A DNA stretch of 64,000 nt from positions 82 through 64,081 of the forward strand of contig SVSK01000002.1 in the NCBI GenBank assembly GCA_015064345.1, given 5' to 3'. Source of the DNA: Oscillospiraceae bacterium (GTDB lineage Bacteria > Bacillota > Clostridia > Oscillospirales > CAG-272). Below the pieces are notes generated by a model. That model ran no database searches. It was not told the DNA's origin and saw only the letters and a program-made list of their open reading frames with translations. The stretch's first letter is position 1; every line of letters begins with the position of its first letter. The translations under genes and the position numbers were made by a program. Shown piece by piece: positions 1 to 64,000 of this stretch.

Positions 1-515
1 TTCTCATTTCCCAGCACGCTGACTCCATGGGCGCTCCCACAGCTTGTGAGGAAAGAGGCGTTCCCAATGTTTCCTATAACGAAAGCACTCTCGCGTCCTG
101 CCCTGAGACATTCATCATTGCTTCCAAGATCGACTGGACTCCTTACTTCGTTCTCATCTGCGATGCAGTTATGAACGGTAAGACAATCCCCACCGACTAC
201 ACAGGTACTATCTCCACAGGCTCCGTTGCTCTCACAGAAATTAACACAGCTGCTGCAGCTGCAGGCACACAGGAAATGATCGATACTCTCAAGGCTCAGC
301 TCGTTGCAGGCACTCTCCACGTATTCGACACAGCTACATTCACAGTAGGCGGCGAAAACCTCACATCTTACCTCGCTGACGTTGATACTGATGATGCTTA
401 CACACCTGATACAGAAGTTATCGCTGACGGTTACTTCCACGAATCCGAATACCGTTCTGCTCCTTACTTCGATCTCAGAATCGACGGCATCACTCTCGTA
501 AACGAAAAATATTAA
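1..515 (+). CDS. BMP-family (PnrA/Med-like) ABC transporter substrate-binding protein, C-terminal part (5' end outside window)
   Basis: Frame is open from the window edge (no stop before track ATG at 27). ..ISQHADSMGAPTACEERGVPNVSYN.. and ..GYFHESEYRSAPYFDL.. resemble BMP/PnrA-type binding proteins. Followed by a matching ATPase and two permeases. Confidence 0.75.
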   Translation, partial: LISQHADSMGAPTACEERGVPNVSYNESTLASCPETFIIASKIDWTPYFVLICDAVMNGKTIPTDYTGTISTGSVALTEINTAAAAAGTQEMIDTLKAQLVAGTLHVFDTATFTVGGENLTSYLADVDTDDAYTPDTEVIADGYFHESEYRSAPYFDLRIDGITLVNEKY

Positions 516-532
516 TCTTTCGCTATAACTTC

Positions 533-561
533 GACAGGCGGGGCAACTTGCTCCGCTTGTC
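533..561 (+). terminator. Intra-operon hairpin after the binding-protein gene (possible partial terminator)
   Basis: GACAGGCGG (533-541) pairs with CCGCTTGTC (553-561), one G-U. Weak U tract, so at most partial termination. Confidence 0.3.
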
Positions 562-689
562 TCGGTTATATGGCATAACAAATTCCGAGCAATCAGCTTA
601 TCACAACATTCGCTATATATTATATATAATAATGTAATAAACTGTTTGCTGAGGATTTGTCTCACCTATCAAATTTCGGAGGAAAGTCA

Positions 690-2420
690 ATGAACAGACC
701 GGTTGCATTGGAGCTAAAAAAGGTCTCCAAGTATTTTGGTTCTCTGGCAGCAAATAAGGATGTTGACCTGACTGTTTATCGCGGTGAAATACTTGCTATT
801 CTCGGCGAAAACGGTTGCGGTAAAACAACTCTTATGAACATGATCGCCGGAATCTATTATCCCGATCACGGCACTATCTCTGTTGACGGAGAAGAAGTCG
901 TTATTCGCTCTCCCAAGGATGCTTTCGAGCACGGCATCGGCATGATACACCAGCACTTTAAGCTGGTAGATATATTCACTGCCGCTGAAAATGTTGTGCT
1001 CGGTTCTGACAACGGTAAGAAGTACAGCATCAAGGACGTAAATCAAGAGGTGCAGGAGATTGCAGACAAGTACGGATTCCACATCGATCCCAAAAAGAAG
1101 ATCTACGAGATGTCCGTTTCTGAAAAGCAGACTGTTGAGATTCTGAAGGTTCTTTACCGCGGCGCGGATATTCTCATTCTTGACGAGCCGTCCGCTGTTC
1201 TTACACCTCAGGAGACGGACAAGCTGTTTGACGTTCTCCGCCGTATGCGTGAGGATGGAAAATCCATACTAATCATCACCCACAAGCTCCACGAGGTGCT
1301 CTCCATCTCTGACCGCGTTGCCGTTCTTCGCAAGGGTGAGCATATTGCAACGGTTGAAACAGCGCAAACAAGCACGTCAGAGCTTACCGAAATGATGGTA
1401 GGCAAAAAGGTTGAGTTAAACATTGACAGACCTGAGCCGAAAAATGTTTGCGACAGACTTGAGATTAAAAACCTCAACATGACTAATATTGAGGGCGTAA
1501 AGGTTCTTGACAACATCTCATTCACTGCACGGTCCGGGGAGATCCTCGGTATTGCAGGCATTGCGGGCAGCGGACAGAGAGAACTGCTCGAGGCTATCGC
1601 GGGTCTGAAGAATCTCGATTCCGGTGAGGTGATCTTCAACCGCCCGAAAAAGAACTTACCGGTGTCTTTCTATCATAAATCTTTCGCCGAGGTTGTAGCG
1701 CTTGCCGAACAAGGCAAATTCCACTACGAAGACGGTACTCCCGTAGATTTCACCGGCATGTCTCATGCGAAAATCCGCGAGCTTGTAAACGGCGGAAAGA
1801 TTCTCTTTAACGAAGACGACGTAATGAATCTCCGCGATAAAACTCCCCTTCAGATACGCGAACTGGGTGTAAGACTCTCCTTTGTCCCCGAGGACCGTCT
1901 TGGAATGGGCCTTGTTGGAAACATGGATATCGTTGACAACATGATGCTAAGAAGCTATCGCAAGGGTCACTCCATGTTTGTTGACAGAAAGAAGCCGGGA
2001 GATCTTGCAAATAAGATCGTTGAAGAGCTTGAAGTTGCAACTCCCAGCACACACACTCCCGTCCGTCGTCTTTCCGGCGGTAACGTACAGAAAGTGCTTG
2101 TAGGCCGTGAGATCGCCGCTGCACCTGCGGTACTTATGGCTGCTTATCCCGTAAGAGGTCTTGATATTAACTCTTCTTACACGATATATGATCTGCTCAC
2201 CAGACAGAAAGAAAACGGAGTTTCAGTAATCTTCGTTGGTGAAGACCTTGACGTACTTGTTGAGCTTTGCGACCGAATTCTTGTAATATGCGGAGGCAAG
2301 ATCACAGGTATTCTCGACGGCAAAACCACAACAAAAGAAGAAATCGGTCTCTTAATGACCAAAACAGATATTACCCCTGCAGAAAACGAGGAAAAGGAGG
2401 GCGACGGCAGTGAAAACTAA
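690..2420 (+). CDS. ABC transporter ATP-binding protein with two fused nucleotide-binding domains (BMP/nucleoside-sugar type)
   Basis: Walker A GENGCGKTT and GIAGSGQRE; signatures MSVSEKQ and LSGGNVQK; Walker B ILILDEP. ATG 690 lies 7 nt after GGAGG and is preferred over track start 657. Confidence 0.9.
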   Translation: MNRPVALELKKVSKYFGSLAANKDVDLTVYRGEILAILGENGCGKTTLMNMIAGIYYPDHGTISVDGEEVVIRSPKDAFEHGIGMIHQHFKLVDIFTAAENVVLGSDNGKKYSIKDVNQEVQEIADKYGFHIDPKKKIYEMSVSEKQTVEILKVLYRGADILILDEPSAVLTPQETDKLFDVLRRMREDGKSILIITHKLHEVLSISDRVAVLRKGEHIATVETAQTSTSELTEMMVGKKVELNIDRPEPKNVCDRLEIKNLNMTNIEGVKVLDNISFTARSGEILGIAGIAGSGQRELLEAIAGLKNLDSGEVIFNRPKKNLPVSFYHKSFAEVVALAEQGKFHYEDGTPVDFTGMSHAKIRELVNGGKILFNEDDVMNLRDKTPLQIRELGVRLSFVPEDRLGMGLVGNMDIVDNMMLRSYRKGHSMFVDRKKPGDLANKIVEELEVATPSTHTPVRRLSGGNVQKVLVGREIAAAPAVLMAAYPVRGLDINSSYTIYDLLTRQKENGVSVIFVGEDLDVLVELCDRILVICGGKITGILDGKTTTKEEIGLLMTKTDITPAENEEKEGDGSEN

Positions 2421-3507
2421 CGAAAAACGCATTCGCGAGCCCTTATTCCACGTTGTAAAGAGAGCGCAGATACCTTTCTGGCAGGCTATGGCTATAAGAC
2501 TTGGAGCTATTGTTATAGCATTCCTTTTCTCAACTCTCCTTGCTTCCCTGCTTATCGGAAGAAATCCCATTGATTTTATCAGCACTTTCTTCGGCGGTGC
2601 AGTCGGTACTCCCCGTAAGGTTTGGAACCTGGCAAAAGATGGCGCAAAGCTTCTTTGCATCTCTCTTGCCGTTACTCCCGCATTCCGCATGAAGTTCTGG
2701 AACATCGGTGCTGAGGGTCAGACGCTCATAGGTGCTCTTGCCGCAATCGCTGTTGTATTCTACCTCGGCGGTAAGATTCCAAATGCACCTCTCCTCGTTC
2801 TCATGTTCTTCGCTGCTGTGATCGTTGGTGCGATCTGGGGCGGTATTCCCGCTATTTTTAAGGCTAAATGGCAGACAAACGAGACGCTGTTCACTCTTAT
2901 GATGAACTACGTTGCCATCGGACTTGTTGAATTCTTCCTCAAGGTATGGGTAACAAGCGGTTCCGGTGTGCTTGGCGAGTTGAAATTCGGTCATCTCCCC
3001 ATGGTTGGACACAAATATCTGCTTCTCATCATATGTGCAGTTGTAATTGCAGTTCTGCTCTACATATACCTCAATTACACCAAACACGGCTACGAGGTCT
3101 CAGTTGTAGGTGAAAGCGAAAACACCGCAAGATACGTTGGTATCAATGTCGGCAAGGTTGTTGTCCGTACAATGATACTCTCCGGCGCTCTCTGCGGTAT
3201 CGCAGGTTTCCTCATTGTAAGTGCCCTTGACCATTCTGTTACCCCCGAAACTGTCGGAGGTATGGGATTTACCGCAATCATGGTATCCTGGTTGGCTAAG
3301 TTCAACCCTCTCACCATGATCGTATCTTCCCTGTTTATTATTTTCCTCCAGAACGGTGCATCAGAAATTGCCGATATGTTCAGAATCGACTCATCCTTCC
3401 CCAATATGGTAGTCGGTATCGTGCTGTTCTTCATCATCGGTTGTGAATTCTTCATTAACTATAAGCTTAAATTCCGCGAATCCGCAAAGAAAGGAGATAA
3501 AGCATAA
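2410..3507 (+). CDS. ABC transporter permease (YufP/NupP-like)
   Basis: GTG lies 9 nt after AAGGAGG and overlaps the upstream stop. Multiple hydrophobic spans; position in a BMP-type operon. Confidence 0.8.
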   Translation: MKTNEKRIREPLFHVVKRAQIPFWQAMAIRLGAIVIAFLFSTLLASLLIGRNPIDFISTFFGGAVGTPRKVWNLAKDGAKLLCISLAVTPAFRMKFWNIGAEGQTLIGALAAIAVVFYLGGKIPNAPLLVLMFFAAVIVGAIWGGIPAIFKAKWQTNETLFTLMMNYVAIGLVEFFLKVWVTSGSGVLGELKFGHLPMVGHKYLLLIICAVVIAVLLYIYLNYTKHGYEVSVVGESENTARYVGINVGKVVVRTMILSGALCGIAGFLIVSALDHSVTPETVGGMGFTAIMVSWLAKFNPLTMIVSSLFIIFLQNGASEIADMFRIDSSFPNMVVGIVLFFIIGCEFFINYKLKFRESAKKGDKA

Positions 3508-4469
3508 TGACTACTTTGTTTACTTATCTCTTCTCTGCAATTCCCCTTGGAATCACCCTTCTTTACGGAAGTGTCGGCGAAATACTCACCGAAAAAGTAG
3601 GTCACCTCAACCTCGGTATCCCCGGTATCATGTGTGTCGGTGGTGCAGGCGGTGCACTTGCTCTCAAGTTAATGCGCGACAGCGGTCTTCCGCCTTTTAT
3701 GATAGTAATTATCGCTATCCTCGTTTCGTTCCTCTGCGGTGTGCTGATGGGCGCTATATACAGCCTGCTCACAGTTACACTTAAGGCGAATCAGAACGTA
3801 ACCGGCCTTGCGATGACCACATTCGGTGTTGGCGTTATGAAGTTCATCATGTCTAAGATCTCTACGATCACCGCCGCTCCCGGTTATCTTTACGCACTCG
3901 GTTACTTCCGTTTCCCCTTTGCAAAGTCACTCAGCGCGCTGAAATACTTTGGAGTTATGCTGTATCTCGGTCTGATAATTGCAATCGCTGCTACTTATAT
4001 TCTTAACAAAACAAGAGTGGGACTTCATCTTCGTGCTATCGGTGAAAATCCTGCCGCAGCAGACGCTGTAGGTATCAATGTTGACAGATACAAGTACATG
4101 GCTACCTGCATCGGAAGCGGTATTGCATCGCTGGGAGGGCTGTTCTACATCATGGACTACGGCGGATCTCCCGAGTCATACAAGACGATCGAATCTCTCG
4201 GCTGGCTTGCTGTTGCGCTGGTTATCTTCGCTATCTGGAAGCCCCTTATGGGTATCGTCGGTTCCGTGCTTTTCGGTCTTTTGTACCTGGCAGGCTCCTA
4301 TGTTCCCGGACTTTTCGGAATCAGCATCACCCTTGCACAGTCCGAGCTTCTCAAGCTTCTTCCTTATGTGGTTACTGTAATCGTTCTTATCGTATCCAGT
4401 ATCAGTAAAAAGCGGGAGAATCAGCCCCCGGCAGCTCTCGGTATTCCCTATTTCCGCGAAGAAAGATAA
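3507..4469 (+). CDS. ABC transporter permease (YufQ/NupQ-like)
   Basis: ATG overlaps the stop of the previous gene (ATAATG). Polytopic membrane protein; second permease of the BMP-type system. Confidence 0.8.
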   Translation: MTTLFTYLFSAIPLGITLLYGSVGEILTEKVGHLNLGIPGIMCVGGAGGALALKLMRDSGLPPFMIVIIAILVSFLCGVLMGAIYSLLTVTLKANQNVTGLAMTTFGVGVMKFIMSKISTITAAPGYLYALGYFRFPFAKSLSALKYFGVMLYLGLIIAIAATYILNKTRVGLHLRAIGENPAAADAVGINVDRYKYMATCIGSGIASLGGLFYIMDYGGSPESYKTIESLGWLAVALVIFAIWKPLMGIVGSVLFGLLYLAGSYVPGLFGISITLAQSELLKLLPYVVTVIVLIVSSISKKRENQPPAALGIPYFREER

Positions 4470-4488
4470 AAACAAGCATAAAAACAAA

Positions 4489-4522
4489 GACGGTTCTCAA
4501 ATGCGAGAGCCGCCTTTTTTGT
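4489..4522. terminator. Bidirectional rho-independent terminator between convergent genes
   Basis: CGGTTCTC (4491-4498) pairs with GAGAGCCG (4505-4512), followed by T6. The complement is also followed by a T-rich run. Confidence 0.6.
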
Positions 4523-4535
4523 TTGATATACTATT

Positions 4536-5891
4536 TTACTCAACTATCTCCAAAGCGTCATTGACTTTTAATATATAGCCCGAGAAATAAACATACAAAT
4601 CATATTTGCCGAGAGGGGTGTCCTCGGTTACAGTATAAGGAATTGCATCAACGCGAGTTTCACCTGTTTCAATCAGAGTTTCAAATGCATCTGCATCGGG
4701 AAGATCACGACCGTAAAAATAGTAGTCACTACGGAAAATATAACCTGAATCCTCGCTATGTACTAACTGTGACTCAAAGTATGCTCCCCAACAGTCAATA
4801 TACATAAACGGTTCACCAACATTGAGCGCCTTAAAACCTATCCAAAAAGAGTCGCCTGCCTTGTAAACTGTTTTATCTAACTCTACTGTAAATTCCAGCT
4901 CAATGTTGACATTTTCGTTGTATGCCTTACTCGGGTACATTTCTCTATAATAATCGCCCATTTCTTCATCGTCATAGTCAACGAAATCATACACCCTGTA
5001 TGAGCCAGAATAGTATTTCGGGGTATAAATTATTGAACCGTCCTCGGAAATTATATATTCTGCCGGAGTATCATCTACGGGAGCAGTTGTCTCGGGAGCA
5101 GTTGTCTCGGGTGGGGTTGTCTTTTGGGTATGTTCTTTTATAAACTCTAAAATATTGGGGTTTATAGAGTCGGTGACGTTCTTCTGTGAGATGTAGCTGA
5201 TAATATTTTCCCACACTTCATCATAAACAGGGTCATTTATGTCAAATGTCAGTGATTTGGACGTGTATTGCTCATATACATCATATATGTTATATAGTTT
5301 ACCATTAGTGTAGAATGCATTATCGTACTTCAGCAGCTGCATTGATTCAATCAAATCATCTGTCAAAAGTCCTTGATATATACGCTCAGGTACATCTTCA
5401 ACTTCGATGGCTTTATAATATTTTTCTATATCTTCTCTATCTGCTCCCGTGGCATGTACTATATAGTATATTAGGCTTGGACGTCCTCGACCTAATTCTA
5501 TTGCCAGACTATCATAATCATCCATGTATTTATAGTATTCTTCAGTAAACGTACCATCTTTACATACCACTATATCAACAAGAGGCGAATATCGAGGCAT
5601 AAGCATATCTCCAATGTTTCCACCACCTATGTTTTCCTCTTCGCCGGTGGTTTCTTCGGTTTCGGGAGGAAGAGTCTCATTGGGCAATGTCTCCGTAGGG
5701 AGTGTCTCATTGGGAATGGTCTCAGCGGGAATTGACTCGACAGGCGGAGTATCGGTTTCGGTTGACTCTATGAGAGATTCTTTTACATCTCCTGTGTCAG
5801 GCAATTCTCCGGGTTCTTCATGATTTTTTGCGCAAGAGGACAAGAGAACCAAACACAGCAAAAGTGATAAGATAATTATTCTTTTCGTCAT
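4536..5891 (-). CDS. Hypothetical lipoprotein with acidic P/E/T pentapeptide linkers
   Basis: Signal peptide with lipobox LLSSC (Cys20). ETIPN/ETLPT/ETLPN/ETLPP repeats (aa 53-79) and PETTAPETTAP. No catalytic motif recognised. Confidence 0.6.
   Translation of the reverse strand: MTKRIIILSLLLCLVLLSSCAKNHEEPGELPDTGDVKESLIESTETDTPPVESIPAETIPNETLPTETLPNETLPPETEETTGEEENIGGGNIGDMLMPRYSPLVDIVVCKDGTFTEEYYKYMDDYDSLAIELGRGRPSLIYYIVHATGADREDIEKYYKAIEVEDVPERIYQGLLTDDLIESMQLLKYDNAFYTNGKLYNIYDVYEQYTSKSLTFDINDPVYDEVWENIISYISQKNVTDSINPNILEFIKEHTQKTTPPETTAPETTAPVDDTPAEYIISEDGSIIYTPKYYSGSYRVYDFVDYDDEEMGDYYREMYPSKAYNENVNIELEFTVELDKTVYKAGDSFWIGFKALNVGEPFMYIDCWGAYFESQLVHSEDSGYIFRSDYYFYGRDLPDADAFETLIETGETRVDAIPYTVTEDTPLGKYDLYVYFSGYILKVNDALEIVE
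5079..5108. repeat. Exact 2 x 15-bp tandem repeat inside the lipoprotein gene (encodes PETTA PETTA on the minus strand)
   Basis: GGGAGCAGTTGTCTC occurs twice back to back (5079-5093, 5094-5108). Confidence 0.9.
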
Positions 5892-6067
5892 GATTTTTCC
5901 TCCTTATTGACATTCTTCACGGGTTGTATTGCTCCTTGCACTTCCATTATACCTATTTTTTCGTTCCTATGCATGAACAAAATGATAATTCAGCTCTCAA
6001 CATAGCTTTACTCTGTATATTTGACGCTCATTCGGCGTAAATAGTTCCACAAATCTCTGTTTTTAAC

Positions 6068-6106
6068 ATACAAAAATTCCATACATCCGAAAAAGCTGTA
6101 TGGAAT
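6068..6106 (-). terminator. Rho-independent terminator of the GH36 tandem operon
   Basis: ATTCCATACA (6076-6085) pairs with TGTATGGAAT (6097-6106). On the minus strand it is followed by a T run (complement of 6071-6075). Confidence 0.7.
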
Positions 6107-6115
6107 CTTGTTATT

Positions 6116-8005
6116 TTACATAATTTCGCTGAGATATACTCTCTTTGTCTCTCTCGCACCGATACCGATATAGCGTGTGGTATCGCCAAGGTTGATGTAT
6201 TCGCCTGACTCGTCGGTGCATATGGGGTAGATGGAATATGCGTGCACGTCTCCCACAGCGAGAGCTACAGTCTCTTCGCTGTCCTTGGTAATTCGGGTGT
6301 ACTTCTTTGTGAAGTATTCGTATGCAACGTACTCTGTGTCTGCCTTGATATCGGGAACAACGCTCCAGGAGAAGGTTTCGGTCACGTCTTCCTTGCAGAT
6401 ATTGAACAGTGCTACTGCAACAGAGTCGTTCTTACAGTTGTATGTCTTAATGATGCGACCTGTTTCTCTGCAGTTTTCGTAAATGCAATCGTAAGTGGGC
6501 ATTGCGTAGTGATCAAGTCGGTAAATGTCACCGTCTTTACCTGCTACGGGAAGGATGTTATCGCGGTTTGTATCACCTACGGCGTCGCTGATGTACACGG
6601 GTCCGCCGGAAATTGCGCGAAGCAGTCCGCTCTGCACAGGGTCAGACTTGCCCGACCACCACATATCATAGTCGCAATGCATGACCTGTGAGTGCCAGAT
6701 CGCGTTGTAGATGTTCTGCTGAAGATGCTTTGCAAATCCGTCCTCGCGGTGAGGATAGAAGTCGTCGCTGTTTCTTGATATTGCAGTAAACGGACGCAGA
6801 AGCACGTCTTCCATGTCCATACCCATGCAGTTGATGATATTTCCGTCAAAGTTCTTTGCAACGGAGCGTTCAAGAGTCTCGTGCGCAATACCTGTGCTGT
6901 GTACTGTTGAATCATTGCCGTTCCAAATTCCGCCTGTGCTCTGGTTATCAACCTTAACAAAGTCAACACCGCACTCACTCAGATAGCTGTGCCATGTGTC
7001 CCAGAACTTATACTGCTTTTCGGAATCGTTAATGGGAACTACTTTATTGTTTGTAAGGAACAGGCAGTCTGCCATTTCAAGGCCAAGCTTTGACTGTGCA
7101 TCTACGCCCCACCAATATGCGTGAAGCGTATGCCAAACGCCCACGTATTTTATGCCGTAGTCCTCTTTGATGCGGCGGATACACTCCTTCAGTCCCTCGG
7201 GGAACTTTTCTCTGTCTTCCTCAAATGCCTGAAGCTGATTTTCCACTACAGGGGACCAGCCGTCGTCAATGATCATCCATTTGATGGGAATATTCTTTTC
7301 CTTAAATTCGTCAAGCTTCTGATATATCTTCTCGGAAGTGGGCTGCTGGTAGAAAGCATTCCAGCTGCACCAGCCGAATCCTTCAAAAATCTCAGGATAT
7401 TCTCTCTCATCGATAAGCGGAACTCTGATTCCACCCATGTCTCTTGCAAATCGGTAGTTTTTCTCAACAGCCTTTATAGGATCGCTGTCCGCAGTTACCG
7501 AAAGAAAAGCTCCATGAAGTTCGGTGAATCCGTTCTTACCCGCCCAGAAATAAAGTCCGTTTTTGTCAATTTCACAGCGGAACAGGTCTCCGAGAAGGCA
7601 GGTGATGCTTATGTGGTCCTCGCCCTTCTTCGCCAGAATATTCTGAGTTACAAGCTCAATGCCGTTCTTGTGGGCACTCCAACCGCTCATCTTCCAAACG
7701 GGGCAAGTGTCATCATGAATATCCATCATTGCGTCTGCAAACGAGGTATCAACGTCAAGAGTTACCGCACGGTCTGCAAGAGGAGATTCAGACTCGATGT
7801 CAACGGAGTAAAGTGTGCTGTTCCCTACAGTCTTTGCTGTAACAGTCAGCTTTACTCCATCTGATTCGCCGTTCCAAACAGTAGAGCCTTCATCCTTGTT
7901 GGCTACAAGATTGGGCGTAACTGCTCTGCCGTCAGCCAAGTGCACTTTCATCTGCATTCCACTGAGGAAAGCGTCAACAATGTACGATGATGTGATGTTT
8001 TTCAT
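6116..8005 (-). CDS. Raffinose synthase/Sip1-family glycoside hydrolase (GH36-type alpha-galactosidase-like), paralogue B
   Basis: Blocks FGWCSWNAFY, IIDDGWSP, VDFVKVDNQ, NSDDFYP, HCDYDMWWS, LRAISGGPVYISD. No signal peptide. 12-nt spacer with AGGAGG to the upstream paralogue. Confidence 0.85.
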   Translation of the reverse strand: MKNITSSYIVDAFLSGMQMKVHLADGRAVTPNLVANKDEGSTVWNGESDGVKLTVTAKTVGNSTLYSVDIESESPLADRAVTLDVDTSFADAMMDIHDDTCPVWKMSGWSAHKNGIELVTQNILAKKGEDHISITCLLGDLFRCEIDKNGLYFWAGKNGFTELHGAFLSVTADSDPIKAVEKNYRFARDMGGIRVPLIDEREYPEIFEGFGWCSWNAFYQQPTSEKIYQKLDEFKEKNIPIKWMIIDDGWSPVVENQLQAFEEDREKFPEGLKECIRRIKEDYGIKYVGVWHTLHAYWWGVDAQSKLGLEMADCLFLTNNKVVPINDSEKQYKFWDTWHSYLSECGVDFVKVDNQSTGGIWNGNDSTVHSTGIAHETLERSVAKNFDGNIINCMGMDMEDVLLRPFTAISRNSDDFYPHREDGFAKHLQQNIYNAIWHSQVMHCDYDMWWSGKSDPVQSGLLRAISGGPVYISDAVGDTNRDNILPVAGKDGDIYRLDHYAMPTYDCIYENCRETGRIIKTYNCKNDSVAVALFNICKEDVTETFSWSVVPDIKADTEYVAYEYFTKKYTRITKDSEETVALAVGDVHAYSIYPICTDESGEYINLGDTTRYIGIGARETKRVYLSEIM

Positions 8006-8017
8006 TTTTGCCTCCTG

Positions 8018-9904
8018 TCAAAGGATCTCGCTGAGAAGCACTTTCTTTGTTTCTCTTGCGCCGATGCCGATGTAACGTGAGCTGTCACCAAAGTTGATGT
8101 ATTCACCGTCAATGATCGGATAAATTGAATATGCACGAACGTCTCCTGCGCCAAGCGTGACTGCTTCTTCGCTGTCTGCAGTGATTCGTGTGTACTTCTT
8201 TGTGAAGTATTCGTATGCTACGTATTCGGTGTCCGCCTTGATATCGGGAACAACATTCCACTTAAAGGTTTCGCTTATGTCTTCATTGCAGATGTTGAAC
8301 AGTGCTACTGCAACGGCATCTCCCTTGCTGTTAAAGGTCTTGACAAGCTTTCTGTCCTTCTTGCAGTCTATGTAAATGCAGTCGTAAGTGGGCATTGCGT
8401 AGTGGTCAAGACGGCAGATATCACCGTTTTCGCCAACTACAGGGATGATATTGTCGCGGTTTGTGTCGCCGGTAGCGTCGCTGATGTAGATGGGTCCGCC
8501 GGAGATCGCACGAAGCAGGCCGCTCTGCACAGGATCAGACTTGCCGGACCACCACATATCGTAGTCGCAATGCATAACCTGTGAATGCCAGATCGCGTTG
8601 TAGATGTTCTGACGGAGGTGCATCTCGAATCCGTTTTCACGGTCGGGATAGAAGTCGTCGCTGTTGCGGTTCATGGCGGTATACGGTCTTGTCTGAACGT
8701 TTTCAAGGTCCATACCCATGCAGTTTATCACAGTGCCGCCGAAGTGCTTGTTGATAGAACGCTCTATTGCCTCGTGGTTGATCCAAACGCCTTCCATTAC
8801 GGGACAAATTCCGATGTAAAGGTAACCGCATCCGCCCTGGTTGTCAACCTTTACAAAGTCAACACCGCAGTCGCTCAAATAGCTGTGCCAGTCATCCCAG
8901 AACTTGTACTGCTTGTCAAGGTCGTTGACCGGTACTATTCTGCCCCACTCAGGACTGAATACAAGGCTGTCGGCGTGAGACTTATTAAGCTCTGAATCGG
9001 GATGAATGCCCTGCCAATATGCGTGAATAGTGTGCCAAACACCGACTTTTTCAATTCCGTAGTCTTCCTTGATGCGGCGGATACATTCCTTCAGACCCTC
9101 GGGGAACTTTTCTCTGTCTTCCTCAAATGCCTTAAGCTTGTTTCCTTCAACAGGTGACCAGCCGTCATCAATAATGATCCATTTAACGGGGATGTTCTTA
9201 TCCTTCAGCTCATCAAGCTTTGCGTATATCTTCTCGGAGGTGGGCTGCTGATAGAATGCGTTCCAGCTGCACCAGCCGAAATCTTCAAACATTTCGGGAT
9301 ATTCTCTACCATCGCGGAGAGGTACTCTGATAGCACCTACTTCACGTGCATGACGATAGTTAATTTCCATGGACTTGAGCGGGTCGGAAGCCACAGTAAC
9401 AGCCATAACGGGACCGAAGAAACATGTAGATCCCTTTGTTCCAACATAGCAGAAGAGGCCGTCTTTGTCAATGGCGCTGCGGTGCTGTGTGCCAACGAGG
9501 GTGGTAACAGCGTAGTGGTCGTCTCCCAAGCGGAGAAGCATATTCTCACTCTTCTCACCGTGGTTTTTGATCTGGATATCCCATGTGCAGTACATCCAGC
9601 AAGGACCACCGCAGTGGTGGTAGATAAGTGCGTTATCAGCAAAATCTGTCTCCGCAGGCACAATAACAGGTTTATCTCCAAGGGGACGGGTGGACTTTAC
9701 ATCAATGTAGAATACCGCCGATTCTTCTGTGTATTCTGCTTTGAGTACGACTTCCGCATCTTTGCTCTTGCCGAACCAAGACACAGTCTTTCCGTCATCA
9801 AAAAAGCTTACGGGTATGCGCTGTGTGCTGCCGTCTTCGAAATATACGACGGGATTTATTCCCTTAAGCAGGCTGTTCGCCGCTGTTTTTACAAGTTTAT
9901 TCAT
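8018..9904 (-). CDS. Raffinose synthase/Sip1-family glycoside hydrolase (GH36-type alpha-galactosidase-like), paralogue A
   Basis: Same signature blocks (FGWCSWNAFY, IIDDGWSP, VDFVKVDNQ, NSDDFYP, LRAISGGPIYISD). No signal peptide. Confidence 0.85.
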   Translation of the reverse strand: MNKLVKTAANSLLKGINPVVYFEDGSTQRIPVSFFDDGKTVSWFGKSKDAEVVLKAEYTEESAVFYIDVKSTRPLGDKPVIVPAETDFADNALIYHHCGGPCWMYCTWDIQIKNHGEKSENMLLRLGDDHYAVTTLVGTQHRSAIDKDGLFCYVGTKGSTCFFGPVMAVTVASDPLKSMEINYRHAREVGAIRVPLRDGREYPEMFEDFGWCSWNAFYQQPTSEKIYAKLDELKDKNIPVKWIIIDDGWSPVEGNKLKAFEEDREKFPEGLKECIRRIKEDYGIEKVGVWHTIHAYWQGIHPDSELNKSHADSLVFSPEWGRIVPVNDLDKQYKFWDDWHSYLSDCGVDFVKVDNQGGCGYLYIGICPVMEGVWINHEAIERSINKHFGGTVINCMGMDLENVQTRPYTAMNRNSDDFYPDRENGFEMHLRQNIYNAIWHSQVMHCDYDMWWSGKSDPVQSGLLRAISGGPIYISDATGDTNRDNIIPVVGENGDICRLDHYAMPTYDCIYIDCKKDRKLVKTFNSKGDAVAVALFNICNEDISETFKWNVVPDIKADTEYVAYEYFTKKYTRITADSEEAVTLGAGDVRAYSIYPIIDGEYINFGDSSRYIGIGARETKKVLLSEIL

Positions 9905-9934
9905 GGATGCCCTCCAAAGTTATTAATTAATCCC

Positions 9935-9963
9935 ATTTTAACAGAATGCGCGGGTCGTGTCAA
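9935..9963 (-). promoter_or_regulatory. Sigma-A-type promoter for the GH36 pair
   Basis: Minus strand TTGACA (9958-9963), 17-nt spacer, TAAAAT (9935-9940). Confidence 0.55.
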
Positions 9964-10074
9964 TGATATTAGCGAATATATTTCACTATTTCTTTGAGTT
10001 AACCTCTTCCATGTTCGAAAAAATTGTGATATAATACGTATATTAACTCGCAACTCACACGGAGGTATCCGATT

Positions 10075-10623
10075 ATGAATAAGAAAATGCTGAATATCAC
10101 TAAGGAAAAGCTTGAAAATATCATAAATTTGGCAAACGCAGGTGATGCGGGAGCGCAGTATACCACGGCAATTCTCCTTCTGCAGGGTGAATTTCTCCCC
10201 GAAAATGAGGAAAAGGCTGTTGAATACCTTGAAAAAGCTCATGCGCAGGGATTTACCGAAGCAACGTACGAGCTTGCGGTTTGCTGCCACTATGGAATCG
10301 GAATGGATGCTGACATGGCCCGCGCTTTTGAGCTGTATAAGACAAGCGCTGAAGCAGGCTACGGAATGGGCATGGCTGTTATGGGTAAAATTTACCTTGA
10401 CGGCAACGGAGTAGAGAGTAATCCTGCCCTTGCCATGGAGTGGTTCGAGAAAGCGATCGCTTCGAAGGACACGGAGGCAGTGGCATATGCTGAATTTCTC
10501 ATCGCCGGTTGCTACCGAGACGGAATCGGCGTAGAGAAGGATGAAGACACCGCTATGGAGTGGTACAAGAAATCGGCACTACACGGTGACATCAGGGCAA
10601 GAAGAATCGTAGGAATGGTGTAA
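10075..10623 (+). CDS. Sel1-like (SLR/TPR-type) repeat protein
   Basis: Repeated ~36-aa units with A..WY/F.KAA..G motifs (EKAVEYLEKAHAQG, AFELYKTSAEAGY, AMEWFEKAIAS, AMEWYKKSALHGD). ATG lies 8 nt after GGAGG. Confidence 0.7.
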   Translation: MNKKMLNITKEKLENIINLANAGDAGAQYTTAILLLQGEFLPENEEKAVEYLEKAHAQGFTEATYELAVCCHYGIGMDADMARAFELYKTSAEAGYGMGMAVMGKIYLDGNGVESNPALAMEWFEKAIASKDTEAVAYAEFLIAGCYRDGIGVEKDEDTAMEWYKKSALHGDIRARRIVGMV

Positions 10624-10677
10624 AACGGCCTCTTTGGCAACCGCTGAATTTTCTTAAAACTTTTTCAAAAATAAGTA

Positions 10678-10706
10678 TTGACAAAGCAGGTCAAATGTGG
10701 TATTAT
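10678..10706 (+). promoter_or_regulatory. Consensus promoter of the tRNA-Arg gene
   Basis: TTGACA (10678-10683), 17-nt spacer ending in TGg (extended -10), TATTAT (10701-10706). Confidence 0.65.
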
Positions 10707-10724
10707 ATATGAGCGTTCAGCGAT

Positions 10725-10797
10725 GCGCTACTAGCTCAGTGGATAGAGTGCCCGGCTACGAACCGGTAGGTCGCAGGTTCGAATCCTGCGTGGCGCG
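10725..10797 (+). tRNA. tRNA-Arg (anticodon ACG), 73 nt, CCA not encoded
   Basis: Hand-folded cloverleaf. Acceptor GCGCTAC/GTGGCGC, D stem GCTC/GAGT, anticodon loop CT-ACG-AA, T arm GCAGG-TTCGAAT-CCTGC, discriminator G. Confidence 0.9.
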
Positions 10798-10801
10798 TAA
10801 A

Positions 10802-10837
10802 AATAACCGATTCCCTTTGGAGTCGGTTATTTTTTTG
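10802..10837 (+). terminator. Rho-independent terminator after tRNA-Arg
   Basis: ATAACCGAT pairs with AGTCGGTTAT (10821-10830), followed by T7 (10831-10837). Confidence 0.75.
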
Positions 10838-10911
10838 TGTTTCTGCAGATTGAGAAGCTGTATGGCAGTTGCCGCTGATCGAGAAAAATCGGCTTTTTGA
10901 ATGCAAGCTGC

Positions 10912-10927
10912 CGAGGTTCAGAATCCT
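10912..10927 (+). repeat. Direct repeat copy 1 (CGAGGTTCAGAATCCT), tRNA T-arm-derived
   Basis: 10914-10932 AGGTTCAGAATCCTGCGTG matches tRNA positions 10775-10792 AGGTTCGAATCCTGCGTG except for one inserted A. Exact 16-mer is shared with 12850-12865. Confidence 0.8.
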
Positions 10928-10974
10928 GCGTGAGAAGTGTGGGCAACGCTGCATCTCGTAGGTGATTTATTTTG

Positions 10975-11802
10975 CTATTTCGAAATAAACGGAGTATTTC
11001 TCACATGCGCCTGCAAGCAATAGTCGCCCTTATATCCGATCTCCTTTGCCATGATAAACAATGCAATCAGGTTATGCCTCGGTCTTGAATAATACAGCGT
11101 GCGTTCCTCCCCGTTAATTGTAACTTTCTGCTTCCAGATCATCCTTAGCAGCAACAGATCATCTAATACTTCACCAATACTATCGTTCAGGATTCCGCAC
11201 TCCTTCGCAAGTACCGAGCTTTCAAAAACATAATTCTGAGCTCTATGATACAAGTATATCAAAGCTTTTATTGTGTCAGCACGTGAGAGTGCCGCAAAGA
11301 TCTTTTGCAAATCGTCAATGTTGTTCAAAAAATATCCGTATCCCTCATCCGGCTCGGGAAATACGGAGAAGAACGGCTCTTTTCCGTTAGATACGATTGT
11401 AAACCCGTTATCGCTGAGAATATATGATGATTTTTTCTGAGTTTTGATTTCATCCGGATCATATTTCTTTTCGATCTCCATACGGCAGTTAAATAAGCCG
11501 CGTTCGATCTGCCAGCCTATCTCACGGGCAACGTTGAAGCGCTCTTTTTCCACAGTATTATGAATCAATTTTATAATTCTAGCCGAAATATCTGCCATGG
11601 AAACAGAATCATTCCCAAATAGCTCGTCAAGAGAAACATCAAGCTCGGTGGCAAGAGGGACGAGAAGCGCACCATCGGGGTATGTTTCGCTTGTTTCCCA
11701 TTTTGAAACCGCTTGCGCCGAAACACCGAGCTTTGTGGCAAGCTGCTCTTGTGTCATATTCTTTTCAAGGCGCAATCTTTTGATATTAGCAGACAAACTC
11801 AT
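10975..11802 (-). CDS. XRE-family HTH transcriptional regulator with ~200-aa C-terminal domain
   Basis: N-terminal HTH ..KNMTQEQLATKLGVSAQAVSKWETSETYPD... Paralogue of the upstream gene, 1-nt spacer. Confidence 0.75.
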   Translation of the reverse strand: MSLSANIKRLRLEKNMTQEQLATKLGVSAQAVSKWETSETYPDGALLVPLATELDVSLDELFGNDSVSMADISARIIKLIHNTVEKERFNVAREIGWQIERGLFNCRMEIEKKYDPDEIKTQKKSSYILSDNGFTIVSNGKEPFFSVFPEPDEGYGYFLNNIDDLQKIFAALSRADTIKALIYLYHRAQNYVFESSVLAKECGILNDSIGEVLDDLLLLRMIWKQKVTINGEERTLYYSRPRHNLIALFIMAKEIGYKGDYCLQAHVRNTPFISK

Positions 11803-11803
11803 C

Positions 11804-12667
11804 TTATTTACCTCCGATCATTTTGCATCTGCCGTTGAAATTGTGTTCATACGATTGTCTGCCGCACATTCTCTCAAAAGCAAGCGATATCAAGGACAGA
11901 ACAATTCCATCACCGTAGCACTCATAAACCCTTACTTCACCTTCAGCAAGGTACGCAGTGACACAATGGCATTCACCGACGGAGCAGAATTCGTCGAGGA
12001 TTTCTGTAACACGTTCTTTATTCAATCCCGTTTTGTCCGCAATATAGTCTGCCGTGAAGCTTTCGGAGCAGTTGGTTGAATGAACAAAATAAAGCACGGA
12101 AAGCGCATCTTCGCTCGACAAGAACTTAAAAATCTTAACGATTTCCTTTTGATTATTTACATCATTCATCCATGCAAAGTTTGCCTTATTCCTTAGCATC
12201 ATCACGGCTACATTCACATTTTCTGAGCTTGCTACAAACTCAAAAAATTCATGAATCGATATGTTAGAACGGTAAAAATGTGATATCTCGGACGGAAAAA
12301 CATTTTCCTCGTCATAAACATCATCATAATATTTAGAAACTGTTCCGTACATCGCTGGTACAAGTGCTTTCACCGTTTCAAATGCCTTGAGTACTGATTC
12401 CCGACGGTCAAGTCCTGCAAACAGAGAGCGTATTTCCTCTTTTGTACTTTGCTTTTTGTCCTCGGATAGTCCGAGAAGCGTATCGGTGGTGACGCAGTAA
12501 TATTTTGCAAGTTCTACAAGCATAGGAAGATCCGGCGTTGAAGCGCCATTCTCCCATTTTGAAACAGTTTTATTTGAGACAGATAGGCTTTGTGCCACAT
12601 CTTCTTGCGTTACTCCCTTTGAAGTTCGGAGTTCTGCCAATTTTTCTGCAATCTTGCATTCGTACAT
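11804..12667 (-). CDS. XRE-family HTH transcriptional regulator with ~200-aa C-terminal domain
   Basis: N-terminal HTH ..KGVTQEDVAQSLSVSNKTVSKWENGASTPD... Confidence 0.75.
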   Translation of the reverse strand: MYECKIAEKLAELRTSKGVTQEDVAQSLSVSNKTVSKWENGASTPDLPMLVELAKYYCVTTDTLLGLSEDKKQSTKEEIRSLFAGLDRRESVLKAFETVKALVPAMYGTVSKYYDDVYDEENVFPSEISHFYRSNISIHEFFEFVASSENVNVAVMMLRNKANFAWMNDVNNQKEIVKIFKFLSSEDALSVLYFVHSTNCSESFTADYIADKTGLNKERVTEILDEFCSVGECHCVTAYLAEGEVRVYECYGDGIVLSLISLAFERMCGRQSYEHNFNGRCKMIGGK

Positions 12668-12712
12668 ATTTTTCCCCTCTCAAAAAATTCAAGTTCCGGA
12701 GCTTGTGACTAT

Positions 12713-12741
12713 ATTGTACACAAAACCGTCAGTAGAGTCAA
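12713..12741 (-). promoter_or_regulatory. Promoter of the XRE pair
   Basis: Minus strand TTGACT (12736-12741), 17-nt spacer, TACAAT (12713-12718). Confidence 0.5.
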
Positions 12742-12849
12742 CTGAGCAATATTTTATTATTTCTCCGAAACGGAGATTTATCGCTTTGAAAACAAACGAT
12801 TAGTTGAGCCGTTAAGTCGTGGATATATTTACCATACAGTTGCTTAATA

Positions 12850-12865
12850 CGAGGTTCAGAATCCT
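12850..12865 (+). repeat. Direct repeat copy 2 (CGAGGTTCAGAATCCT)
   Basis: Exact 16-nt match to 10912-10927. Confidence 0.8.
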
Positions 12866-12894
12866 CTATATCAAACTCCCCCCCCACTTTCCCC

Positions 12895-12923
12895 TTGCAT
12901 TTCAGCTACAAATGTGGTAAAAT
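12895..12923 (+). promoter_or_regulatory. Promoter of the GH32 gene
   Basis: TTGCAT (12895-12900), 17-nt spacer ending in TGg, TAAAAT (12918-12923). Confidence 0.5.
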
Positions 12924-12954
12924 AATGGCAAACCCACACACGGAGGCGACACTT

Positions 12955-14511
12955 ATGAAAATAGAAATAAAGCACAGATATCTTGTGTTTCCCGTTAACA
13001 CATTCTCTCCGCAGATAAAGTTCCGTTTTTATGACGAGGGAGACGAGGTGTATTACCTCAACGTCAAGTTAAATCCCGACGAGCCTACTTTTGCCGCTTA
13101 CGTTGACATGGAAAGATACATGGGCAAAACCATCGAGATCAAAACTTTCCCCGAGGTGGAAATTGTATATTCCGAGGCGGACACAATGAATCTGCCGAAT
13201 CTCTATAAAGAGCCCTACCGCCCCCAGGTTCACTTCACAACAAAGAACGGTTGGCTGAACGACCCCAACGCTCTTATCTACGTAAACGGTGAATACCACA
13301 TGTTCTACCAGCACAACCCTTGCGAGAGCAAATGGAACAATATGCACTGGGCACACGCTGTGAGTCCCGACCTTATCCACTGGACAGAGCTTGGTATCGC
13401 CCTCGGTCCGGACAAGTACGGCGAGATCTTCTCAGGAAACGCATTCATTGATAAAGACAACCTTCTCGGCCACAAGGTGGGTGACGAAGATGCCGTTCTC
13501 CTCTACTACACGGGCACTTCCCCTCTCGCCCAGTATCTGGCATATTCAAATGACGGAATGAAGACCTTCCACAAGTACGGGGAGCCTGTAGTGCCGAAGA
13601 TCCTCAACACCAGCACCGACCCGCAGGTGATCTTCTGCGACGAGTGGAACACTTACATAATGTCTCTCTATCTTGAAAACGATATGTTCGGAATTCTGAG
13701 ATCGGATGATCTTCTTAACTGGGAGCTTGTTCAGAGAATTCAGCTTCCGGGGGATAAAGAATGTCCCGATCTCTTCCCGATGGTGGCAGACGACGGTAAG
13801 CGCAAGTGGGTGCTGATCGGTGCGAGAAACCGCTACCTTGTAGGCGACTTCACAAGCGACGGATTCGTGCCTACACAGGAAGTACTCTCATTCAGCCACT
13901 CAAGCTCTGCTTATGCAGGTCATACGTTCTGCGAGCTTCCGAATAATCGCAAGGTTAGGCTGGACTGGGAGCAGTGGAATCAGCCGTTCTTCCTCTTCTC
14001 TATCTACGGTCAGATGAGCGTTCCTTACGAGCTGAGGCTTGAAAAGCACGGAGACATCTATTATCTTTGCGGCGAGCTGATATCCGAGTTCGAGACTCTT
14101 TACGACGGCAGCTCTTCTTATGAAAATATTGAGATTCAGCAGAGAAAGCCTTTCATTATCCCCATCGAGCAGAAGCCTTATGTGGTTAAAATGAGCTGTA
14201 CTGCTGAGGATGCAGAGGTTGAGCTGTCACTCTTTGGCCGCACTCTGTACTTTGACACAAAACAGAACATAGTTTCCTTTGGCGGAGGCAGAACCGCTCC
14301 CATATCATACACCTCGGGCAAAATTGATCTGACTCTGGTCATTGACACGTTCAGTAATGAGATGTTCCTTGACGGCGGCAAGATCTACGTTGGCCTTGTT
14401 GACCGCGAGGTTGCTCCAAACTACAACTTCACAAAGCTTGACATCTATTCCGACAAGGATATTACGGTAGAAAAGCTTGAACTTCACCCTCTTAAGTCCA
14501 TGTGGGAATAA
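12955..14511 (+). CDS. Glycoside hydrolase family 32 (beta-fructofuranosidase / sucrose-6-phosphate hydrolase-like), cytoplasmic
   Basis: WLNDPNALIYVNGEYHMFYQHNP (nucleophile block), TDPQV (RDP-like block), KECPDLF (acid/base block). No signal peptide. ATG 12955 lies 8 nt after GGAGG and downstream of the promoter, so track start 12895 is rejected. Confidence 0.85.
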   Translation: MKIEIKHRYLVFPVNTFSPQIKFRFYDEGDEVYYLNVKLNPDEPTFAAYVDMERYMGKTIEIKTFPEVEIVYSEADTMNLPNLYKEPYRPQVHFTTKNGWLNDPNALIYVNGEYHMFYQHNPCESKWNNMHWAHAVSPDLIHWTELGIALGPDKYGEIFSGNAFIDKDNLLGHKVGDEDAVLLYYTGTSPLAQYLAYSNDGMKTFHKYGEPVVPKILNTSTDPQVIFCDEWNTYIMSLYLENDMFGILRSDDLLNWELVQRIQLPGDKECPDLFPMVADDGKRKWVLIGARNRYLVGDFTSDGFVPTQEVLSFSHSSSAYAGHTFCELPNNRKVRLDWEQWNQPFFLFSIYGQMSVPYELRLEKHGDIYYLCGELISEFETLYDGSSSYENIEIQQRKPFIIPIEQKPYVVKMSCTAEDAEVELSLFGRTLYFDTKQNIVSFGGGRTAPISYTSGKIDLTLVIDTFSNEMFLDGGKIYVGLVDREVAPNYNFTKLDIYSDKDITVEKLELHPLKSMWE

Positions 14512-14559
14512 AACAAAAACCGATACCTGTGTGAGTCCACCGGGTATCGGTAATTTTTT
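14512..14559. terminator. Bidirectional terminator between GH32 and xpt
   Basis: ACCGATACC (14519-14527) pairs with GGTATCGGT (14543-14551), flanked by an A run upstream and a T run downstream. Confidence 0.7.
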
Positions 14560-14566
14560 GCTTATT

Positions 14567-15148
14567 TTACTGTTCGCGGAATGTGATCTCGCCTGTTTCT
14601 GCGTCCATAGCATCTACTATTGCGATAGATTCGAGGTGATAGCCAAGATTACGGATGCTTCTGCCGCCAAACTGGAATCCCTTTTCAATTGCTATACCAA
14701 GACCTTCCACGGTCGCACCTGCAGATTCTGTTATAGAGATAAGTCCCTGAAGTGCACATCCGTTTGCAAGGAAGTCGTCGATGATGAGAACGTGGTCGTC
14801 GGGACTGAGGAATTTCTTTGACACTATAACCTGATTTTTGTTCTTGTGAGTGAAAGATTCAACCTCTGCAACGTACATATCTCCGTCGATGTTTACGCTC
14901 TTTGATTTCTTCGCAAAAACAAGCGGAACATTAAAGCAGCGCGCCACAGAACACGCGATTGCAATGCCGGATGCTTCGATTGTCAGCACCTTATTGATGT
15001 TCTTTCCGGCAAATCTGCGCTTAAACTCCTCGCCCAGCTGGTCCATAAGTGTAATGTCCATCTGATGGTTAAGAAAGCTGTCTACCTTCAGCACGTTTCC
15101 CGGTTTTACAACTCCGTCTTTAATGATTCTTTCTTCCAAAAAGTTCAT
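14567..15148 (-). CDS. xpt: Xanthine phosphoribosyltransferase
   Basis: [22 protein letters not shown].. N terminus typical of Xpt. PRPP-binding loop [11 protein letters not shown]. 193 aa. Confidence 0.9.
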
Positions 15149-15177
15149 ACTGCCACCCCTATACCGTAATTTGTCTA

Positions 15178-15206
15178 ATTATAGCACATATTTTGCAATT
15201 TGTCAG
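15178..15206 (-). promoter_or_regulatory. Promoter of xpt (short leader, no riboswitch)
   Basis: Minus strand CTGACA (15201-15206), 17-nt spacer, TGcTATAAT (-10 at 15178-15183). Only about 30 nt remain to the start codon. Confidence 0.5.
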
Positions 15207-15302
15207 TATTTTTCAAAAAAAATCTCTCATTTTATAAATTGTCAAAGCCCATCCTCAAATGAAGACGGGCTTTGTTATGTTTTGCAGAGCTACTGTTCCG
15301 CT

Positions 15303-16601
15303 TTATAATTTTCTGATAGTGTAGAGACTGTTCATCACACTCCAAAGAGCGGGAAAATATTTCATAATATTCCACACTCCTGCCCCGTCAAGACCGTATT
15401 CCGACACAAGCCGCAGCATTGCGTCCGAGCTTCTTGCATTTCCGAACCAAACGATATGCTCTACTGCGTCGTCGTAGGTCTCGGGTCTGTCATAATAGGT
15501 AAAATACGGTGCCTGTGCCACGTCATCGTATTCTATTGCCACTCCTCTGTCAAGTGCAAGCTGTACTGCTTCTACGTTTCCGAGGGATCTGGCCTTTGAC
15601 TCCCCTCTCACATACGGCAGCGGCCAGTCGTACCCGTAGTTGGGGATTCCGACAAATATCTTCTCCCTCGGTATCTCCGTAACAGCGTAGTCTATAACCC
15701 GTCGCACCTCATTGATGGGAGACACAGGCAGGGGCGGGCCGTATGTGTATCCCCACTCGTAAGTCATGAGCAATACGTTATCGGCAGCCTCACCGAGCAA
15801 GCCGTAATCGTGTCCTCCGTACAGTAGTCCCGGCTGATCAGCACGGTATTTGGGAGCAAGAGAGACAAAGACACGGTATTCTTCCCCCAGTGCATCAGAC
15901 AGCCGTGCGATAAAATTCGCATAAGCCGACGAATATTCCGCGGGAATGTACTCAAAATCCACGTCCACCCCGCCGTAACCTTTTTCAGCCACGGTAGTAA
16001 CTACGCTGTTTATTACCACATTCGCAAGTTCCTCATTGGCCAGCACCTCTGCCGCAAGCTTTGATGAGAACGTACCTCGCTCCGTAAGTGACGTCAGTAC
16101 CAGCAGCGGCACAGTCCCGTATTCACGAGCAAGATTCAGCACGCCCTCTTCGTCTCCCTCGGGTGGGATCAATCCACCATCATCACGAATACCGTAGGAA
16201 AATACCGACAGATATGTCAGATACGGTAATGTTCGCCGAAGTACCGCTTGGTCTATCGTGAGATACGCATATCCGTTTGAGGATATCTCACCAAGCGGAG
16301 ATGTATCGTATGAAATGTTCAGCACCTGCCCGGGATAGATTGACGGTAGTCCGCCGAGGATGGGGTTGTTTCTGTACATATCAAGCAGAGAGATTCCGTA
16401 AAGTGCCGCGATACGCTCAAGGGTCTCACCCCCTTTGACCGTATGAGTAACTGTCGGGAACAGTATCACCAAATCCTGCCCAACCACGAGCCGCCCGGGA
16501 TTTGAGAGAAGATTATCCGTTATTATCCTGGTGGGTGGGATACCGTACTCTCTTGCGATAGAGTAGACACTATCCCCTCTTTCCACAGTATGTATAAGCA
16601 T
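15303..16601 (-). CDS. LysM-LysM-GH18 peptidoglycan hydrolase (SleL/YaaH-like spore cortex-lytic enzyme)
   Basis: Two LysM repeats (HTVERGDSVYSIAREYG, HTVKGGETLERIAALYG) followed by the GH18 catalytic block GGVDVDFEY. 432 aa. Confidence 0.8.
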   Translation of the reverse strand: MLIHTVERGDSVYSIAREYGIPPTRIITDNLLSNPGRLVVGQDLVILFPTVTHTVKGGETLERIAALYGISLLDMYRNNPILGGLPSIYPGQVLNISYDTSPLGEISSNGYAYLTIDQAVLRRTLPYLTYLSVFSYGIRDDGGLIPPEGDEEGVLNLAREYGTVPLLVLTSLTERGTFSSKLAAEVLANEELANVVINSVVTTVAEKGYGGVDVDFEYIPAEYSSAYANFIARLSDALGEEYRVFVSLAPKYRADQPGLLYGGHDYGLLGEAADNVLLMTYEWGYTYGPPLPVSPINEVRRVIDYAVTEIPREKIFVGIPNYGYDWPLPYVRGESKARSLGNVEAVQLALDRGVAIEYDDVAQAPYFTYYDRPETYDDAVEHIVWFGNARSSDAMLRLVSEYGLDGAGVWNIMKYFPALWSVMNSLYTIRKL

Positions 16602-16868
16602 GAAAAAACCAACCTTTCGCTATATATGATCCGTTTATGATCAGTATATGCGGCATTTCACATTCTGATGACAATATTTCGGTGATATAATAAAAATAAT
16701 ACGCCCATCCCTCTCGACAATTCGACTGCAAAGTGTTATCATATTGTTAGCGTAACGTAAATACCAAAGATATTATTTCGATTTGGTTTTTCGTAAATAT
16801 TTCGTTTTATACCGGCAAATACTACCCTCAGATAAATACTATCTAATTTATTGATTCGAGGTAATACA

Positions 16869-18128
16869 ATGAGCAAAAACATTATTGAAACAGTCCGCGC
16901 CAGAGAGATTCTCGATTCACGCGGTAACCCGACCGTTGAAGCAGTAGTTGTGCTGGAGGACGGCACATGCGGTATTGCATCTGCTCCATCCGGTGCATCG
17001 ACGGGCAAATACGAGGCTCATGAGCTTCGCGACGGAGATAAAAACAGATTCGGCGGCAAGGGTGTTCTCGGTGCTGTAGAGAATGTGAATGACAAGATTC
17101 AAACCGAGCTTCGCGGAGTCAGATGTGACATTGGAGTAGTTGATTGCAGGCTGATCCGACTGGATGACACTGAAAACAAGAAGCGACTTGGTGCAAATGC
17201 CATGCTTGCTGTCTCTATGGCTGCTGCCCGTGCCGCTGCATCCTATTACAAGCTTCCGCTGTATCGCTATTTAGGTGGCACGTCGGGCAAGACCTTACCC
17301 ATTCCGATGATGAATATCCTCAACGGAGGAGCGCACGCGGCAAACAACCTGGACATTCAGGAATTTATGATAATGCCCACAAAATTCGGCACGTTTTCCG
17401 AGGCTCTCCGTGCGGGGGTGGAGATCTGTCACAAGCTTGGTGCGATACTGAAGCAAAACGGTCACATATCCACGGTAGGTGACGAGGGTGGATTTGCCCC
17501 AAATCTTCAATCGGCGGATGAAGCTCTTGACTATATTCTTCGGGCGATAAACGAAGCGGGATACGAAAAGGAACAAGTTCAGATAGCGATAGATGCCGCA
17601 TCAAGTGAGTGGGCAAACGGTGGCACCTATACCTTGCCAAAGAACGGCAAAAGCTACTCTTCCGCTGAACTTATAAACGAGTGGAGTCGACTTTGCGGTA
17701 AATACCCTCTTGTTTCCATTGAGGACGGTATGGGCGAGGATGATGACGACGGTTGGAGTGAGATGACTGATCAGATCGGGGATCACTGCATGCTTGTGGG
17801 AGACGATTATTTCGTAACAAATCCCAAGAAGCTCAAAGTCGGTATTGACAATCATCGCGCTAATGCGATTCTCATAAAGCCTAACCAGATTGGCACACTG
17901 ACTGAAACAATTGAAGTGGTCAACCTTGCCCGCTCACACGGATACCGAACAATTATATCCCATCGGTCAGGAGAAACAACGGATACAACCATCGCGGATA
18001 TAGCTGTAGCGCTGAATGCAGGCTATATCAAAACCGGAGCTCCCGTTCGCGGAGAGAGAGTCGCAAAATACAACAGACTTTTGCGTATTGAAAGTGAGCT
18101 GGGTGGAGACGGAAAATACGGCGGTTGA
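16869..18128 (+). CDS. eno: Enolase (phosphopyruvate hydratase)
   Basis: [25 protein letters not shown].., ..[18 protein letters not shown]... ATG 16869 preferred over track TTG 16851. Confidence 0.95.
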
Positions 18129-18230
18129 GTTCTCGCGGCGCAATTTTGAACAAACCGTGAATTAATCCGTGTCGCTATTGCATTTAGGAGAGAGTTGTGA
18201 TATAATACTTTAGTATTTGACAGCAAAAAT

Positions 18231-18528
18231 AGCTCGTGAATCAAGGCCATACCAGCCGGGGGAGCAGCGGGTCCCTGTACTCGAAGTCCGCTACAGCGAG
18301 GGTGGATCCCCGATTTGAGGGCGTTTATTGCGTAGTCTGTGCCATACGGAATGTGTTGACAAATGGGTCTTGCGCGATTGGCGGCTGTGAACCATGTCAG
18401 GTGGGGAACCAAGCAGCATTAAGCAGTTAAGCTGATGCGCCGCAGGGTAGCCTGTTTCGAGCAGGAAACTATGGTGTCGTGCGTGATAACCGTTCGATTT
18501 GAGGGTGTATGGTCTTGATTTGCGAGCT
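18231..18528 (+). ncRNA. ffs: Signal recognition particle RNA, long (Firmicute) form
   Basis: The 5' end AGCTCGTGAATCAAGGCCATAC pairs with the 3' end GTATGGTCTTGATTTGCGAGCT. Internal GTCAGGTGGGGAACCAAGCAGC resembles the conserved domain IV. TGaTATAAT lies upstream (18198-18206) and a T run follows at 18530-18535. Classic position upstream of dnaX-ybaB-recR. Confidence 0.8.
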
Positions 18529-18562
18529 ATTTTTTGTTAATTCTTCAAAGGAGGGCGTACTC

Positions 18563-20152
18563 ATGCACCAGGCGTTATACAGAAAATACAGACCGCGCAC
18601 CTTTGACGACGTATGCGGTGAGGATCACGTTACCTCTGTGCTGAAATATGAAGCCCGTGAGTCTCGCTTCTCTCACGCTTATCTTTTCTGCGGACCTCGC
18701 GGTACAGGTAAGACCACATGTGCGAAAATTCTCGCCAAGGCTCTTAACTGCGAATCTCCGATCGACGGCGATCCTTGCGGAAAGTGCTTTGCATGCACAT
18801 CCATTGATGAAGGCCGAGCAACTGACGTGCTTGAAATGGACGCAGCGTCAAACAACGGTGTTGACTACATCCGCGACATCCGTGACGAGGTAAACTACAC
18901 TCCCTCTTCTCTGAAAAAGCGCGTGTACATTATCGATGAGGTACACATGCTCTCGGTCAGCGCGTTCAATGCTCTGCTCAAGACTCTTGAAGAGCCGCCG
19001 GAGCACGTTGTATTCATTCTCGCAACAACCGAGTTCCACAAGCTCCCCGCAACTATCGTGTCCCGTTGTCAGCGATTTGACTTCCGCCGCATCAAGGCAG
19101 ACGTCATTGCCGATAGACTCATGTACATTGCAAAGGCCGAGGGTCTTGTACTGGACGAAAACGCAGCAAAGACTATCGCAAAGCAGGCACAGGGCGGCAT
19201 GCGTGACGCGATAAGCTTGTTTGAGCTTTGCTCTGCAGGCGGTCATGACGTTACACCCGAGCACGTTTCCGAGGTTCTCGGTCTGACCGGCATTGAAATA
19301 CTGTATAAAACAGCCGTTGCAGTAGCAAAAAACGATGCAGGGGCCATGTTTAAGATAATCAGTACCGTTGATTCCTCATCAAAGGACATTTCGGTTTACT
19401 GGTCGGAGCTTATCGGATTCTGGCGCGATATGCTTGTTATCAAGTATCTGTCCGAGGGCGACCGTGCTGACTATCTCGATCTCACCGAGCCTGAAATGAG
19501 GCTTCTTGCGGATGCATCCCGCAGGTTCACCGCTGAGACTCTTACCCATCACTTCGAGCTTCTTGATGAGGCACTTCGCGAGATGACCCGTCTCCCCCAG
19601 ACAAAGCGGCTCATTTCCGAGCTGACACTGATAAAAATGAGTGACAACTCACTCGACACCACCACTTCTTCCCTGCTCGCCCGAATTTCCGAGCTTGAAG
19701 AAAAGGTGAGTCTGCTTGAGTCTTCACCCAGAGCTTCTGCTCCTGCGAAAACAGTCGAGGCACCGGTTGAGATAAGCAAAAAAGCAGACAAACAGGCGTC
19801 TGAAATTCAAAAAACGCCCGTAGAGGAAACAAAGTCTGCAGAACCCGCTCCCGAAAAATCCATGAATCCCGTGGATCTCTCCGACGTTGCCGAGCGTATT
19901 TCCGAGAAAAATCCCTCGGTTTCCGGCTTCCTCATTGAGTGCGACTGCTTCTCAGATGAGGGCGGCAACGAAATACTAATCAAGGTTCCGAATAACTTCG
20001 CAAAAATGATGCTATCTACCGAATCGGCAATGCAGTCCATGCAGTCCGCATTCAGAATGTGTGGAATCACTCAGCCCGGTGCTGTTATCACAGTTGAGGT
20101 AGGCGAGGTTGCAAAGAAAAAGCCCGCGATCGACGAGCTCGAAGAGTTTTAA
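18563..20152 (+). CDS. dnaX: DNA polymerase III subunit gamma/tau
   Basis: YRPRTFDDVCGEDHV, GPRGTGKTT, Zn module CESPIDGDPCGKCFAC, IIDEVHMLS, SRCQRFDF. ATG 18563 lies 7 nt after AAGGAGGG. Track start 18509 would overlap the SRP RNA. Confidence 0.95.
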   Translation: MHQALYRKYRPRTFDDVCGEDHVTSVLKYEARESRFSHAYLFCGPRGTGKTTCAKILAKALNCESPIDGDPCGKCFACTSIDEGRATDVLEMDAASNNGVDYIRDIRDEVNYTPSSLKKRVYIIDEVHMLSVSAFNALLKTLEEPPEHVVFILATTEFHKLPATIVSRCQRFDFRRIKADVIADRLMYIAKAEGLVLDENAAKTIAKQAQGGMRDAISLFELCSAGGHDVTPEHVSEVLGLTGIEILYKTAVAVAKNDAGAMFKIISTVDSSSKDISVYWSELIGFWRDMLVIKYLSEGDRADYLDLTEPEMRLLADASRRFTAETLTHHFELLDEALREMTRLPQTKRLISELTLIKMSDNSLDTTTSSLLARISELEEKVSLLESSPRASAPAKTVEAPVEISKKADKQASEIQKTPVEETKSAEPAPEKSMNPVDLSDVAERISEKNPSVSGFLIECDCFSDEGGNEILIKVPNNFAKMMLSTESAMQSMQSAFRMCGITQPGAVITVEVGEVAKKKPAIDELEEF

Positions 20153-20207
20153 GTCAAGTGGCAAATAATTACGATAAATAATTTTCTAAATATACGAGGT
20201 ACATAAC

Positions 20208-20561
20208 ATGAAAGCAAAACTTCCCAAGGGCGTAGGCGGCGGTCCCGGCAATATGCAGAGCATGCTCAAGCAGGCACAGAAGATGCAGGAGGATATGAAC
20301 ACACTCCGCGATGAGCTTGACGAACGTGAATACGAGGTCAAGGCGGGCGGCGGCGTTGTTACTGTAAAGATCAACGGCAAGCTTGAAATTCTCGGCATTG
20401 ATATCGATCCCGAAATCGTTGATCCCGACGACATCGAGACCCTCTCCGACATTCTCACAGCAGGCGTTAACGAGGCGATCAAGAAGGTTAACGACACAAA
20501 CGCAGAGGAAATGAACAAGATCACCGGCAGTCTCGGACTCGGTATGCCCGGTCTCTTCTAA
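20208..20561 (+). CDS. ybaB: YbaB/EbfC-family nucleoid-associated protein
   Basis: 117 aa. ..MQSMLKQAQKMQEDM.. and ..GGGVVTVKINGKLEILGIDIDPE... Conserved dnaX-ybaB-recR order. Confidence 0.9.
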   Translation: MKAKLPKGVGGGPGNMQSMLKQAQKMQEDMNTLRDELDEREYEVKAGGGVVTVKINGKLEILGIDIDPEIVDPDDIETLSDILTAGVNEAIKKVNDTNAEEMNKITGSLGLGMPGLF

Positions 20562-20564
20562 GCC

Positions 20565-21173
20565 ATGGCAGAAAACATTGAACCTCTCGAGAGGCTTACG
20601 GATATGTTTCGCAAGCTTGACGGTGTCGGCAAAAAATCCGCTGCCCGTTATGCTTTTTGCGTACTGAATTTCACGGAATCCGAAGCATATGATTTTGCTC
20701 AGGCAATAATTGCGGCGAAAACCGAGATAAAGAAGTGCTCCGTGTGTTGCAACATTACCACACACGAGGTCTGCGACATCTGCGACTCAGACACAAGAGA
20801 TCATTCCACGGTTTGTGTGGTAGAGGATCCCCGTGCGGTTCTCGCAATCGAGAAGACCCGTCAGTTCGGCGGTGTTTATCACGTGCTTCACGGAACTATC
20901 TCCCCCATGCGCGGTATCACTCCAGACAAGCTGACAATAAAAGAGCTTATTGCCAGAATCGGCGACGAGGAGCACCCTGTGCGCGAGCTTATTCTCGCCA
21001 CAAACCCTACCGTTGAGGGTGAAGCAACAGCTATGTACATTGCAAAGCTCATCTCCCCTCTCGGAGTTAAGGTAACACGTATCGCAAACGGCGTTCCCGT
21101 AGGCGGTGACCTTGAATATGCAGACGAGGTAACGCTCCGTCGTGCAATGGAAGGTAGATACTCTATACTTTAA
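20565..21173 (+). CDS. recR: Recombination protein RecR
   Basis: Zn finger CSVCCNITTHEVCDIC; Toprim VCVVEDPRAVLAIE; ..ILATNPTVEGEATAMYI... Confidence 0.95.
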   Translation: MAENIEPLERLTDMFRKLDGVGKKSAARYAFCVLNFTESEAYDFAQAIIAAKTEIKKCSVCCNITTHEVCDICDSDTRDHSTVCVVEDPRAVLAIEKTRQFGGVYHVLHGTISPMRGITPDKLTIKELIARIGDEEHPVRELILATNPTVEGEATAMYIAKLISPLGVKVTRIANGVPVGGDLEYADEVTLRRAMEGRYSIL

Positions 21174-21178
21174 TAAAA

Positions 21179-21216
21179 CTTCTCCCTACGTCAGGCGGCG
21201 CGGGGAGATTTTTGTT
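21179..21216 (+). terminator. Terminator after recR
   Basis: TCTCCC (21181-21186) pairs with GGGAGA (21203-21208), followed by T5. Confidence 0.6.
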
Positions 21217-21286
21217 TTGCTGTAGACTTCACGGAAGATTTATGGTATAATGATTTCATTGAAATACCAAAAAGCAAAGGAACGCT

Positions 21287-23875
21287 ATGAAAAATCTTGT
21301 TGTAGGGATCCTTGCTCATGTTGACGCGGGTAAGACTACACTATCGGAAGCCCTGCTCTACACCACCGGTAAAATAAAAAAAGCCGGACGTGTGGATCAT
21401 CGCAACACTTACCTTGACACCCATGAGCTTGAAAGAGACCGCGGGATCACAATTTTCTCCAAGCAGGCGATATTTGAAACGCCGAACATAAAGGTCACTC
21501 TGCTTGACACCCCCGGTCACGTGGATTTTTCAGCGGAGGCAGAGCGTACCTTGTCTGTACTCGACTATGCCATTCTCGTTATCAGCGGAAGCGAGGGAGT
21601 GCAGGCACACACGGATACTCTCTGGCATCTTCTTGAGAGATACTCCGTTCCAACCTTTATTTTCGTTACGAAAATGGATCTTTCCCCTTATGACAAAGAG
21701 CATTTAATGAAGGATCTTACCGCCCATCTCTCCCAGTCTTGCGTGGACTTTACAACTGCAGAGGATCTTCACGAGCGCGTTGCTATGACGGACGAAGATG
21801 TGCTCGAGAAGTTCATGGACTGCGGTACGGTAGATGAAAGCGATATAATTCGGCTTACTGCTGACAGGCACCTGTTCCCTTGCTTCTTCGGAAGTGGGCT
21901 AAAAATGGACGGTGTTGACGCCCTCATCTCCGCATTGGAGAACTACACCGCAGAAAAAAAGTATCCCGATGAGTTCTCAGCACGAGTATATAAGATAGGT
22001 CATGACACAAACGGCGCAAAAATCACTTATCTGAAGGTCACTGGCGGCAAGCTGAATCAGCGGCAGGTACTCAAATATACTCCCGTGGGTGAAGAAGAGC
22101 CCATTGAAGAAAAGATCACGGGGATCCGAGCATATTCGGGCGCGAAATTCGATCCCATAGATTCTTGTCCTGCAGGTCAGGTATGCGCCGTTATGGGCCT
22201 CTCAGGCACGTACAGCGGTCAGGGTCTCGGTGGCGAAAGCACAACTTCCACGCCTTATCTCGAGCCGGTCCTCAACTACCGCATAGTACTTCCGAAGGAT
22301 GCTGACCCGAGAGTCATTCTGCCAAAGCTAAAGATGCTTGAGGAAGAAGAACCTCTGCTCCACATCGTTTGGAACGAACGCTTCGGTGAGATACACGCCC
22401 AGCTTATGGGACAGGTACAGTGTGAAATTCTCGTAAGTCTTATAAAAGACCGCCTCGGAATCGACGTAAGCTTTGCAGACGGAAACATCATGTATAAGGA
22501 AACGATTACAAGCGCGGGCGAGGGCGTTGGACATTTCGAGCCGCTCAGACACTATGCCGAAGTACATCTCATTCTCGAACCTCTCCCCCGCGGTTCGGGA
22601 CTTGTGTTTGACTCCATTGCAGACGAAGATCATTTTGAGAGAAACTGGCAGAGGCTTGTGCTGTTTTTTCTTGAAGCAAAGACGCATCTCGGCGTGCTGA
22701 CAGGCTCTCCCATAACCGATATGAAGATTAGCCTTGTTTCGGGCAGAGCTCATCTGAAACACACAAGCGGTGGAGATTTCCGTGAAGCCACTTACCGCGC
22801 TGTACGTCACGGACTTATGATGCTCCGCGAAAAAGGAAAATGTGAGATCCTTGAGCCGTACTACGCATTCAGTCTTGAGGTTCCCGGTGAATGTATCGGG
22901 CGTGCCATGTCTGATATCGTTGCCAGACACGGAACATTTACCGAACACGAATCTGCACCCGGAACATCCCGTCTTGTTGGTCGCGCTCCGGTTGCTTCAA
23001 TTTCCGATTATGCGAAAGAAGTGGCGTCTTACACCCATGGCAAGGGACGCTTCTCCTGTAGAGTTGACGGATACTACCCCTGCCACAACAGCGACGAGAT
23101 AATTGCACAGTTCTCATACGAGCCTGAAGCGGATCTTGACAATACCCCTGACTCGGTGTTCTGTTCGCACGGCGCGGGATTTGTTGTACCGTGGTGGCAG
23201 GTGACAGATTACATGCATCTCGGTCTCTGTGACATAAGCTATGACACTCCGCCTGAACTGATGAAAGCGCCTGAGGTAATTCAGCGTAACATCAACATTG
23301 ACGAAAAAGAGCTTGAGGCGATAATGGAGCGCGAGTTTGGCCCAATTAAACGCAGAGTCTACGGAAAAGCCAAGGAGCAGGCGCACTTACCTGACGTTAA
23401 GAATCCGAAATACAAAAAATCCCTCTACGTCATCGACGGATACAACGTCATCTTTGCCTGTCCTGAGCTTGCCGCAATTGCGGAGCACGATCTCGAAACT
23501 GCGCGGCGTGACCTATGTGATATTCTCGCAAATTACCACGGATTCACAAAGCGCGACATCGTTGTGGTGTTTGACGCGTATAATGTGAAGGGCTCGGTTG
23601 AGAGAAAATTCAGCCACAATGGCATAAACGTAGTCTACACCAAAGAGGACGAGCTCGGAGATACTTACATTGAAAAGTTCGTTGACAAGATCGGCAGAGA
23701 CTACAACGTGCGCGTGGTAACCTCCGACGGTCTCGTTCAGCTTCAGGCATTCCGTTCCGGTGTTTTGCGCCTGTCCGCGAGAGAATTTTGGAATGAGATC
23801 ACCGCAGTAGATGAAGAGATAAACGAAATTCTGAAAGAACTGAAGAAAAATACAGTAAAACCGCAAAAGTCATGA
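21287..23875 (+). CDS. Translational GTPase (EF-G/TetM-like, aa 1-~620) fused to a YacP/Rae1-type NYN ribonuclease domain (aa ~713-835)
   Basis: G1 AHVDAGKTT, G2 RGITI, G3 DTPGH, G4 TKMD. Domain V-like ILEPYYAFSLEVP. C-terminal LYVIDGYN..VVVFDAYNVKG..YTKEDELGDTYIE..VVTSDG..LSAREF. TGgTATAAT upstream at about 21250. Confidence 0.8.
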   Translation: MKNLVVGILAHVDAGKTTLSEALLYTTGKIKKAGRVDHRNTYLDTHELERDRGITIFSKQAIFETPNIKVTLLDTPGHVDFSAEAERTLSVLDYAILVISGSEGVQAHTDTLWHLLERYSVPTFIFVTKMDLSPYDKEHLMKDLTAHLSQSCVDFTTAEDLHERVAMTDEDVLEKFMDCGTVDESDIIRLTADRHLFPCFFGSGLKMDGVDALISALENYTAEKKYPDEFSARVYKIGHDTNGAKITYLKVTGGKLNQRQVLKYTPVGEEEPIEEKITGIRAYSGAKFDPIDSCPAGQVCAVMGLSGTYSGQGLGGESTTSTPYLEPVLNYRIVLPKDADPRVILPKLKMLEEEEPLLHIVWNERFGEIHAQLMGQVQCEILVSLIKDRLGIDVSFADGNIMYKETITSAGEGVGHFEPLRHYAEVHLILEPLPRGSGLVFDSIADEDHFERNWQRLVLFFLEAKTHLGVLTGSPITDMKISLVSGRAHLKHTSGGDFREATYRAVRHGLMMLREKGKCEILEPYYAFSLEVPGECIGRAMSDIVARHGTFTEHESAPGTSRLVGRAPVASISDYAKEVASYTHGKGRFSCRVDGYYPCHNSDEIIAQFSYEPEADLDNTPDSVFCSHGAGFVVPWWQVTDYMHLGLCDISYDTPPELMKAPEVIQRNINIDEKELEAIMEREFGPIKRRVYGKAKEQAHLPDVKNPKYKKSLYVIDGYNVIFACPELAAIAEHDLETARRDLCDILANYHGFTKRDIVVVFDAYNVKGSVERKFSHNGINVVYTKEDELGDTYIEKFVDKIGRDYNVRVVTSDGLVQLQAFRSGVLRLSAREFWNEITAVDEEINEILKELKKNTVKPQKS

Positions 23876-23900
23876 TAGGCTGATGCGGTTTTTCCTTTTT
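23857..23900 (+). terminator. Terminator after the GTPase-NYN gene
   Basis: AACCGCA (23859-23865) pairs with TGCGGTT (23884-23890), followed by a T run. The stem spans the stop codon. Confidence 0.6.
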
Positions 23901-23964
23901 ATGTATAGCCAAGCAAGTACGGTGGAATAATATGCTTGAACAAACAGAAAGCGAGGAATAATCA

Positions 23965-24630
23965 ATGTTCAAGCACGAAAAAGCGTTATTTCACCCGGTA
24001 GCTATTGAAAAGCCCAATCCACAGTACGCCGCACTTCTCCAAGAGCAGCTCGGAGGCGGCAACGGTGAACTGAAGGCTGCTATGCAGTATATGTCACAAA
24101 GCTTCCGCATCAAGGATCAGGAAATCAAAGATCTGTTTCTCGATATTGCCGCAGAGGAGCTCGGACATATGGAAATGGTGGCACAGACCATCAATCTGCT
24201 CAACGGTCACGATGTAAACGCAACAACTGTCCCTCACGGAGAGATACAGACACACGTCCAGCTTGGGCTCAACCCCGGTCTTATCAACGCCTCCGGATAC
24301 TCGTGGACGGCTGATTATGTTACCGTCACAGGAGATCTTTGTGCCGATCTGCTATCAAACATAGCATCCGAGCAACGGGCAAAAGTGGTTTACGAATATC
24401 TCTACCGTCAGATCGAGGACAAAAAGGTGCGTGAGACTATTGACTTTTTGCTCAACCGTGAGGAAGCGCATAACGCCATGTTCCGCGAGGCATTCAACAA
24501 GGTTCAGAATAGTGGTTCAAACCGAGATTTCGGCACAACCAAGGCGGCAAAAATGTATTTCAGTATGTCCGAGCCCTCCCCGTCAGACAACTTTGCCGAC
24601 ACAAAAGTAAAAGAAGTGGCGTTCAAATGA
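23965..24630 (+). CDS. Manganese catalase-family protein (CotJC-like)
   Basis: ..PNPQYAALLQEQLGGGNGELKAAMQYMSQSF.. and ..AAEELGHMEMV.. are ferritin-like Mn-catalase blocks. 221 aa. Confidence 0.8.
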   Translation: MFKHEKALFHPVAIEKPNPQYAALLQEQLGGGNGELKAAMQYMSQSFRIKDQEIKDLFLDIAAEELGHMEMVAQTINLLNGHDVNATTVPHGEIQTHVQLGLNPGLINASGYSWTADYVTVTGDLCADLLSNIASEQRAKVVYEYLYRQIEDKKVRETIDFLLNREEAHNAMFREAFNKVQNSGSNRDFGTTKAAKMYFSMSEPSPSDNFADTKVKEVAFK

Positions 24631-24637
24631 ATATGTG

Positions 24638-24668
24638 AAGTGCAAGGTGTGTAGCTTTGCACTTTTTT
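24638..24668 (+). terminator. Terminator after the Mn-catalase gene
   Basis: AAGTGCAA (24638-24645) pairs with TTGCACTT (24657-24664), followed by a T run. Confidence 0.7.
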
Positions 24669-24691
24669 ATCGTTTTTTTTCTAAAAACTCA

Positions 24692-24720
24692 TTGACATTT
24701 GACATTATTGGGGGTAAAAT
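24692..24720 (+). promoter_or_regulatory. Promoter of the oxidoreductase gene
   Basis: TTGACA (24692-24697), 17-nt spacer, TAAAAT (24715-24720). Confidence 0.55.
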
Positions 24721-24762
24721 GACCTTGTATGTTTTTTACAAATAATGAAAGGACAAACTACT

Positions 24763-26004
24763 ATGAAGAAGAGATATGCATTTGCAGGTTCATCATCACG
24801 TGCACTTTGGATGTATGCTAAGCCTATGGCATCAGAGGAGCTCAAGGATGTAACCGAGCTTTGCGGAGTTTTTGATATCAACCCCGGACGCGCGGCTGAA
24901 TTTGTGAAAATCGTCGGCATGGATATGCCCATTTACACAGATTTCGATAAGATGATCGAGGAAACAAAGCCCGATTACGTTATCGTTACAACAGTTGACG
25001 CTTACCACAGCGACTATATTATCCGCGCATTGGAGCTTGGCTGCAACGTTATCACAGAAAAGCCCATGACTACCGACGAAAATAAGTGCAACGCCATCCT
25101 TGAAGCAAAGGAAAAGTACGGCAAGGAGGTTATCGTAACCTTCAACTATCGTTTTGCTCCTTTCAAGACAAAGATCAAGGAAATTATCGATTCCGGTGTC
25201 ATCGGTGATATCTACAGCGTTCACTTCGAGTGGCTTCTTGACAGAGTAATGAAGCTCGGCGCACACGGAGCAAGCTATTTCAGACGCTGGAATGCAAGAA
25301 TGGCAAAGAGCAGCGGTCTGCTTGTACATAAATCCACTCACCACTTCGACCTTGTTAACTGGTGGATCGGTCAGAAGCCCAAGAGAGTTTCTGCTTTCGG
25401 TAAGCTGAATCTCTATGGTGCAAAGAATGCAAAGTTCCAGAACACTACACGTTGCTGCGAATGTCCTTATGCAAAGGAATGCGAATTCTACTATGAAATG
25501 ACTCCCCTGGAGCTGGATTACTACAAGGCAAATGAGCAGTATGACGGCTACTGGAAGGATAATTGCGTATATGCTGAAGACATCGACATTTACGACACAA
25601 TGGCAGTTAACGTTGAGTATGACGGCGGCGCGATCATGACATACTCCCTCAATGCCACAACAGCTTACGAGGGTTGGCGCATTGTTATCAACGGCTCGGG
25701 GGGCAGACTTGAGGCAACTGAATATGAATCAGGCTTCCAGTCCAAGGTGAACGAAGATGTTGTTAAGGTATTTGATCTTGACGACAACTGCACAGAGTAT
25801 CACATTACACGCGGTGGCGGCGGTCACGGTGGTGGAGACCAGAGACTGCGCAATATGGTATTCAGAGACAACGTACCGGATCCCCTGGGTCACAAGGCAG
25901 GTACAATGGACGGTGCATACTCCATTATCGTTGGCGTTGCGGCAAACAAGTCCATCAAGGAAGGCAAGATCATTGATATTGATGATCTGCTTAACAGAAA
26001 GTAA
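24763..26004 (+). CDS. Gfo/Idh/MocA-family NAD(P)-dependent oxidoreductase
   Basis: N-terminal Rossmann-like KRYAFAGSSSRA; NVITEKPM motif. ATG 24763 lies 9 nt after AAAGGA; alternative in-frame ATG at 24745. Confidence 0.75.
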   Translation: MKKRYAFAGSSSRALWMYAKPMASEELKDVTELCGVFDINPGRAAEFVKIVGMDMPIYTDFDKMIEETKPDYVIVTTVDAYHSDYIIRALELGCNVITEKPMTTDENKCNAILEAKEKYGKEVIVTFNYRFAPFKTKIKEIIDSGVIGDIYSVHFEWLLDRVMKLGAHGASYFRRWNARMAKSSGLLVHKSTHHFDLVNWWIGQKPKRVSAFGKLNLYGAKNAKFQNTTRCCECPYAKECEFYYEMTPLELDYYKANEQYDGYWKDNCVYAEDIDIYDTMAVNVEYDGGAIMTYSLNATTAYEGWRIVINGSGGRLEATEYESGFQSKVNEDVVKVFDLDDNCTEYHITRGGGGHGGGDQRLRNMVFRDNVPDPLGHKAGTMDGAYSIIVGVAANKSIKEGKIIDIDDLLNRK

Positions 26005-26011
26005 ACTTATC

Positions 26012-26046
26012 AAAGGGGCTCTCACGGGCCTCTTTTGTGTTTTGCC
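26012..26046 (+). terminator. Terminator after the oxidoreductase gene
   Basis: AAAGGGGC (26012-26019) pairs with GCCTCTTT (26028-26035), followed by a T-rich tail. Confidence 0.55.
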
Positions 26047-26220
26047 GTTTTGCACAGTTTGATCATGAAGTTTTTGTGTGATATAACGAAACAGAAAAAG
26101 TTGTCAATATATGTCCGTTTATGAAGCCAAAAAACAAGAACTGTCCCATCCCGCATCTTGCGGTTTTGGGTATAATGTGATAAAATATCATTGTAACATT
26201 TTCCGAAAAGGAGAAAAAAT

Positions 26221-28488
26221 ATGAAGAAGATCATAGCACTTATCCTTGTGCTTTGCATGACACTTGGCATGATAGTTTCCGTATCTGCCGCAAGTCCTTT
26301 TGCGAAGCGACTTAATCTCGTGCGTCTTATTCGTACAATGTTCTCAACTGATAAAGAAGATTATGAGATCGGCGAGCTTGATGACGGAGTCCTCACAGTT
26401 TATGTTGATACAGACGGCAGTAAGGTCGCTGACGGAACTCAAAAGAGTCCTTTTCCAACAATAGAAGCAGCTCGCGATGCTGTTCGCGGACTTGACAAGT
26501 CAAAGCTTCATGGCATTGAAGTTATCATTGCCGGAGGTACTTACACTGTCGAGAACACTATTGTATTCAATGAAGAAGACAGCGGTTCCGAAAGCTGCCC
26601 CATTATCTACCAAGGTGAGGACGGCGCAATACTCAACGGCGGAATCTCCTTTGACCACACCGAGTTCGAAAAAGCAAGCGGAGATACCCTCATGCTCTTT
26701 CCCGAAGATGTGCGAGACAAGCTTTACATGTACGACATGAAAAAACTCGGTTATTCTGCAGATGACATTGCAAGAATGTTGTCGGTCGGCAAATATTATA
26801 ATGAGATCGGAATAATCTACGTAAACGGCAAACAGATGGATCTTGCTCGATATCCCAATGCTGACGAAGGTTGGATAGAGATCGAGGGCGGTCACTTCCT
26901 TGATGCTAACGGTAATGAGACACCTTACACCGATAACGATAATGTAGACAAGGAGCTACAAGCCCATCAGACAATAATCGAATACGGTGATGAACATATG
27001 GAAAGAGTTCTCTCATGGAAAAACCGTGAGGATCTCTTCGTATACGGACGCTACAGATTCATCTGGTGCCATGATGAAACAGAAGTCACCTCGCTGTATG
27101 AGGATAGAGATCAAATGCTCGTTCCATATGCAGGCGGTTACGCTCCCAGAGAGGGCGGTCTGTTCTACTTCTATAACATTCCCGAAGAGCTTGATGCTCC
27201 CGGGGAATACTATGTGGATGACAACGCCATACTTTACTACTATCCTACAGAAGAATTTGATACAGCAGAGTTCACCTGCCCCACTCTTGACGAAGATACA
27301 ATCAGTATAAGAAGTGCGAATTGGCTTACGTTTGACGGACTCACCATTGAATCCACCAAGCAAAGCGGCTTCGTTGCAAAAGCTGACCACCTGACACTCA
27401 AAAACTGCAGGATACTTAACAGTTACAAAAACGGCATCAAGTGCGAAGGCGACTATATTACCATTGAAGGATGCGAAATCGCATATATTGGCAACCACGC
27501 AGTACAAGTTGAAGGCGGAAGTGAAGTATCCCTCACTAAGTCAAATAATCTTATCTGCAACAACTATATTCACGACTGGTGCACACGCGGTCTCATGAAT
27601 TGGGGTATCGAGGTAAGCGGCTGCGGTGCCACCGTATGCCATAACGAGATATGTGATTCTATTGACCTTGGTCTTTGCGCAAGAGGTCCGATGAACACAG
27701 TTGAGTATAACTATATACACGACACCTGTCAGTTCTTCTGCGACGGCGGTACTCTCACCACTCACGGAAATGCATACGGCACGGTTGTTCGCTTCAATGT
27801 TGTAATGAATTGCGGATATGATACCCCTATTGACATTGTAGGTGTTCAGGGTATCACAAGTGACTTCGGAAGCGGAAATGAGTTCTACGGAAATATCATC
27901 TATAACACCACAGGCCACAGTACCTCTGTAGCCGACGGAAGAGACACATATATACACAACAATCTTTGCATCAAGCCCGGACGCACCGCCCACGAGGGTA
28001 TTTGTCGCCCAATTGCTGAGGACGTAAATGCAAACACCACCACCGAAAGAGAAGTTGACGCTCATCTTCTCAGCGACATTTGGCAAAGCACTTTCCCTGA
28101 GCTTAATGGTATTAACGGTACCTTTACGCCTGACGGTTACAAATTCAATCCCATGTATATCGGCGCTCCTGCCAACAACACCTATACAAACAACTATCTG
28201 TTTATGGACAGAGCCTTCAACACATGGAATGAAGAGGCAAAGCATCATCTCGGAAAAACCACAAAGGTTGAGGAGTATTTTTATCTCTTCTCAGAAATTG
28301 ATGAAATATCCGCGGCAAATAACAATCTCACCACATACAATTCCAAGAGAAACAATGATCCTATCACGATATCCGAGGCACTCGCAATTGCAAATGAAGC
28401 TGTGGGAACTGTTATGACAGAAGAACAGCTTAATGAAGTCGGACGTATCGGTGTTGACTACGGAATCGGCGCCATGCTCATCGAATAA
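26221..28488 (+). CDS. Secreted right-handed parallel beta-helix repeat protein (polysaccharide lyase/hydrolase-like)
   Basis: Signal peptide MKKIIALILVLCMTLGMIVSVSAAS. Repeated beta-helix-like turns (NCRILNSYKNGIKCEG, IEGCEIAYIGNHAVQVEGG, NNLICNNYIHD, GIEVSGCGATVCHNEI). Confidence 0.6.
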   Translation: MKKIIALILVLCMTLGMIVSVSAASPFAKRLNLVRLIRTMFSTDKEDYEIGELDDGVLTVYVDTDGSKVADGTQKSPFPTIEAARDAVRGLDKSKLHGIEVIIAGGTYTVENTIVFNEEDSGSESCPIIYQGEDGAILNGGISFDHTEFEKASGDTLMLFPEDVRDKLYMYDMKKLGYSADDIARMLSVGKYYNEIGIIYVNGKQMDLARYPNADEGWIEIEGGHFLDANGNETPYTDNDNVDKELQAHQTIIEYGDEHMERVLSWKNREDLFVYGRYRFIWCHDETEVTSLYEDRDQMLVPYAGGYAPREGGLFYFYNIPEELDAPGEYYVDDNAILYYYPTEEFDTAEFTCPTLDEDTISIRSANWLTFDGLTIESTKQSGFVAKADHLTLKNCRILNSYKNGIKCEGDYITIEGCEIAYIGNHAVQVEGGSEVSLTKSNNLICNNYIHDWCTRGLMNWGIEVSGCGATVCHNEICDSIDLGLCARGPMNTVEYNYIHDTCQFFCDGGTLTTHGNAYGTVVRFNVVMNCGYDTPIDIVGVQGITSDFGSGNEFYGNIIYNTTGHSTSVADGRDTYIHNNLCIKPGRTAHEGICRPIAEDVNANTTTEREVDAHLLSDIWQSTFPELNGINGTFTPDGYKFNPMYIGAPANNTYTNNYLFMDRAFNTWNEEAKHHLGKTTKVEEYFYLFSEIDEISAANNNLTTYNSKRNNDPITISEALAIANEAVGTVMTEEQLNEVGRIGVDYGIGAMLIE

Positions 28489-28506
28489 GCAAAATAACAC
28501 AAACAG

Positions 28507-28535
28507 AAAAGAGGCTCTTCTGAGTCTCTTTTTTA
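28507..28535 (+). terminator. Terminator after the beta-helix gene
   Basis: AAGAGGCTC (28509-28517) pairs with GAGTCTCTT (28522-28530), one G-U, followed by a T run. Confidence 0.65.
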
Positions 28536-28635
28536 TCGAATAGCGAAAAAATATTTATTTTGATGTTCCATTTTTCAGAAAGATATGCTATAATTTAGTT
28601 TAGCGACAATAATAACTTATTTTTTGGAGACAATC

Positions 28636-29979
28636 ATGAGAAAACTTATTACTCTGGCACTCCTGATATCATCGCTGCTCTGCCTTGCATTGTCTGTTGA
28701 GGCAACAGTCGGCACAGTCATCTACGGCTACAAAACTAATGAAAAGCCAAACATGGAAAAAATCGACGAATCCTGGGGTGAGCCTGTTATCTACGTTACA
28801 AAGGATACTCCCAATGCCGAGCTTCACAAATACTGGTCTGAAAAAATAGACACCTGCAATTTCTCTCAACCGGGAACTTCCAGACAGCTGATCGAACCCG
28901 AACCCAGTGATTTTTGGCTGTACGTAACCTATGACGAGAAGAATATCTACATAGGTCTCAAATCTCCCGACACCGAGATCAGCGGTAGCGAAGAAACTCA
29001 TCGCGGCGACGGTGCACGTGTGTGGCTACAGCCTCTCGTTACCATGAAAAATCCATATTCGGATTATGGCCTTCCCTCCCATCTCACCGAATACGATCAA
29101 GAGTATTTGGATATGGAATCCTATTACAACTTCTATTGGAATCTCAATATGTATGAAAACGGGGTTGACACACTCTTTGCCGCACACTATGTGTACAATG
29201 TGCAGATCAACTTCCACGACGGATATATGCACGCAACGATTGAGATCCCTAAAATAAACATGGGACTGCAGAAGAACGATGACCCACACGGACTGGAATT
29301 CGGAATATGCGTTATGCGTATCAGCTCACGCTCGGCAAGTGATGAAGGGTACGCGGGCTGGCTGACATGGGGCGCAACTCTCCGAGACTACACCCCTACC
29401 CCAACAAGTGTCAATACGCTGATCCTTCTTGACCCGGCACAGATAGTTCCCGAGACTGACGCTCCCGAGACTGACGCTCCCGAGACTGACGCTCCCGAGA
29501 CTGACACTCCTGAGACCGACGCTCCTGAAACCGATGCTCCCGAGACCGACGCTCCCGAGACTGATGCTCCCGAAACTGACGCTCCCGAGACCGACGCTCC
29601 CGAGACTGACGCTCCCGAGACCGACGCTCCCGAGACTGAAGCTCCTGAGACTGATGCTCCCGAGACTGGTGCTCCCGAGACCGATGCTCCCGAAACTGTT
29701 GCTCCCGAGACTGATGCTCCCGAAACTGTTGCTCCCGAGACTGACGCTCCCGAGACTGACGCTCCCGAGACCGATGCTCCCGAAACTGTTGCTCCCGAGA
29801 CTGACGCTCCCGAAACTGACGCTCCCGAAACTGACGCTCCCGAAACTGACGCTCCCGAAACTGACGCTCCTGCTGAACCTGCCAAGAAGAATAATACCGG
29901 TCTCATAATCGGAATAGTGGCAGCCGTCATAGCAGTTGGTGCAATTGCAGGTGTCGTTATAACAAAGAAAAAGAAATAA
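28636..29979 (+). CDS. Type-I membrane-anchored surface protein: signal peptide, ~250-aa CBM9/DOMON-like domain, (PETDA)28 stalk, C-terminal TM anchor
   Basis: MRKLITLALLISSLLCLALSVEA signal. 28 pentapeptide repeats. C-terminal GLIIGIVAAVIAVGAIAGVVITKKKK. ATG 28636 lies 6 nt after GGAG. Domain assignment is tentative. Confidence 0.6.
   Translation: MRKLITLALLISSLLCLALSVEATVGTVIYGYKTNEKPNMEKIDESWGEPVIYVTKDTPNAELHKYWSEKIDTCNFSQPGTSRQLIEPEPSDFWLYVTYDEKNIYIGLKSPDTEISGSEETHRGDGARVWLQPLVTMKNPYSDYGLPSHLTEYDQEYLDMESYYNFYWNLNMYENGVDTLFAAHYVYNVQINFHDGYMHATIEIPKINMGLQKNDDPHGLEFGICVMRISSRSASDEGYAGWLTWGATLRDYTPTPTSVNTLILLDPAQIVPETDAPETDAPETDAPETDTPETDAPETDAPETDAPETDAPETDAPETDAPETDAPETDAPETEAPETDAPETGAPETDAPETVAPETDAPETVAPETDAPETDAPETDAPETVAPETDAPETDAPETDAPETDAPETDAPAEPAKKNNTGLIIGIVAAVIAVGAIAGVVITKKKK
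29449..29868 (+). repeat. Intragenic tandem repeat, 28 units of 15 bp (consensus CCCGAGACTGACGCT = P-E-T-D-A)
   Basis: Units counted directly. Variants are mostly synonymous (GAG/GAA, ACT/ACC, GAC/GAT), with a few D>V/E/G/T substitutions. Confidence 0.95.
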
Positions 29980-29998
29980 AACTATAAGGAGATATATT

Positions 29999-30985
29999 AT
30001 GAAAAAGATTTTAGCTCTTTCCCTTCTCACTGTTCTCATTTTTGTCTTCGCAATCGCAGCCAACGCCGCTGTCGGAACTGTCGTATACGGTTACAAAACC
30101 AATGAGGTTCCAAATCTCGAGATTATTGATGAAACATGGGGCGAGCCATCAATCTATGTAGATAAGAACTCCCCCAATACCGAGCTCCACAAATACTGGA
30201 CAGAAGAGATCGACACAAGCTACTATGCTCATGGCGGCACAGGCCCCAACGGCAGACAGAACATCAATCCCGAGGAATCCGATTTTTGGATGTATATCCT
30301 GTATGACGACACAAACCTCTACGTTGCTGTAAAATCCCCTGACGTTCTCCCCTCCGGTTGTGATTCTCTTCACAGAGGCGACGGCGTTCATCTGTACATC
30401 CAGCCCCTGTCTGAGATGGCAAACCCTTACAATGACTACGGTATGGCAGACGGACTCACCGAATATGACGATGAATTCCAGGCACTTGAAGAATACTACC
30501 ATTTTTACTGGAATCTTAACAAAACCTGCGACGGTGTTGACAAAATCTATGCCGGTCTCCGCGCAGAAGTTGCAAATATCACCTTCGCTGACGGTTATAT
30601 GCATGCAATACTTTCCGTTCCACTTTCCAATTTCGGACTTGAAGAGGGCGAAGATCTCACAAACTTTGAATTCGGAACAAGCATGATGCGTTGCAGCTCT
30701 CTCAATCTTTATGACGAGGGTTATGCGGGATGGCTTTCATGGGGTGCAACTCTCAGCGAATACACAAAAACTCCCGAAAGCGTGAACACGATCATTCTTC
30801 TGGACGAAGAAAAGATTCCTGTAAAGACAGATGAAGCAGATCAGGAGCCTGAAAACGAGGTGAATAACGGCGATACACCCAAGGCAGAAAAGGACAACAC
30901 TGCTCTTGTAATCGCTATCGTTGCAATCGCTCTCGCAGTTATCGAAGCTGCAGTCATTGTTATCATTGTAAAGACAAAGAAATAA
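29999..30985 (+). CDS. Paralogous type-I membrane-anchored surface protein lacking the long repeat
   Basis: N-terminal domain collinear with the upstream gene (VGTV(I/V)YGYKTNE.PN.E.IDE(S/T)WGEP, LHKYW(S/T)E(K/E)ID, HRGDG, YYNFYWNLN/YYHFYWNLN, EGYAGWL(T/S)WGATL). C-terminal TM followed by KTKK. Confidence 0.6.
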   Translation: MKKILALSLLTVLIFVFAIAANAAVGTVVYGYKTNEVPNLEIIDETWGEPSIYVDKNSPNTELHKYWTEEIDTSYYAHGGTGPNGRQNINPEESDFWMYILYDDTNLYVAVKSPDVLPSGCDSLHRGDGVHLYIQPLSEMANPYNDYGMADGLTEYDDEFQALEEYYHFYWNLNKTCDGVDKIYAGLRAEVANITFADGYMHAILSVPLSNFGLEEGEDLTNFEFGTSMMRCSSLNLYDEGYAGWLSWGATLSEYTKTPESVNTIILLDEEKIPVKTDEADQEPENEVNNGDTPKAEKDNTALVIAIVAIALAVIEAAVIVIIVKTKK

Positions 30986-30991
30986 TAACTG

Positions 30992-31019
30992 AAAAAGGGG
31001 CTTTCGCAGCCTCTTTTTT
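30992..31019 (+). terminator. Terminator after the surface-protein pair
   Basis: AGGGGCT (30996-31002) pairs with AGCCTCT (31008-31014), followed by T6. Confidence 0.65.
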
Positions 31020-31100
31020 ACTTTGGATTTTGCTTTTTTGTTGAAATGTTCAACAATATGTGATAGAATAAGATCATCACAACAAACGGAGGAATTTTCC

Positions 31101-32300
31101 GTGCAATCATTAAGATATTTATACAGGATCGGACGCGGACCGTCATCCTCCCACACAATGGGACCCCTTGCTGCGGCAAAGAGATTTTTGTCCGAATCTC
31201 CTGCAGCAGAAAAATACACCGCCGTGCTCTACGGTTCACTTGCAAAAACCGGTCGTGGGCACATGACTGACCATATCCTGAAAGAAGCCTTTGACGGCAA
31301 GAATTTCAACATTGTCTTCGACTGTGATACCCCCACTGATTACCATCCCAACACCGTTGACTTTATCGCTGTAAGTGATGGGCAAGAAATATTCAGACGC
31401 AGATATTACAGCATCGGCGGAGGTGAGGTTGTTGCAGAGGGAGAGACGACTCAGGAGCACGAAAACGTGTACCCTCTCCGCTCCTTTACAGAGATCTCCG
31501 AATACTGCCGTGCGCGAGATATGCGTATTTGGCAGTACGTTGAAGAATGCGAAGGTCCCGAGATCTGGGATTATCTTTCCGAGGTTTGGAGCGTCATGCA
31601 GAACGCCATCAAGGAAGGGCTTGAAGCCGAGGGCATACTTCACGGTGGCATCGGAACTGTTCGTAAAGCAAGATATCTCTTCCGCCAGAAGCACATTGAC
31701 GAGAGTGCCGAGACGAAGATGAACCGACTCATCTGCGCATATGCTTACGCTGTCAGTGAGCAGAATGCGTCCGGCGGGCTGATCGTTACTGCACCTACCT
31801 GCGGGGCTTGCGGAGTTGTGCCTGCTGCTATGAAATTCCTTCAGCCCAAGCGTAACTTTACCGAAGAACAGATCATCCACGCCCTTGCAACAGGTGGTGT
31901 TATTGGCAATCTTATAAAGACCAATGCTTCCATCAGCGGTGCTGAATGCGGATGTCAGGCGGAGATCGGCACGGCATGTGCAATGGCTGCGGCTGCGGCT
32001 GCTGAACTTTACGAGCTTGACCTCGACCAGATCGAATGTGCGGCTGAAATGTCAATTGAGCATCACCTTGGGCTGACCTGCGACCCGATTCTCGGTCTTG
32101 TACAGATTCCCTGCATTGAGAGAAACGCCATTGCCGCAATGAGAGCGCTTAATGCAGTAAACCTCGCGGATTTTCTCGCAGACTCAAGAAAGATCACCTT
32201 TGATATGATAGTTGAGACCATGTATGAAACAGGTAAAGACCTAAAGGTCATCTACCGCGAAACGTCCGAGGGTGGACTCGCAAAGAAATACTCAAAATAA
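31101..32300 (+). CDS. sdaA: L-serine ammonia-lyase (iron-sulfur dependent, single chain)
   Basis: GRGPSSSHTMGP block. Cys-containing ..APTCGACGVVPAA.. and ..SGAECGCQAEIG... GTG 31101 lies 8 nt after GGAGG; track start 31023 has no RBS. Confidence 0.8.
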   Translation: MQSLRYLYRIGRGPSSSHTMGPLAAAKRFLSESPAAEKYTAVLYGSLAKTGRGHMTDHILKEAFDGKNFNIVFDCDTPTDYHPNTVDFIAVSDGQEIFRRRYYSIGGGEVVAEGETTQEHENVYPLRSFTEISEYCRARDMRIWQYVEECEGPEIWDYLSEVWSVMQNAIKEGLEAEGILHGGIGTVRKARYLFRQKHIDESAETKMNRLICAYAYAVSEQNASGGLIVTAPTCGACGVVPAAMKFLQPKRNFTEEQIIHALATGGVIGNLIKTNASISGAECGCQAEIGTACAMAAAAAAELYELDLDQIECAAEMSIEHHLGLTCDPILGLVQIPCIERNAIAAMRALNAVNLADFLADSRKITFDMIVETMYETGKDLKVIYRETSEGGLAKKYSK

Positions 32301-32386
32301 AAAAATAAAGTCGCGACAAACATCTTGAAACGGCAATGCGGCTGTGATATAATTGACAAAATACGTTATTTTGACGGAGGCAAATA

Positions 32387-34747
32387 ATGAGCAAGAAAAC
32401 CAAGGCTACATCCGGTGCGGATGAAAGAACCCCATCTCTTCCCCAATACTTTTCTTGGATCAACAGCACAAATGAAGGTTCCACAGAAGAACAGACAGTA
32501 ACTAACCTTGAGTATTTCAAGTGGCTCCATGACACACACGGCATGAAGCTCAAAATATATGCGTGGGACGCTGGTAACCTTGACGGTGCAGGCTACTACG
32601 ACAACCCCAATGAGTCCGAAAGACTTAAGAAGCAGTACCCGAACGGATACAAGCCCTGCGTTGACAAGGCTGCTGAATTCGGATGCCATCTCGGTGTATG
32701 GGGCGGTGCAGACGGCTATGGTGACACTCCCGAAGAGGAAGCAAAGCGCCATGAGCTTCTCGTATCTCTCTGCCGTGACCTCGGCTTTATGCAGTTCAAG
32801 TTTGACGCGGTATGCGGATGGCCCAGAGAAGAAAAGCACCTCATGTTCAAGAAGACCATGGATGAGTGCCGTCAGTACGTTCCCGACCTCATCGTTCTTA
32901 ACCACCGTCTCTGGCTTGGCGAAGGTGAAATCGCTGCGACAACTTATCTTGTAGAAGGTGTTGAGACATACATCGACGTTCACACATTCAATGAGATCTC
33001 CGGGCCTCACCACCGTATGGCACCTCTCACCCGCGCGCTTGTTCCCGGACTGAAGAGACTTGCTGAGGACCACGGTGTGTGCATCTCCTCCTGTATCGAC
33101 TATTTCGAGGACGATCTTATAATTCAGGCGTTCTCCCGCTGTCTCATTCTCGCGCCCGAGATCTACGGTAACCCCTGGCTTATGCGCGACGATGAGCAGG
33201 CAAGACTTGCAAAGATCTACAACATTCACGCAAAGTATGCTGATATTCTCGTGAACGGCATGCCCCTTTCCGAGGAGATATACGGTCGCAACGCTATCTC
33301 CCGCGGTGATGCTGATACACGTCTTATCACATTTGTAAACTCTTCTTGGGAAGCAAAGACTGTAAAGATCAATATTTCCGAAGATATTGCTCTCTCCGAC
33401 TGCGAGGGTAAGGAGTACGTTGTTAAGTATATTCATCCCTACGAAGAGCACATTGCTACCGTTAAGGCCGGAGAAGACGTAATGATCGAGATCGAGCCTG
33501 CACGCGCTGCGCTTATTCTCGTACAGGAAAAGAGCAGATTCGAGAAGGAAGATTTCGTCCTCACAGGATGTAAGTACGAAACCGTTTACGGTCCCGGTGC
33601 TGAAGCAGAAAAGGTTCGTATCTTCAAGGCAAACGGTGCAATCGGCTCCATCGGCAAGAGATCCGTTGACTATGCCGCAATCGTCGGCGACAACACAATC
33701 GCACGTCCTGTGGCACTCGGTACACTCAAAGCCGCTCCCGTTCCCGCAAATATCGAACAGCTTTACGAAGCGACCTGCTTTGCGGCTGACTGCGATTCTC
33801 TCGAATATCAGTCTCTCAAGCGTTCGGGCGAAACAAAGATTAGAGAGGTTAAGGCTGCCCGTGATGCATTCTTCGCACAGGAGTCCTACATTTTCCGCGG
33901 AACTGAATCAAGAGCAATGTTTGACGGCAATCCCGACACATTCTTTGACACCGACTCCAAGTACAGAAAGACAAGACTGGGCGGCGGCTGTCTCCGTGTG
34001 GATCTTGGCGATGCTTATGACATCAGCCGCGTTGAAATTGAAACTTTCGCTGTAAACGAAGCAGATCCTCAGCTTCAGGAGGCACATTTCGAGCCTATGG
34101 CACAGGTTTCTCTTGATCTTGCAGACTGGACTGATGCTCCTCTTCTCGGCGTAGCTGAAGCAGATGAGTTAAGCAAAATCCCCACAATTCTCGACTTCTG
34201 CCACCTGACAAATTATCGTGAAGGCAAGAGATGCGTTGCTACTTACACAGTAAACGCAAAGGCACGCTACTTCCGTCTGCCCGATCCCATGGACAGAATC
34301 TTCTCCTTCACCGCTTACGATAAGGACGGCAATAAAATCAATCTCACCGCGCCTCATGCAAACAACATGCTCGCGCCTTACGCAAAGACAGGATTCACCT
34401 CCGCTCGTTCTCTCAAGGTAACTCTTCCCGAAAGCTACTCCGATGGTGCGTACATCGCTGTCGGTACAGACGGTATCCACGGAGTTGAAGGTGTTTACTG
34501 TGCACTTGAGATCAACGGTGTGCCTGTTGGCGCATATGACCGTGCTTGCAGCTACCCCTTCAACAACTGGGAATATATTGCACCCAGTCCCGAGTCAGGT
34601 TTCACCTACTACTTCCGCCTCACTCCCGAAATGAAGGGCAAGGAGATCACTCTCCACGCATTCTACAAGGAAGACTGCCAGGTAGTTACAAAGGCGTGGG
34701 TATGTGACTCCAACTTCAAAAAACCCATTGCTGAGCTGAATATATAA
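32387..34747 (+). CDS. Hypothetical 786-aa cytoplasmic protein: N-terminal glycosidase-like region plus F5/8 type C (discoidin)-like domain
   Basis: No signal peptide. ..FDGNPDTFFDTDSKYRKTRLGGGCLRVDLGDAYDISRVEIE.. resembles a discoidin/CBM32 core. N-terminal ..LKIYAWDAG.. and ..MQFKFDAVCG.. are loosely reminiscent of TIM-barrel glycosidases. ATG lies 6 nt after GGAGG. Confidence 0.45.
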   Translation: MSKKTKATSGADERTPSLPQYFSWINSTNEGSTEEQTVTNLEYFKWLHDTHGMKLKIYAWDAGNLDGAGYYDNPNESERLKKQYPNGYKPCVDKAAEFGCHLGVWGGADGYGDTPEEEAKRHELLVSLCRDLGFMQFKFDAVCGWPREEKHLMFKKTMDECRQYVPDLIVLNHRLWLGEGEIAATTYLVEGVETYIDVHTFNEISGPHHRMAPLTRALVPGLKRLAEDHGVCISSCIDYFEDDLIIQAFSRCLILAPEIYGNPWLMRDDEQARLAKIYNIHAKYADILVNGMPLSEEIYGRNAISRGDADTRLITFVNSSWEAKTVKINISEDIALSDCEGKEYVVKYIHPYEEHIATVKAGEDVMIEIEPARAALILVQEKSRFEKEDFVLTGCKYETVYGPGAEAEKVRIFKANGAIGSIGKRSVDYAAIVGDNTIARPVALGTLKAAPVPANIEQLYEATCFAADCDSLEYQSLKRSGETKIREVKAARDAFFAQESYIFRGTESRAMFDGNPDTFFDTDSKYRKTRLGGGCLRVDLGDAYDISRVEIETFAVNEADPQLQEAHFEPMAQVSLDLADWTDAPLLGVAEADELSKIPTILDFCHLTNYREGKRCVATYTVNAKARYFRLPDPMDRIFSFTAYDKDGNKINLTAPHANNMLAPYAKTGFTSARSLKVTLPESYSDGAYIAVGTDGIHGVEGVYCALEINGVPVGAYDRACSYPFNNWEYIAPSPESGFTYYFRLTPEMKGKEITLHAFYKEDCQVVTKAWVCDSNFKKPIAELNI

Positions 34748-34812
34748 ATCATTTCAAAAATATACGGGTTAGCTTTTGCTGCCCGTATAGCTTTATACAA
34801 CCGGAGGACCCT

Positions 34813-36609
34813 ATGAATCTCGGATTCAAACTGTTTTTTACCGATAAAACCGAACACGTCTCACTCGCATCTCTCAGCGGAGAAACTATAGGTAATACTA
34901 CTGTTTACAAAACAACAGTAAACGGCGCCCGTGTAACATGGACGTTTGAGCACATAGTTGCCGGTGACATTATCTCACTTGATGTTAAAGGAGACGCTCC
35001 CCTCGGTATCTCACGCATCGACAGCATCGTTTTTGATGTGGATTCTTTCTCTGTAACCGATCGCATTCCTTTCTTTGGCACAAACGCCGACCACACCGAG
35101 ACAAGATATCCCTGCGAGCTTGTAGAAGACACCCCATATACCAACACAGCAACAGGGCTGTTTCCTACTCTTGTGTCAAACGGCATAGCGCTTGCCCTCG
35201 TACCACCTTTTAATAACGTAGCAGTTACAGGTGCGGTCAGACACGGAAATGCTCTGACTTATTTTGCCAAGACCTTATTCACAGAGGACGCTTTAAGCTA
35301 TACAAAACTCTCTGCAGAGCGTGTATTCTACTCGGAAAACATCTCAATCGACGGGCTCTTTGATGTTTGCGAGTCGTGTCTTCCTGTGAGCAGCTTTCCC
35401 ATGCCAAAACTGGTTGGCTGGAACTCCTGGGACTACTATGAGCAGAGCGTGACACCTGACGATATTTACGAAAATGTGGATTTTCTGAAGAATTGCTCCT
35501 TTAAGGATCATGTAAAGTACATAGTTATCGACGACGGCTGGCAGCATGACTGGGGAGACTGGTGGGCAAACGACAAGTTCTCCTGCGGTCTTGATCATGT
35601 TGCAAGGCGCATAACTGAGGCAGGTTTTGTTCCGGGTATCTGGATGGCTCCTCTCAGAATACGCAAAACCGCAGACATGTTTAAGGATCACATGCATTGG
35701 TTCTGCAAGGATGACAATGCCCCCGACGGTGTAATGTCATTTGGAGACATGTATTGCGTTGACCCGACAGTTCCCGAGGCAAGACAGTATATTCTTGACA
35801 CCTACGAAAAGCTGTACGGCTATGGCTATAGGCTGTTTAAGATCGACTTCCTTATTCAAGTTGTTTGCGCCAAGAAATTCTATGATACTACTGCCACTCC
35901 ATACTCCGTGCTCAGCGAATTGATGATTGACATCAGAAAAGCCACGGGAGAGGATGCAATTATTCTCGGATGCTCTCTGCCCGTTCAGTGCGGCGCGGAT
36001 ATTGCACAGTCAATGCGCAGCGGCGTTGATATTCATGTACACTTCCCTCATGTTGTCTGGGCTACAGAATCCCTTGCATGGACTTGGATGTACAACGATC
36101 GCGTAACAAGAATTGACCCCGACTTCCTCGTTGTTCGCGGTGAGGAAACTTCAAATGACAAGTGGGAACGGAACGAAAAGTACCTGCTTCACGGAAGACG
36201 GGGAGATCCCGGTGGATTCAGCTTGGATATCAGATGGGCTAACGGCGACCGATTCAACGCCATTGAAGCGGAGACATGGGCTAATATAGTTGCCATAAGC
36301 GGTGGAAACGTATTCCTATCCGACAAGATGACAACTCTTAACGAGAAAGGTATCTCCATTATCGAAAACGCGCTGAAGGTAGCCCAGAACGGATGCCGTC
36401 CCATGTATCTTGAGGATGATATCAGACTTCCCTCCGTATGGAAAGGTGAAACTGCTGTACTTATCTTAAACTGGGAGGAAATTCCAGTGAAGAAGACCGT
36501 GAAAGGTCTCGGCAAATCGCTCACATCCGACAAGCCTATTTCGGTAAGCGGTGAGGACGTGACAGTTTCACTTCTGCCCCACGAGAGTATAGTAATTTTT
36601 GTAAAATAA
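34813..36609 (+). CDS. Clan GH-D alpha-galactosidase-like glycoside hydrolase (GH27/GH36-like)
   Basis: GWNSWDYY, IVIDDGWQ, RLFKIDFL blocks. No signal peptide. ATG lies 5 nt after GGAGG. Confidence 0.7.
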   Translation: MNLGFKLFFTDKTEHVSLASLSGETIGNTTVYKTTVNGARVTWTFEHIVAGDIISLDVKGDAPLGISRIDSIVFDVDSFSVTDRIPFFGTNADHTETRYPCELVEDTPYTNTATGLFPTLVSNGIALALVPPFNNVAVTGAVRHGNALTYFAKTLFTEDALSYTKLSAERVFYSENISIDGLFDVCESCLPVSSFPMPKLVGWNSWDYYEQSVTPDDIYENVDFLKNCSFKDHVKYIVIDDGWQHDWGDWWANDKFSCGLDHVARRITEAGFVPGIWMAPLRIRKTADMFKDHMHWFCKDDNAPDGVMSFGDMYCVDPTVPEARQYILDTYEKLYGYGYRLFKIDFLIQVVCAKKFYDTTATPYSVLSELMIDIRKATGEDAIILGCSLPVQCGADIAQSMRSGVDIHVHFPHVVWATESLAWTWMYNDRVTRIDPDFLVVRGEETSNDKWERNEKYLLHGRRGDPGGFSLDIRWANGDRFNAIEAETWANIVAISGGNVFLSDKMTTLNEKGISIIENALKVAQNGCRPMYLEDDIRLPSVWKGETAVLILNWEEIPVKKTVKGLGKSLTSDKPISVSGEDVTVSLLPHESIVIFVK

Positions 36610-36614
36610 TACAG

Positions 36615-36646
36615 AAGCCAAGGGATAATCTCCTTTGGCTTTTTGT
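36615..36646 (+). terminator. Terminator after the alpha-galactosidase-like gene
   Basis: AGCCAAGGG pairs with CCTTTGGCT (36632-36640), one mismatch, followed by a T run. Confidence 0.65.
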
Positions 36647-36669
36647 TTTCCTAATATTCTCCAATTAGA

Positions 36670-36698
36670 TTGACTTTCCCACTCAATGGTGCTATAAT
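36670..36698 (+). promoter_or_regulatory. Consensus promoter of the MFS transporter gene
   Basis: TTGACT (36670-36675), 17-nt spacer ending in TGc, TATAAT (36693-36698). Confidence 0.6.
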
Positions 36699-36733
36699 TA
36701 CGATTGTTGCAAGATACCCCCTCGGAGGTTACT

Positions 36734-37990
36734 ATGGAAAAAACTATCAGCAAAAATGCAAAGATAATCACGCTCTTGTGCACATTAGTCTATTTTGCAA
36801 GCTATCTCACAAGAATCAATTTTGCCGTTATGCTCGTTAAGATCTGCGCTGACATGAATGCCGCAAAAACGGAAATGGCAGTTGTTGTTACGGGACTTAC
36901 CATCGTTTACGGTGTAGGTCAGGTCATCAGCGGCTTCCTTGGCGACAAGATAAAACCCCGCTATATGCTATCCGCGGGTCTATCACTTGCATCCGTATGC
37001 AACGTGCTGATTTTCTTCACCGCAAGTATTCCTGTAATGACCGTGATCTGGTGTGTTAACGGATTTGCGCAGTCCATGCTGTGGCCGCCTATCGTCAGAA
37101 TTATGTCTACATATCTGGCTGACCACGAATACAGCTATGCCGCTGTGCGCGTTTCTTGGGGATCTTCAATTGCAACGATCATACTTTACACCTGCTGCCC
37201 TCTTCTGCTCGGATTTATGGACTGGCGAAGCATAATGCTGATTTGTGCCGCTGTTGCCATTGCAATCATGATCGCGTGGACAACTCTCAGCCCGAAATAC
37301 CTTGTTTCAACAGGTTCTGTTGCTGTATCCGATAATAAATCTGACAGTAAAGCAGAAACAAAAGCAGCGACACTTCCCGTGCCGAAATTTGTTTTCCTGC
37401 CTATTGTTCTTATTATGCTCGGCATCATCCTCCAGGGTACACTCCGTGACGGCGTAACAAACTGGATGCCCTCTTACCTGTGTGAGACATTCGGTCTGCC
37501 CGAGGAGGAGTCCATAATCTCAACGGTAATTCAGGCAGTATTCAGCATACTCAGCTTCTGGTGCTTCGATTTCCTCCATCGCAAGGTATTCAAGAATGAG
37601 GTTACCTGCGCGTCGGTAATTTTCGGTGCATCGGCAATCTGTGCGGCTGCGCTGTATTTGGTAAACGTGTACACATCCTCTGCGGCGGTTTCACTCATTC
37701 TCATGGCTGTTATCATTGCGTGTATGCACGGCATCAACCTTATGCTCATCTCAGTAGTACCCAAGCGCTTCCTCAAAAGCGGCAAGGTTGCTACATACTC
37801 GGGTATTCTCAACGCCTGCACGTATATCGGTGCATCCATTGCCACATATGGCTTTGCGGCAATCGCTGAAAACCACGGATGGAACGCAACTATCCTCACT
37901 TGGATAATCATCTCTGCGGCCGGTCTTGCAGTTTGCTTTGCTGCTGCACCGCTGTGGAAAAAATTCCGCAAGGAATATGCAGATAAATAA
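36734..37990 (+). CDS. MFS transporter (12 TM)
   Basis: Polytopic. G..GDKIKPR loop after TM2 is typical of MFS. ATG 36734 lies 4 nt after GGAGG and downstream of the promoter, so track start 36704 is rejected. Confidence 0.8.
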   Translation: MEKTISKNAKIITLLCTLVYFASYLTRINFAVMLVKICADMNAAKTEMAVVVTGLTIVYGVGQVISGFLGDKIKPRYMLSAGLSLASVCNVLIFFTASIPVMTVIWCVNGFAQSMLWPPIVRIMSTYLADHEYSYAAVRVSWGSSIATIILYTCCPLLLGFMDWRSIMLICAAVAIAIMIAWTTLSPKYLVSTGSVAVSDNKSDSKAETKAATLPVPKFVFLPIVLIMLGIILQGTLRDGVTNWMPSYLCETFGLPEEESIISTVIQAVFSILSFWCFDFLHRKVFKNEVTCASVIFGASAICAAALYLVNVYTSSAAVSLILMAVIIACMHGINLMLISVVPKRFLKSGKVATYSGILNACTYIGASIATYGFAAIAENHGWNATILTWIIISAAGLAVCFAAAPLWKKFRKEYADK

Positions 37991-37996
37991 AACACA

Positions 37997-38023
37997 GGGC
38001 GTATTTTCGGATGCGTCCTTTTG
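37997..38023 (+). terminator. Terminator after the MFS gene
   Basis: GGGCGTAT (37997-38004) pairs with ATGCGTCC (38011-38018), two G-U, followed by T4. Confidence 0.5.
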
Positions 38024-38038
38024 CTTTGCAACTTTTAA

Positions 38039-38067
38039 TTGACAATCCACTATTCTAATGGTATAAT
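38039..38067 (+). promoter_or_regulatory. Consensus promoter of the MFS-GH2 fusion gene
   Basis: TTGACA (38039-38044), 17-nt spacer ending in TGg, TATAAT (38062-38067). Confidence 0.65.
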
Positions 38068-38103
38068 TATTTAGTAATGTTGTAATTTTATACGAGGTGA
38101 ATA

Positions 38104-41091
38104 ATGAAGACAAAGCTTTCGTGGAAATTCTGGTGCGCACTTACGGTATTCGGACTCATGGGTCAGATCGCGTGGGTTGTGGAGAACATGTACCTCAACG
38201 TGTTTATCTACAAAATGTTCAACGCATCTGCCTCTGACATTTCCGCTATGGTTGCGGCAAGTGCCATAGCGGCTACGCTGACAACGATCCTAATCGGTGC
38301 TCTGTCAGACAGAGTCGGCAAACGTAAGCTTTTTATATGCGGCGGTTATATCCTTTGGGGTGTGTCAATATTCGCCTTTTCCCTGCTTCGTGCGGATGTA
38401 ATCGGTGCAGTGTTCCCTCTCACAGTCTCTGTGGCTGCTGTAGGTGTTACTCTTACAATAATTCTCGACTGTCTCATGACATTCTTCGGTTCAAGCGCCA
38501 ATGATGCGGCTTTCAACGCATGGCTCACCGACAGCACTGACAATACAAATCGCGGCGCTGCTGAGGGTATTAACGCAATGATGCCTCTCGTGGCTATTCT
38601 CGCTGTATTCGGCGGATTCATGGGGTTTGACCTTGATAAAAGCGAAAGCTGGACCGCGATATTCTCAATCATCGGTATCTGCACACTCATAATCGGTATT
38701 ATCGGTTTCTTCATCATCGAAGAAAAATGTACAGTTCCCTCTGAAACAGGTTACTGGAAAAACGTAATTTACGGTTTCCGTCCCTCTACTGTGCGCTCTA
38801 ACAAGTCTTTCTACTTCTACCTCATAGCCTTTGTTATCTTCAACATCGCAATTCAGATATTCATGCCGTACCTCATCATATACTACGAGGTATCACTCAA
38901 AATGGCTGATTACGTGTTCGTCATGGCGCCGGCAATTATTCTTGCATCCGTTGTGACCGCGTTCTGGGGACGTTTTTACGATAAAAAGGGATTTAACAAG
39001 TCGTCATTCTGGTCCCTGCTTTGGCTTGGTGTGGGATTCGTGCTTCTGTATGTTTTCCGATCAACCGCTCTTGTTTTTGTCGGATCGCTCCTCATGATGT
39101 GCGGATATCTCTCCGGCATGGCAGTTTTCGGCGCAAAGATCCGTGATCTGACCCCCCATGGTAAAGCCGGAATGCTCCAAGGTGTGCGTATCTTCTCGCA
39201 GGTACTTCTGCCCGGTGTCATCGGTCCGTACATCGGCAAGGCTGTTCTTGCAAATGCCGAAACTATAGTAAATAACGACGGAACAACATCCTTTGTTCCA
39301 AGTGCAAATATATTCCTTGCCGCACTTATCGTAATAGTCATTCTTGCAGTTGTTCTTGTAATTGCAGGGAGTAAAAAAAAACCGAAAACCGTTAGTCTCG
39401 ATTCCTGCTTCCCGGGCGAAGATGAAATAGACTGGACTACATATCCCCGCCCGCAGATGAAGCGTGATTCTTACCTTTCCCTGTGCGGCAAATGGCATCT
39501 TTCGGTTATCAACAATGGTGAGATTCAGGCTGTTGGCGAGATCGAAGTTCCTTTTTCTCCCGAAACCGTGCTCTCAGGCATAGGTCGATCTCTTAAAAAA
39601 GGAGAAACGTGGCTTTACGAGAAAACATTTACCTTTGGGGACGGATTTAACCGAGGTCGCGTAATTCTTCACTTCGGTGCGGTGGATCAGATTGCTGTTG
39701 TTTCGGTAAACGGTCATAGACTTACCGAGCACGTAGGCGGTTATCTTCCTTTTGAATTTGATATTACCGAGTACATTACAGACGGCGAGAATACTGTAAC
39801 AGTTGAAGTTACCGATGAGCTTGACCGAGAGCTGGCGTATGGCAAACAGCGCAAGGATCGCGGCGGTATGTGGTACACCCCCATAAGCGGTATCTGGCAG
39901 GCTGTGTGGCTTGAAAGTGTGCCGATGGAATATATCTCATCTCTGCGACTTACACCTACCCTTGACAGCATAACCATAGAAGTTTCAGGCGCAGTGGGAG
40001 AGAAATCCGTTAGGATCACAACTCCTGTTGGTGAGATCAGCCAGGTGTTCGAGGGAGACAGTATTACCATCTCAATTCCTGACCAAAGGCTGTGGACGCC
40101 CGAAGATCCTTATCTTTACAGCTTCACCTTAACCGCGGGTGAGGACAAAATCGAGTCCTACTTCGCACTTCGTACCGTTTCCGTTGAGCTGGAAGGAAAA
40201 TATATTGCGTTAAACGGCAAGCCCTATTTCTTCCACGGTCTGCTTGACCAAGGATACTACAGCGACGGAATATATACCCCAAAAACTCCCGCGGGTTTTC
40301 TTTATGACATCCGAAAAATGAAGGAATGTGGCTTCAATATGCTCCGCGAGCATATCAAGATCGAGCCTGAGCTGTTCTATTATTACTGTGACAAGCTCGG
40401 CATGATCGTTTTCCAGGACATGGTCAACTCCGGAAAGTACAGCTTCTTTGTTGATACAGCGCTTCCCACTATCGGAATCAGACGCGGCATCACGCATAAA
40501 GCGAGTAAACGTCGCCGTGAAGCTTTTGAGGCTGACAGCAGAGAGACTGTTGACCTTCTCTACAACCATCCATCCGTGTGCTACTACACCATCTTCAACG
40601 AGGGCTGGGGCCAGTATGACGCTGACAGAATCTACGGTGAACTAAAGGCATACGATCCCTCCCGTATCTGGGATGCCACATCTGGTTGGTGGAGTGAGAA
40701 GCTGAGCGACGTTCAAAGTGAGCACATCTATTTTAAGAAGCTCGACTTGAAGTCTGACGGTAAGCATCCTCTCGTTTTATCCGAGTTTGGCGGATATTCC
40801 TGCAAGATAGAGGGTCACTCTTTCAATCTTGACAAGACATACGGCTACCGATTCTTCAGTAAAACAGCCGATTTTGAGGCGGCACTTCACAAGCTGTATC
40901 TTGAAGAGGTCATACCAATGATAGATCGCGGACTGTGCTGTACGGTGCTGACTCAGGTAAGCGACGTTGAGGATGAAACAAACGGTCTTCTCACTTATGA
41001 CCGAAAAATACTGAAAGTGAATGCCGATGAAATGAAAAAGATCGGCCAAAATATCAATGACGCATTTATTTCAAAAATACATAATACATAA
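38104..41091 (+). CDS. Fusion protein: GPH/MFS-type glycoside transporter (aa 1-~420, 12 TM) plus glycoside hydrolase family 2 enzyme (aa ~445-995)
   Basis: 12 hydrophobic spans and GALSDRVGKRK loop. GH2 blocks YPRPQMKRDSY, WYTPISGIWQAVWLE, NMLREHIK, FNEGWGQ (Glu at 40600-40602), LVLSEFGG (Glu at 40783-40785). Confidence 0.8.
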   Translation: MKTKLSWKFWCALTVFGLMGQIAWVVENMYLNVFIYKMFNASASDISAMVAASAIAATLTTILIGALSDRVGKRKLFICGGYILWGVSIFAFSLLRADVIGAVFPLTVSVAAVGVTLTIILDCLMTFFGSSANDAAFNAWLTDSTDNTNRGAAEGINAMMPLVAILAVFGGFMGFDLDKSESWTAIFSIIGICTLIIGIIGFFIIEEKCTVPSETGYWKNVIYGFRPSTVRSNKSFYFYLIAFVIFNIAIQIFMPYLIIYYEVSLKMADYVFVMAPAIILASVVTAFWGRFYDKKGFNKSSFWSLLWLGVGFVLLYVFRSTALVFVGSLLMMCGYLSGMAVFGAKIRDLTPHGKAGMLQGVRIFSQVLLPGVIGPYIGKAVLANAETIVNNDGTTSFVPSANIFLAALIVIVILAVVLVIAGSKKKPKTVSLDSCFPGEDEIDWTTYPRPQMKRDSYLSLCGKWHLSVINNGEIQAVGEIEVPFSPETVLSGIGRSLKKGETWLYEKTFTFGDGFNRGRVILHFGAVDQIAVVSVNGHRLTEHVGGYLPFEFDITEYITDGENTVTVEVTDELDRELAYGKQRKDRGGMWYTPISGIWQAVWLESVPMEYISSLRLTPTLDSITIEVSGAVGEKSVRITTPVGEISQVFEGDSITISIPDQRLWTPEDPYLYSFTLTAGEDKIESYFALRTVSVELEGKYIALNGKPYFFHGLLDQGYYSDGIYTPKTPAGFLYDIRKMKECGFNMLREHIKIEPELFYYYCDKLGMIVFQDMVNSGKYSFFVDTALPTIGIRRGITHKASKRRREAFEADSRETVDLLYNHPSVCYYTIFNEGWGQYDADRIYGELKAYDPSRIWDATSGWWSEKLSDVQSEHIYFKKLDLKSDGKHPLVLSEFGGYSCKIEGHSFNLDKTYGYRFFSKTADFEAALHKLYLEEVIPMIDRGLCCTVLTQVSDVEDETNGLLTYDRKILKVNADEMKKIGQNINDAFISKIHNT

Positions 41092-41103
41092 AGGAGATAC
41101 ACC

Positions 41104-42387
41104 ATGGGACTTATCAAGACAGCAATCAACTCAGTTAAAGGCACTCTTGCAGACCAGTGGAAAGAGTATTTCTACTGCGAATCAATGGACAACGAGACTC
41201 TTATCACACGTGGTATCAAACAGGCAGGCGGCAAAAAAGGTAGCGATAATGTGATTTCTGCCGGTTCCGGTATCGTTGTTGCAGACGGTCAGTGCATGAT
41301 CATCGTTGATCAGGGTAAGATCGTTGAAGTTTGCGCAGAACCCGGTCAGTTCACTTATGACTCATCCTCAGAACCCAGCATTTTCACAGGCAGTCTCGGC
41401 GAATCCGTTGGCGACGTTCTTAAGAATATGTGGACACGATTCACATACGGCGGCGCAACAGGTAAGGATCAGAGAGTATACTACTTCAACACCAAGGAAA
41501 TAATTGACAACAAGTTCGGTACACCTACCCCCATTCCCTTCCGCGTTGTTGACAGAAACATCGGTCTGGATATCGACGTATCCGTTCGTTGCTCCGGTAT
41601 CTATTCATTCAAGATCACAAATCCCATACTGTTCTACACAAACGTATGCGGTAACGTAGTACGTGAATATAATGTAAGTGACATCGAATCTCAGCTTAAG
41701 GCGGAATTTATCAGTGCACTTCAGCCTGCGTTCGGCACACTTTCCGCAAACGGACTCCGTCCCAGTGATCTCCCCGCACACACAATGGAGCTTGCCGATG
41801 CAATGAATGAAGCACTCTCAAAGAAGTGGAACGAGCTGCGCGGTCTCTCCGTTGTATCAGTTGCGCTTAACCCCATTTCTCTTCCCGAGGAAGATGCGGA
41901 GCTTATCAAGACTGCACAGCGTGCTGCAATCCTTCGCGATCCTTCAATGGCGGCTGCTACTCTTGTCGGCGCTCAGGCTGATGCAATGAAGGCTGCGGCT
42001 GAAAATAAGGGCGGCGCAATAAACGGATTCATGGGTCTGAACATGGCAGCAAATGCGGGCGGTGCTGACACACAGTCACTTTTCGCTATGGCTCAGCAGA
42101 AGAAGGAAGATGTTGCTCCTGCAGTCGACGGTTGGAAGTGTGCTTGCGGTAGTGTTAATACAGGCAAGTTCTGCACCAATTGCGGTGAGAAGAAGCCGGA
42201 GGACGGTTGGAAATGCGCTTGCGGCAGCGTAAACAAAGGTAAATTCTGCTCCGAATGCGGCGCAAAGAAGCCTGCTGACGCTCCTCTCTACCGTTGCGAC
42301 AAATGCGGTTGGCAGCCCGAAGATCCCGCAAATCCCCCGAAGTTCTGCCCCGAATGCGGTGATCGTTTCGACGAAAACGACAGATAA
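41104..42387 (+). CDS. SPFH/band-7-type protein of the 'virion core protein-like' (YdjI/COG4260) type with three C-terminal zinc ribbons
   Basis: MGLIKTAINSVKGTLADQW..VISAGSGIVVADGQCMIIVDQGKIVE.. N terminus. C-terminal WKCACGSVNTGKFCTNCG, WKCACGSVNKGKFCSECG, YRCDKCGW..KFCPECG. Starts 12 nt after the GH2 stop with AGGAG. Confidence 0.65.
   Translation: MGLIKTAINSVKGTLADQWKEYFYCESMDNETLITRGIKQAGGKKGSDNVISAGSGIVVADGQCMIIVDQGKIVEVCAEPGQFTYDSSSEPSIFTGSLGESVGDVLKNMWTRFTYGGATGKDQRVYYFNTKEIIDNKFGTPTPIPFRVVDRNIGLDIDVSVRCSGIYSFKITNPILFYTNVCGNVVREYNVSDIESQLKAEFISALQPAFGTLSANGLRPSDLPAHTMELADAMNEALSKKWNELRGLSVVSVALNPISLPEEDAELIKTAQRAAILRDPSMAAATLVGAQADAMKAAAENKGGAINGFMGLNMAANAGGADTQSLFAMAQQKKEDVAPAVDGWKCACGSVNTGKFCTNCGEKKPEDGWKCACGSVNKGKFCSECGAKKPADAPLYRCDKCGWQPEDPANPPKFCPECGDRFDENDR
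42127..42276 (+). repeat. 2 x 75-bp tandem duplication encoding two zinc-ribbon units (a third, degenerate unit follows)
   Basis: DGWKCACGSVN(T/K)GKFC(T/S)(N/E)CG(E/A)KKP(E/A) units at 42127-42201 and 42202-42276. Confidence 0.85.
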
Positions 42388-42425
42388 CGCATCAGCTCAA
42401 AAATTCCCCGAAAGGAGTGAATCAT

Positions 42426-43520
42426 TTGACAGCATTGCTTGAATACAAATGCCCGTGTTGCGGCGGCGCAATTGAGTTTGACGCGGGCTCGCAAAATCTG
42501 AAATGTCCCTACTGCGATACCGAGTTTGATATTGACACCTTAAAAAGCTACGGTACGGTTCTCGAAAAAGACCGCGAGGATTCATTCGACTGGAGTAAAT
42601 CAAAAGGAAGTGAGTGGACTGAAGACGAAACACTGGGCATGATCGTCTACTCATGCAAGTCCTGCGGCGGCGAGATCATTGGAGACAACACCACAGCCGC
42701 TACCTCCTGTCCGTTCTGCGGCAATCCTGTCGTTCTGACCGGTCAGTTATCCGGAGCACTGAAGCCTGATCTTGTACTTCCCTTCAAGCTGGATAAGAAC
42801 GCGGCCAAGGAAGGTCTGATGCGTCATATTTCAAAAAAGCCCCTTTTGCCAAAGGTATTTAAGGATCAGAACCATATTGACGAAATCAAAGGAATTTACG
42901 TTCCGTTTTGGCTTTTCGATGCCGATGTAAAGGCTTCCGTCAGATTTAAGGCAACCCGACTCCGTTCTTGGAGTGATATGAAGTACAACTACACCGAAAC
43001 TCAGTACTATTCAGTAGTGCGCGGAGGCTCTGTCTCATTTGAGAATGTGCCTGCAGACGGCTCTACAAAAATGCCGGATGATCTGATGCAGTCCATTGAG
43101 CCTTTTGATATTTCCTCTGCGGTGGACTTCAAAACAGCATATCTTGCGGGATTTTTTGCTGACAAATACGACGTTTCCGCCGATGACTGCATCGAAATTG
43201 CTAATGACAGGATCAAGAAAAGCACATCCGACGCGTTTGCTGACACGGTTGACGGATATGCTTCAGTCACACCCGAAAGCAGCACAATAAATCTTACCGG
43301 AAAAGGCACGAGATATGCTTTGCTTCCCGTGTGGATACTTAACACAACCTGGAACGGCAATAAATACACCTTTGCAATGAACGGTCAGACCGGAAAATTC
43401 GTGGGAAACCTTCCCATTGACAAAAAGGCGGCTCTTCGCTGGGCTATCAGTCTCACACCCGTCTGCACAGTTGCAGTTTACCTAATAAGTCTGCTGCTTC
43501 GTGCAATGGGACTTATTTAA
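42426..43520 (+). CDS. Zinc-ribbon membrane protein (YdjG-like)
   Basis: N-terminal CPCCGG..CPYCD and CKSCGG..CPFCGN ribbons. Single C-terminal TM (ISLTPVCTVAVYLISLLLRAMGLI). TTG 42426 lies 9 nt after AGGAG; track GTG 42417 overlaps the RBS. Confidence 0.55.
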   Translation: MTALLEYKCPCCGGAIEFDAGSQNLKCPYCDTEFDIDTLKSYGTVLEKDREDSFDWSKSKGSEWTEDETLGMIVYSCKSCGGEIIGDNTTAATSCPFCGNPVVLTGQLSGALKPDLVLPFKLDKNAAKEGLMRHISKKPLLPKVFKDQNHIDEIKGIYVPFWLFDADVKASVRFKATRLRSWSDMKYNYTETQYYSVVRGGSVSFENVPADGSTKMPDDLMQSIEPFDISSAVDFKTAYLAGFFADKYDVSADDCIEIANDRIKKSTSDAFADTVDGYASVTPESSTINLTGKGTRYALLPVWILNTTWNGNKYTFAMNGQTGKFVGNLPIDKKAALRWAISLTPVCTVAVYLISLLLRAMGLI

Positions 43521-43530
43521 GGAGGGCGGC

Positions 43531-44319
43531 ATGAGAAAAGTTTACATATATCTCGTTATGCTCATCTGCCTCACTCTCGTGATTCCGACTGTATGCACTG
43601 CTACAGCGTACAACCAGCCGGACTACGTTACCGACAATGCGGGTGTGCTTACAAAAGGTGAAATATCGTCTCTTTGCGTAAAGCTTGAAGAGATAAGCGA
43701 CCGACATTCTGTCAGCGTTGCTGTATTTATTACAGACGACATGGTTGATCCCGATAGCGGAAGAGAATTTACCGATATTGATGAGTACGCCGAGTATCTT
43801 TTCGACAATTACAGCTACGGTTACGGCGAAACTGACGACGGAATTCTGTTCGTTATTTCACTTGGTGGCCGTGATTGGTGTGTTTTTGCAGCAGGATACG
43901 GTGACACCGTGATGAACAGTCGCGGTTTTGATCAAGTTGAGAATGAAATAATACCCTACCTTAGCGACGGTGAATACTATAGAGCCTTTTCCCACTTTGG
44001 TGATGTCTGTGACGAGCTTATTACGGATTCTTACGGTTCATCGGTAACATCCGGCAAATGGATTCTCACCTGCTTTATCGTTGGTCTTGTGATCTCAATC
44101 ATCACAGTTGGTATTATGGCATCAATGAATAAGTCAGTTCGATACGGAGTCTCTGCTAACAGCTACATCGTAAACGGAAGCTTCTCACTTACGGAAAAGC
44201 AGGATATTTTCCTCTACCGAAACGTAATGAGAACACCGCGGCAGACTTCGGAAAGCAGTAGAGGCAGTCGTTCCGGTGGCAGCTCAAGCGGAAGAAGCAG
44301 CAGAAGCGGAAAATTCTAA
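43531..44319 (+). CDS. TPM-domain protein with signal peptide, C-terminal TM and Gly/Ser/Arg tail (YgcG/YdjH-like)
   Basis: YVTDNAGVLTKGEISSLCVKLEEISDRHSVSVAVFITDD is a typical TPM start. TM WILTCFIVGLVISIITVGIMA. Tail RGSRSGGSSSGRSSRSGKF. ATG 43531 lies 5 nt after AAGGAGGG. Confidence 0.65.
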   Translation: MRKVYIYLVMLICLTLVIPTVCTATAYNQPDYVTDNAGVLTKGEISSLCVKLEEISDRHSVSVAVFITDDMVDPDSGREFTDIDEYAEYLFDNYSYGYGETDDGILFVISLGGRDWCVFAAGYGDTVMNSRGFDQVENEIIPYLSDGEYYRAFSHFGDVCDELITDSYGSSVTSGKWILTCFIVGLVISIITVGIMASMNKSVRYGVSANSYIVNGSFSLTEKQDIFLYRNVMRTPRQTSESSRGSRSGGSSSGRSSRSGKF

Positions 44320-44329
44320 ACAAAATAAC

Positions 44330-44368
44330 AAGAACTTCCTACATTTCGGTGTAAGAAGTTCTTTTTTT
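44330..44368 (+). terminator. Terminator closing the MFS-GH2/SPFH/Zn-ribbon/TPM transcription unit
   Basis: AAGAACTTC (44330-44338) pairs with GAAGTTCTT (44355-44363), followed by T7. Confidence 0.7.
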
Positions 44369-44436
44369 CAGTATTCTATGAGCAAAGCCACATTTAACAT
44401 ATATTATTGAATATGTCCGCAAAACCGATCTATCTC

Positions 44437-44940
44437 TTAATATATGTCTTCCGTATTCTCCGACTCAAGAAGAATATTATACTTTATCTTTGCCAGAATC
44501 CTCACAAGAGTTTCCCTTTCTTGTGAATTGAGATTGCTCATCGCAATATTCTCTTCTTCACAAATCCGTCTCTTTATTGCATCGTCGAGCGCGCGACCTT
44601 TTTCAGTTAGAAATACGCGTGTCGCTCTCAGATCATACTCGTCAGGTCTGCGCATCACAAATCCTGCATGCTCCATTTTCTGAAGTGCTACGCTTATCGT
44701 TGGAGCTTTCATATGGGTAGCTTTTACAAGGTCAAGCTGTGTTCTGCCATCCCTCTTTGCAAGCTCAAGAAGCAAATATCTCTCTGACTTCTGTGTTATG
44801 GGATTGTCCGCATCTTTTTCTCTGAGCTTCTCGCCCATAAGTCGTGTTATCTCGTTTATTAACAGCATCGGAGATTTTCTCGGATCAATAGAATCATTAT
44901 TATGCTCCGGTGCTTTTCCATTAACATTAAGATTATGCAT
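44437..44940 (-). CDS. MarR-family transcriptional regulator
   Basis: Winged-helix block ..LLELAKRDGRTQLDLVKATHMKAPTISVALQKMEHAGFVMR... 167 aa. Confidence 0.8.
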   Translation of the reverse strand: MHNLNVNGKAPEHNNDSIDPRKSPMLLINEITRLMGEKLREKDADNPITQKSERYLLLELAKRDGRTQLDLVKATHMKAPTISVALQKMEHAGFVMRRPDEYDLRATRVFLTEKGRALDDAIKRRICEEENIAMSNLNSQERETLVRILAKIKYNILLESENTEDIY

Positions 44941-45039
44941 ATCTTCCCTCCGCCCATTAATTGATTATAAAATAATTTAATTTGTAATTAATTATACCAC
45001 GCAAAACTACAAAAGTCAATCCCGAAGATGATTTTGCAA

Positions 45040-45076
45040 CAAAAAAAGAGCAACTCTCTGCACAAGCTGCTCTTTC
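45040..45076 (-). terminator. Terminator after the aldo/keto reductase pair
   Basis: Minus strand AGAGCA/TGCTCT stem (plus-strand 45047-45052 and 45068-45073), followed by T7 (complement of 45041-45047). Confidence 0.6.
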
Positions 45077-45083
45077 AAGTAAA

Positions 45084-46217
45084 TTATTTCTTCTTGAGTT
45101 TTTCAATATATGCCGCAAAGTCTGACATGGTTTTCGGCACATCAATTCTCTGTGGGCAGATTCCCGCACATGCACCGCATCCTACACAAGCGGACGGCTT
45201 TTTATCCTCGGCAACTGCGTGATATCTTTCCCATGCGCCCCAGCCGGGTGAGAAGAGCATTTCATTGTAGATTGAGATGAGCTCGGGGATATCAAGTCCC
45301 ACAGGACAAACCTCACAGCAATATCTGCACGCTGTGCAAGGTACTGTGCCAAGCATTGCGCGACCGATCTCGTCAACCAGCGCGATCTCTTCTGCGGTAA
45401 GCTTTACATCAGATGAGAAAGTCTTGAGGTTGTCTTCAAGCTGGTCCATTTCAGTCATGCCGCTGAGCACTACCTTCACGCCCGGAAGCGCGAGAAGCCA
45501 GCGAAACGCCCAAGATGCGATTGAGTCCTCCGGTCTTCTTGCCTTAAGCATTGCTTCGTGCTCGTCGGAAAGCTTTGCCAGTCTGCCACCGCGTACAGGT
45601 TCCATTACCCACACGGGAATACCTCGCTCTGTGAGCATATCGTACTTGACCTTTGCCTCTTGCAGCTCCCAGTCAACGTAATTGAGCTGGATCTGGCAGA
45701 ACTCCATCTTGTCACCGTAGAGCTCAAGGAACTTGCCCATTGCCTCGTTTGTTGCATGAGTGGAGAAGCCAAGGTGACCGATTCTGCCTGCCGCCTTTTG
45801 CTCGAGAAGATACTTAACGATTCCGCGCTCCTCGTCGCAATAGATGTCAAGATTGTCGTCAGACACATTGTGGATAAGGTAGAAGTCAAAATGGTCCACG
45901 CCGCATTTCTGAAGCTGTTCTTCAAATATTACCGCGGGCGGGTTGTCTCTTCCCTGAGGCATGTTTCCCGGGAATTTGGAAGCAAGATAATAGCTGTCAC
46001 GAGGGTAATTCTTGAGGATCTTACCAACCACAACCTCTGATTTGTAGCTGTGATACATGTACGCTGTGTCGAAATAGTTAACCCCTGCCTTGATAGCGCG
46101 ATCGAAAAGCTCTGCTGTGCGCACTTCGTCTATCACGTCTCCCTCAAGTGTGGGAAGTCTCATGCAGCCGTAGCCGAGAGTGGAAAGTTTCTTGCCCTTA
46201 AAATCAATATAATTCAT
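45084..46217 (-). CDS. Aldo/keto reductase fused to a C-terminal 2x[4Fe-4S] ferredoxin-like domain
   Basis: AKR N terminus (LGYGCMRLP, GVNYFDTAYMY) plus CTACRYCCEVCP and CVGCGACAGICP. Confidence 0.75.
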   Translation of the reverse strand: MNYIDFKGKKLSTLGYGCMRLPTLEGDVIDEVRTAELFDRAIKAGVNYFDTAYMYHSYKSEVVVGKILKNYPRDSYYLASKFPGNMPQGRDNPPAVIFEEQLQKCGVDHFDFYLIHNVSDDNLDIYCDEERGIVKYLLEQKAAGRIGHLGFSTHATNEAMGKFLELYGDKMEFCQIQLNYVDWELQEAKVKYDMLTERGIPVWVMEPVRGGRLAKLSDEHEAMLKARRPEDSIASWAFRWLLALPGVKVVLSGMTEMDQLEDNLKTFSSDVKLTAEEIALVDEIGRAMLGTVPCTACRYCCEVCPVGLDIPELISIYNEMLFSPGWGAWERYHAVAEDKKPSACVGCGACAGICPQRIDVPKTMSDFAAYIEKLKKK

Positions 46218-46240
46218 TATACACCTCTATGTATTTATTA

Positions 46241-47275
46241 TCAAACTTTTATTTTGCCTGAGAGTATGTCCTTGTAGTCTGCGAGGTTAAGTTTAAGAAG
46301 CTCCGGTGTGTCAAGTCCGTAGGGGCATTTTGATCTGCACTGACCGCATTCAAGGCAATTTTCGATGTTCAACATCTTTTCCTGATATTCCTCGGTCAGC
46401 CACATGGCGGATGGACTGCGGCGGATCATCTGGGACATTCTTGCACAGTTGTTGATCTCAATATCCACGGGGCACGGCATACAGTAGCCGCATCCTCTGC
46501 AGAAGTTACCGAGCAACTCTGCCCTGTCTTTGTCAATAAGGGACTTCAGCTCGTCATCCATTGTCGGCGGTGCTGTGATATATGAAATGAACTCGTCAAG
46601 CTCACTTTCCTTCTGCACGCCCCAAATGGGAAGCACGTTGTCGAACATCTCCATCCAAGCATACGCGGCGCGGGAGTTGGTGATAAGACCACCGGAAAGA
46701 CCTTTCATGGCAATAAAACCGACATTTTTTTCTTTGCACAGCTTAACAAGCTCCAATTCGTGCTCTGTCGCAAGATAGCAGAACGGGAACTGCAGTGTTT
46801 CGTAAAGTCCCGACTCCACCGCTTCTCTTGCTACGTTCAGTCTGTGATTGGTGATTCCGATATGGCGGATCTTGCCCTGAGCCTTTGCTACAAGCATTGC
46901 CTCGTACAGACCGCTTCCGTCGCCGGGTTTCGGACAAAAAGGAAGATTATGGAACTGGTAAATATCAATGTAATCCGTATTCATATTGGTAAGGCTGGTC
47001 TCCAGATCCCGCCAAAATGCTTCAGGGGTGGTCGCGCCTGTTTTTGTTGCGATATGTATCTTCTCTCTTGTCCCGTTACCGAACGCTAAACCGAGCTTAA
47101 TTTCGCTGTCGGTGTAATATCGCGCTGTGTCAAAGAAGGTAAAGCCTGCGTCATATGCTTTCCGAAGCAGCATTACCGCATATTCGTCGCTGACACGCTG
47201 AATAGGCAATGCTCCAAAGGCATTTTTGATAGAGGCTATCCCTGTTTTGCCGAGTATGACCTTGCTCATATTCAA
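46241..47275 (-). CDS. Aldo/keto reductase fused to a C-terminal 2x[4Fe-4S] ferredoxin-like domain (paralogue)
   Basis: AKR N terminus (FGALPIQR, GFTFFDTARYY) plus CRGCGYCMPCP and CLECGQCRSKCP. Confidence 0.75.
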   Translation of the reverse strand: MNMSKVILGKTGIASIKNAFGALPIQRVSDEYAVMLLRKAYDAGFTFFDTARYYTDSEIKLGLAFGNGTREKIHIATKTGATTPEAFWRDLETSLTNMNTDYIDIYQFHNLPFCPKPGDGSGLYEAMLVAKAQGKIRHIGITNHRLNVAREAVESGLYETLQFPFCYLATEHELELVKLCKEKNVGFIAMKGLSGGLITNSRAAYAWMEMFDNVLPIWGVQKESELDEFISYITAPPTMDDELKSLIDKDRAELLGNFCRGCGYCMPCPVDIEINNCARMSQMIRRSPSAMWLTEEYQEKMLNIENCLECGQCRSKCPYGLDTPELLKLNLADYKDILSGKIKV

Positions 47276-47472
47276 ATCTCCCGATAATCAACTATTTTAT
47301 ATATTTTACCATATTTCAGGCAAAAAAGAAATACTTTTTAAGAAAAAAATGCATCTCGGATTTACGGCGAAATAAAAATATGATAAAATATTTCTGTAGA
47401 TGTTAGAAACAGGAAAAATCTCCGTCTTATACAGATGAAAGGCCTTTACTACAGAAAACGAGGTATATTGAT

Positions 47473-48729
47473 ATGAAACGTGAAAAGCTTTTTGAGGCTA
47501 TCGGTGCAGTCAAGGATAAATATTTGAAAAGAAGCGAGAAGAGACACGTTCCTCTTGTGAATTACTCCGGCTGGATAGCATGCGCTGCCTGCATTTGCAT
47601 TGCCGTAGCGGCTGTTTTGCTGATGCCCGAGCCTACCGAAAACGTAATAGTAAACGAGCATAACGTAATAAATCAGACTGTTCTCTCGCCTCAGCTGGGT
47701 CTGCCGTCTGATGAGGGAGCGACAGGTGATAATGTGCTCTCAACCATTGATTCAGGCACATTCTTCTCTATCAACGGTATGGGGTTTGAAGCCTATAGCG
47801 AGCAAGATGTTTTGGTCAACCTGAGCTTTGAGCCTGCAAATGCATACACCACCCCGGAAACCTTACCGATATTCAAGAACAAGTCATACAACCCGTATTG
47901 GCTCTCCTATGGACTGAATGAATACGAGCTACATGAGCTTGTTTGGGACGTTCTTGCCGGACTCGGAGTTGATCCGTTTGGCAAGGATCTGACCAAATTT
48001 GAGAAGGTTCGTGCATCCGACTCTCCCCGTGACCCCCGCGGCTCTCTTATTCCCGATGACGCTTTGCTCAGCATAAAGCTGACTGCGGGATTTGGCACAA
48101 TAACGGTTGAAGCAAACGGATTTGTTGAGATCATGTATACAGGCGGTTTAGAGCTTCCCGAGGAATACAGTATCAAAAATGACCCGGACGAAGCAATGGC
48201 TTATCTTACCGAGCAATATTCCGCTTTGCTTGACTTTGAGAGCGCTACCGTAGTGATAAGCGAAGCGGCAAGGGAGTCGGGCAACATCAGCTCCGCTATT
48301 GTCTATGACGGCGCAGGAGACAAAACAGAAGTGCTCCTTAATCGTAAATATGAGTCGGCACAGTTCTATTTTGATGACAGCGGAAAGCTTACAATGATAC
48401 GCATCAATAATTTGTTGTCTGTTGCGGAGTGCATGGGATACTACAACACTATAACCGCAGATGAAGCAAAGGCTCTGCTTCTCGATGGATACTACTACTC
48501 GTCCTATAAGGGTGAGCCCATCCTTGACGAAGAGCATATACGCGGAGTTGAGTTGACATACCGCACATCAGATGCGGAGCAAGTGCGTATTCCTTTCTAC
48601 AGATTCTATATTGAGCTGCCGCCAAATGAATATTCAGGTGAGATTTCCTACGCGGCTTATTACGTTCCCGCTATTGAACTCGAATATATAAAGACCGAGT
48701 ACACCCCTGATTTCAGCTTTAACAACTGA
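47473..48729 (+). CDS. Hypothetical single-pass membrane protein (possible anti-sigma factor of the downstream sigma)
   Basis: Short cytoplasmic N terminus, TM WIACAACICIAVAAVLLM, about 360-aa extracytoplasmic part with no recognised motif. Lies 31 nt upstream of the sigma factor gene. Confidence 0.4.
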   Translation: MKREKLFEAIGAVKDKYLKRSEKRHVPLVNYSGWIACAACICIAVAAVLLMPEPTENVIVNEHNVINQTVLSPQLGLPSDEGATGDNVLSTIDSGTFFSINGMGFEAYSEQDVLVNLSFEPANAYTTPETLPIFKNKSYNPYWLSYGLNEYELHELVWDVLAGLGVDPFGKDLTKFEKVRASDSPRDPRGSLIPDDALLSIKLTAGFGTITVEANGFVEIMYTGGLELPEEYSIKNDPDEAMAYLTEQYSALLDFESATVVISEAARESGNISSAIVYDGAGDKTEVLLNRKYESAQFYFDDSGKLTMIRINNLLSVAECMGYYNTITADEAKALLLDGYYYSSYKGEPILDEEHIRGVELTYRTSDAEQVRIPFYRFYIELPPNEYSGEISYAAYYVPAIELEYIKTEYTPDFSFNN

Positions 48730-48760
48730 CTTTTCCGTATATCAACACAGGAGGACTCCA

Positions 48761-49321
48761 ATGAAAGACGAGACCATAATTGATCTGTATTTTAAGCGCA
48801 ACGAGAATGCAATAGTTGAATCCGATATAAAGTACGGCGCATACTGCCGCACGGTTGCAGACAATATTCTCCACAGCCGCGAGGACACCGAAGAATGTGT
48901 TAATGATACGTGGCTGCGCGCATGGAATTCAATGCCGCCAACCCGTCCGAATGTGCTGAAGCTGTTTTTTGCAAGGATCACACGGAATATCTCATTCGAC
49001 AGATACAAGAGGGATCATGCAAAAAAGCGCGGCGGAGGTGAGTTGGACGTTGCCCTCTCGGAGCTTGAGGAGTGTATAGCGGCTCACTCAGATGTTGAGG
49101 ATGAGATAGAGGCGCTGGAGCTTGAAGCATCCATAAACCGCTTTTTGGGCACAGTTTCCGTCAATGAGCGAAACATATTCATCCGCAGGTATTTTTATGT
49201 GGAAAAGGCATCCGACATTGCAGAACGGTACGGAATGAGAGAAGGCGGCGTGTTTGTCATTCTATCCCGCACGAGAGCAAAGCTGAAAAAGCATCTGACA
49301 GATGAGGGATATTTCATTTGA
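48761..49321 (+). CDS. Sigma-70 family (ECF-like, regions 2 and 4) RNA polymerase sigma factor
   Basis: Region 2-like ..EECVNDTWLRAWNS... Region 4 HTH ..ASDIAERYGMREGGVFVILSRTRAKLKKHL... 186 aa. Confidence 0.8.
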   Translation: MKDETIIDLYFKRNENAIVESDIKYGAYCRTVADNILHSREDTEECVNDTWLRAWNSMPPTRPNVLKLFFARITRNISFDRYKRDHAKKRGGGELDVALSELEECIAAHSDVEDEIEALELEASINRFLGTVSVNERNIFIRRYFYVEKASDIAERYGMREGGVFVILSRTRAKLKKHLTDEGYFI

Positions 49322-49330
49322 GCACACAAA

Positions 49331-49366
49331 AAGAGCAAGACGTTAGTCCTGCTCTTTCTTTTGTTT
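49331..49366. terminator. Bidirectional terminator between the sigma factor and rubrerythrin genes
   Basis: AGAGCA (49332-49337) pairs with TGCTCT (49350-49355), flanked by A-rich and T-rich runs. Confidence 0.5.
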
Positions 49367-49372
49367 TGTAAA

Positions 49373-49915
49373 TTAATAGTTTTCTGCGTGAAGCTCGAAG
49401 TATGCCTTGGGGTGCTTGCATGTGGGGCAGAGCTCGGGAGCCTTTGTACCAACTACGATGTGACCGCAGTTACGGCATTCCCAAACCTTAACTTCGCTCT
49501 TTTCAAATACCTGAGCGGTTTCAACATTCTTGAGCAGTGCGCGATAACGTTCCTCGTGGTGCTTTTCAACAGCGGCAACAAGACGGAACTTTGCAGCCAG
49601 TTCTGTAAAGCCTTCTTCGTCAGCGTCCTTTGCGAAGCCTTCGTACATATCTGTCCACTCGTAGTTTTCGCCTTCAGCAGCAGAAAGGAGGTTCTGTGCT
49701 GTGTCACCGATGCCCTCAAGTTCCTTGAACCAAAGCTTTGCGTGTTCCTTTTCGTTTTCAGCAGTCTTGAGGAACAGTGCAGAGATCTGCTCGTAGCCTT
49801 CCTTCTTTGCAACAGATGCAAAATAGGTGTACTTGTTTCTCGCTTCGGATTCACCGGAGAAAGCCGCCATAAGGTTCTTTTCTGTTTTTGTGCCTGAATA
49901 CTTGCTCATTTTCAT
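49373..49915 (-). CDS. Rubrerythrin
   Basis: Diiron ferritin-like motifs (..[10 protein letters not shown].., ..VEKHHEERY..) plus C-terminal rubredoxin CRNCGH...CPTCKH. Confidence 0.9.
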
Positions 49916-49938
49916 ATCTCCTTTAATAAAAATTTTTC

Positions 49939-50580
49939 TTAATTTATTCCAAGCAAGGCGTTGATGTAACCCTGCAGTTGGTTCTTTGAAAGTGCGCCGA
50001 CTTTTGTGCCATAAACAGATCCATCGGCATTTATTACGATAGTTGACGGGAATGCGTAAACCCCGTAGGTGTTTATTGCATCGAAGTCTGAGTCACAATA
50101 CACGGGGAATGTGTATCCGTTGTCTTCCATAAAGCTCCCCACTGATTCCACGGTATCGCGGTAGCCGTCCGTTGCGTTAATCATAATGAACTCAACTCTG
50201 TCACCGTACTCCTCGTACATCTCCTGGAAGTGTGGCATCTCACTCTTGCAAGGTCCGCACCAGGTTGCCCAGAAGTTGACGATCATCGGCTTGCCGAGAA
50301 AATCGGATAGGTTCACAGCATTTCCGTCCATGTCGTAAAATGTGGAATCGGGAAGCTCGAGAACGGGATCGCCTGCTACTTCGTCCGTTTCATCGGGAAT
50401 CTCGGATTCGTCTGTTTCCTCGGGTTCCTCAGTCTCGACAGGTGTACCCGATTCGGATGCGCCGTCCATACCCTGGTTTTCTTCATAATCCTCGGAAAGT
50501 CTGTTATACAAAACTACCGCTCCTGCGATGAGAGCAACAAGTATGACTGCAGAAATTATTAATTTAATATATTTCTTCAT
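49939..50580 (-). CDS. TlpA/ResA-like membrane-anchored thiol-disulfide oxidoreductase
   Basis: Signal anchor, acidic linker [19 protein letters not shown], thioredoxin motif [15 protein letters not shown] 50580 lies 5 nt after GAGGTG; track start 50604 overlaps ccdA. Confidence 0.8.
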
Positions 50581-50587
50581 AAGCACC

Positions 50588-51241
50588 TCACGAGAATAAT
50601 GCAAGCACCTTGTTCATAAGCCCCAGCGCCATCATAACGCCGATCAGTATGAGAAAGATACCCGAGATAAGATTAATCACCTTGTAATGCTTCTTCACCG
50701 CAGAAAACGCGCCCTTAAGCTGGTCTATAAGCACAGCAGACAACACGAACGGTATGCCAAGTCCGAGAGAATATACCAGAAGCAGGAGTGTTCCCTCCCT
50801 TGCCCCGCCTGCTGAGGTTGCCTGGGAAAGTGCCGCTCCGAGGAATGCACCGACACAAGGAGTAAGGCTGACAGAATATATCATTCCGAAGAGGAAAGCT
50901 GAAAAAACGCTTGTTATCTTCATTCCCTTGCCCATACCGCTGAAAAACGGCAGTCGGATCACTTCCATGTATGACAGCCCAAAGATTATTATGATAATTC
51001 CGCAGACAATATTCAGAACTGTCTCATATTTGCGCAGTAGCATGCCAACGCTACCCGCAAAAAGGCCCAGCAGAGTGAATACCACGGAAAACCCGAGAAC
51101 AAAGAATATAGCGCGAAGCAATGTCTTATGCTTTTTTTGCTCGCCGCCTGCAAAATACGAAACGTATATGGGCAGCATCGGCAGCATACAGGGGGATATG
51201 AATGAAATAAAGCCTTCAAGGAATGTGAGAATGTACTGCAC
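50588..51241 (-). CDS. ccdA: Cytochrome c biogenesis/thiol-disulfide transfer protein CcdA (DsbD transmembrane-domain family)
   Basis: Six TM. Conserved Cys in FISPCMLPMLP and SLTPCVGAFLG. GTG 51241 lies 6 nt after AGGAGG and is preferred over track TTG 51280. Confidence 0.8.
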   Translation of the reverse strand: MQYILTFLEGFISFISPCMLPMLPIYVSYFAGGEQKKHKTLLRAIFFVLGFSVVFTLLGLFAGSVGMLLRKYETVLNIVCGIIIIIFGLSYMEVIRLPFFSGMGKGMKITSVFSAFLFGMIYSVSLTPCVGAFLGAALSQATSAGGAREGTLLLLVYSLGLGIPFVLSAVLIDQLKGAFSAVKKHYKVINLISGIFLILIGVMMALGLMNKVLALFS

Positions 51242-51327
51242 CGTGTACCTCCTGTAATTGATCCGGCTGTTTTGAGCCAAGCCTATTATATCATAAATTA
51301 GTTGATTTGGAAAGAGTTTTTACGTAG

Positions 51328-53733
51328 TCATGAGAATATTTCTCTGTTTATCTGTTCAGCATATCTGACCGCCGCCATTGCGTCACGGGCGTACATATCC
51401 GCACCGATCTGATCGGCGTATTCCTGAGTCAGCACAGCACCGCCAACGATGATCTTGCACCAAGGTGCCGATTCACGCAGAAGCCCTATAGTCTCCTCCA
51501 TTGCGGGAACTGTGGTGGTCATAAGAGCTGAGAGTCCAACTATTGGAGCATGGAGTCTGACCACCGTCTCTGCTACCGTCTCGGGAGAAACGTCACGGCC
51601 GAGATCGGTCACTCTGAAGCCGTAATTTTCGAGGATCAGCTTCACTATGTTCTTGCCGATATCGTGTATATCACCCTTTACTGTGGCAATAACAAAGTGG
51701 CATTTGTCCGCAGCGCTTCCGCTTTGCATTTTTGCCTTGATCTGCTCAAACGCCGCTTTTGCCGCCTCTGCGCTCATGAGAAGCTGGGGAAGATACACAG
51801 TTTTGTTTTCAAATCCCACACCCACCGTGTCAAGTGCGGGAATGATCTCGTTCTGCACTACTGACAGCGGCTCATGTGACTCTATCATCTCCGCTGTTAT
51901 CTGCGCCGCGCGGTCGAGAAGTCCTTTGATTATCGCTTTCTGAAGCTCTGAGCCAAACTCCTCGGCAGACGTGCCTGTCTTTTCGGGCGCGGCGGCAGTC
52001 ACAGTCTGAACGGATGAAGCAAAGTCAATATATCCAGCGCAGTTGTCGTCAAGTCCGCTAAGTGCGCAATATGTGCGGTATGCCTTCATCATTTCAGCGG
52101 AATAAGGATTCATTATTGCAGCCGAGAGTCCGTTTTCCATAGCAAGAGCGAAGAACGTGCCGTTTATCATATCTCTGCCTGGCAAGCCGAAGGACACGTT
52201 TGACACTCCGAGAGAGGTGTGGCAGCCAAGCTCTTCTTTTATCATTCTGACCGCGCGGAGAGTCTCTCTTGCGGCGTTTTTGTCGGCACTGACAGTCATT
52301 GCAAGAGGGTCGAATATGATGTCTTTTTTCTTTATACCGTATTTTTCTGCCTCATCAAGAATACGTCGTGCTATCTCCACCCTGCCCTCTGCGGTTGTGG
52401 GAATACCGTTTTCATCAAGTGTAAGCGCAACCACAACACCGCCGTACTTTTTCGCAAGGGGAAATACTGACTCCATACTCTCCGCCTTACCGTTTACGGA
52501 ATTTATCATCGCCTTGCCGTTATACCGTCTGAGTGCGGCTTCCATGGCGTCCGTGTCAGACGTATCTATCTGAAGAGGAAGGTCAATAATCGCCTGAAGA
52601 GCACACACAGCGTCTGTGAGCATCTTTTTTTCGTTAATCTCGGGAAGTCCAACATTTACGTCAAGTATCTGTGCGCCCTTCTCCTGCTGTGTAAGACCTT
52701 CGTTAAGGATATAGTTCATGTCAGCGGCTCGGAGTGCTTCCTTGAAACGCTTTTTGCCCGTGGGGTTGATGCGCTCACCAATAAGAGTGGGAATCTCGCC
52801 AAAGGTTACAGCATGGGTATATGATGAAACTATCGTAAAGTCCTTTTCAGTTATATCTGCAGGCTTTATTCCGGATGTTTTCTCAGTCAGCGCAGAGATA
52901 TATTCGGGAGTTGTTCCGCAACATCCTCCGACAACGCGCACGCCCTCTGAAATAAGAGAAGCAACCTCCTCCGCAAACTCATCGGGAAGCACGTCATACA
53001 CAGTATTGCCATCAATAACACGAGGCAGTCCTGCATTCGGCTTAAGGAGCACGGGGACGGAAGCACACTCAAGATATTCGCGCACCACACCCGATAGCGC
53101 TTTCGGGCCGAGAGAGCAGTTGACACCGATAGCGTCAGCGCCCATTCCCTCAAGAAGCGCCACCATTGCCGCAGGAGACGCACCCGTCATCAGCTTTCCG
53201 TCATCACTGTATGCATTAGAAACAAACACAGGAAGCGTACTGTTTTCACGAGCGGCAAGAAGAGCGGCTTTTGTTTCATAGCTGTCGTTCATTGTCTCGA
53301 TGAGGATGAGATCAACGCCGTACTTCACGCCAATCTTTACAGTTTCGGCAAAAAGAGCCACCGCATCCTCGAAGTCGAAGTCTCCGTAGGGTGCGAGCAT
53401 TCTTCCGCTGGGGCCAATATCAAGTGCAACCCACTTTTCTTGCTTACCGATGCTCTCCTCTGCTGCCCGTCTTGCGTTAGCCACGGATGCGGAAATGATC
53501 TTTTCAAGCTCATCGTGAGAAAACTTCAGAAGATTTGCACCAAAGGTATTGGTGGAGACTACATTGCTACCCGCGTCGTAGTAGCTCTTGTGGATGGCGG
53601 TTATCTTCTCGGGATGGGTAATGTTCCATCTTTCGGGAAGCTCACCGGGCATAAGTTCCTGCTTTTGCAGAAGCGTTCCCATTCCGCCGTCCAGGTATAT
53701 TATATTGTCCTTTAGATATTCTTTAATCAGCAT
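51328..53733 (-). CDS. metH: Methionine synthase core (Hcy methyltransferase + pterin-binding + cobalamin-binding domains; no reactivation domain)
   Basis: LDGGMGT and GGCCGT (Hcy domain). B12 motif GDIHDIGKN. The protein ends right after the Rossmann-like B12 domain (801 aa). Confidence 0.85.
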   Translation of the reverse strand: MLIKEYLKDNIIYLDGGMGTLLQKQELMPGELPERWNITHPEKITAIHKSYYDAGSNVVSTNTFGANLLKFSHDELEKIISASVANARRAAEESIGKQEKWVALDIGPSGRMLAPYGDFDFEDAVALFAETVKIGVKYGVDLILIETMNDSYETKAALLAARENSTLPVFVSNAYSDDGKLMTGASPAAMVALLEGMGADAIGVNCSLGPKALSGVVREYLECASVPVLLKPNAGLPRVIDGNTVYDVLPDEFAEEVASLISEGVRVVGGCCGTTPEYISALTEKTSGIKPADITEKDFTIVSSYTHAVTFGEIPTLIGERINPTGKKRFKEALRAADMNYILNEGLTQQEKGAQILDVNVGLPEINEKKMLTDAVCALQAIIDLPLQIDTSDTDAMEAALRRYNGKAMINSVNGKAESMESVFPLAKKYGGVVVALTLDENGIPTTAEGRVEIARRILDEAEKYGIKKKDIIFDPLAMTVSADKNAARETLRAVRMIKEELGCHTSLGVSNVSFGLPGRDMINGTFFALAMENGLSAAIMNPYSAEMMKAYRTYCALSGLDDNCAGYIDFASSVQTVTAAAPEKTGTSAEEFGSELQKAIIKGLLDRAAQITAEMIESHEPLSVVQNEIIPALDTVGVGFENKTVYLPQLLMSAEAAKAAFEQIKAKMQSGSAADKCHFVIATVKGDIHDIGKNIVKLILENYGFRVTDLGRDVSPETVAETVVRLHAPIVGLSALMTTTVPAMEETIGLLRESAPWCKIIVGGAVLTQEYADQIGADMYARDAMAAVRYAEQINREIFS

Positions 53734-53786
53734 TTGCTACTCCCATTTCCGTCTCTGCTCTAATATTGACGGATAATGTTATTTTC

Positions 53787-54383
53787 TTATTCCGATTTTA
53801 TGCCGATTATGGCTGTAACCGACTTTGTGGGCGACATTAAGAGGCTCTCGTTGAGTGACAGACCAATTTTCTTCGGGCAGTCAAGCACACGGAAGATTTC
53901 AGACTGAAACTCCAGCGGCAGATCTCCATATCCCGGGCTGAATCTGGGCATCAGCGTGTACCCTGCGTATAGTGATGAGGCGATATCCTCAGTAAAGCTG
54001 TCACACAGTGCCTCGATCCGCTCCGCTCCGAATGCCTGAAGCATCAGTGCACGGGAGGGCGACCTTACTCCATATCGAGCTATCAATCTGTCCATACCCA
54101 CACCAACAGTTGCGGCAAAGAGGATCACTTTCTCGCATCCCGCAAGATTTTTTGACAGGTCACTTGAGCGAACGCGGGCAAATCCAAAGTCAACCATTCC
54201 TTCAGAGATGGTAACAGGAAACTCACCGTAGCACACTTTGTATGTAAGCGTACTGCTCGCTTCCTCTACTGCTTCACTCATCAGAGCCACTATTTCTTCA
54301 GTGGGTGTCTTTACCCCCGCGTACCGCATTATCTCCCGCTTGTTTATCTCGGGAGCAACGTAAGTTTTCGTATATATCATCAT
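53787..54383 (-). CDS. Stand-alone methionine synthase reactivation (AdoMet-binding) domain protein
   Basis: 198 aa. ..MPRFSPGYGDLPLEFQ.. and ..LMSPTKSVTAIIG.. resemble the MetH activation module. ATGATGA overlap with the metF stop. Confidence 0.6.
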   Translation of the reverse strand: MMIYTKTYVAPEINKREIMRYAGVKTPTEEIVALMSEAVEEASSTLTYKVCYGEFPVTISEGMVDFGFARVRSSDLSKNLAGCEKVILFAATVGVGMDRLIARYGVRSPSRALMLQAFGAERIEALCDSFTEDIASSLYAGYTLMPRFSPGYGDLPLEFQSEIFRVLDCPKKIGLSLNESLLMSPTKSVTAIIGIKSE

Positions 54384-55255
54384 CCAAGTATATCAGACAG
54401 GTTCGCCTGTATCTTTTCTGCCACGTCAGGCTTGTTCATTGAATAGACGTGGACGTTCTTTATTCCGTTGGCGTACAGGTCAATGATCTGGTCAGTTGCA
54501 TACGCGATGCCTGCCTGCTTCATTGCCGCGGGAGATGATCCGAACTTATCCACAAGGCTCTTGAATCGCTGCGGCATGAATGAGCCCGACAGCTTTATCG
54601 CGCGCTCCACCTGGTTTCCGTTGGTGATAGGCATAATACCCGGGATTATCGGAACGGTTATTCCCGCCTCGCGGATCTTATAGAGGAAGTTGTATAAGAG
54701 GTTATTATCGAAAAACATCTGCGTTGTAAGGAATGAGCATCCCGCGTCAACCTTTTCCTTTAGGTATTTGATATCCTCCGCTTGGTTTGTGCTCTCGGGA
54801 TGTATCTCGGGATAACACGCGCCGCCAATGCAGAAGTCCGCTCCGCTTGACTTTATGTCGTGGATGAGGTCAATCGCATGCTTGTAATGCCAGCCGCTTC
54901 TGTCAGTATTCTCAAGCTCGGGCGTAAGGTCCCCTCGGAGTGCCATTACGTTCTGTATTCCCGCTGCCTTCATGTCCTCTATTCTCTCGCGAACAGTCTC
55001 ACGAGTAGAGGAGACACATGTGAGGTGTGCAAGTGTGGGAACACCATACTGCTCCTTAATGTTGCGTGCGATATCAAGAGTGTATCTGCTTGTACCGCCG
55101 CCTGCACCGTACGTTACGCTCATAAATGCCGGGCGCAGCTTTGCAATCTCTTCGGTTGCCGTCTTTACGCTGTCAAAAGCAGTATCTGTTTTCGGAGGAA
55201 ACACCTCAAAAGAGATAGACAGCTTGTTTTCCTTGAATAATTCTGATAATTTCAT
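54380..55255 (-). CDS. metF: Methylenetetrahydrofolate reductase
   Basis: ..SFEVFPPKT.., ..MSVTYGAGGGT.., ..GIQNVMALRGD... 291 aa. Confidence 0.9.
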   Translation of the reverse strand: MKLSELFKENKLSISFEVFPPKTDTAFDSVKTATEEIAKLRPAFMSVTYGAGGGTSRYTLDIARNIKEQYGVPTLAHLTCVSSTRETVRERIEDMKAAGIQNVMALRGDLTPELENTDRSGWHYKHAIDLIHDIKSSGADFCIGGACYPEIHPESTNQAEDIKYLKEKVDAGCSFLTTQMFFDNNLLYNFLYKIREAGITVPIIPGIMPITNGNQVERAIKLSGSFMPQRFKSLVDKFGSSPAAMKQAGIAYATDQIIDLYANGIKNVHVYSMNKPDVAEKIQANLSDILG

Positions 55256-55290
55256 TTATGCGCCCTCGGGTATATATATTTTTACGAATA

Positions 55291-55319
55291 TATTATACTC
55301 CAAGGGCTTTTGTAAATCA
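55291..55319 (-). promoter_or_regulatory. Promoter of metF-(activation domain)-metH
   Basis: Minus strand TTGATT (55314-55319), 17-nt spacer, TATAAT (55291-55296). The leader is only about 30 nt. Confidence 0.5.
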
Positions 55320-55329
55320 ATAGAAAAGC

Positions 55330-55374
55330 AGAAAAATAAAAGAAATCGGCCTGCTGACTCACATCAACAGACCG
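55330..55374 (-). terminator. Terminator after the CvpA-like gene
   Basis: CGGCCTGCTGA (55347-55357) pairs with TCAACAGACCG (55364-55374). On the minus strand it is followed by a T-rich run. Confidence 0.65.
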
Positions 55375-55387
55375 AAATTTGGTTTTG

Positions 55388-56110
55388 TTATTTTTTTACC
55401 GCACTGAGTAGCTCCACAAGTGAGAAATCTCTGAAAAACTTGAAGATGTACGAGCTCTCCGCTATCTCCGACAGCACAGCATTATATTCGCCGAGGAGAC
55501 TGTAGTCAATAAATGCACCGATGGCAATACAAATGACCCATGACCACACAAACGCGCTGACGATTCCCATGAAAAAGCCGAGAACAGAGCTTGCCTGCTT
55601 CAGTACGGGAAGCTTGATTATCAGCTGAATGAGCCATTTAGCAATAAGCAATGCTATAAGTGCTGCAATAAACACCGCTACACAGCCGAGCGCACTTGCA
55701 ATAAAGCGGCTCACCGGGACTGCAAGATTTTCTGCCATTTCGTGTAGCATTCCGTCGCTGATAACGGTCATCTCGCCAAAGGATTCCATAAGAGCCTCGG
55801 CATCCGCTCCTACTCTTTCAAGTACATCGGCAAAGGACTCGGGAAGATTAGAGAAAAGGTCAGCAACGGTAATCGTCTCGCTTGTTTCTCCGACCACCGA
55901 TGAGAGAAAATCGTATATCACATCATGCGCCTTCTCGGTCACCATGTCGGTCATGAAATATTCGCCTACGTCAGGTCCGAAAAAGTATGCCGCGGCAAAT
56001 GCTCCCGCAGTAACGAGTATGCCGAGAATCGTCTTACAGCCTTTTTTCGTGTTTGCTATGATAACCAGCAGTACAAAAAACACCATTATCAAGTCCATCA
56101 GCCAGCCCAT
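55388..56110 (-). CDS. CvpA-family membrane protein (tentative)
   Basis: N-terminal TM pair with ..LLVIIANTKKGCKTILGILV.. as in CvpA-like proteins, plus two C-terminal TM. No stronger motif. Confidence 0.4.
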   Translation of the reverse strand: MGWLMDLIMVFFVLLVIIANTKKGCKTILGILVTAGAFAAAYFFGPDVGEYFMTDMVTEKAHDVIYDFLSSVVGETSETITVADLFSNLPESFADVLERVGADAEALMESFGEMTVISDGMLHEMAENLAVPVSRFIASALGCVAVFIAALIALLIAKWLIQLIIKLPVLKQASSVLGFFMGIVSAFVWSWVICIAIGAFIDYSLLGEYNAVLSEIAESSYIFKFFRDFSLVELLSAVKK

Positions 56111-56165
56111 AATTCCTCCATATGTGTTAGCTCTTGTGTCGAGTATATGCCCGACTGAGAGTATA

Positions 56166-57179
56166 TTATTCGTATTCCTTAAGGATCTCGCGAAGCAGTA
56201 CGGGGTCGTCAGTCATAATGCAGTCTACACCCATCTCAATAAGATAACGCATATCATCAGCGTCGTTGATCGTCCAATACTGGACTGCGATATTTCTTCT
56301 GTGTGCACGTTTTGTTATAGTTTTCTTGTCAAGGGGGATCTCAATGCCAATATCGTATGACATAGGGATCTGCAGGCACGCAAAGTCACCGTTGTCAAAA
56401 ATATTGAGGCCGAGGTACTGTGTAAGCACAAACTTAGCGGCAGTACCCACAGGTGCACCGCGAAGGAGATCGGGGTAGTTTTTCTTGAGCTCTTCCTCAA
56501 TTTCATCGTTAAAAGTACCGATTACTATCTGATCCTTGTATTCGGGATACATGTCAAGAGTCTCAGAGAGTATTCTGCAAGCCTCGATTCCGCGCTCGCC
56601 GCCGTCCTTGATCTCAACGATAAACATGAGACCCGGATGTGTCTCATAGAACATCTCAAAAAGCTGGTCTACCGTAGAGATCTGCAGTCCTGCGTTCTCA
56701 ATATCCTCTACGTCCTTGTAGATTCGCTCGCCCGTCTTATCTGTGAAGTAATATCCAAAGTTATACTGCTGAAGCTCCGCAAGAGTCATATTCTCGATAT
56801 AGTGGCGGTTTTCGCTGTTCTCGCAAATAGCCTTAACCTCATCGAGAGAAATATCACCGTTCACGTTGCAAGTCTCATCGATGTAATCGTCATGATTGTA
56901 CACGAGATAACCGTCCTTTGTCAGGTAGAGGTCACTCTCGATAATGTCAACACCGATAGTAAGCACTGCCTCACGGAATGCAAGAAGCGTATTTTCGGGA
57001 TTATTTGTGCTTCCCCCGCGATGTGCCGCTATCATGGGAAGATTCCCCTCGCCTACCACAAAGGGGTTGTTCTCAACGTTCTTCTTCGGCGGGATGATGT
57101 TGATCACCGCGAAAAACAAAATAATTACGGCAAGAATGATCCCTGCAATTTTCAGACCTCTGCGTTTTTTAGTTTTCAT
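56166..57179 (-). CDS. Glycerophosphodiester phosphodiesterase-family protein, membrane-anchored
   Basis: Signal anchor. Catalytic block MIAAHRGGSTNNPENTLLAF. ATG 57179 lies 9 nt after AAGGAA; track start 57233. Confidence 0.75.
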   Translation of the reverse strand: MKTKKRRGLKIAGIILAVIILFFAVINIIPPKKNVENNPFVVGEGNLPMIAAHRGGSTNNPENTLLAFREAVLTIGVDIIESDLYLTKDGYLVYNHDDYIDETCNVNGDISLDEVKAICENSENRHYIENMTLAELQQYNFGYYFTDKTGERIYKDVEDIENAGLQISTVDQLFEMFYETHPGLMFIVEIKDGGERGIEACRILSETLDMYPEYKDQIVIGTFNDEIEEELKKNYPDLLRGAPVGTAAKFVLTQYLGLNIFDNGDFACLQIPMSYDIGIEIPLDKKTITKRAHRRNIAVQYWTINDADDMRYLIEMGVDCIMTDDPVLLREILKEYE

Positions 57180-57374
57180 AGTAAAATTCCTTATGTTGAT
57201 TTGTTTTATAATTGATGTAATATTATACCACAACGAGCACGGAAAATCAAGTATTACATTCGCCCTGCATCAAAGGGGGGGAGTATTTTTCATCAAGCAA
57301 AAAAACAGAAAAGTGTGGCATTTTTTATCGGCTTATGCTATAATGTTTCAGAGTATATCATGGGGGATCTTTTT

Positions 57375-58865
57375 ATGGAGATGAAAAAAACTGATATAAA
57401 CCTCGTACCCGATACGGCAAACCTCACGCCCGACTATTACTGTACGTGGCAGACACAGCTTTACACATCCTGCGACGGAAAGCCACCGAAGCAGAGACGT
57501 GAGATAGTTGAAAGCTCGCTGTTTGGGAACGAAAAGCCTTACGGATGGGCACATTTCTACCCCGATGCACGTCGAGACTTGTTCATCGTAATGGATGACA
57601 GCTGGGATGTACCCCTTGACGGAAACGGTGATCTCTACGGGTCCCTTATTCTTAGCCCCGAAAGATTCCCCGAAGCTACAAGCGGAGACGTAAGCAACGC
57701 AGAGGCGCTGAAAAATCTGACTGACCGCATCAAGTCTCTCGGTTGGAAAGGACTTGGCGGCTGGGTATGCTGTCAGGAATCAAAGGCGATGTTCCATGAC
57801 ATGACCCGTGAAGAGTACTGGGAAACACGCTTGAAGGATGCTGACGAATCAGGCTTCTCTTACTGGAAAGTAGACTGGGGTGCTATGGGATACAGTGAGG
57901 ACTTCCGCAGAATGCTGACCGACATGGGTCACAAGCTTGCCCCGAATCTTGTTATCGAGCACGCAATGGTAAAGGATATCATTGCCCATTCTGATACTTT
58001 TAGAACATACGATGTGCCCGGAATCATGTCTATCCCTATGACCATGCACAAGCTTTACGAGCTCGCAGGCATTAAAAAGACAGAAAACGGTTACAAGGGA
58101 CTTATCAACTGCGAGGACGAGGTTTACATAGGCGCGGCAGGCGGATATGCATTCGGTGTTATGCGCCATCCTAATGCGGGAAGCTTCACTGATGGCAGAC
58201 CTGACCCATCATTCCCCGCTCTTCACAGAAACATTAAGACAAAGATAACAGAAATCACCCGCGCTGCCCGTTGGCACAGAATTGCCCCTGCGTTCGGAGC
58301 TGACGGCACTCCTGTAAACGTTGACGAAAACAAGCTTGCCGACTCATGGCTGTTTATTGACCGCGAGGCGGAAATGGAAGGTTGGTGGTACAACGAGGAT
58401 CAGTTAAAGGACAACTTTGAGGGAGATCTTCTCACAAAGACCGCAACAGCACGTATCTCCCGCGGGTGTTCTCTCCCCGAAGTAATGCCCGACACAAATG
58501 GCAACGTTCCCTTTATCGTTGCGGCAAAAAATCCGACCGGAGCTTTCTCAATCGTAACAGCCGGCAGAACTATGGGCAGAGACTACTTCATCCCGAAGTG
58601 TGATATTTCAGCAGAAATCGGAAACTGTGACACTATCGGTGTATTCGGCGAGTACGGCATGCTTACACTTTCCACCTCATTTGACAAGATATGCCGCGTA
58701 CTGATGCAGGACCTTGCCGATGACTGTGCTTACGACATAACAGAACTCGTTTCATTTAGTGCGGGGAAAGTTACACTTCCCGGAGAGCTGATACACGATA
58801 TCGGTACAACAGCTCAGCCTGAGGACGACACATCCGAGCCCGGCGTTGTGATCAGAATAGAGTAA
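57375..58865 (+). CDS. Hypothetical cytoplasmic protein with clan GH-D-like glycosidase motifs
   Basis: ..YYCTWQTQ.., ..FIVMDDSWD.., ..FSYWKVDWG.. echo the W..W / DDGW / K.D blocks of alpha-galactosidase-like enzymes. TGcTATAAT at 57336-57344 lies inside the track ORF, so ATG 57375 is preferred. Confidence 0.4.
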   Translation: MEMKKTDINLVPDTANLTPDYYCTWQTQLYTSCDGKPPKQRREIVESSLFGNEKPYGWAHFYPDARRDLFIVMDDSWDVPLDGNGDLYGSLILSPERFPEATSGDVSNAEALKNLTDRIKSLGWKGLGGWVCCQESKAMFHDMTREEYWETRLKDADESGFSYWKVDWGAMGYSEDFRRMLTDMGHKLAPNLVIEHAMVKDIIAHSDTFRTYDVPGIMSIPMTMHKLYELAGIKKTENGYKGLINCEDEVYIGAAGGYAFGVMRHPNAGSFTDGRPDPSFPALHRNIKTKITEITRAARWHRIAPAFGADGTPVNVDENKLADSWLFIDREAEMEGWWYNEDQLKDNFEGDLLTKTATARISRGCSLPEVMPDTNGNVPFIVAAKNPTGAFSIVTAGRTMGRDYFIPKCDISAEIGNCDTIGVFGEYGMLTLSTSFDKICRVLMQDLADDCAYDITELVSFSAGKVTLPGELIHDIGTTAQPEDDTSEPGVVIRIE

Positions 58866-58907
58866 AATGTAAAAATAACGAGTCAACACTAAAATAATAT
58901 AAAAAAT

Positions 58908-58938
58908 GATCTCCGACAGTTTCTATCGGAGATTTTTT
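58908..58938 (+). terminator. Terminator upstream of sigG
   Basis: ATCTCCGA (58908-58915) pairs with TCGGAGAT (58925-58932), followed by T6. Confidence 0.7.
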
Positions 58939-58989
58939 GTTTGGTGTAAAAGAGCAAAGTATCTTCAAATAACTGCCAAAGTAAATAAT

Positions 58990-59019
58990 GCATAACGGAC
59001 CTTTCCATGCGGCAATAAT
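58990..59019 (+). promoter_or_regulatory. Candidate forespore (SigF/SigG-type) promoter of sigG
   Basis: GCATA (58990-58994), 16 nt, GGCAATAAT (59011-59019). Resembles my recollection of the GYATA..GGnnAnAnT forespore consensus. No sigma-A consensus is present. Confidence 0.4.
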
Positions 59020-59052
59020 GTTACCAGCAAAAACGCATGAGAAAGGTCCAAA

Positions 59053-59826
59053 ATGTACTATAACAAAGTTGAAATATGCGGTGTAAATACCTCAGAGCTT
59101 AAGTCGCTTACTTCAGCAGAGAAAAAAGACCTTTTGAGACGAACAAAAAACGGAGACATGGCGGCACGGGAGGAGCTGATAGACGGAAATCTGCGTCTCG
59201 TGCTCAGTATCATACAGCGGTTTACAAACAGACGTGAAAATCTTGACGACTTATTTCAGGTGGGGTGTATAGGTCTTATCAAGGCGGTGGACAACTTCAA
59301 CACGGAGCTTGATGTAGAGCTGTCAACATATGCCGTTCCCATGATAATCGGTGAGATTCGGCGGTATCTTCGAGACAACAACACAATCCGCGTCAGTCGC
59401 TCGGTAAGAGACCTGGCATATCGCGCACTCGCGGCAAAGGAAAAGCTCTCGGCGGCAAGTGACTGCGAGCCTACGGTAGAGGCTATCGCAAAGGAGATCG
59501 GAGAGAAGGTGTCGGACGTTACCCACGCACTTGAGGCAATAATTGAGCCCGTTTCCCTTTATGAGACTGTGTTTAACGATGGCGGCGACTCAATTTACGT
59601 CATTGACCAGATCAGCGATACAAGTGCGGGGGATGATCAGTGGCTAGAAAACATTGCCCTCAGCGAAGCCATAAAAAAGCTTGGCGAAAAGGAGCGCACT
59701 ATTATCTCGCGCAGATTCTACGGTGGCAAGACTCAAATGGAAATTGCCGAGGAGATCGGGATATCCCAAGCACAAGTCTCAAGACTCGAAAAAGATGCAT
59801 TTGAGAGGATAAGAAAAAATCTATAA
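59053..59826 (+). CDS. sigG: Sporulation sigma factor SigG
   Basis: NKVEICGVNTSEL.., GNLRLVLSIIQRF, DDLFQVGCIGLIKAVDNF, STYAVPMIIGEIRRYLRDNNTIRVSRS. Near-collinear with my recollection of B. subtilis SigG. Confidence 0.85.
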   Translation: MYYNKVEICGVNTSELKSLTSAEKKDLLRRTKNGDMAAREELIDGNLRLVLSIIQRFTNRRENLDDLFQVGCIGLIKAVDNFNTELDVELSTYAVPMIIGEIRRYLRDNNTIRVSRSVRDLAYRALAAKEKLSAASDCEPTVEAIAKEIGEKVSDVTHALEAIIEPVSLYETVFNDGGDSIYVIDQISDTSAGDDQWLENIALSEAIKKLGEKERTIISRRFYGGKTQMEIAEEIGISQAQVSRLEKDAFERIRKNL

Positions 59827-59831
59827 CAAAA

Positions 59832-59860
59832 GACCGCTTGTCTTTGTCTGACAGGCGGTC
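59832..59860. terminator. Bidirectional terminator between sigG and the convergent membrane-protein gene
   Basis: GACCGCTTGTC (59832-59842) pairs with GACAGGCGGTC (59850-59860), one G-U. Confidence 0.6.
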
Positions 59861-59866
59861 AATATT

Positions 59867-60922
59867 TTATTCAGCTTCTGTTTTATTTGCGTTGATCTTC
59901 TCGTAATACGGGTCGATCATTATTTCCTTGATTTTCGGGAATGCGGCGTAAACACCCATTGCCATAAGTATACCGGGCAAAATCACAAAGGGCACGATCA
60001 TACCGAGGGGCAGGTATGCTGCAAAAAGGAATATCTCAATTCCCATCACGATCACAGTACCGAGCAGGAGCATCAGATTGCGCTTTATTCCAAGCACCGT
60101 GAACAGGAGTGCGTTTTTGAACATCTTGAAGATGGACATATCGAATGTCACGATCATCAAGTAAATGTAGTGACGCATGAAGAAATACAGCATTCCAAGG
60201 CACAGGGTCATAAAGAACATTATGCTCATCATCATACTTGCGTTGTAGTTGAGGTTGAAGAATACGATGTCGTAAACAAGCACGGCGAATATCACAACGT
60301 CCATGACTCCGTAAACGATTGCCTGGCGGAGATTTCGGCGGATCGCGTACCAGAAGTCGTGCCACATGAACACAGGCTCACCGCGGAACAGATTGCGAAG
60401 GATGTATGTAAGACCAAGTCTCACCGGGCCGAACGTGAATATCACAAGTGCGCCAAGTCCGAGAAGGATCCAGTCGACTGTTGTAAGAATCGTTACCTCC
60501 TGCTGACGGGAGAAAATTGACCACAGCGCTGCAAGTGCGGGTGAATCCGGGTTAAACATCATCGCGCCTCTGAGGGGAGCAAATACTGTATAGCTGGGTG
60601 CGAGAGTGTGCTCGGAAAAGTATTCCGTCATTCTGAGAAGCAGAAAGAATATCGGGAAGTTGCCAAGTATCATGAAAATGTTGACTGACACGATCTTGTT
60701 GAACTTTCGTCCGATGAACTTAAAGAAGTTTTTCAGATTCGGGTTGTCCGCTATCTGCTCTTCATCTTTGTCGACTCCGGCACCGTCCTTATACATTCTT
60801 GAGAATATATTGAACTTCTCTTTCTTTTCTTTTTTATTCTGTTCTCTTTTTTCCTGCTCCTCAAGCTCCTCTATTTCATCAAGAGAGAGGCCCTCGTAGC
60901 TGTTACGATCATTTTGTGACAT
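59867..60922 (-). CDS. Polytopic membrane protein, possibly YesL/DUF624 family, with Lys/Glu-rich N terminus
   Basis: N-terminal EELEEQEKREQNKKEKKEK followed by 6 or more hydrophobic spans. Family assignment is from general resemblance only. Confidence 0.35.
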   Translation of the reverse strand: MSQNDRNSYEGLSLDEIEELEEQEKREQNKKEKKEKFNIFSRMYKDGAGVDKDEEQIADNPNLKNFFKFIGRKFNKIVSVNIFMILGNFPIFFLLLRMTEYFSEHTLAPSYTVFAPLRGAMMFNPDSPALAALWSIFSRQQEVTILTTVDWILLGLGALVIFTFGPVRLGLTYILRNLFRGEPVFMWHDFWYAIRRNLRQAIVYGVMDVVIFAVLVYDIVFFNLNYNASMMMSIMFFMTLCLGMLYFFMRHYIYLMIVTFDMSIFKMFKNALLFTVLGIKRNLMLLLGTVIVMGIEIFLFAAYLPLGMIVPFVILPGILMAMGVYAAFPKIKEIMIDPYYEKINANKTEAE

Positions 60923-60942
60923 CTTTTTTCCATCCGATCAAG

Positions 60943-61524
60943 TTAGATTAGTATTGTTGATATTGCTCCGAGAAGAAATATTCCCCCGGAAATCAGCAAA
61001 AACAGTTTTACGTACTCCATGGCAAGTGAGGCGGTGTATCTTCTTTCGTCCGCCGCAAAGGTGTAGCAGATCACATCCGAATATACGCGGGATACAGCGG
61101 CAAGTGCAACAATCAGCACCGATGCAATGAAAAACACCGCAAGAGACCAAGTCCAGTGATCCGATATTCCACGAACCGTGCCTTTCATAATGAGGCAAGC
61201 GTCAACACCGAAAGCCACGCCCTTCCAAATACACAGCAATGCTGTAATCCATCTGTTCATCACGGTAAACACCGAAAAGAACAGCACAAAAAGCGCTACT
61301 GCATTCGGAAGCTGACAGGCAAGAATACTGCGTATTACACCACCTGCGCTTCCCTTTTCTACGGGAGACGTCAAGGCATACACGGTACCACGAGAAAAAA
61401 TATGTACCGATAAGTATGCGAGAATACCCGCCAGCACAAACAGTACAAAGCAGGCAATAAAGCCCGCAGCAACTCGCCTTGAATAATCACTTTTCACATG
61501 AGCAAGATATGTTTCGGTGTCCAT
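60943..61524 (-). CDS. Hypothetical polytopic membrane protein (weak resemblance to SpoIIM)
   Basis: 193 aa, about 5 TM. ..LCIWKGVAFGVDACLIM.. is loosely like the SpoIIM core. Low certainty. Confidence 0.3.
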   Translation of the reverse strand: MDTETYLAHVKSDYSRRVAAGFIACFVLFVLAGILAYLSVHIFSRGTVYALTSPVEKGSAGGVIRSILACQLPNAVALFVLFFSVFTVMNRWITALLCIWKGVAFGVDACLIMKGTVRGISDHWTWSLAVFFIASVLIVALAAVSRVYSDVICYTFAADERRYTASLAMEYVKLFLLISGGIFLLGAISTILI

Positions 61525-61669
61525 CGTTTTCCCCCCTCAGCTTTATTCTCAGTCAATCTTATGTGAGAAAGCACGGTATCATCACCGAAAACAATTAATA
61601 GTTTACCACACATAATCGCTTAATACAACAACGTAAATGTAAATTAAATAGAAAAATGCCTCAAAATCA

Positions 61670-61698
61670 TTGAAAAAGGCAGGAAAATACCTTATAAT
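61670..61698 (+). promoter_or_regulatory. Promoter of the GNAT gene
   Basis: TTGAAA (61670-61675), 17-nt spacer, TATAAT (61693-61698). It coincides with the track ORF start, which is therefore rejected. Confidence 0.55.
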
Positions 61699-61738
61699 GG
61701 AAGTTAGTAATATATTAACCGAGAAAGACGGAGTGAAA

Positions 61739-62314
61739 ATGACCCGCGAAGAGATATCCAGAATATTCAGAAACCCTCCGATCATTGACACCGCGAGGCT
61801 GTATCTGCGAAAAATGAATAAAAGCGACAGCGCGGATATGTACGAGTATTCTTGCCGTGAGGATGTCACCAGATATCTCCTGTGGTCGCCACATCCAAAC
61901 GAAGCTTACACCGCAAAATATCTGTCTTACACCCAGTCAAGATACCGCGCAGGGGATTTTTACGATTGGGCGGTCGTGGTGCGTGAGACAGACAAAATGA
62001 TCGGCACCTGCGGATTCACCAGGCTGAATATTGAGTCAAATTCCGCGGAAATCGGGTACGTTCTCAATCCCGACTTCTGGGGATACGGCTTTGCCCCCGA
62101 GGCTGTCCGCGCCGTGATGCGTTTTGGTTTTAATGAGCTGAGACTCAACAGAATTGAAGCCAAATACATGGTTGGAAACGAGCGGAGCGTTCGCGTTATG
62201 GAGAAAGTCGGCATGACACGTGAAGGTATAAATCGCGAAGCCATCCATGTCAAGGGCAGATACGTTTCTGTCGGCGTGTGTTCTATTCTGCGAAGCGAAT
62301 ATTACGGCAGATAA
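61739..62314 (+). CDS. GNAT-family N-acetyltransferase (RimJ/RimL-like)
   Basis: ..IGTCGFTRL.., ..EIGYVLNPDFWGYGFAPEAVRAVMRFGF.., ..NERSVRVMEKVGM... ATG lies 5 nt after GGAG. Confidence 0.8.
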   Translation: MTREEISRIFRNPPIIDTARLYLRKMNKSDSADMYEYSCREDVTRYLLWSPHPNEAYTAKYLSYTQSRYRAGDFYDWAVVVRETDKMIGTCGFTRLNIESNSAEIGYVLNPDFWGYGFAPEAVRAVMRFGFNELRLNRIEAKYMVGNERSVRVMEKVGMTREGINREAIHVKGRYVSVGVCSILRSEYYGR

Positions 62315-62358
62315 AAGTGAATATACTTAATATTTTAATGTATTTTTCGTAATAACTC

Positions 62359-62387
62359 TTGACAAATATTTTTCGATATGTTATAAT
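62359..62387 (+). promoter_or_regulatory. Consensus promoter of rpsF-ssb-rpsR
   Basis: TTGACA (62359-62364), 17-nt spacer, TATAAT (62382-62387). Confidence 0.65.
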
Positions 62388-62394
62388 GTTCAAT

Positions 62395-62476
62395 TGAACG
62401 GGCAAAATTTATGTCCGTCTCTCTGCCGTCGAAAATCTTAAGCGACGGTCTGAAGTCCATAGGGAGGTATAAAATT
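62395..62476 (+). promoter_or_regulatory. Structured 5' leader of rpsF (candidate S6:S18-binding autoregulatory leader)
   Basis: Two hairpins: ACGGGC/GTCCGT (62397-62418) and CCGTCG/CGACGG (62426-62448), directly upstream of the GGGAGG RBS. Confidence 0.35.
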
Positions 62477-62776
62477 ATGGAAAAGATCATCAACTCTTAC
62501 GAAACCCTTTTTGTTATTGACCCTGATCTTACCGAAGAAGCTACTAAGGCTCTTGTTGAAAAGTTCACAAAGCTTATCGCTGACAACGGTGAAATCGCTG
62601 AAGTAAATGAGTGGGGCAAGAGAAAGCTCGCTTATCCTATCAACGATAAGAACGAGGGTTACTACGTACTGGTAAACTTCAAGAGCGAAGGTACTCTTCC
62701 CAGTGAGCTCGAAAGAATTTTCGGCATCACAGAAGGTATCATGCGTTCCATCGTGATCCGTCACGAAGACAAATAA
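62477..62776 (+). CDS. rpsF: 30S ribosomal protein S6
   Basis: MEKIINSYETLFVIDPDL..NEWGKRKLAYPI... ATG 62477 lies 8 nt after GGGAGG; track start 62411 lies in the leader. Confidence 0.95.
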   Translation: MEKIINSYETLFVIDPDLTEEATKALVEKFTKLIADNGEIAEVNEWGKRKLAYPINDKNEGYYVLVNFKSEGTLPSELERIFGITEGIMRSIVIRHEDK

Positions 62777-62818
62777 GAAGCACAACCCAAAATACTTTCT
62801 TTATAAGAGGAAAGACAT

Positions 62819-63325
62819 ATGGCTAACTTCAATTTCAACAAAGTTATTCTCGGCGGTCGTTTAACTGCTGATCCCGAACTGAAGACCACTCCTTCCGGCA
62901 TCTCTGTTACTTCCTTTACAGTTGCTGTAAACAGAAATTTCAGAGGCAAGAACGAGAATGAACCTCAGGCGGATTTCCTCAACGTAACCGCATGGAGACA
63001 AACGGCTGAGTTTATCACACGCTATTTCCGCAAGGCAAGCTCCATCTGCATTGTTGGCTCTCTCCAGACAAGATCTTGGGTTGACCAGCAGACAGGTCAG
63101 AAGCGCTTTGCTACAGAGATCGTGGCTGATGAGGCTTACTTCGTAGATGCGAAGAACGAAAGCCCCATGGCAGTTCAGCAGGCTGCTGCAATGTATGCAG
63201 GAGAAAGCGCTCCCTCTTATGTTCCCGAAGGCTACGGCAATTTCGGCGGACACGGCGGAGCTTATCAAAACCAGAGCGCACCCAAATTTGAAGAAATATC
63301 AGACGACGAAGAATTACCCTTCTGA
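62819..63325 (+). CDS. ssb: Single-stranded DNA-binding protein
   Basis: MANFNFNKVILGGRLTADPELK.. OB fold. Gly/Gln-rich tail ending DDEELPF. Confidence 0.95.
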   Translation: MANFNFNKVILGGRLTADPELKTTPSGISVTSFTVAVNRNFRGKNENEPQADFLNVTAWRQTAEFITRYFRKASSICIVGSLQTRSWVDQQTGQKRFATEIVADEAYFVDAKNESPMAVQQAAAMYAGESAPSYVPEGYGNFGGHGGAYQNQSAPKFEEISDDEELPF

Positions 63326-63368
63326 TCGGTAATTCAAAACAAAATTTAACAGGAGGCTTAAGTAAGCA

Positions 63369-63680
63369 ATGGATACAGAAAAGATTGAAGTTGTTGCGGA
63401 AGAAACTGCTCCCGCAGCTGAAAGAACAGAAAACGCTGCTCCCCAGCAGAGAATGCAGCGCCCCAACAGACAGAGAAGAAAGAAAGTTTGCACATTCTGC
63501 GCTGACAAGATCGAGCACATCGATTACAAGGACATCGCAAGACTCAGAAAGTGCACATCCGAAAGAGCAAAGATCCTTCCCAGAAGAATCTCCGGCACAT
63601 GCGCAAAGCACCAGAGACAGCTCACAGTAGCTATCAAGCGTGCCCGCCACGTTGCTCTTCTTCCCTACATCTCCGACTAA
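63369..63680 (+). CDS. rpsR: 30S ribosomal protein S18 (with ~28-aa acidic/Ala-rich N-terminal extension)
   Basis: ..[55 protein letters not shown]... The internal Met at 63453 has no RBS. Confidence 0.9.
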
Positions 63681-63695
63681 TTTGATCGGCATATA

Positions 63696-63730
63696 CGGCA
63701 GGCGGTAATTTCGTCTGCCGTTTCTTTTTT
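63696..63730 (+). terminator. Terminator after rpsR
   Basis: CGGCAGGCG (63696-63704) pairs with CGTCTGCCG (63712-63720), followed by TTTCTTTTTT. Confidence 0.75.
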
Positions 63731-63910
63731 GACAAAACGCACGAATTTAAACCCATCTTTTTGCTAAATTTATCCAAAAGGTAAATTCGCAAAAATCTTC
63801 TGAAAAACACTTGTATATTTACAAAAAATAAGGTAAAATATAGAATTGAGTGGATAAAATTATTTTTGTTCCCAATGAAAAATTTATAATATATTTTGGA
63901 GGAAATCAAA

Positions 63911-64000
63911 ATGTCCGTAAAAGTTGCTATTAACGGTTTCGGTCGTATCGGCCGTCTCGCATTCCGCCAGATGTTCGGCGCTGAAGGTTATGAAGTTGTT
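63911..64000 (+). CDS. gap: Glyceraldehyde-3-phosphate dehydrogenase, N-terminal 30 codons (continues beyond window)
   Basis: [20 protein letters not shown].. Rossmann start. ATG lies 8 nt after GGAGG. Confidence 0.9.

Follow-up and report, generated by a model that had tools for sequence, protein, structure and literature searches.

The locus and its expression signals

The gene considered here lies on the forward strand of a 64,000-nucleotide stretch of an Oscillospiraceae genome (contig SVSK01000002.1; the window), and the coding sequence and the signals that frame it are as follows.

21223..21251, +, promoter-like site: −35 TAGACT, a 17-nt spacer and the extended −10 TGGTATAAT (10 of 12 consensus positions, plus the TG)
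21276..21282, +, ribosome-binding site AAAGGAA, 5 nt before the ATG, read from the sequence
21287..23875, +, whole coding sequence, 862 amino acids and a stop codon, with an ATG start
23857..23903, +, terminator: hairpin at 23857-23892, then a U-run

The original prediction had placed an 862-codon ORF at 21287-23875 and this was found exactly so, as were all the motifs quoted from the protein (AHVDAGKTT, RGITI, DTPGH, TKMD, VIDGYN, VVFDAYNVKG, YTKEDELGDTYIE, VTSD and SAREF) and the absence of a stop codon at the junction of its two halves. Since a single ORF is present in 80 of 80 species-level orthologous loci, a frameshift or assembly artefact at the junction is ruled out. The gene also has its own terminator as claimed, with a hairpin of dG −16.6 kcal/mol (z = −3.9) that none of 200 shuffled sequences equalled in stability, although a simple consensus scan overlooked it. 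Of the claimed promoter, the extended −10 is indeed there and well placed (21243-21251, 36 nt upstream of the ATG), but promoter-like matches are no rarer in the region than chance would give (2 found, 3.0 expected), and so position is its sole support. The 5' UTR is some 30 nt long and an attenuator or leader peptide would not fit in it. The gene is neighboured by recR and a Mn-catalase gene within what is housekeeping DNA (SRP RNA, dnaX, ybaB, recR), and no mobile-element genes were found near it in this window.

The GTPase, the linker and the nuclease

The protein divides into nine parts, all encoded on the same strand.

21287..21961, +, G domain, residues 1-225: G1 AHVDAGKT, G2 T55, G3 DTPGH (catalytic His78), G4 TKMD, G5 GSGL (Pfam GTP_EFTU at residues 4-221, E=7e-49)
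21971..22474, +, EF-G domains II and III, residues 229-396 (Pfam EF-G_D2 229-308 and EFG_III 326-396, both slightly below gathering score)
22484..22831, +, domain IV, residues 400-515, with tip loop I GVGHFEPLRHYAEVH (413-427) and loop III GRAHLKHTSGGDFR (486-499) (Pfam EFG_IV 400-510)
22841..23080, +, domain V, residues 519-598 (Pfam EFG_C 520-602, E=1.7e-18)
23081..23221, +, conserved C-terminal element, residues 599-645, CHN..Y.PE.D..NTPDSVFCSHGAGFVVPW..V..YMH, a predicted helix / beta-hairpin / helix domain (AF2 pLDDT 85-92)
23222..23302, +, disordered variable tether 1, residues 646-672 (AF2 pLDDT <50)
23303..23353, +, short conserved helix, residues 673-689, EKELEAIMEREFGPIKR, consensus [DE]xEL..I[FM]ER.[FY]G (AF2 helix at 673-684)
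23354..23419, +, disordered variable tether 2, mildly basic, residues 690-711 (AF2 pLDDT <50)
23420..23854, +, Rae1/YacP-type NYN nuclease domain, residues 712-856 (Pfam NYN_YacP, PF05991, at 715-855, E=9.4e-43)

Residues 1-598 are, as judged from their sequence, a catalytically competent translational GTPase of the EF-G/Tet superfamily. All 81 orthologues keep the G1 motif, T55 of G2 and the DTPGH of G3, together with the K and D of a G4 pattern [NT]KxD, and G5 reads GS[AG]L. G4 itself is NKMD in 73 of the 81 and TKMD in the subclade of this gene, a replacement that we count against the mechanism favoured below. The five-domain architecture of EF-G is present, with GTP_EFTU, EFG_IV and EFG_C over the Pfam cut-offs and the two models for domains II and III just under, and a Foldseek search returns ribosome-bound EF-G over the full fold (E=4e-52 across ~690 columns) as well as TetM (7e-44). 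By sequence the best full-length match in the PDB is TetM (2e-70, 241 bits, ~28% identity), whereas domains IV and V taken alone score 58 bits with EF-G and 46 with TetM. The domain IV tip loops are family-specific, near-invariant in the 81 orthologues, and few other segments of the protein are as well conserved, which argues for a specific contact with the decoding centre, and H489 at the tip aligns with the tip His573 of T. thermophilus EF-G. The GTPase is a distinct Firmicute subfamily, marked by the domain IV loop I GHFEPLRHYAEVH and by a folded C-terminal element of 50 amino acids.

That element lies in what had been taken for a plain linker of about 90 residues, a description that holds for two variable and disordered tethers but not for the folded, conserved stretch at 599-645 nor for the conserved helix at 673-689. 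The element measures 50-52 amino acids in all 81 orthologues, with C599, Y611, D616, S623, F625, C626, G629, W636 and H644 at least 95% conserved, and no Pfam family matched it. Beyond it a tether of ~65 amino acids, mostly disordered and with the one short conserved helix, connects the GTPase module to the NYN nuclease. Tether 1 varies from 20 to 77 amino acids among orthologues and exceeds 200, rich in Gly, Ser and Ala, in two of them (P0157 and P0172), and tether 2 varies from 19 to 61 with K and R making up 24% of its residues, while the helix between them keeps to 19-21 amino acids and retains E675 in 80 and I679 in 78 of the 81. Disorder and a span of 20 to more than 200 amino acids across the family fit a leash and not a rigid joint. 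The AF2 model does not inform on how the NYN domain is placed with respect to the GTPase.

For the nuclease half the HMM scan gave 146.5 bits with NYN_YacP against a cut-off of 24.6, and the earlier GTPase domain calls were likewise correct. The block-for-block likeness to Rae1 was borne out, since residues 713-852 align with residues 3-142 of B. subtilis YacP/Rae1 (5mq8/5mq9; E=1.9e-21), and D717, D763, D792 and D814, the counterparts of Rae1 D7, D53, D81 and D104, are all intact. All 81 orthologues have the first two of these and 80 have each of the last two, and D717 is followed directly by the GYN motif as defined for NYN_YacP (Matelska 2017, PMC5499597). The published catalytic mutant of Rae1 is D7N D81N (PMC10351889), equivalent here to D717 and D792. 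Across 62 diverse sequences, with identities as low as 36%, no active-site residue of either half varies, and both active sites are under selection.

A clostridial family and its split relatives

The original prediction named no characterised example of the architecture. Tet-NYN_YacP fusions of identical architecture (GTP_EFTU, EF-G II-V, NYN_YacP) in the same taxon were in fact recorded in Clostridia by Atkinson 2015 (PMC4342817; BMC Genomics 16:78), where a role in resistance was proposed, and by Matelska 2017 (PMC5499597; NAR 45:6995), and the ORF at 21287-23875 is a member of that family. Both surveys gave it one paragraph ("ten species", role "unclear", possibly resistance; PMC4342817, PMC5499597), and the absence of a characterised example did stand in that no experimental study of these fusions was found in the literature. 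New here are the size of the family, the missing Tet drug-displacing loops, the structure of the C-terminal element and tether, and the lactobacillal relatives that are without a NYN domain.

A census of the architecture finds it in at least 80 species of several orders and in at least 290 clusters at 50% identity. A search with the C-terminal module gave 290 representatives at 50% identity (E<=1e-30), with linker and NYN domain together in all of the best 150, and the closest named relatives are from Oscillospiraceae, Ruminococcaceae and Clostridia MAGs. Orthologues are 53% identical on average, and just 1 of 3240 pairs exceeds 90%. Pairwise identities of the GTPase and NYN halves (means 58% and 57%) are correlated (r=0.71). 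The fusion is old and its halves have co-diverged as one unit. The gene is vertically inherited over whole orders with graded divergence, as is typical of a housekeeping gene. Across the 80 loci there is no conserved operon partner, the best neighbour family occurring in 13 and in mixed orientation, and so genomic context lends no functional support. The cysS-mrnC-rlmB-yacP-sigH locus was not found among them, and no stand-alone rae1 was seen within 1.45 Mb of fusion-bearing DNA. A 2026 census of Rae1, made without a size filter, would not have told the fusions apart from plain Rae1.

Relatives of the GTPase that are without the NYN domain are chromosomal across the Lactobacillaceae and 49% identical over residues 1-644; examples are WP_087449157 of L. 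salivarius and proteins of Companilactobacillus, Levilactobacillus and Pediococcus, named "translation factor GTPase family protein". They have a loop I (GVGHFEPLRHY.EVH) identical to that of the fusion and also the C-terminal element, but differ in loop III (G.AS[NI]VHSVGGDFR as against G.AH.KHTEGGDFR in the fusion) and end 10-20 residues past the element, the tether, helix and NYN domain all being absent. Lactobacillaceae with this GTPase carry a separate Rae1 gene for a product of 172-190 amino acids, and the two occur together in Levilactobacillus zymae (P0356 and P0475). As read from these sequences, the separate lactobacillal genes and the clostridial fusion make a split/fused (Rosetta-stone) gene pair. 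This relation strengthens the reading that the GTPase delivers or gates the nuclease, and it singles out the lactobacillal EF-G paralogue as a candidate partner for Rae1.

Function and comparison with known systems

Rae1 is a translation-dependent mRNA endonuclease that acts on stalled or collided ribosomes and feeds tmRNA (PMC12407103; PMC13622287). At a probability of roughly 0.55, we favour the fusion being a self-contained, ribosome-targeted endoribonuclease, a GTP-gated and self-delivering form of Rae1. Like EF-G and TetM, the GTPase would occupy the factor-binding site of the ribosome and reach with domain IV into the decoding centre, and in docking would recognise a ribosome that is stalled, whether its A site is vacant or its translocation is blocked (a collided ribosome). 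The tethered nuclease would thereby be brought to the mRNA, to cut as stand-alone Rae1 does and so yield a truncated message for tmRNA rescue, and GTP hydrolysis would then free the factor from the ribosome. Given that GTPase and Rae1 are separate genes in Lactobacillaceae and fused in Clostridia, the fusion would be a clostridial, sensor-fused Rae1 pathway.

The cut had originally been placed at the ribosomal A site. This is outdated. The cut site as mapped lies where the mRNA leaves the stalled ribosome, far from the factor-binding site of that ribosome, which counts against the favoured explanation, and the geometry works only via a long tether or with docking on the trailing ribosome. It is also to be set against this explanation that the top curated profile match is still a Tet ribosomal-protection model. 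A bolder version, which we hold only tentatively and would not bet on at even odds, gives the family the part of Rae1 in the Clostridia that dominate the gut (Lachnospirales, Oscillospirales), as a one-polypeptide, GTP-gated no-go-decay machine, in which the EF-G-like sensor would dock on a ribosome that is translocation-blocked (trailing, collided) or A-site-vacant, the leashed NYN domain would only then reach inter-ribosome mRNA, and GTP hydrolysis would serve for both proofreading and release. By extension, the missing recruiter that brings stand-alone Rae1 to ribosomes in trans would be the NYN-less paralogue of lactobacilli. Translational GTPases would then, if this is true, include a new functional class whose members sense stalled ribosomes so that the mRNA is cleaved.

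Among the alternatives, an unlikely one that nevertheless survives better than the rest is that the GTPase binds immature or damaged ribosomes as a biogenesis or turnover factor and that rRNA (or tRNA), not mRNA, is what its NYN domain processes or cuts. Some EF-G-family paralogues do function in subunit maturation, and a Tet-like factor would be expected to have its C-terminus near h44 and the decoding centre. Stand-alone yacP lies within its operon next to genes for rRNA-processing and rRNA-modifying enzymes, and at one fusion locus (L025) mrnC lies two genes downstream, but this neighbourhood is limited to 1 of the 80 loci. Experiments with Rae1 show translation-dependent cutting of mRNA and not of rRNA (PMC12407103, PMC10351889, PMC13622287), and no rRNA-processing defect of rae1 mutants was found reported in the Rae1 literature examined.

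Less likely again is a ribosomal protection protein against tetracycline or another A-site antibiotic, with a nuclease that adds to or modifies resistance, as Atkinson 2015 put forward (PMC4342817). The top NCBIfam match is indeed tet_protect (NF012153), TetM is the best full-length PDB match as noted above, and NCBI names some members TetM/TetW/TetO/TetS family. The likeness to TetM and TetO extends to the five-domain EF-G-like GTPase and, judging by alignment length, probably to the absence of the G' insertion, so that "TetM-type" holds for overall similarity. It does not hold for the residues of domain IV that define Tet proteins, nor for the curated models, all of whose cut-offs are missed by far (397 bits against an equivalog cut-off of 775 for NF012153, 265 against 1100 for NF033148, 227 against 1420 for tet_protect_M). 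Loop III of TetM contacts the tetracycline site through Y506-Y507-S508-P509-V510-S. In the fusion family this YYSPVS is replaced by a near-invariant AH.KHT (here A-H-L-K-H-T) and PPNPFWAS of TetM loop I by P-LRHYAE, the short C-terminal helix of TetM gives way to the 50-amino-acid domain, and domains IV-V are closer to EF-G. TetM genes are mobile, whereas the fusion gene is chromosomal and vertically inherited, and horizontally spread tet genes are without the gradual divergence seen here. The missing loop residues, the sub-cut-off scores, the housekeeping surroundings free of mobile-element genes and the gradual divergence together make a resistance gene unlikely, and the short 5' UTR, with no room for an attenuator, also speaks against one. 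Genes of this kind are routinely annotated as "TetM/TetW/TetO/TetS family tetracycline resistance" in gut commensals and probiotic lactobacilli, which probably inflates resistome counts.

A defence or toxin-type effector, in which a trigger such as phage infection would lead the ribosome-bound GTPase to unleash the nuclease on translated mRNAs (abortive infection), is improbable. A 2026 preprint speculates that Rae1-type cleavage could target phage mRNAs (PMC13622287), and in A. rectalis a BrnT/CopG toxin-antitoxin pair adjoins the gene; yet the protein fits none of the PADLOC models, the 80 loci share no defence-island setting, no immunity partner is evident, and inheritance is vertical over whole orders, unlike that of patchy defence genes. 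Least probable of all is a catalytically silent NYN domain that does no more than bind RNA or the ribosome, attached to an alternative translocase (an EF-G2-like stress paralogue): domain IV is EF-G-like in its tip His and in its loop III pattern G..H...[ST]...F, and the NYN-less relatives are presumably functional without a nuclease, but the four aspartates and GYN are invariant over 62-81 diverse sequences, unexpected for a decayed active site, the EF-G loop I GGRGQ[YF]GH is absent, being replaced by a loop 4 residues shorter (GHFEPLRHY), and the canonical EF-G (fusA) equivalog TIGR00484 is missed at 251 bits against 659.

The favoured reading, a Rae1 that carries its own GTPase, is best set beside Rae1 itself. 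The two have in common the NYN_YacP fold, the GYN motif and the four aspartates, at ~38% identity over 140 residues, but Rae1 of B. subtilis is a single domain of 170 amino acids encoded in the operon cysS-mrnC-rlmB-yacP-sigH, whereas the domain of the fusion ends a GTPase of 862 amino acids whose genomic context is unrelated. The contact of Rae1 with the ribosome is transient, which is why there is no ribosome-bound structure of it (PMC13622287), whereas the fusion has a built-in module of a type predicted to bind ribosomes. Fusion to a factor-site GTPase offers a concrete hypothesis for the recognition of stalled or collided ribosomes by Rae1, and a fusion that is GTPase-dead (H78A) or GDPCP-locked, and nuclease-dead (D717N/D792N), should remain ribosome-bound long enough for cryo-EM.

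The logic proposed here, of sensing a stalled or collided ribosome, cutting or releasing its mRNA and passing it to rescue, is shared with SmrB of E. coli, Cue2 of yeast and Dom34/Pelota-Hbs1. In such no-go-decay systems the hand-over is to tmRNA or to Ski/Xrn1, and Hbs1 is a translational GTPase that brings in an A-site factor. Their folds are unrelated to those of the fusion (an SMR domain, an eRF1-like protein), and in them nuclease and GTPase are separate, with no EF-G-family fusion, whereas in the clostridial protein the two are joined in a single polypeptide.

Architecture, integrity and age of the fusion

The GTPase and the NYN nuclease are encoded by a single ORF, and the promoter, terminator and domains that had been read from the sequence were all found where they had been placed, the domain calls being correct by Pfam profile scan and, for the NYN part, by alignment of the B. 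subtilis YacP/Rae1 structure (5mq8/5mq9) to residues 713-852 (E=1.9e-21).

Features of the fusion gene (window coordinates) and Pfam domains of its product (residues)
21223-21251: promoter-like site with extended -10, TAGACT-17-TGGTATAAT, 36 nt 5' of the ATG
21287-23875, + strand: fusion ORF, 862 aa, single ORF
23857-23903: terminator-like hairpin and U-run, 3' of the stop codon (dG -16.6 kcal/mol, z = -3.9)
residues 4-221: GTP_EFTU (E=7e-49)
residues 229-308: EF-G domain II
residues 326-396: EF-G domain III
residues 400-510: EF-G domain IV
residues 520-602: EF-G domain V / EFG_C
residues 715-855: NYN_YacP (E=9.4e-43)

Promoter-like sites of the kind at 21223-21251 occur in the region at a frequency not below chance. 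An internal promoter or start giving a separate NYN product can be rejected, the match at 23298-23325 being within chance expectation and no Met occurring from there to the NYN domain. An assembly or frameshift artefact is ruled out as the origin of the fusion by the 80 orthologous loci, in every one of which a single frame without a stop runs through GTPase and NYN, and so the unsplit in-frame junction of the original prediction is borne out. A search of 5.8 billion proteins gave more than 120 clusters, 60-100% identical and without exception of the same Pfam architecture, and among GTDB species, each represented by one genome, at least 80 full-length fusion loci were found. Among the 80 loci listed the hosts are Oscillospiraceae, Ruminococcaceae, Acutalibacteraceae, many Lachnospiraceae genera, Eubacteriaceae, Anaerovorax and Fusibacter, cultured strains included. 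Cultured carriers of the fusion are for example Intestinimonas butyriciproducens An565, Flavonifractor hominis, Anaerovorax odorimutans DSM 5092, Fusibacter sp. 3D3, Lachnospiraceae NC2004, Agathobacter rectalis and Monoglobus pectinilyticus. Clustered at 50% identity, the C-terminal module (residues 590-862) has 290 representatives (E<=1e-30), and linker and NYN occur together in all of the best 150 of these 290; apparently stand-alone proteins of the 'linker+NYN' type (about 290 aa) start within domain V and are gene calls that lack their N-terminal part.

Pairwise identity in the window protein and 80 species-level orthologues is graded from 43 to 96% (mean 53%, one pair above 90%), and the GTPase and NYN halves co-diverge (r=0.71, mean identities 58% and 57%). 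Such graded, coupled divergence indicates a fusion made once, long ago, and inherited largely vertically. A full-length fusion of 50% identity on a 6.7 kb contig (CAVEPP010000094.1) binned as Alloprevotella sp. (Bacteroidota) is probably bin contamination, or possibly a horizontal transfer.

Conservation across these 81 sequences shows both catalytic centres to be intact and under selection. G1 AHVDAGKT, G2 Thr55 and G3 DTPGH with its catalytic His78 are kept in 81/81, and G4 (residues 127-131, window 21665-21679) reads NKMD in 73 and TKMD in eight including the window protein, the latter form also being that of all 17 of its close homologues. G5 co-varies with G4, being SGL in the TKMD subclade versus SAL elsewhere. 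All four catalytic aspartates expected from Rae1 are present: D717 and D763 (81/81) and D792 and D814 (80/81) correspond to Rae1 D7, D53, D81 and D104, of which D7 and D81 are those changed in the published catalytic mutant, D7N D81N (PMC10351889). GTPase motifs and NYN aspartates are likewise invariant in the diverse 62-sequence alignment, down to 36% identity.

Linker anatomy and genomic setting

From the 62-sequence alignment AlphaFold2 builds a model of good confidence (pLDDT 86.5, pTM 0.69) in which residues 599-645 form a small helix / beta-hairpin / helix domain (pLDDT 85-92), followed by disorder at 652-672 and 690-707 on either side of a short helix at 673-684, and then by a well ordered NYN domain. 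This model supersedes a first run on 17 close homologues (pLDDT 69.6) that had left residues 615-710 wholly disordered. The C-terminal element at 599-645 is of fixed length across orthologues (50-52 aa) and conserves C599, Y611, D616, S623, F625, C626, G629, W636 and H644; the first disordered stretch is between 20 and 77 aa long, depending on the species, and the helix in the tether keeps the pattern [DE]xEL..I[FM]ER.[FY]G. No Pfam family matched residues 590-714 in a scan at E<=10. From the fixed-length conserved element, the predicted fold and the variable disorder a four-part anatomy is modelled: a ribosome-binding GTPase, a small C-terminal domain, a flexible leash bearing one conserved helix, and the nuclease. 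In some family members, such as P0157 (1069 aa) and P0172 (993 aa), the variable stretch that separates the C-terminal element from the conserved helix is precisely where Gly/Ser/Ala-rich low-complexity inserts of 150-250 aa are found.

The fusion gene lies after an SRP RNA-dnaX-ybaB-recR cluster and before a Mn-catalase gene, and no integrase, transposase or conjugation gene was found among the window ORFs scanned. The dnaX-ybaB-recR context recurs in 0-2 of the 80 orthologous loci, across which no operon partner or conserved neighbour exists; by all-against-all clustering the commonest neighbour family is a MATE-type transporter (13/80, mixed orientation), and the HTH-gene association noted by Matelska 2017 (PMC5499597) is not recurrent. 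The housekeeping context, a 5' UTR too short for an attenuator, the lack of a match to any PADLOC defence model and the graded, co-diverging halves speak against acquisition of the gene as a resistance or defence determinant. In Agathobacter rectalis, and in no other of the loci examined, a divergent BrnT/CopG toxin-antitoxin pair (5313-5821 of that locus) sits directly upstream of the fusion gene.

Elsewhere in the window sugar-utilisation genes are abundant (GH32, GH18-LysM, melibiase, MFS), and a transporter-glycosidase fusion is unusual. SRP RNA, dnaX and the following genes form the classic Firmicute ffs-dnaX-ybaB-recR cluster; as called, the dnaX ORF starts at 18509 and overlaps the SRP RNA, and so translation probably begins about 54 nt further on, at the Met of 'MHQALYRKYRP'.

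Other features of the window
6116-8005 and 8018-9904, - strand: two tandem Raffinose_syn/GH36-like paralogues
10975-11802 and 11804-12667, - strand: two tandem XRE-type HTH proteins, about 280 aa
18247-18512, + strand: bacterial large SRP RNA (166 bits), directly 5' of dnaX
38104-41091, + strand: 995-aa ORF, MFS transporter (residues 30-375) and GH2 glycosidase domains (500-874)
4536-5891 (-), 28624-29979 (+), 29999-30985 (+), 32387-34747 (+), 42417-43520 (+): ORFs of 328-786 aa with no Pfam match at E<=1e-5

Relatives lacking the nuclease and the stand-alone Rae1

By tblastn of plasmid records full-length fusions are found in Monoglobus and Agathobacter, and 639-aa proteins 49% identical over residues 1-644 on Ligilactobacillus salivarius megaplasmids. 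These NYN-less proteins have loop I (a tip loop of GTPase domain IV) and the entire C-terminal element as in the fusion and end 10-20 residues further on. They are intact genes and not IS-truncated fusions: strain S32 carries this 639-aa gene in surroundings free of IS elements, and chromosomal homologues without NYN (59-63% identity, 640-665 aa) are widespread throughout Lactobacillaceae, in variable contexts. The other tip loop, loop III, differs systematically, being G.AH.KHTEGGDFR in fused proteins (H489 in 79/81, K491 in 81/81) versus G.AS[NI]VHSVGGDFR in 12 of 12 NYN-less ones. Wrong annotation of the NYN-less subfamily is widespread, the names given being TetM, TetO or 'elongation factor G'. 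In S32 the gene adjoins an ArsR/SmtB regulator, DsbA, an rpsN paralogue and a 'metal homeostasis' gene. These neighbours, taken with a C-terminal element rich in Cys and His, may point to a connection with metals.

Lactobacillaceae also have a separate Rae1 (172-190 aa) at the canonical cysS-mrnC-rlmB-rae1-sigH locus, and Levilactobacillus zymae has both this and the NYN-less GTPase (P0475 and P0356). Clostridial fusion and lactobacillal GTPase plus Rae1 make a classical fused/split gene pair, from which we infer that the GTPase subfamily is functionally tied to Rae1. No genomic link between the two lactobacillal genes was found, their neighbours being variable. No stand-alone rae1 was found in the window, the 80 loci and the two replicon stretches L082 and L084, which together make up 1.45 Mb of part-genomes, nor any NYN match beyond the fusion in the Monoglobus and Agathobacter records searched (part-genomes). 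In one of the 80 loci, from an uncultured Oscillospiraceae, a Mini-RNase III (mrnC) homologue lies two genes 3' of the fusion (12505-13409 of that locus), reminiscent of the canonical mrnC-rlmB-rae1 operon.

The novelty claim of the original prediction needs correcting, the architecture having been recorded before: 'TetM-NYN_YacP fusion proteins' of unclear role in some Clostridia were noted by Matelska et al. 2017 (PMC5499597). A full-text literature search found no experimental study of such fusions, and the SEED label 'tetracycline resistance related proteins, group 2' led to nothing informative. The window ORF is a member of a documented, experimentally uncharacterised family. A 2026 preprint took its Rae1 census by hmmsearch (E<1e-10) with no size filter (PMC13622287), and so presumably counted the fusions as ordinary Rae1.

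Proposed ribosome docking and comparison with Tet proteins and EF-G

EF-G and Tet factors occupy the ribosomal factor-binding site and reach into the decoding centre with domain IV. By Foldseek the fusion GTPase matches ribosome-bound EF-G and TetM, which supports such docking. The original interpretation is partly supported: the proposed GTPase-delivered mRNA nuclease is plausible, its premise that Rae1 cuts at the ribosomal A site being in need of correction. Most economically, the GTPase half would recognise a stalled ribosome, the leashed nuclease would then cut the mRNA, and GTP hydrolysis would drive release. In geometric terms the canonical Rae1 cut site, seen from the trailing ribosome, would also lie some 15 nt downstream of the A site, and so at that ribosome's mRNA entry channel beside the factor-binding site; a fusion protein docked on a trailing ribosome that is blocked in translocation would thus have its nuclease where the cut is made. 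The fusion is of real interest because it brings the question of Rae1 targeting to stalled ribosomes within experimental reach.

Among curated profiles tet_protect fits the GTPase best, with 397 bits (cut-off 775), and none of the Tet and EF-G equivalog profiles reaches its cut-off with the fusion protein. At the aligned positions the TetM drug-site loop III KYGLYYSPVSTPADFR is VSGRAHLKHTSGGDFR in the fusion, and loop I PPNPFWAS is P-LRHYAE. Domains IV-V alone score 58 bits to EF-G and 46 to TetM; the EF-G tip histidine aligns with H489, although the EF-G loop I is four residues longer. Among the best-kept parts of the whole protein in the 81 sequences are two family-specific loops, GxGH[FY]EPLRHYAEVH and G[RK]AHxKHTEGGDFR. 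Judged on sequence, the GTPase is Tet-like overall, yet neither a Tet protein nor an EF-G.

Follow-up and report, generated by a model that had tools for sequence, protein, structure and literature searches.

The locus examined here lies in a 64,000-nucleotide stretch of DNA from an Oscillospiraceae bacterium (GCA_015064345.1 SVSK01000002.1:82-64081; hereafter the window), and it raises the question of whether an MFS transporter and a GH2 glycosidase are made as one polypeptide and, if so, what such a chain would do. Our data indicated that the fusion of an MFS transporter with a full GH2 enzyme is genuine. Its frame, its relatives and its two halves are considered in turn below, and then its possible function.

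Gene structure and genomic neighborhood

The 995-codon frame reported in a preliminary description was recovered on the + strand as one ORF of 995 aa with an ATG start, its coordinates including the stop codon (Table 1), and its product is 100% identical to cluster P0001. In a Pfam profile search, the protein matched MFS_1 (residues 30-375), GH2_N (502-607), the GH2 Ig domain (637-690), and the GH2_C TIM domain (694-874), all four above the curated cut-offs, and its AF2 model had a pLDDT of 81.5. Upstream, an unrelated MFS gene ends in a terminator-like hairpin, which sets the 5′ limit of the unit. The consensus promoter described previously was found downstream of this hairpin as a perfect match; it is a consensus match only, and the regional match total equals the shuffle expectation, yet it is the sole perfect one.

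Table 1. Features of the fusion locus, in coordinates of the window
Feature	Position	Strand	Remark
Terminator-like hairpin	37996..38019	+	10-bp stem, then T-run
Sigma-70-type promoter-like site	38039..38067	+	TTGACA-17-TATAAT, 12/12, extended -10 TG
Shine-Dalgarno GAGGTG	38094..38099	+	Read from sequence; 4 nt 5′ of ATG
MFS-GH2 fusion ORF	38104..41091	+	Both domains common to >120 clusters of 990-1030 aa
MFS_1 transporter domain, residues 1-424	38104..39375	+	Pfam MFS_1 4e-26; AF2 12 TM helices, N-in/C-in (predicted)
MFS motif A, G65ALSDRVGKRK75	38296..38328	+	Cytoplasmic TM2-TM3 loop, seen in sequence
A9 homopolymer, Lys codons	39373..39381	+	Indel-prone
Inter-domain linker, residues 425-447 (KKPKTVSLDSCFPGEDEIDWTTY)	39376..39444	+	Low-pLDDT coil
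GH2 N-terminal jellyroll ("sugar-binding"), residues 448-610	39445..39933	+	Pfam GH2_N 3e-15
GH2 immunoglobulin-like domain, residues 611-695	39934..40188	+	PF00703 3e-5; β-strands in AF2 model
GH2 TIM-barrel catalytic domain, residues 696-995	40189..41088	+	Pfam GH2_C; Foldseek
E833 codon, acid/base (NE motif)	40600..40602	+	Aligns with ORF1110 E464
E894 codon, nucleophile (LSEFGG)	40783..40785	+	Aligns with ORF1110 E530

When the flanks of 80 loci were clustered all against all, no neighbor recurred in more than nine of them, on which ground a conserved operon or regulon (Leloir genes, glf, regulators) was rejected; neither in the window nor in the flanks of the relatives did Leloir or Galf-related genes adjoin the fusion gene. 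Given its own perfect promoter-like site after a terminator and the lack of any neighbor shared by more than nine of the 80 loci, the fusion gene is regarded as a self-contained unit. The upstream GH36-like gene and the second MFS of the window, the latter unrelated to the fused one, are not conserved partners.

Fused, split, and stand-alone relatives

To place the continuous frame within a family, relatives were counted in species-representative genomes, at least 556 of which encode one, and the best 80 loci, which match over residues 1 to ~990, were examined for frame continuity. The frame runs uninterrupted through TM12, the linker, and YPRPQ in 74 of these 80 best species-representative loci, and in the remaining six it is broken by one in-frame stop adjoining an ATG, giving TAA-ATG junctions with SD-like sequences (AAGGAGG/GAAGGA). 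A further lineage has the coupled junction GAGGAGG-N5-TAATG, and its GH2 N-terminus is homologous to the fused linker. More than 120 clusters are fused (67-100% identity; 990-1030 aa). The transporter also occurs alone, in the close homologues L083 and L091. P0122, the closest GH2 outside a fusion, has no adjoining MFS; its contigs are only ~2 kb long, and the peptide encoded upstream does not correspond to the end of an MFS. Stand-alone MFS homologues and an unfused GH2 not adjacent to an MFS indicate that physical coupling is not obligatory. The possibility raised earlier that homologues always occur as two genes thus proved false, as fused forms predominate and split (coupled) and stand-alone forms exist beside them.

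The linker comprises ~23 residues and is Lys-rich immediately past TM12, and in split relatives the homologous segment forms the N-terminus of the separately encoded GH2; the family consensus of the linker, KKPRLxxLxTPFE, takes the form MANKKQPRLCALKTPFED in L087. An indel in the A9 run, already named in the preliminary description as a potential source of error, could in principle have merged two genes into an artefactual ORF, as runs of nine A are prone to error and true split pairs exist in some species. However, 74 of the 80 best loci share the frame despite different linkers and A-runs of 0 to 8, the window linker is in frame with the family consensus, and no stop, ATG, or SD lies between TM12 and the conserved YPRPQM block of the window gene. 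With a continuous frame in 74/80 loci of varied A-run length, a sequencing indel specific to the window cannot be the cause; an assembly or sequencing artefact is effectively refuted for the family, and we consider it exceedingly improbable here. Programmed or transcriptional slippage at A9, yielding MFS-only and fused products, was likewise rejected as a family feature on the basis of these A-runs, A9 itself not being a conserved feature of the family.

Among fused homologues, mean pairwise identity was 75% for the MFS half, 70.5% for the TIM domain, and 47% for the linker, with 152 and 104 invariant columns in the MFS and TIM parts, respectively, and both the MFS and GH2 halves appear to be under constraint. 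A poorly conserved linker that is predicted to be disordered, together with an easy evolutionary interconversion of split and fused forms that suggests a non-essential covalent linkage, would fit a functional state of two proteins, produced either by cleavage in the variable linker or by an additional GH2-only product. We consider this very unlikely, as the window gene has no internal start with an RBS, in agreement with the earlier view that an independent GH2 gene is unsupported, and the predominance of the fused form (74/80) suggests that the linkage is selectively maintained.

The coupled TAA-ATG and GAGGAGG-N5-TAATG junctions in relatives suggest that read-through of a gene pair gave rise to the fusion. 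A single ancient fusion was rejected, since the fused members did not form one clade in an NJ tree of 146 GH2 domains, a rough distance method with no support values that is too crude to count events; the conclusion is limited to an apparent interconversion of fused and split forms. The fused form is dominant in Oscillospiraceae, Acutalibacteraceae, and Lachnospiraceae, and the relatives are carried by ruminant and animal hindgut Clostridia that feed on plant fibre. Two relatives, P0126 and P0133, have highly divergent multi-TM N-termini no longer recognizable as MFS, and the clade member P0244 carries a C-terminal domain of GH127, a β-L-arabinofuranosidase family.

The transporter half

The MFS_1 profile (PF07690) scored 92.2 bits (cut-off, 33.4). 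The 12 hydrophobic spans noticed previously correspond to 12 long AF2 helices between residues 7 and 424 (7-39, 43-71, 74-94, 110-143, 150-172, 180-204, 234-264, 270-295, 297-317, 321-349, 356-382, and 402-424) in a 6 + 6 layout, with a loop containing short helices (205-233) between the halves. Lysine and arginine residues in the loops number 11 inside versus 4 outside, following the positive-inside pattern, and KKKPK lies directly after TM12. The topology predicted from the AF2 model and these counts would place both termini in the cytoplasm, as had been assumed for the C terminus. The loop GALSDRVGKRK was identified as motif A, in which G65, D69, G72, and R74 do not vary across 40 fused homologues.

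The GPH label given to this half was not confirmed. PF13347 (MFS_2/GPH) returned no match to the window protein at E ≤ 0.01, and only some homologues scored weakly (21-34 bits versus a cut-off of 27 bits). From these profile matches the transporter is classed as MFS_1, and as it is not demonstrably GPH, it should not be filed as such. No relative of the MFS half was found in a PDB sequence search at E ≤ 1, and its NCBIfam matches were all sub-threshold and uninformative, falling in efflux-type and symporter-type MFS families alike; therefore, no substrate is proposed from the transporter side. For the transporter subfamily that the MFS half represents, no relative is known to have been solved or characterized.

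The direction of transport is not readable from sequence, and the weak NCBIfam matches to both efflux-type and symporter-type families would accommodate an MFS half that exports a product (e.g., a transglycosylation product of the retaining GH2) or that mainly tethers the cytoplasmic glycosidase to the membrane or acts as a sensor for it; in P0126 and P0133, a role as anchor is conceivable. Nevertheless, the MFS half is the best conserved part of the protein, and its invariant columns include motif A and the buried charged residues D122, D134, D143, R150, and E154. Such strong conservation favors a working transporter over a mere anchor. Close MFS homologues also persist as stand-alone transporters, and the order of MFS followed by glycosidase, with translational coupling, resembles that of catabolic permease/glycosidase operons, of which the lacY/lacZ-type and melB/melA-type systems are examples. 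Export or tethering is thus considered quite improbable.

The glycosidase half

The GH2 order of jellyroll, Ig-like, and (β/α)8 TIM domains is complete, with PF02837, PF00703, and PF02836 all above cut-off. Sequence matches in the PDB were led by 7sf2 (1e-101), the Galf-ase 9j6n/9j6m (GH2_18; 2e-93), and 7xyr (GH2_19; 1e-52), whereas GUS, LacZ, and other GH2 enzymes matched at 1e-26 or weaker. Foldseek gave the same ranking (7sf2, TMt 0.86; 9j6m/n, 0.82-0.84). The structure 7SF2 is that of the uncharacterized BACCELL_01794, which shares the three-domain fold (jellyroll, Ig, TIM) with the window protein. The closest characterized relative is ORF1110 of Streptomyces sp. JHA19 (GH2_18; 9J6M/9J6N), a β-D-galactofuranosidase (EC 3.2.1.146) of the same three-domain fold, in which both catalytic glutamates and six other -1 residues are identical to those of the window protein. 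Identity between the GH2 half and the characterized Galf-ase is ~33-40%.

The -1 subsite residues named for ORF1110, K212, Y228, H401, N463, E464, E530, Y551, and E594 (PMC11627007), correspond to K581, Y591, H750, N832, E833, E894, Y915, and E958 of the window protein, respectively. The two glutamates proposed from the DNA as acid/base and nucleophile are therefore present in a proper alignment, together with the six further -1 residues. In ORF1110, K212, Y228, H401, N463, Y551, and E594 hydrogen-bond O2, O3, O5, and O6 of Galf (PMC11627007), and by this mapping the jellyroll domain of the window protein holds K581 and Y591, the counterparts of O3/O6 ligands in the Galf-ase. All eight residues are conserved in 40/40 fused homologues and in 139/146 clade representatives. 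The GH2 half is complete and probably an active, retaining enzyme.

The GH2_18 subfamily of 9J6M belongs with GH2_19 to GH2 group III, composed of furanosidases in which Thr replaces a stacking Trp, and this group includes α-L-arabinofuranosidases as well as β-D-Galf-ases (PMC12243196). A threonine, T950, is invariant in the 40 fused homologues and aligns with Thr in 7sf2 and ORF1110, its match to the published Thr being read off alignments. Given E-values of 2e-93 and 1e-52 to group III against 1e-26 or weaker for the others, the GH2 half is placed by sequence comparison in furanosidase group III (GH2_18/19) and is not of LacZ or GUS type. The E-values favor GH2_18, whereas GH2_19 enzymes are the ones more typically found in the cytoplasm. 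The top NCBIfam match, β-glucuronidase, was rejected as an identity because it reached 111 bits versus a cut-off of 544 and was far weaker than the furanosidase-group matches.

The GH2 half is most likely a β-D-galactofuranosidase, judging from its active-site signature. Galactokinase is fused at either end to GH2 relatives of the same clade (P0143, P0243, and P0125), which is independent support for galactose as the product and for a location in the cytoplasm. An α-L-arabinofuranoside (e.g., from plant cell-wall arabino-oligosaccharides) or another furanoside would preserve the same architecture and logic. Group III holds enzymes for both sugars (PMC12243196), the host Clostridia live on plant fibre, P0244 is fused to a GH127 domain, and the active-site signature is common to nearly the whole clade. 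Since the eight -1 residues are conserved clade-wide and group III contains Araf-ases, these residues may not assure discrimination between Galf and Araf. Against arabinofuranoside, the counterparts of the O5/O6-binding residues of ORF1110 (K212, Y228, and E594) are invariant, while Araf lacks the C6 hydroxymethyl group that they bind, and the three galactokinase fusions, which are independent of one another, indicate galactose as the product. Accordingly, we hold a substrate other than a galactofuranoside to be unlikely, although it deserves consideration.

Proposed function and comparison with known systems

From the directly observed architecture, predicted topology, catalytic and -1 residues, conservation of both halves, and distribution of fused, split, and stand-alone forms, we infer transport, its direction, the substrate, and kinetic channelling by the fusion protein. 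The best overall reading, which we consider reasonably probable, is an import-and-cleave fusion for a small galactofuranoside that originated by read-through. The MFS half would import a small glycoside, most probably a β-D-galactofuranoside or a short Galf-capped oligosaccharide derived from gut glycans of microbial or fungal origin. The tethered cytoplasmic GH2 would hydrolyze it immediately at the membrane, and the galactose set free could enter the Leloir pathway. The fusion itself would have come from an MFS-GH2 gene pair with coupled translation, as its read-through version. The coupling of uptake with hydrolysis, channelling, and a 1:1 stoichiometry are reasonable inferences.

A stronger proposal, which we regard as rather unlikely, is a hydrolysis-coupled uptake machine, the glycosidase analogue of group translocation, in which the active site of the GH2 would sit against the cytoplasmic opening of the MFS half. 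If so, the substrate would be handed from carrier to enzyme, irreversible hydrolysis would make transport vectorial, possibly without ion coupling, and selection for channelling would account for the fused form being so prevalent. PTS group translocation resembles the proposed fusion in that a permease-fused domain ties uptake to immediate sugar chemistry and traps the substrate. However, phosphoryl transfer in the PTS is mechanistically obligatory and its permease is not MFS, whereas the chemistry of the window fusion would be hydrolysis, with no implied requirement for translocation.

The import-and-cleave reading has its nearest functional parallel in lacY-lacZ type pairs, in which an MFS permease and a cytoplasmic GH2 act successively on one glycoside; the split relatives of the window gene form just such a permease-then-glycosidase pair with translational coupling. 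Laboratory LacY'-'LacZ hybrid proteins exist, and LacZ is a five-domain tetramer. The window protein differs in being naturally one polypeptide, with an MFS half that is not LacY-like and has no PDB sequence relative and a three-domain, furanosidase-type GH2. ORF1110 was predicted to be a monomer by PISA (PMC11627007). Characterized Galf-ases such as ORF1110 and ORF0643 carry signal peptides, and ORF1110 is secreted, with a C-terminal AbfB/CBM42-like domain; in contrast, the window protein has neither a signal peptide nor an AbfB/CBM42-like domain, and its GH2 is joined to the cytoplasmic end of the transporter.

Two further carriers are comparable in layout. LacS, a GPH lactose transporter, is likewise a 12-TM secondary carrier with an extra cytoplasmic domain after TM12, but that domain is regulatory (PTS IIA-like) and not catalytic on sugar, and the window protein falls below the GPH profile (PF13347). 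LplT and Aas are fused into one protein in some bacteria. As an adjacent gene pair, LplT-Aas couples an MFS lysophospholipid flippase to an acyltransferase on the cytoplasmic face (PMC11416262); with a lipid substrate, another enzyme class, and a role in membrane repair, it shares only the MFS superfamily with the window protein.

Full-text literature searches found no natural MFS/permease-glycosidase fusion, which, with incomplete coverage, is absence of evidence only, and a search on galactofuranoside uptake likewise brought up no mention of an MFS-glycosidase fusion. The MFS-GH2 architecture appears never to have been studied before. It places the textbook logic of a two-gene permease and glycosidase in one chain, as the dominant form in hundreds of species of gut and rumen Clostridia, and thereby offers a natural system for asking whether carrier-enzyme linkage brings about channelling, metabolic trapping, or control of stoichiometry, with close relatives as split coupled pairs and stand-alone halves serving as built-in controls. 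The proposed function would point to galactofuranosides being catabolized in the cytoplasm of abundant gut Firmicutes that are uncultured. Mammals do not make Galf, a sugar of microbes and fungi (PMC12290620). The fusions also suggest a systematic annotation gap: a 2025 survey of GH2 subfamilies filtered TM-containing GH2 proteins out of its secretion-signal analysis and left the fusion unmentioned (PMC12243196), and the database names of the fused relatives read "MFS transporter" only.

Domain architecture and predicted topology of the fusion protein

A sugar transporter joined to a GH2 glycosidase in one polypeptide had been proposed in the preliminary description, and this architecture proved real, since all four Pfam domains exceed their curated thresholds within one ORF. 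The assignment of the transporter to the GPH family did not hold. Because the protein has no PF13347 match and only MFS_1 was detected, the transporter half is, as judged by domain searches, an MFS (MFS_1) member that should not be filed as GPH. A search of the PDB with the MFS half returned no sequence relative at E ≤ 1.

Features of the fusion gene and its surroundings in the window
Feature	Position	Strand	Remark
EF-G/Tet(M)-like translational GTPase + YacP-like NYN nuclease, 862 aa	21287-23875	+	GTP_EFTU, EFG domains III, IV, C
ORF, 451 aa	28624-29979	+	no Pfam family at E ≤ 0.001
ORF, 328 aa	29999-30985	+	no Pfam family at E ≤ 0.001
ORF, 786 aa, upstream	32387-34747	+	no Pfam family at E ≤ 0.001; faint F5/8-type-C/galactose-binding-like match
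Melibiase/GH36-like protein, 598 aa, upstream	34813-36609	+	weak matches only (2e-8)
Near-consensus promoter of neighbouring MFS gene	36670-36698	+	11/12
Neighbouring MFS_1 transporter, 428 aa	36704-37990	+	separate gene after GH36-like ORF
Terminator-like hairpin closing preceding gene	37996-38019	+	upstream of promoter-like site
Promoter-like site, TTGACA-17-TATAAT, extended -10 TG	38039-38067	+	perfect consensus match
Shine-Dalgarno GAGGTG	4 nt 5' of ATG	+	read in sequence
Fusion ORF	38104..41091	+	995 codons
MFS_1	residues 30-375	+	Pfam, 92 bits vs cut-off 33
A9 homopolymer in linker	39373-39381	+	suspected indel site
GH2_N	residues 502-607	+	Pfam, above curated threshold
GH2 Ig-like domain	residues 637-690	+	Pfam, above curated threshold
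GH2 TIM barrel	residues 694-874	+	Pfam, above curated threshold
SPFH/Band-7, zinc-ribbon, TPM-domain genes (three-gene cluster), downstream	41104-44319	+	domain matches

The AlphaFold2 model, built with 40 homologues as input (mean pLDDT 81.5), contains a first six-helix bundle (7-39, 43-71, 74-94, 110-143, 150-172, 180-204) and a second (234-264, 270-295, 297-317, 321-349, 356-382, 402-424), separated by a predicted cytoplasmic loop with short helices. The TM11-TM12 loop holds a β-hairpin, and a coil of about 23 residues leads from TM12 into the GH2 fold. With the model's helix boundaries, 11 loop lysines and arginines are predicted inside versus 4 outside. KKKPK lies directly C-terminal to TM12, and the TM2-TM3 loop carries motif A (G65ALSDRVGKRK75), which is conserved in homologues. 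The 12 helices and cytoplasmic C terminus described earlier thus recur in the prediction, which supports an N-in/C-in topology that would place the GH2 domain in the cytoplasm.

The fusion is widespread in gut Clostridia

A search covering about 5.8 billion proteins recovered over 120 clusters, at 67-100% identity, whose 990-1030-aa proteins combine the two domains. With each species represented by a single genome, at least 556 genomes proved to encode a relative. The best 80 of these align over residues 1 to about 990; their hosts are Oscillospiraceae, Acutalibacteraceae, Lachnospiraceae, and unclassified Clostridia/Eubacteriales, mostly represented by MAGs from ruminant and other animal guts. 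When the 80 loci were typed by tblastn with each half and stop-to-stop ORF tracing, 74 contained a single continuous ORF and six were split. The linkers were highly variable in sequence, with A-runs of 0 to 8. Because relatives are fused through such different linkers, a window-specific indel at the A9 run, the concern raised in the preliminary description, was ruled out as the cause of the fusion, and it is extremely improbable that an assembly or sequencing artefact merged two genes.

Mean pairwise identity peaked in the MFS half (75%; 152 invariant columns), came next in the TIM barrel (70.5%; 104 invariant columns), and fell to its minimum in the linker (47%), the pattern expected of two functional domains on a tether. 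Post-translational separation of the halves, which would leave two proteins, is considered very unlikely. The best 120 matches of a search with the MFS half alone omit P0001, a protein 100% identical to that of the window, along with the other fused homologues, which ought to reach equal or higher scores; this is presumably a candidate-selection effect of the tool, and the fused:unfused ratio in that list is unreliable.

Split relatives and the origin of the fusion

Of the six split loci, four (L022, L048, L063, L067) carry one in-frame TAA and, zero to two codons further on, an ATG, with Shine-Dalgarno-like purine-rich strings (AAGGAGG, GAAGGA) within the Lys-rich tail after TM12; in L068 and L072 the stop is TGA. 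The L087-L090 lineage has a separate MFS gene (435-436 aa) and GH2 gene (580-581 aa), with overlapping stop and start at the L087 junction (GAGGAGG-N5-TAATG) and a likewise abutting or overlapping layout in the L088-L090 gene calls. The separate L087 GH2 protein starts MANKKQPRLCALKTPFED..., which is homologous to the fused-protein linker consensus KKPRLxxLxTPFE. These junctions and the linker homology indicate that a permease-glycosidase pair with translational coupling underlies the fused gene, its read-through form, which would differ from the pair by one point mutation or a 1-nt shift.

MFS homologues 75-79% identical stand alone in L083 and L091. At L086 (7291-9300), where no GH2 follows, an MFS homologue (77% identical) directly abuts the gene of an unrelated 669-aa protein that weakly matches NlpC/P60, so that this one transporter subfamily may be partnered by different enzymes. 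Of the unfused GH2 representatives, P0122 is the closest (56% identical), and no MFS tail precedes it. When the GH2 part was compared with representatives at the 50%-identity level, 11 of the best 150 were MFS-GH2 fusions; their MFS halves are clearly homologous (1e-88 to 1e-203 for full-length ones). Fused members are scattered among unfused enzymes in a neighbor-joining tree of the GH2 part, which is crude and not fit for counting events, a distribution consistent with repeated fusion and fission.

The GH2 half retains the ORF1110 active-site residues

The top NCBIfam match, β-glucuronidase, was rejected at 111 bits versus a threshold of 544. Among solved structures, the uncharacterised BACCELL_01794 (7sf2) matched best (1e-101), followed by ORF1110, the β-D-galactofuranosidase of Streptomyces sp. 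JHA19 (9j6n/9j6m; 2e-93), 7xyr (1e-52), and glucuronidases (1e-26 or weaker); Foldseek with the model gave the same ranking (TMt 0.86, 0.82-0.84, 0.76, then ≤0.73). 9J6M belongs to GH2_18 and 7XYR to GH2_19, which together form "group III", with β-D-galactofuranosidase and α-L-arabinofuranosidase as known activities and Thr where the remaining GH2 enzymes have a stacking Trp (PMC12243196). The catalytic pair of ORF1110 is E464/E530, and its ligand contacts are N463 (O2); H401 and K212 (O3); Y551 and E594 (O5); and K212, Y228, and E594 (O6) (PMC11627007).

When these residues were transferred through a HMMER alignment, the window protein matched at all eight (K581, Y591, H750, N832, E833, E894, Y915, E958; signature KYHNEEYE), and the positions given previously for both catalytic Glu codons were confirmed. 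Neither these eight nor T950 vary in 40/40 fused homologues, and all eight together are kept in 139 of 146 clade representatives. By these comparisons, the GH2 half, predicted to be cytoplasmic, is a group III member with intact catalytic residues; the conservation across homologues shows both halves of the fusion to be under constraint.

Galactokinase fusions and a proposed function

Galactokinase is fused N-terminally in the clade relatives P0143 and P0243 and C-terminally in P0125; P0124 carries a GDSL esterase and P0244 a GH127 C-terminal domain, and all five keep KYHNEEYE. Joining a glycosidase to galactokinase is reasonable only if the enzyme works in the cytoplasm and releases galactose; free galactofuranose (Galf) ring-opens to the pyranose form. 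These relatives thus support the predicted cytoplasmic location and a putative galactoside (Galf) substrate. Activity on arabinofuranose (Araf) in some clade members is compatible with this clue. That the window protein acts on Araf or a different furanoside is rather unlikely. The glycosidase-kinase fusions appear undescribed so far. P0126 and P0133 have 350-385-aa N-terminal multi-TM domains before GH2, rich in I, N, K, and F, in which HMMER does not recognise MFS and after which a linker resembling the "TPF/Y-E-K" motif is kept; they could represent transporter halves that have diverged strongly or are decaying, from low-GC hosts.

We infer that a small furanoside is taken up through the MFS half; the likeliest candidate is a β-D-galactofuranoside or short Galf-capped oligosaccharide from microbial or fungal glycans, which the tethered GH2 domain would cleave at the inner membrane face. 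Released galactose would enter the Leloir pathway, encoded elsewhere. A single chain would fix the stoichiometry at 1:1, co-localise the two activities, and trap the sugar metabolically, and it might extend to true channelling. An MFS half acting as exporter or anchor is improbable.

Functionally, lacY/lacZ follows the same logic, whereas the window protein has both in one chain. LacS is likewise a carrier with an extra cytoplasmic domain, but a regulatory one; LplT-Aas parallels the fusion as an MFS protein with its processing enzyme (PMC11416262), and PTS group translocation brushes against it conceptually. Full-text literature searches of incomplete coverage turned up no account of an MFS-glycosidase fusion in nature, nor did a search on galactofuranoside uptake mention one. 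In the 2025 GH2 subfamily paper, TM-containing proteins were left out when secretion signals were analysed, and the fusion goes unmentioned (PMC12243196). As these searches gave no report of it and public records say just "MFS transporter", the architecture appears uncharacterised, with sequences already in databases. The fusion is built of familiar parts, and its substrate and coupling are what we infer; the finding itself is solid and widespread, and the fused, split, and stand-alone forms constitute a clean natural experiment.

Genomic neighbourhood

Clustering of the flanks of the 80 loci revealed no neighbour common to more than nine, and none of the GH36-like, 786-aa, SPFH, zinc-ribbon, and TPM neighbours was a conserved partner. 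No terminator was detected that would separate the fusion gene from the SPFH/Band-7 gene. With a promoter-like site of its own, the fusion gene behaves as a self-contained unit. The neighbouring MFS has no relationship to the transporter half of the fusion and, with the GH36-like gene, may form a second, unfused glycosidase/permease module directly upstream. The gene for the SPFH/Band-7 protein, whose C-terminal part carries several CxxC zinc-ribbon repeats, starts 13 nt past the fusion stop; after it come genes for a zinc-ribbon protein with a hydrophobic C-terminus and for a TPM-domain protein. Farther upstream, the 862-aa GTPase carries its YacP-like NYN domain C-terminally (residues 715-855), an unusual fusion.
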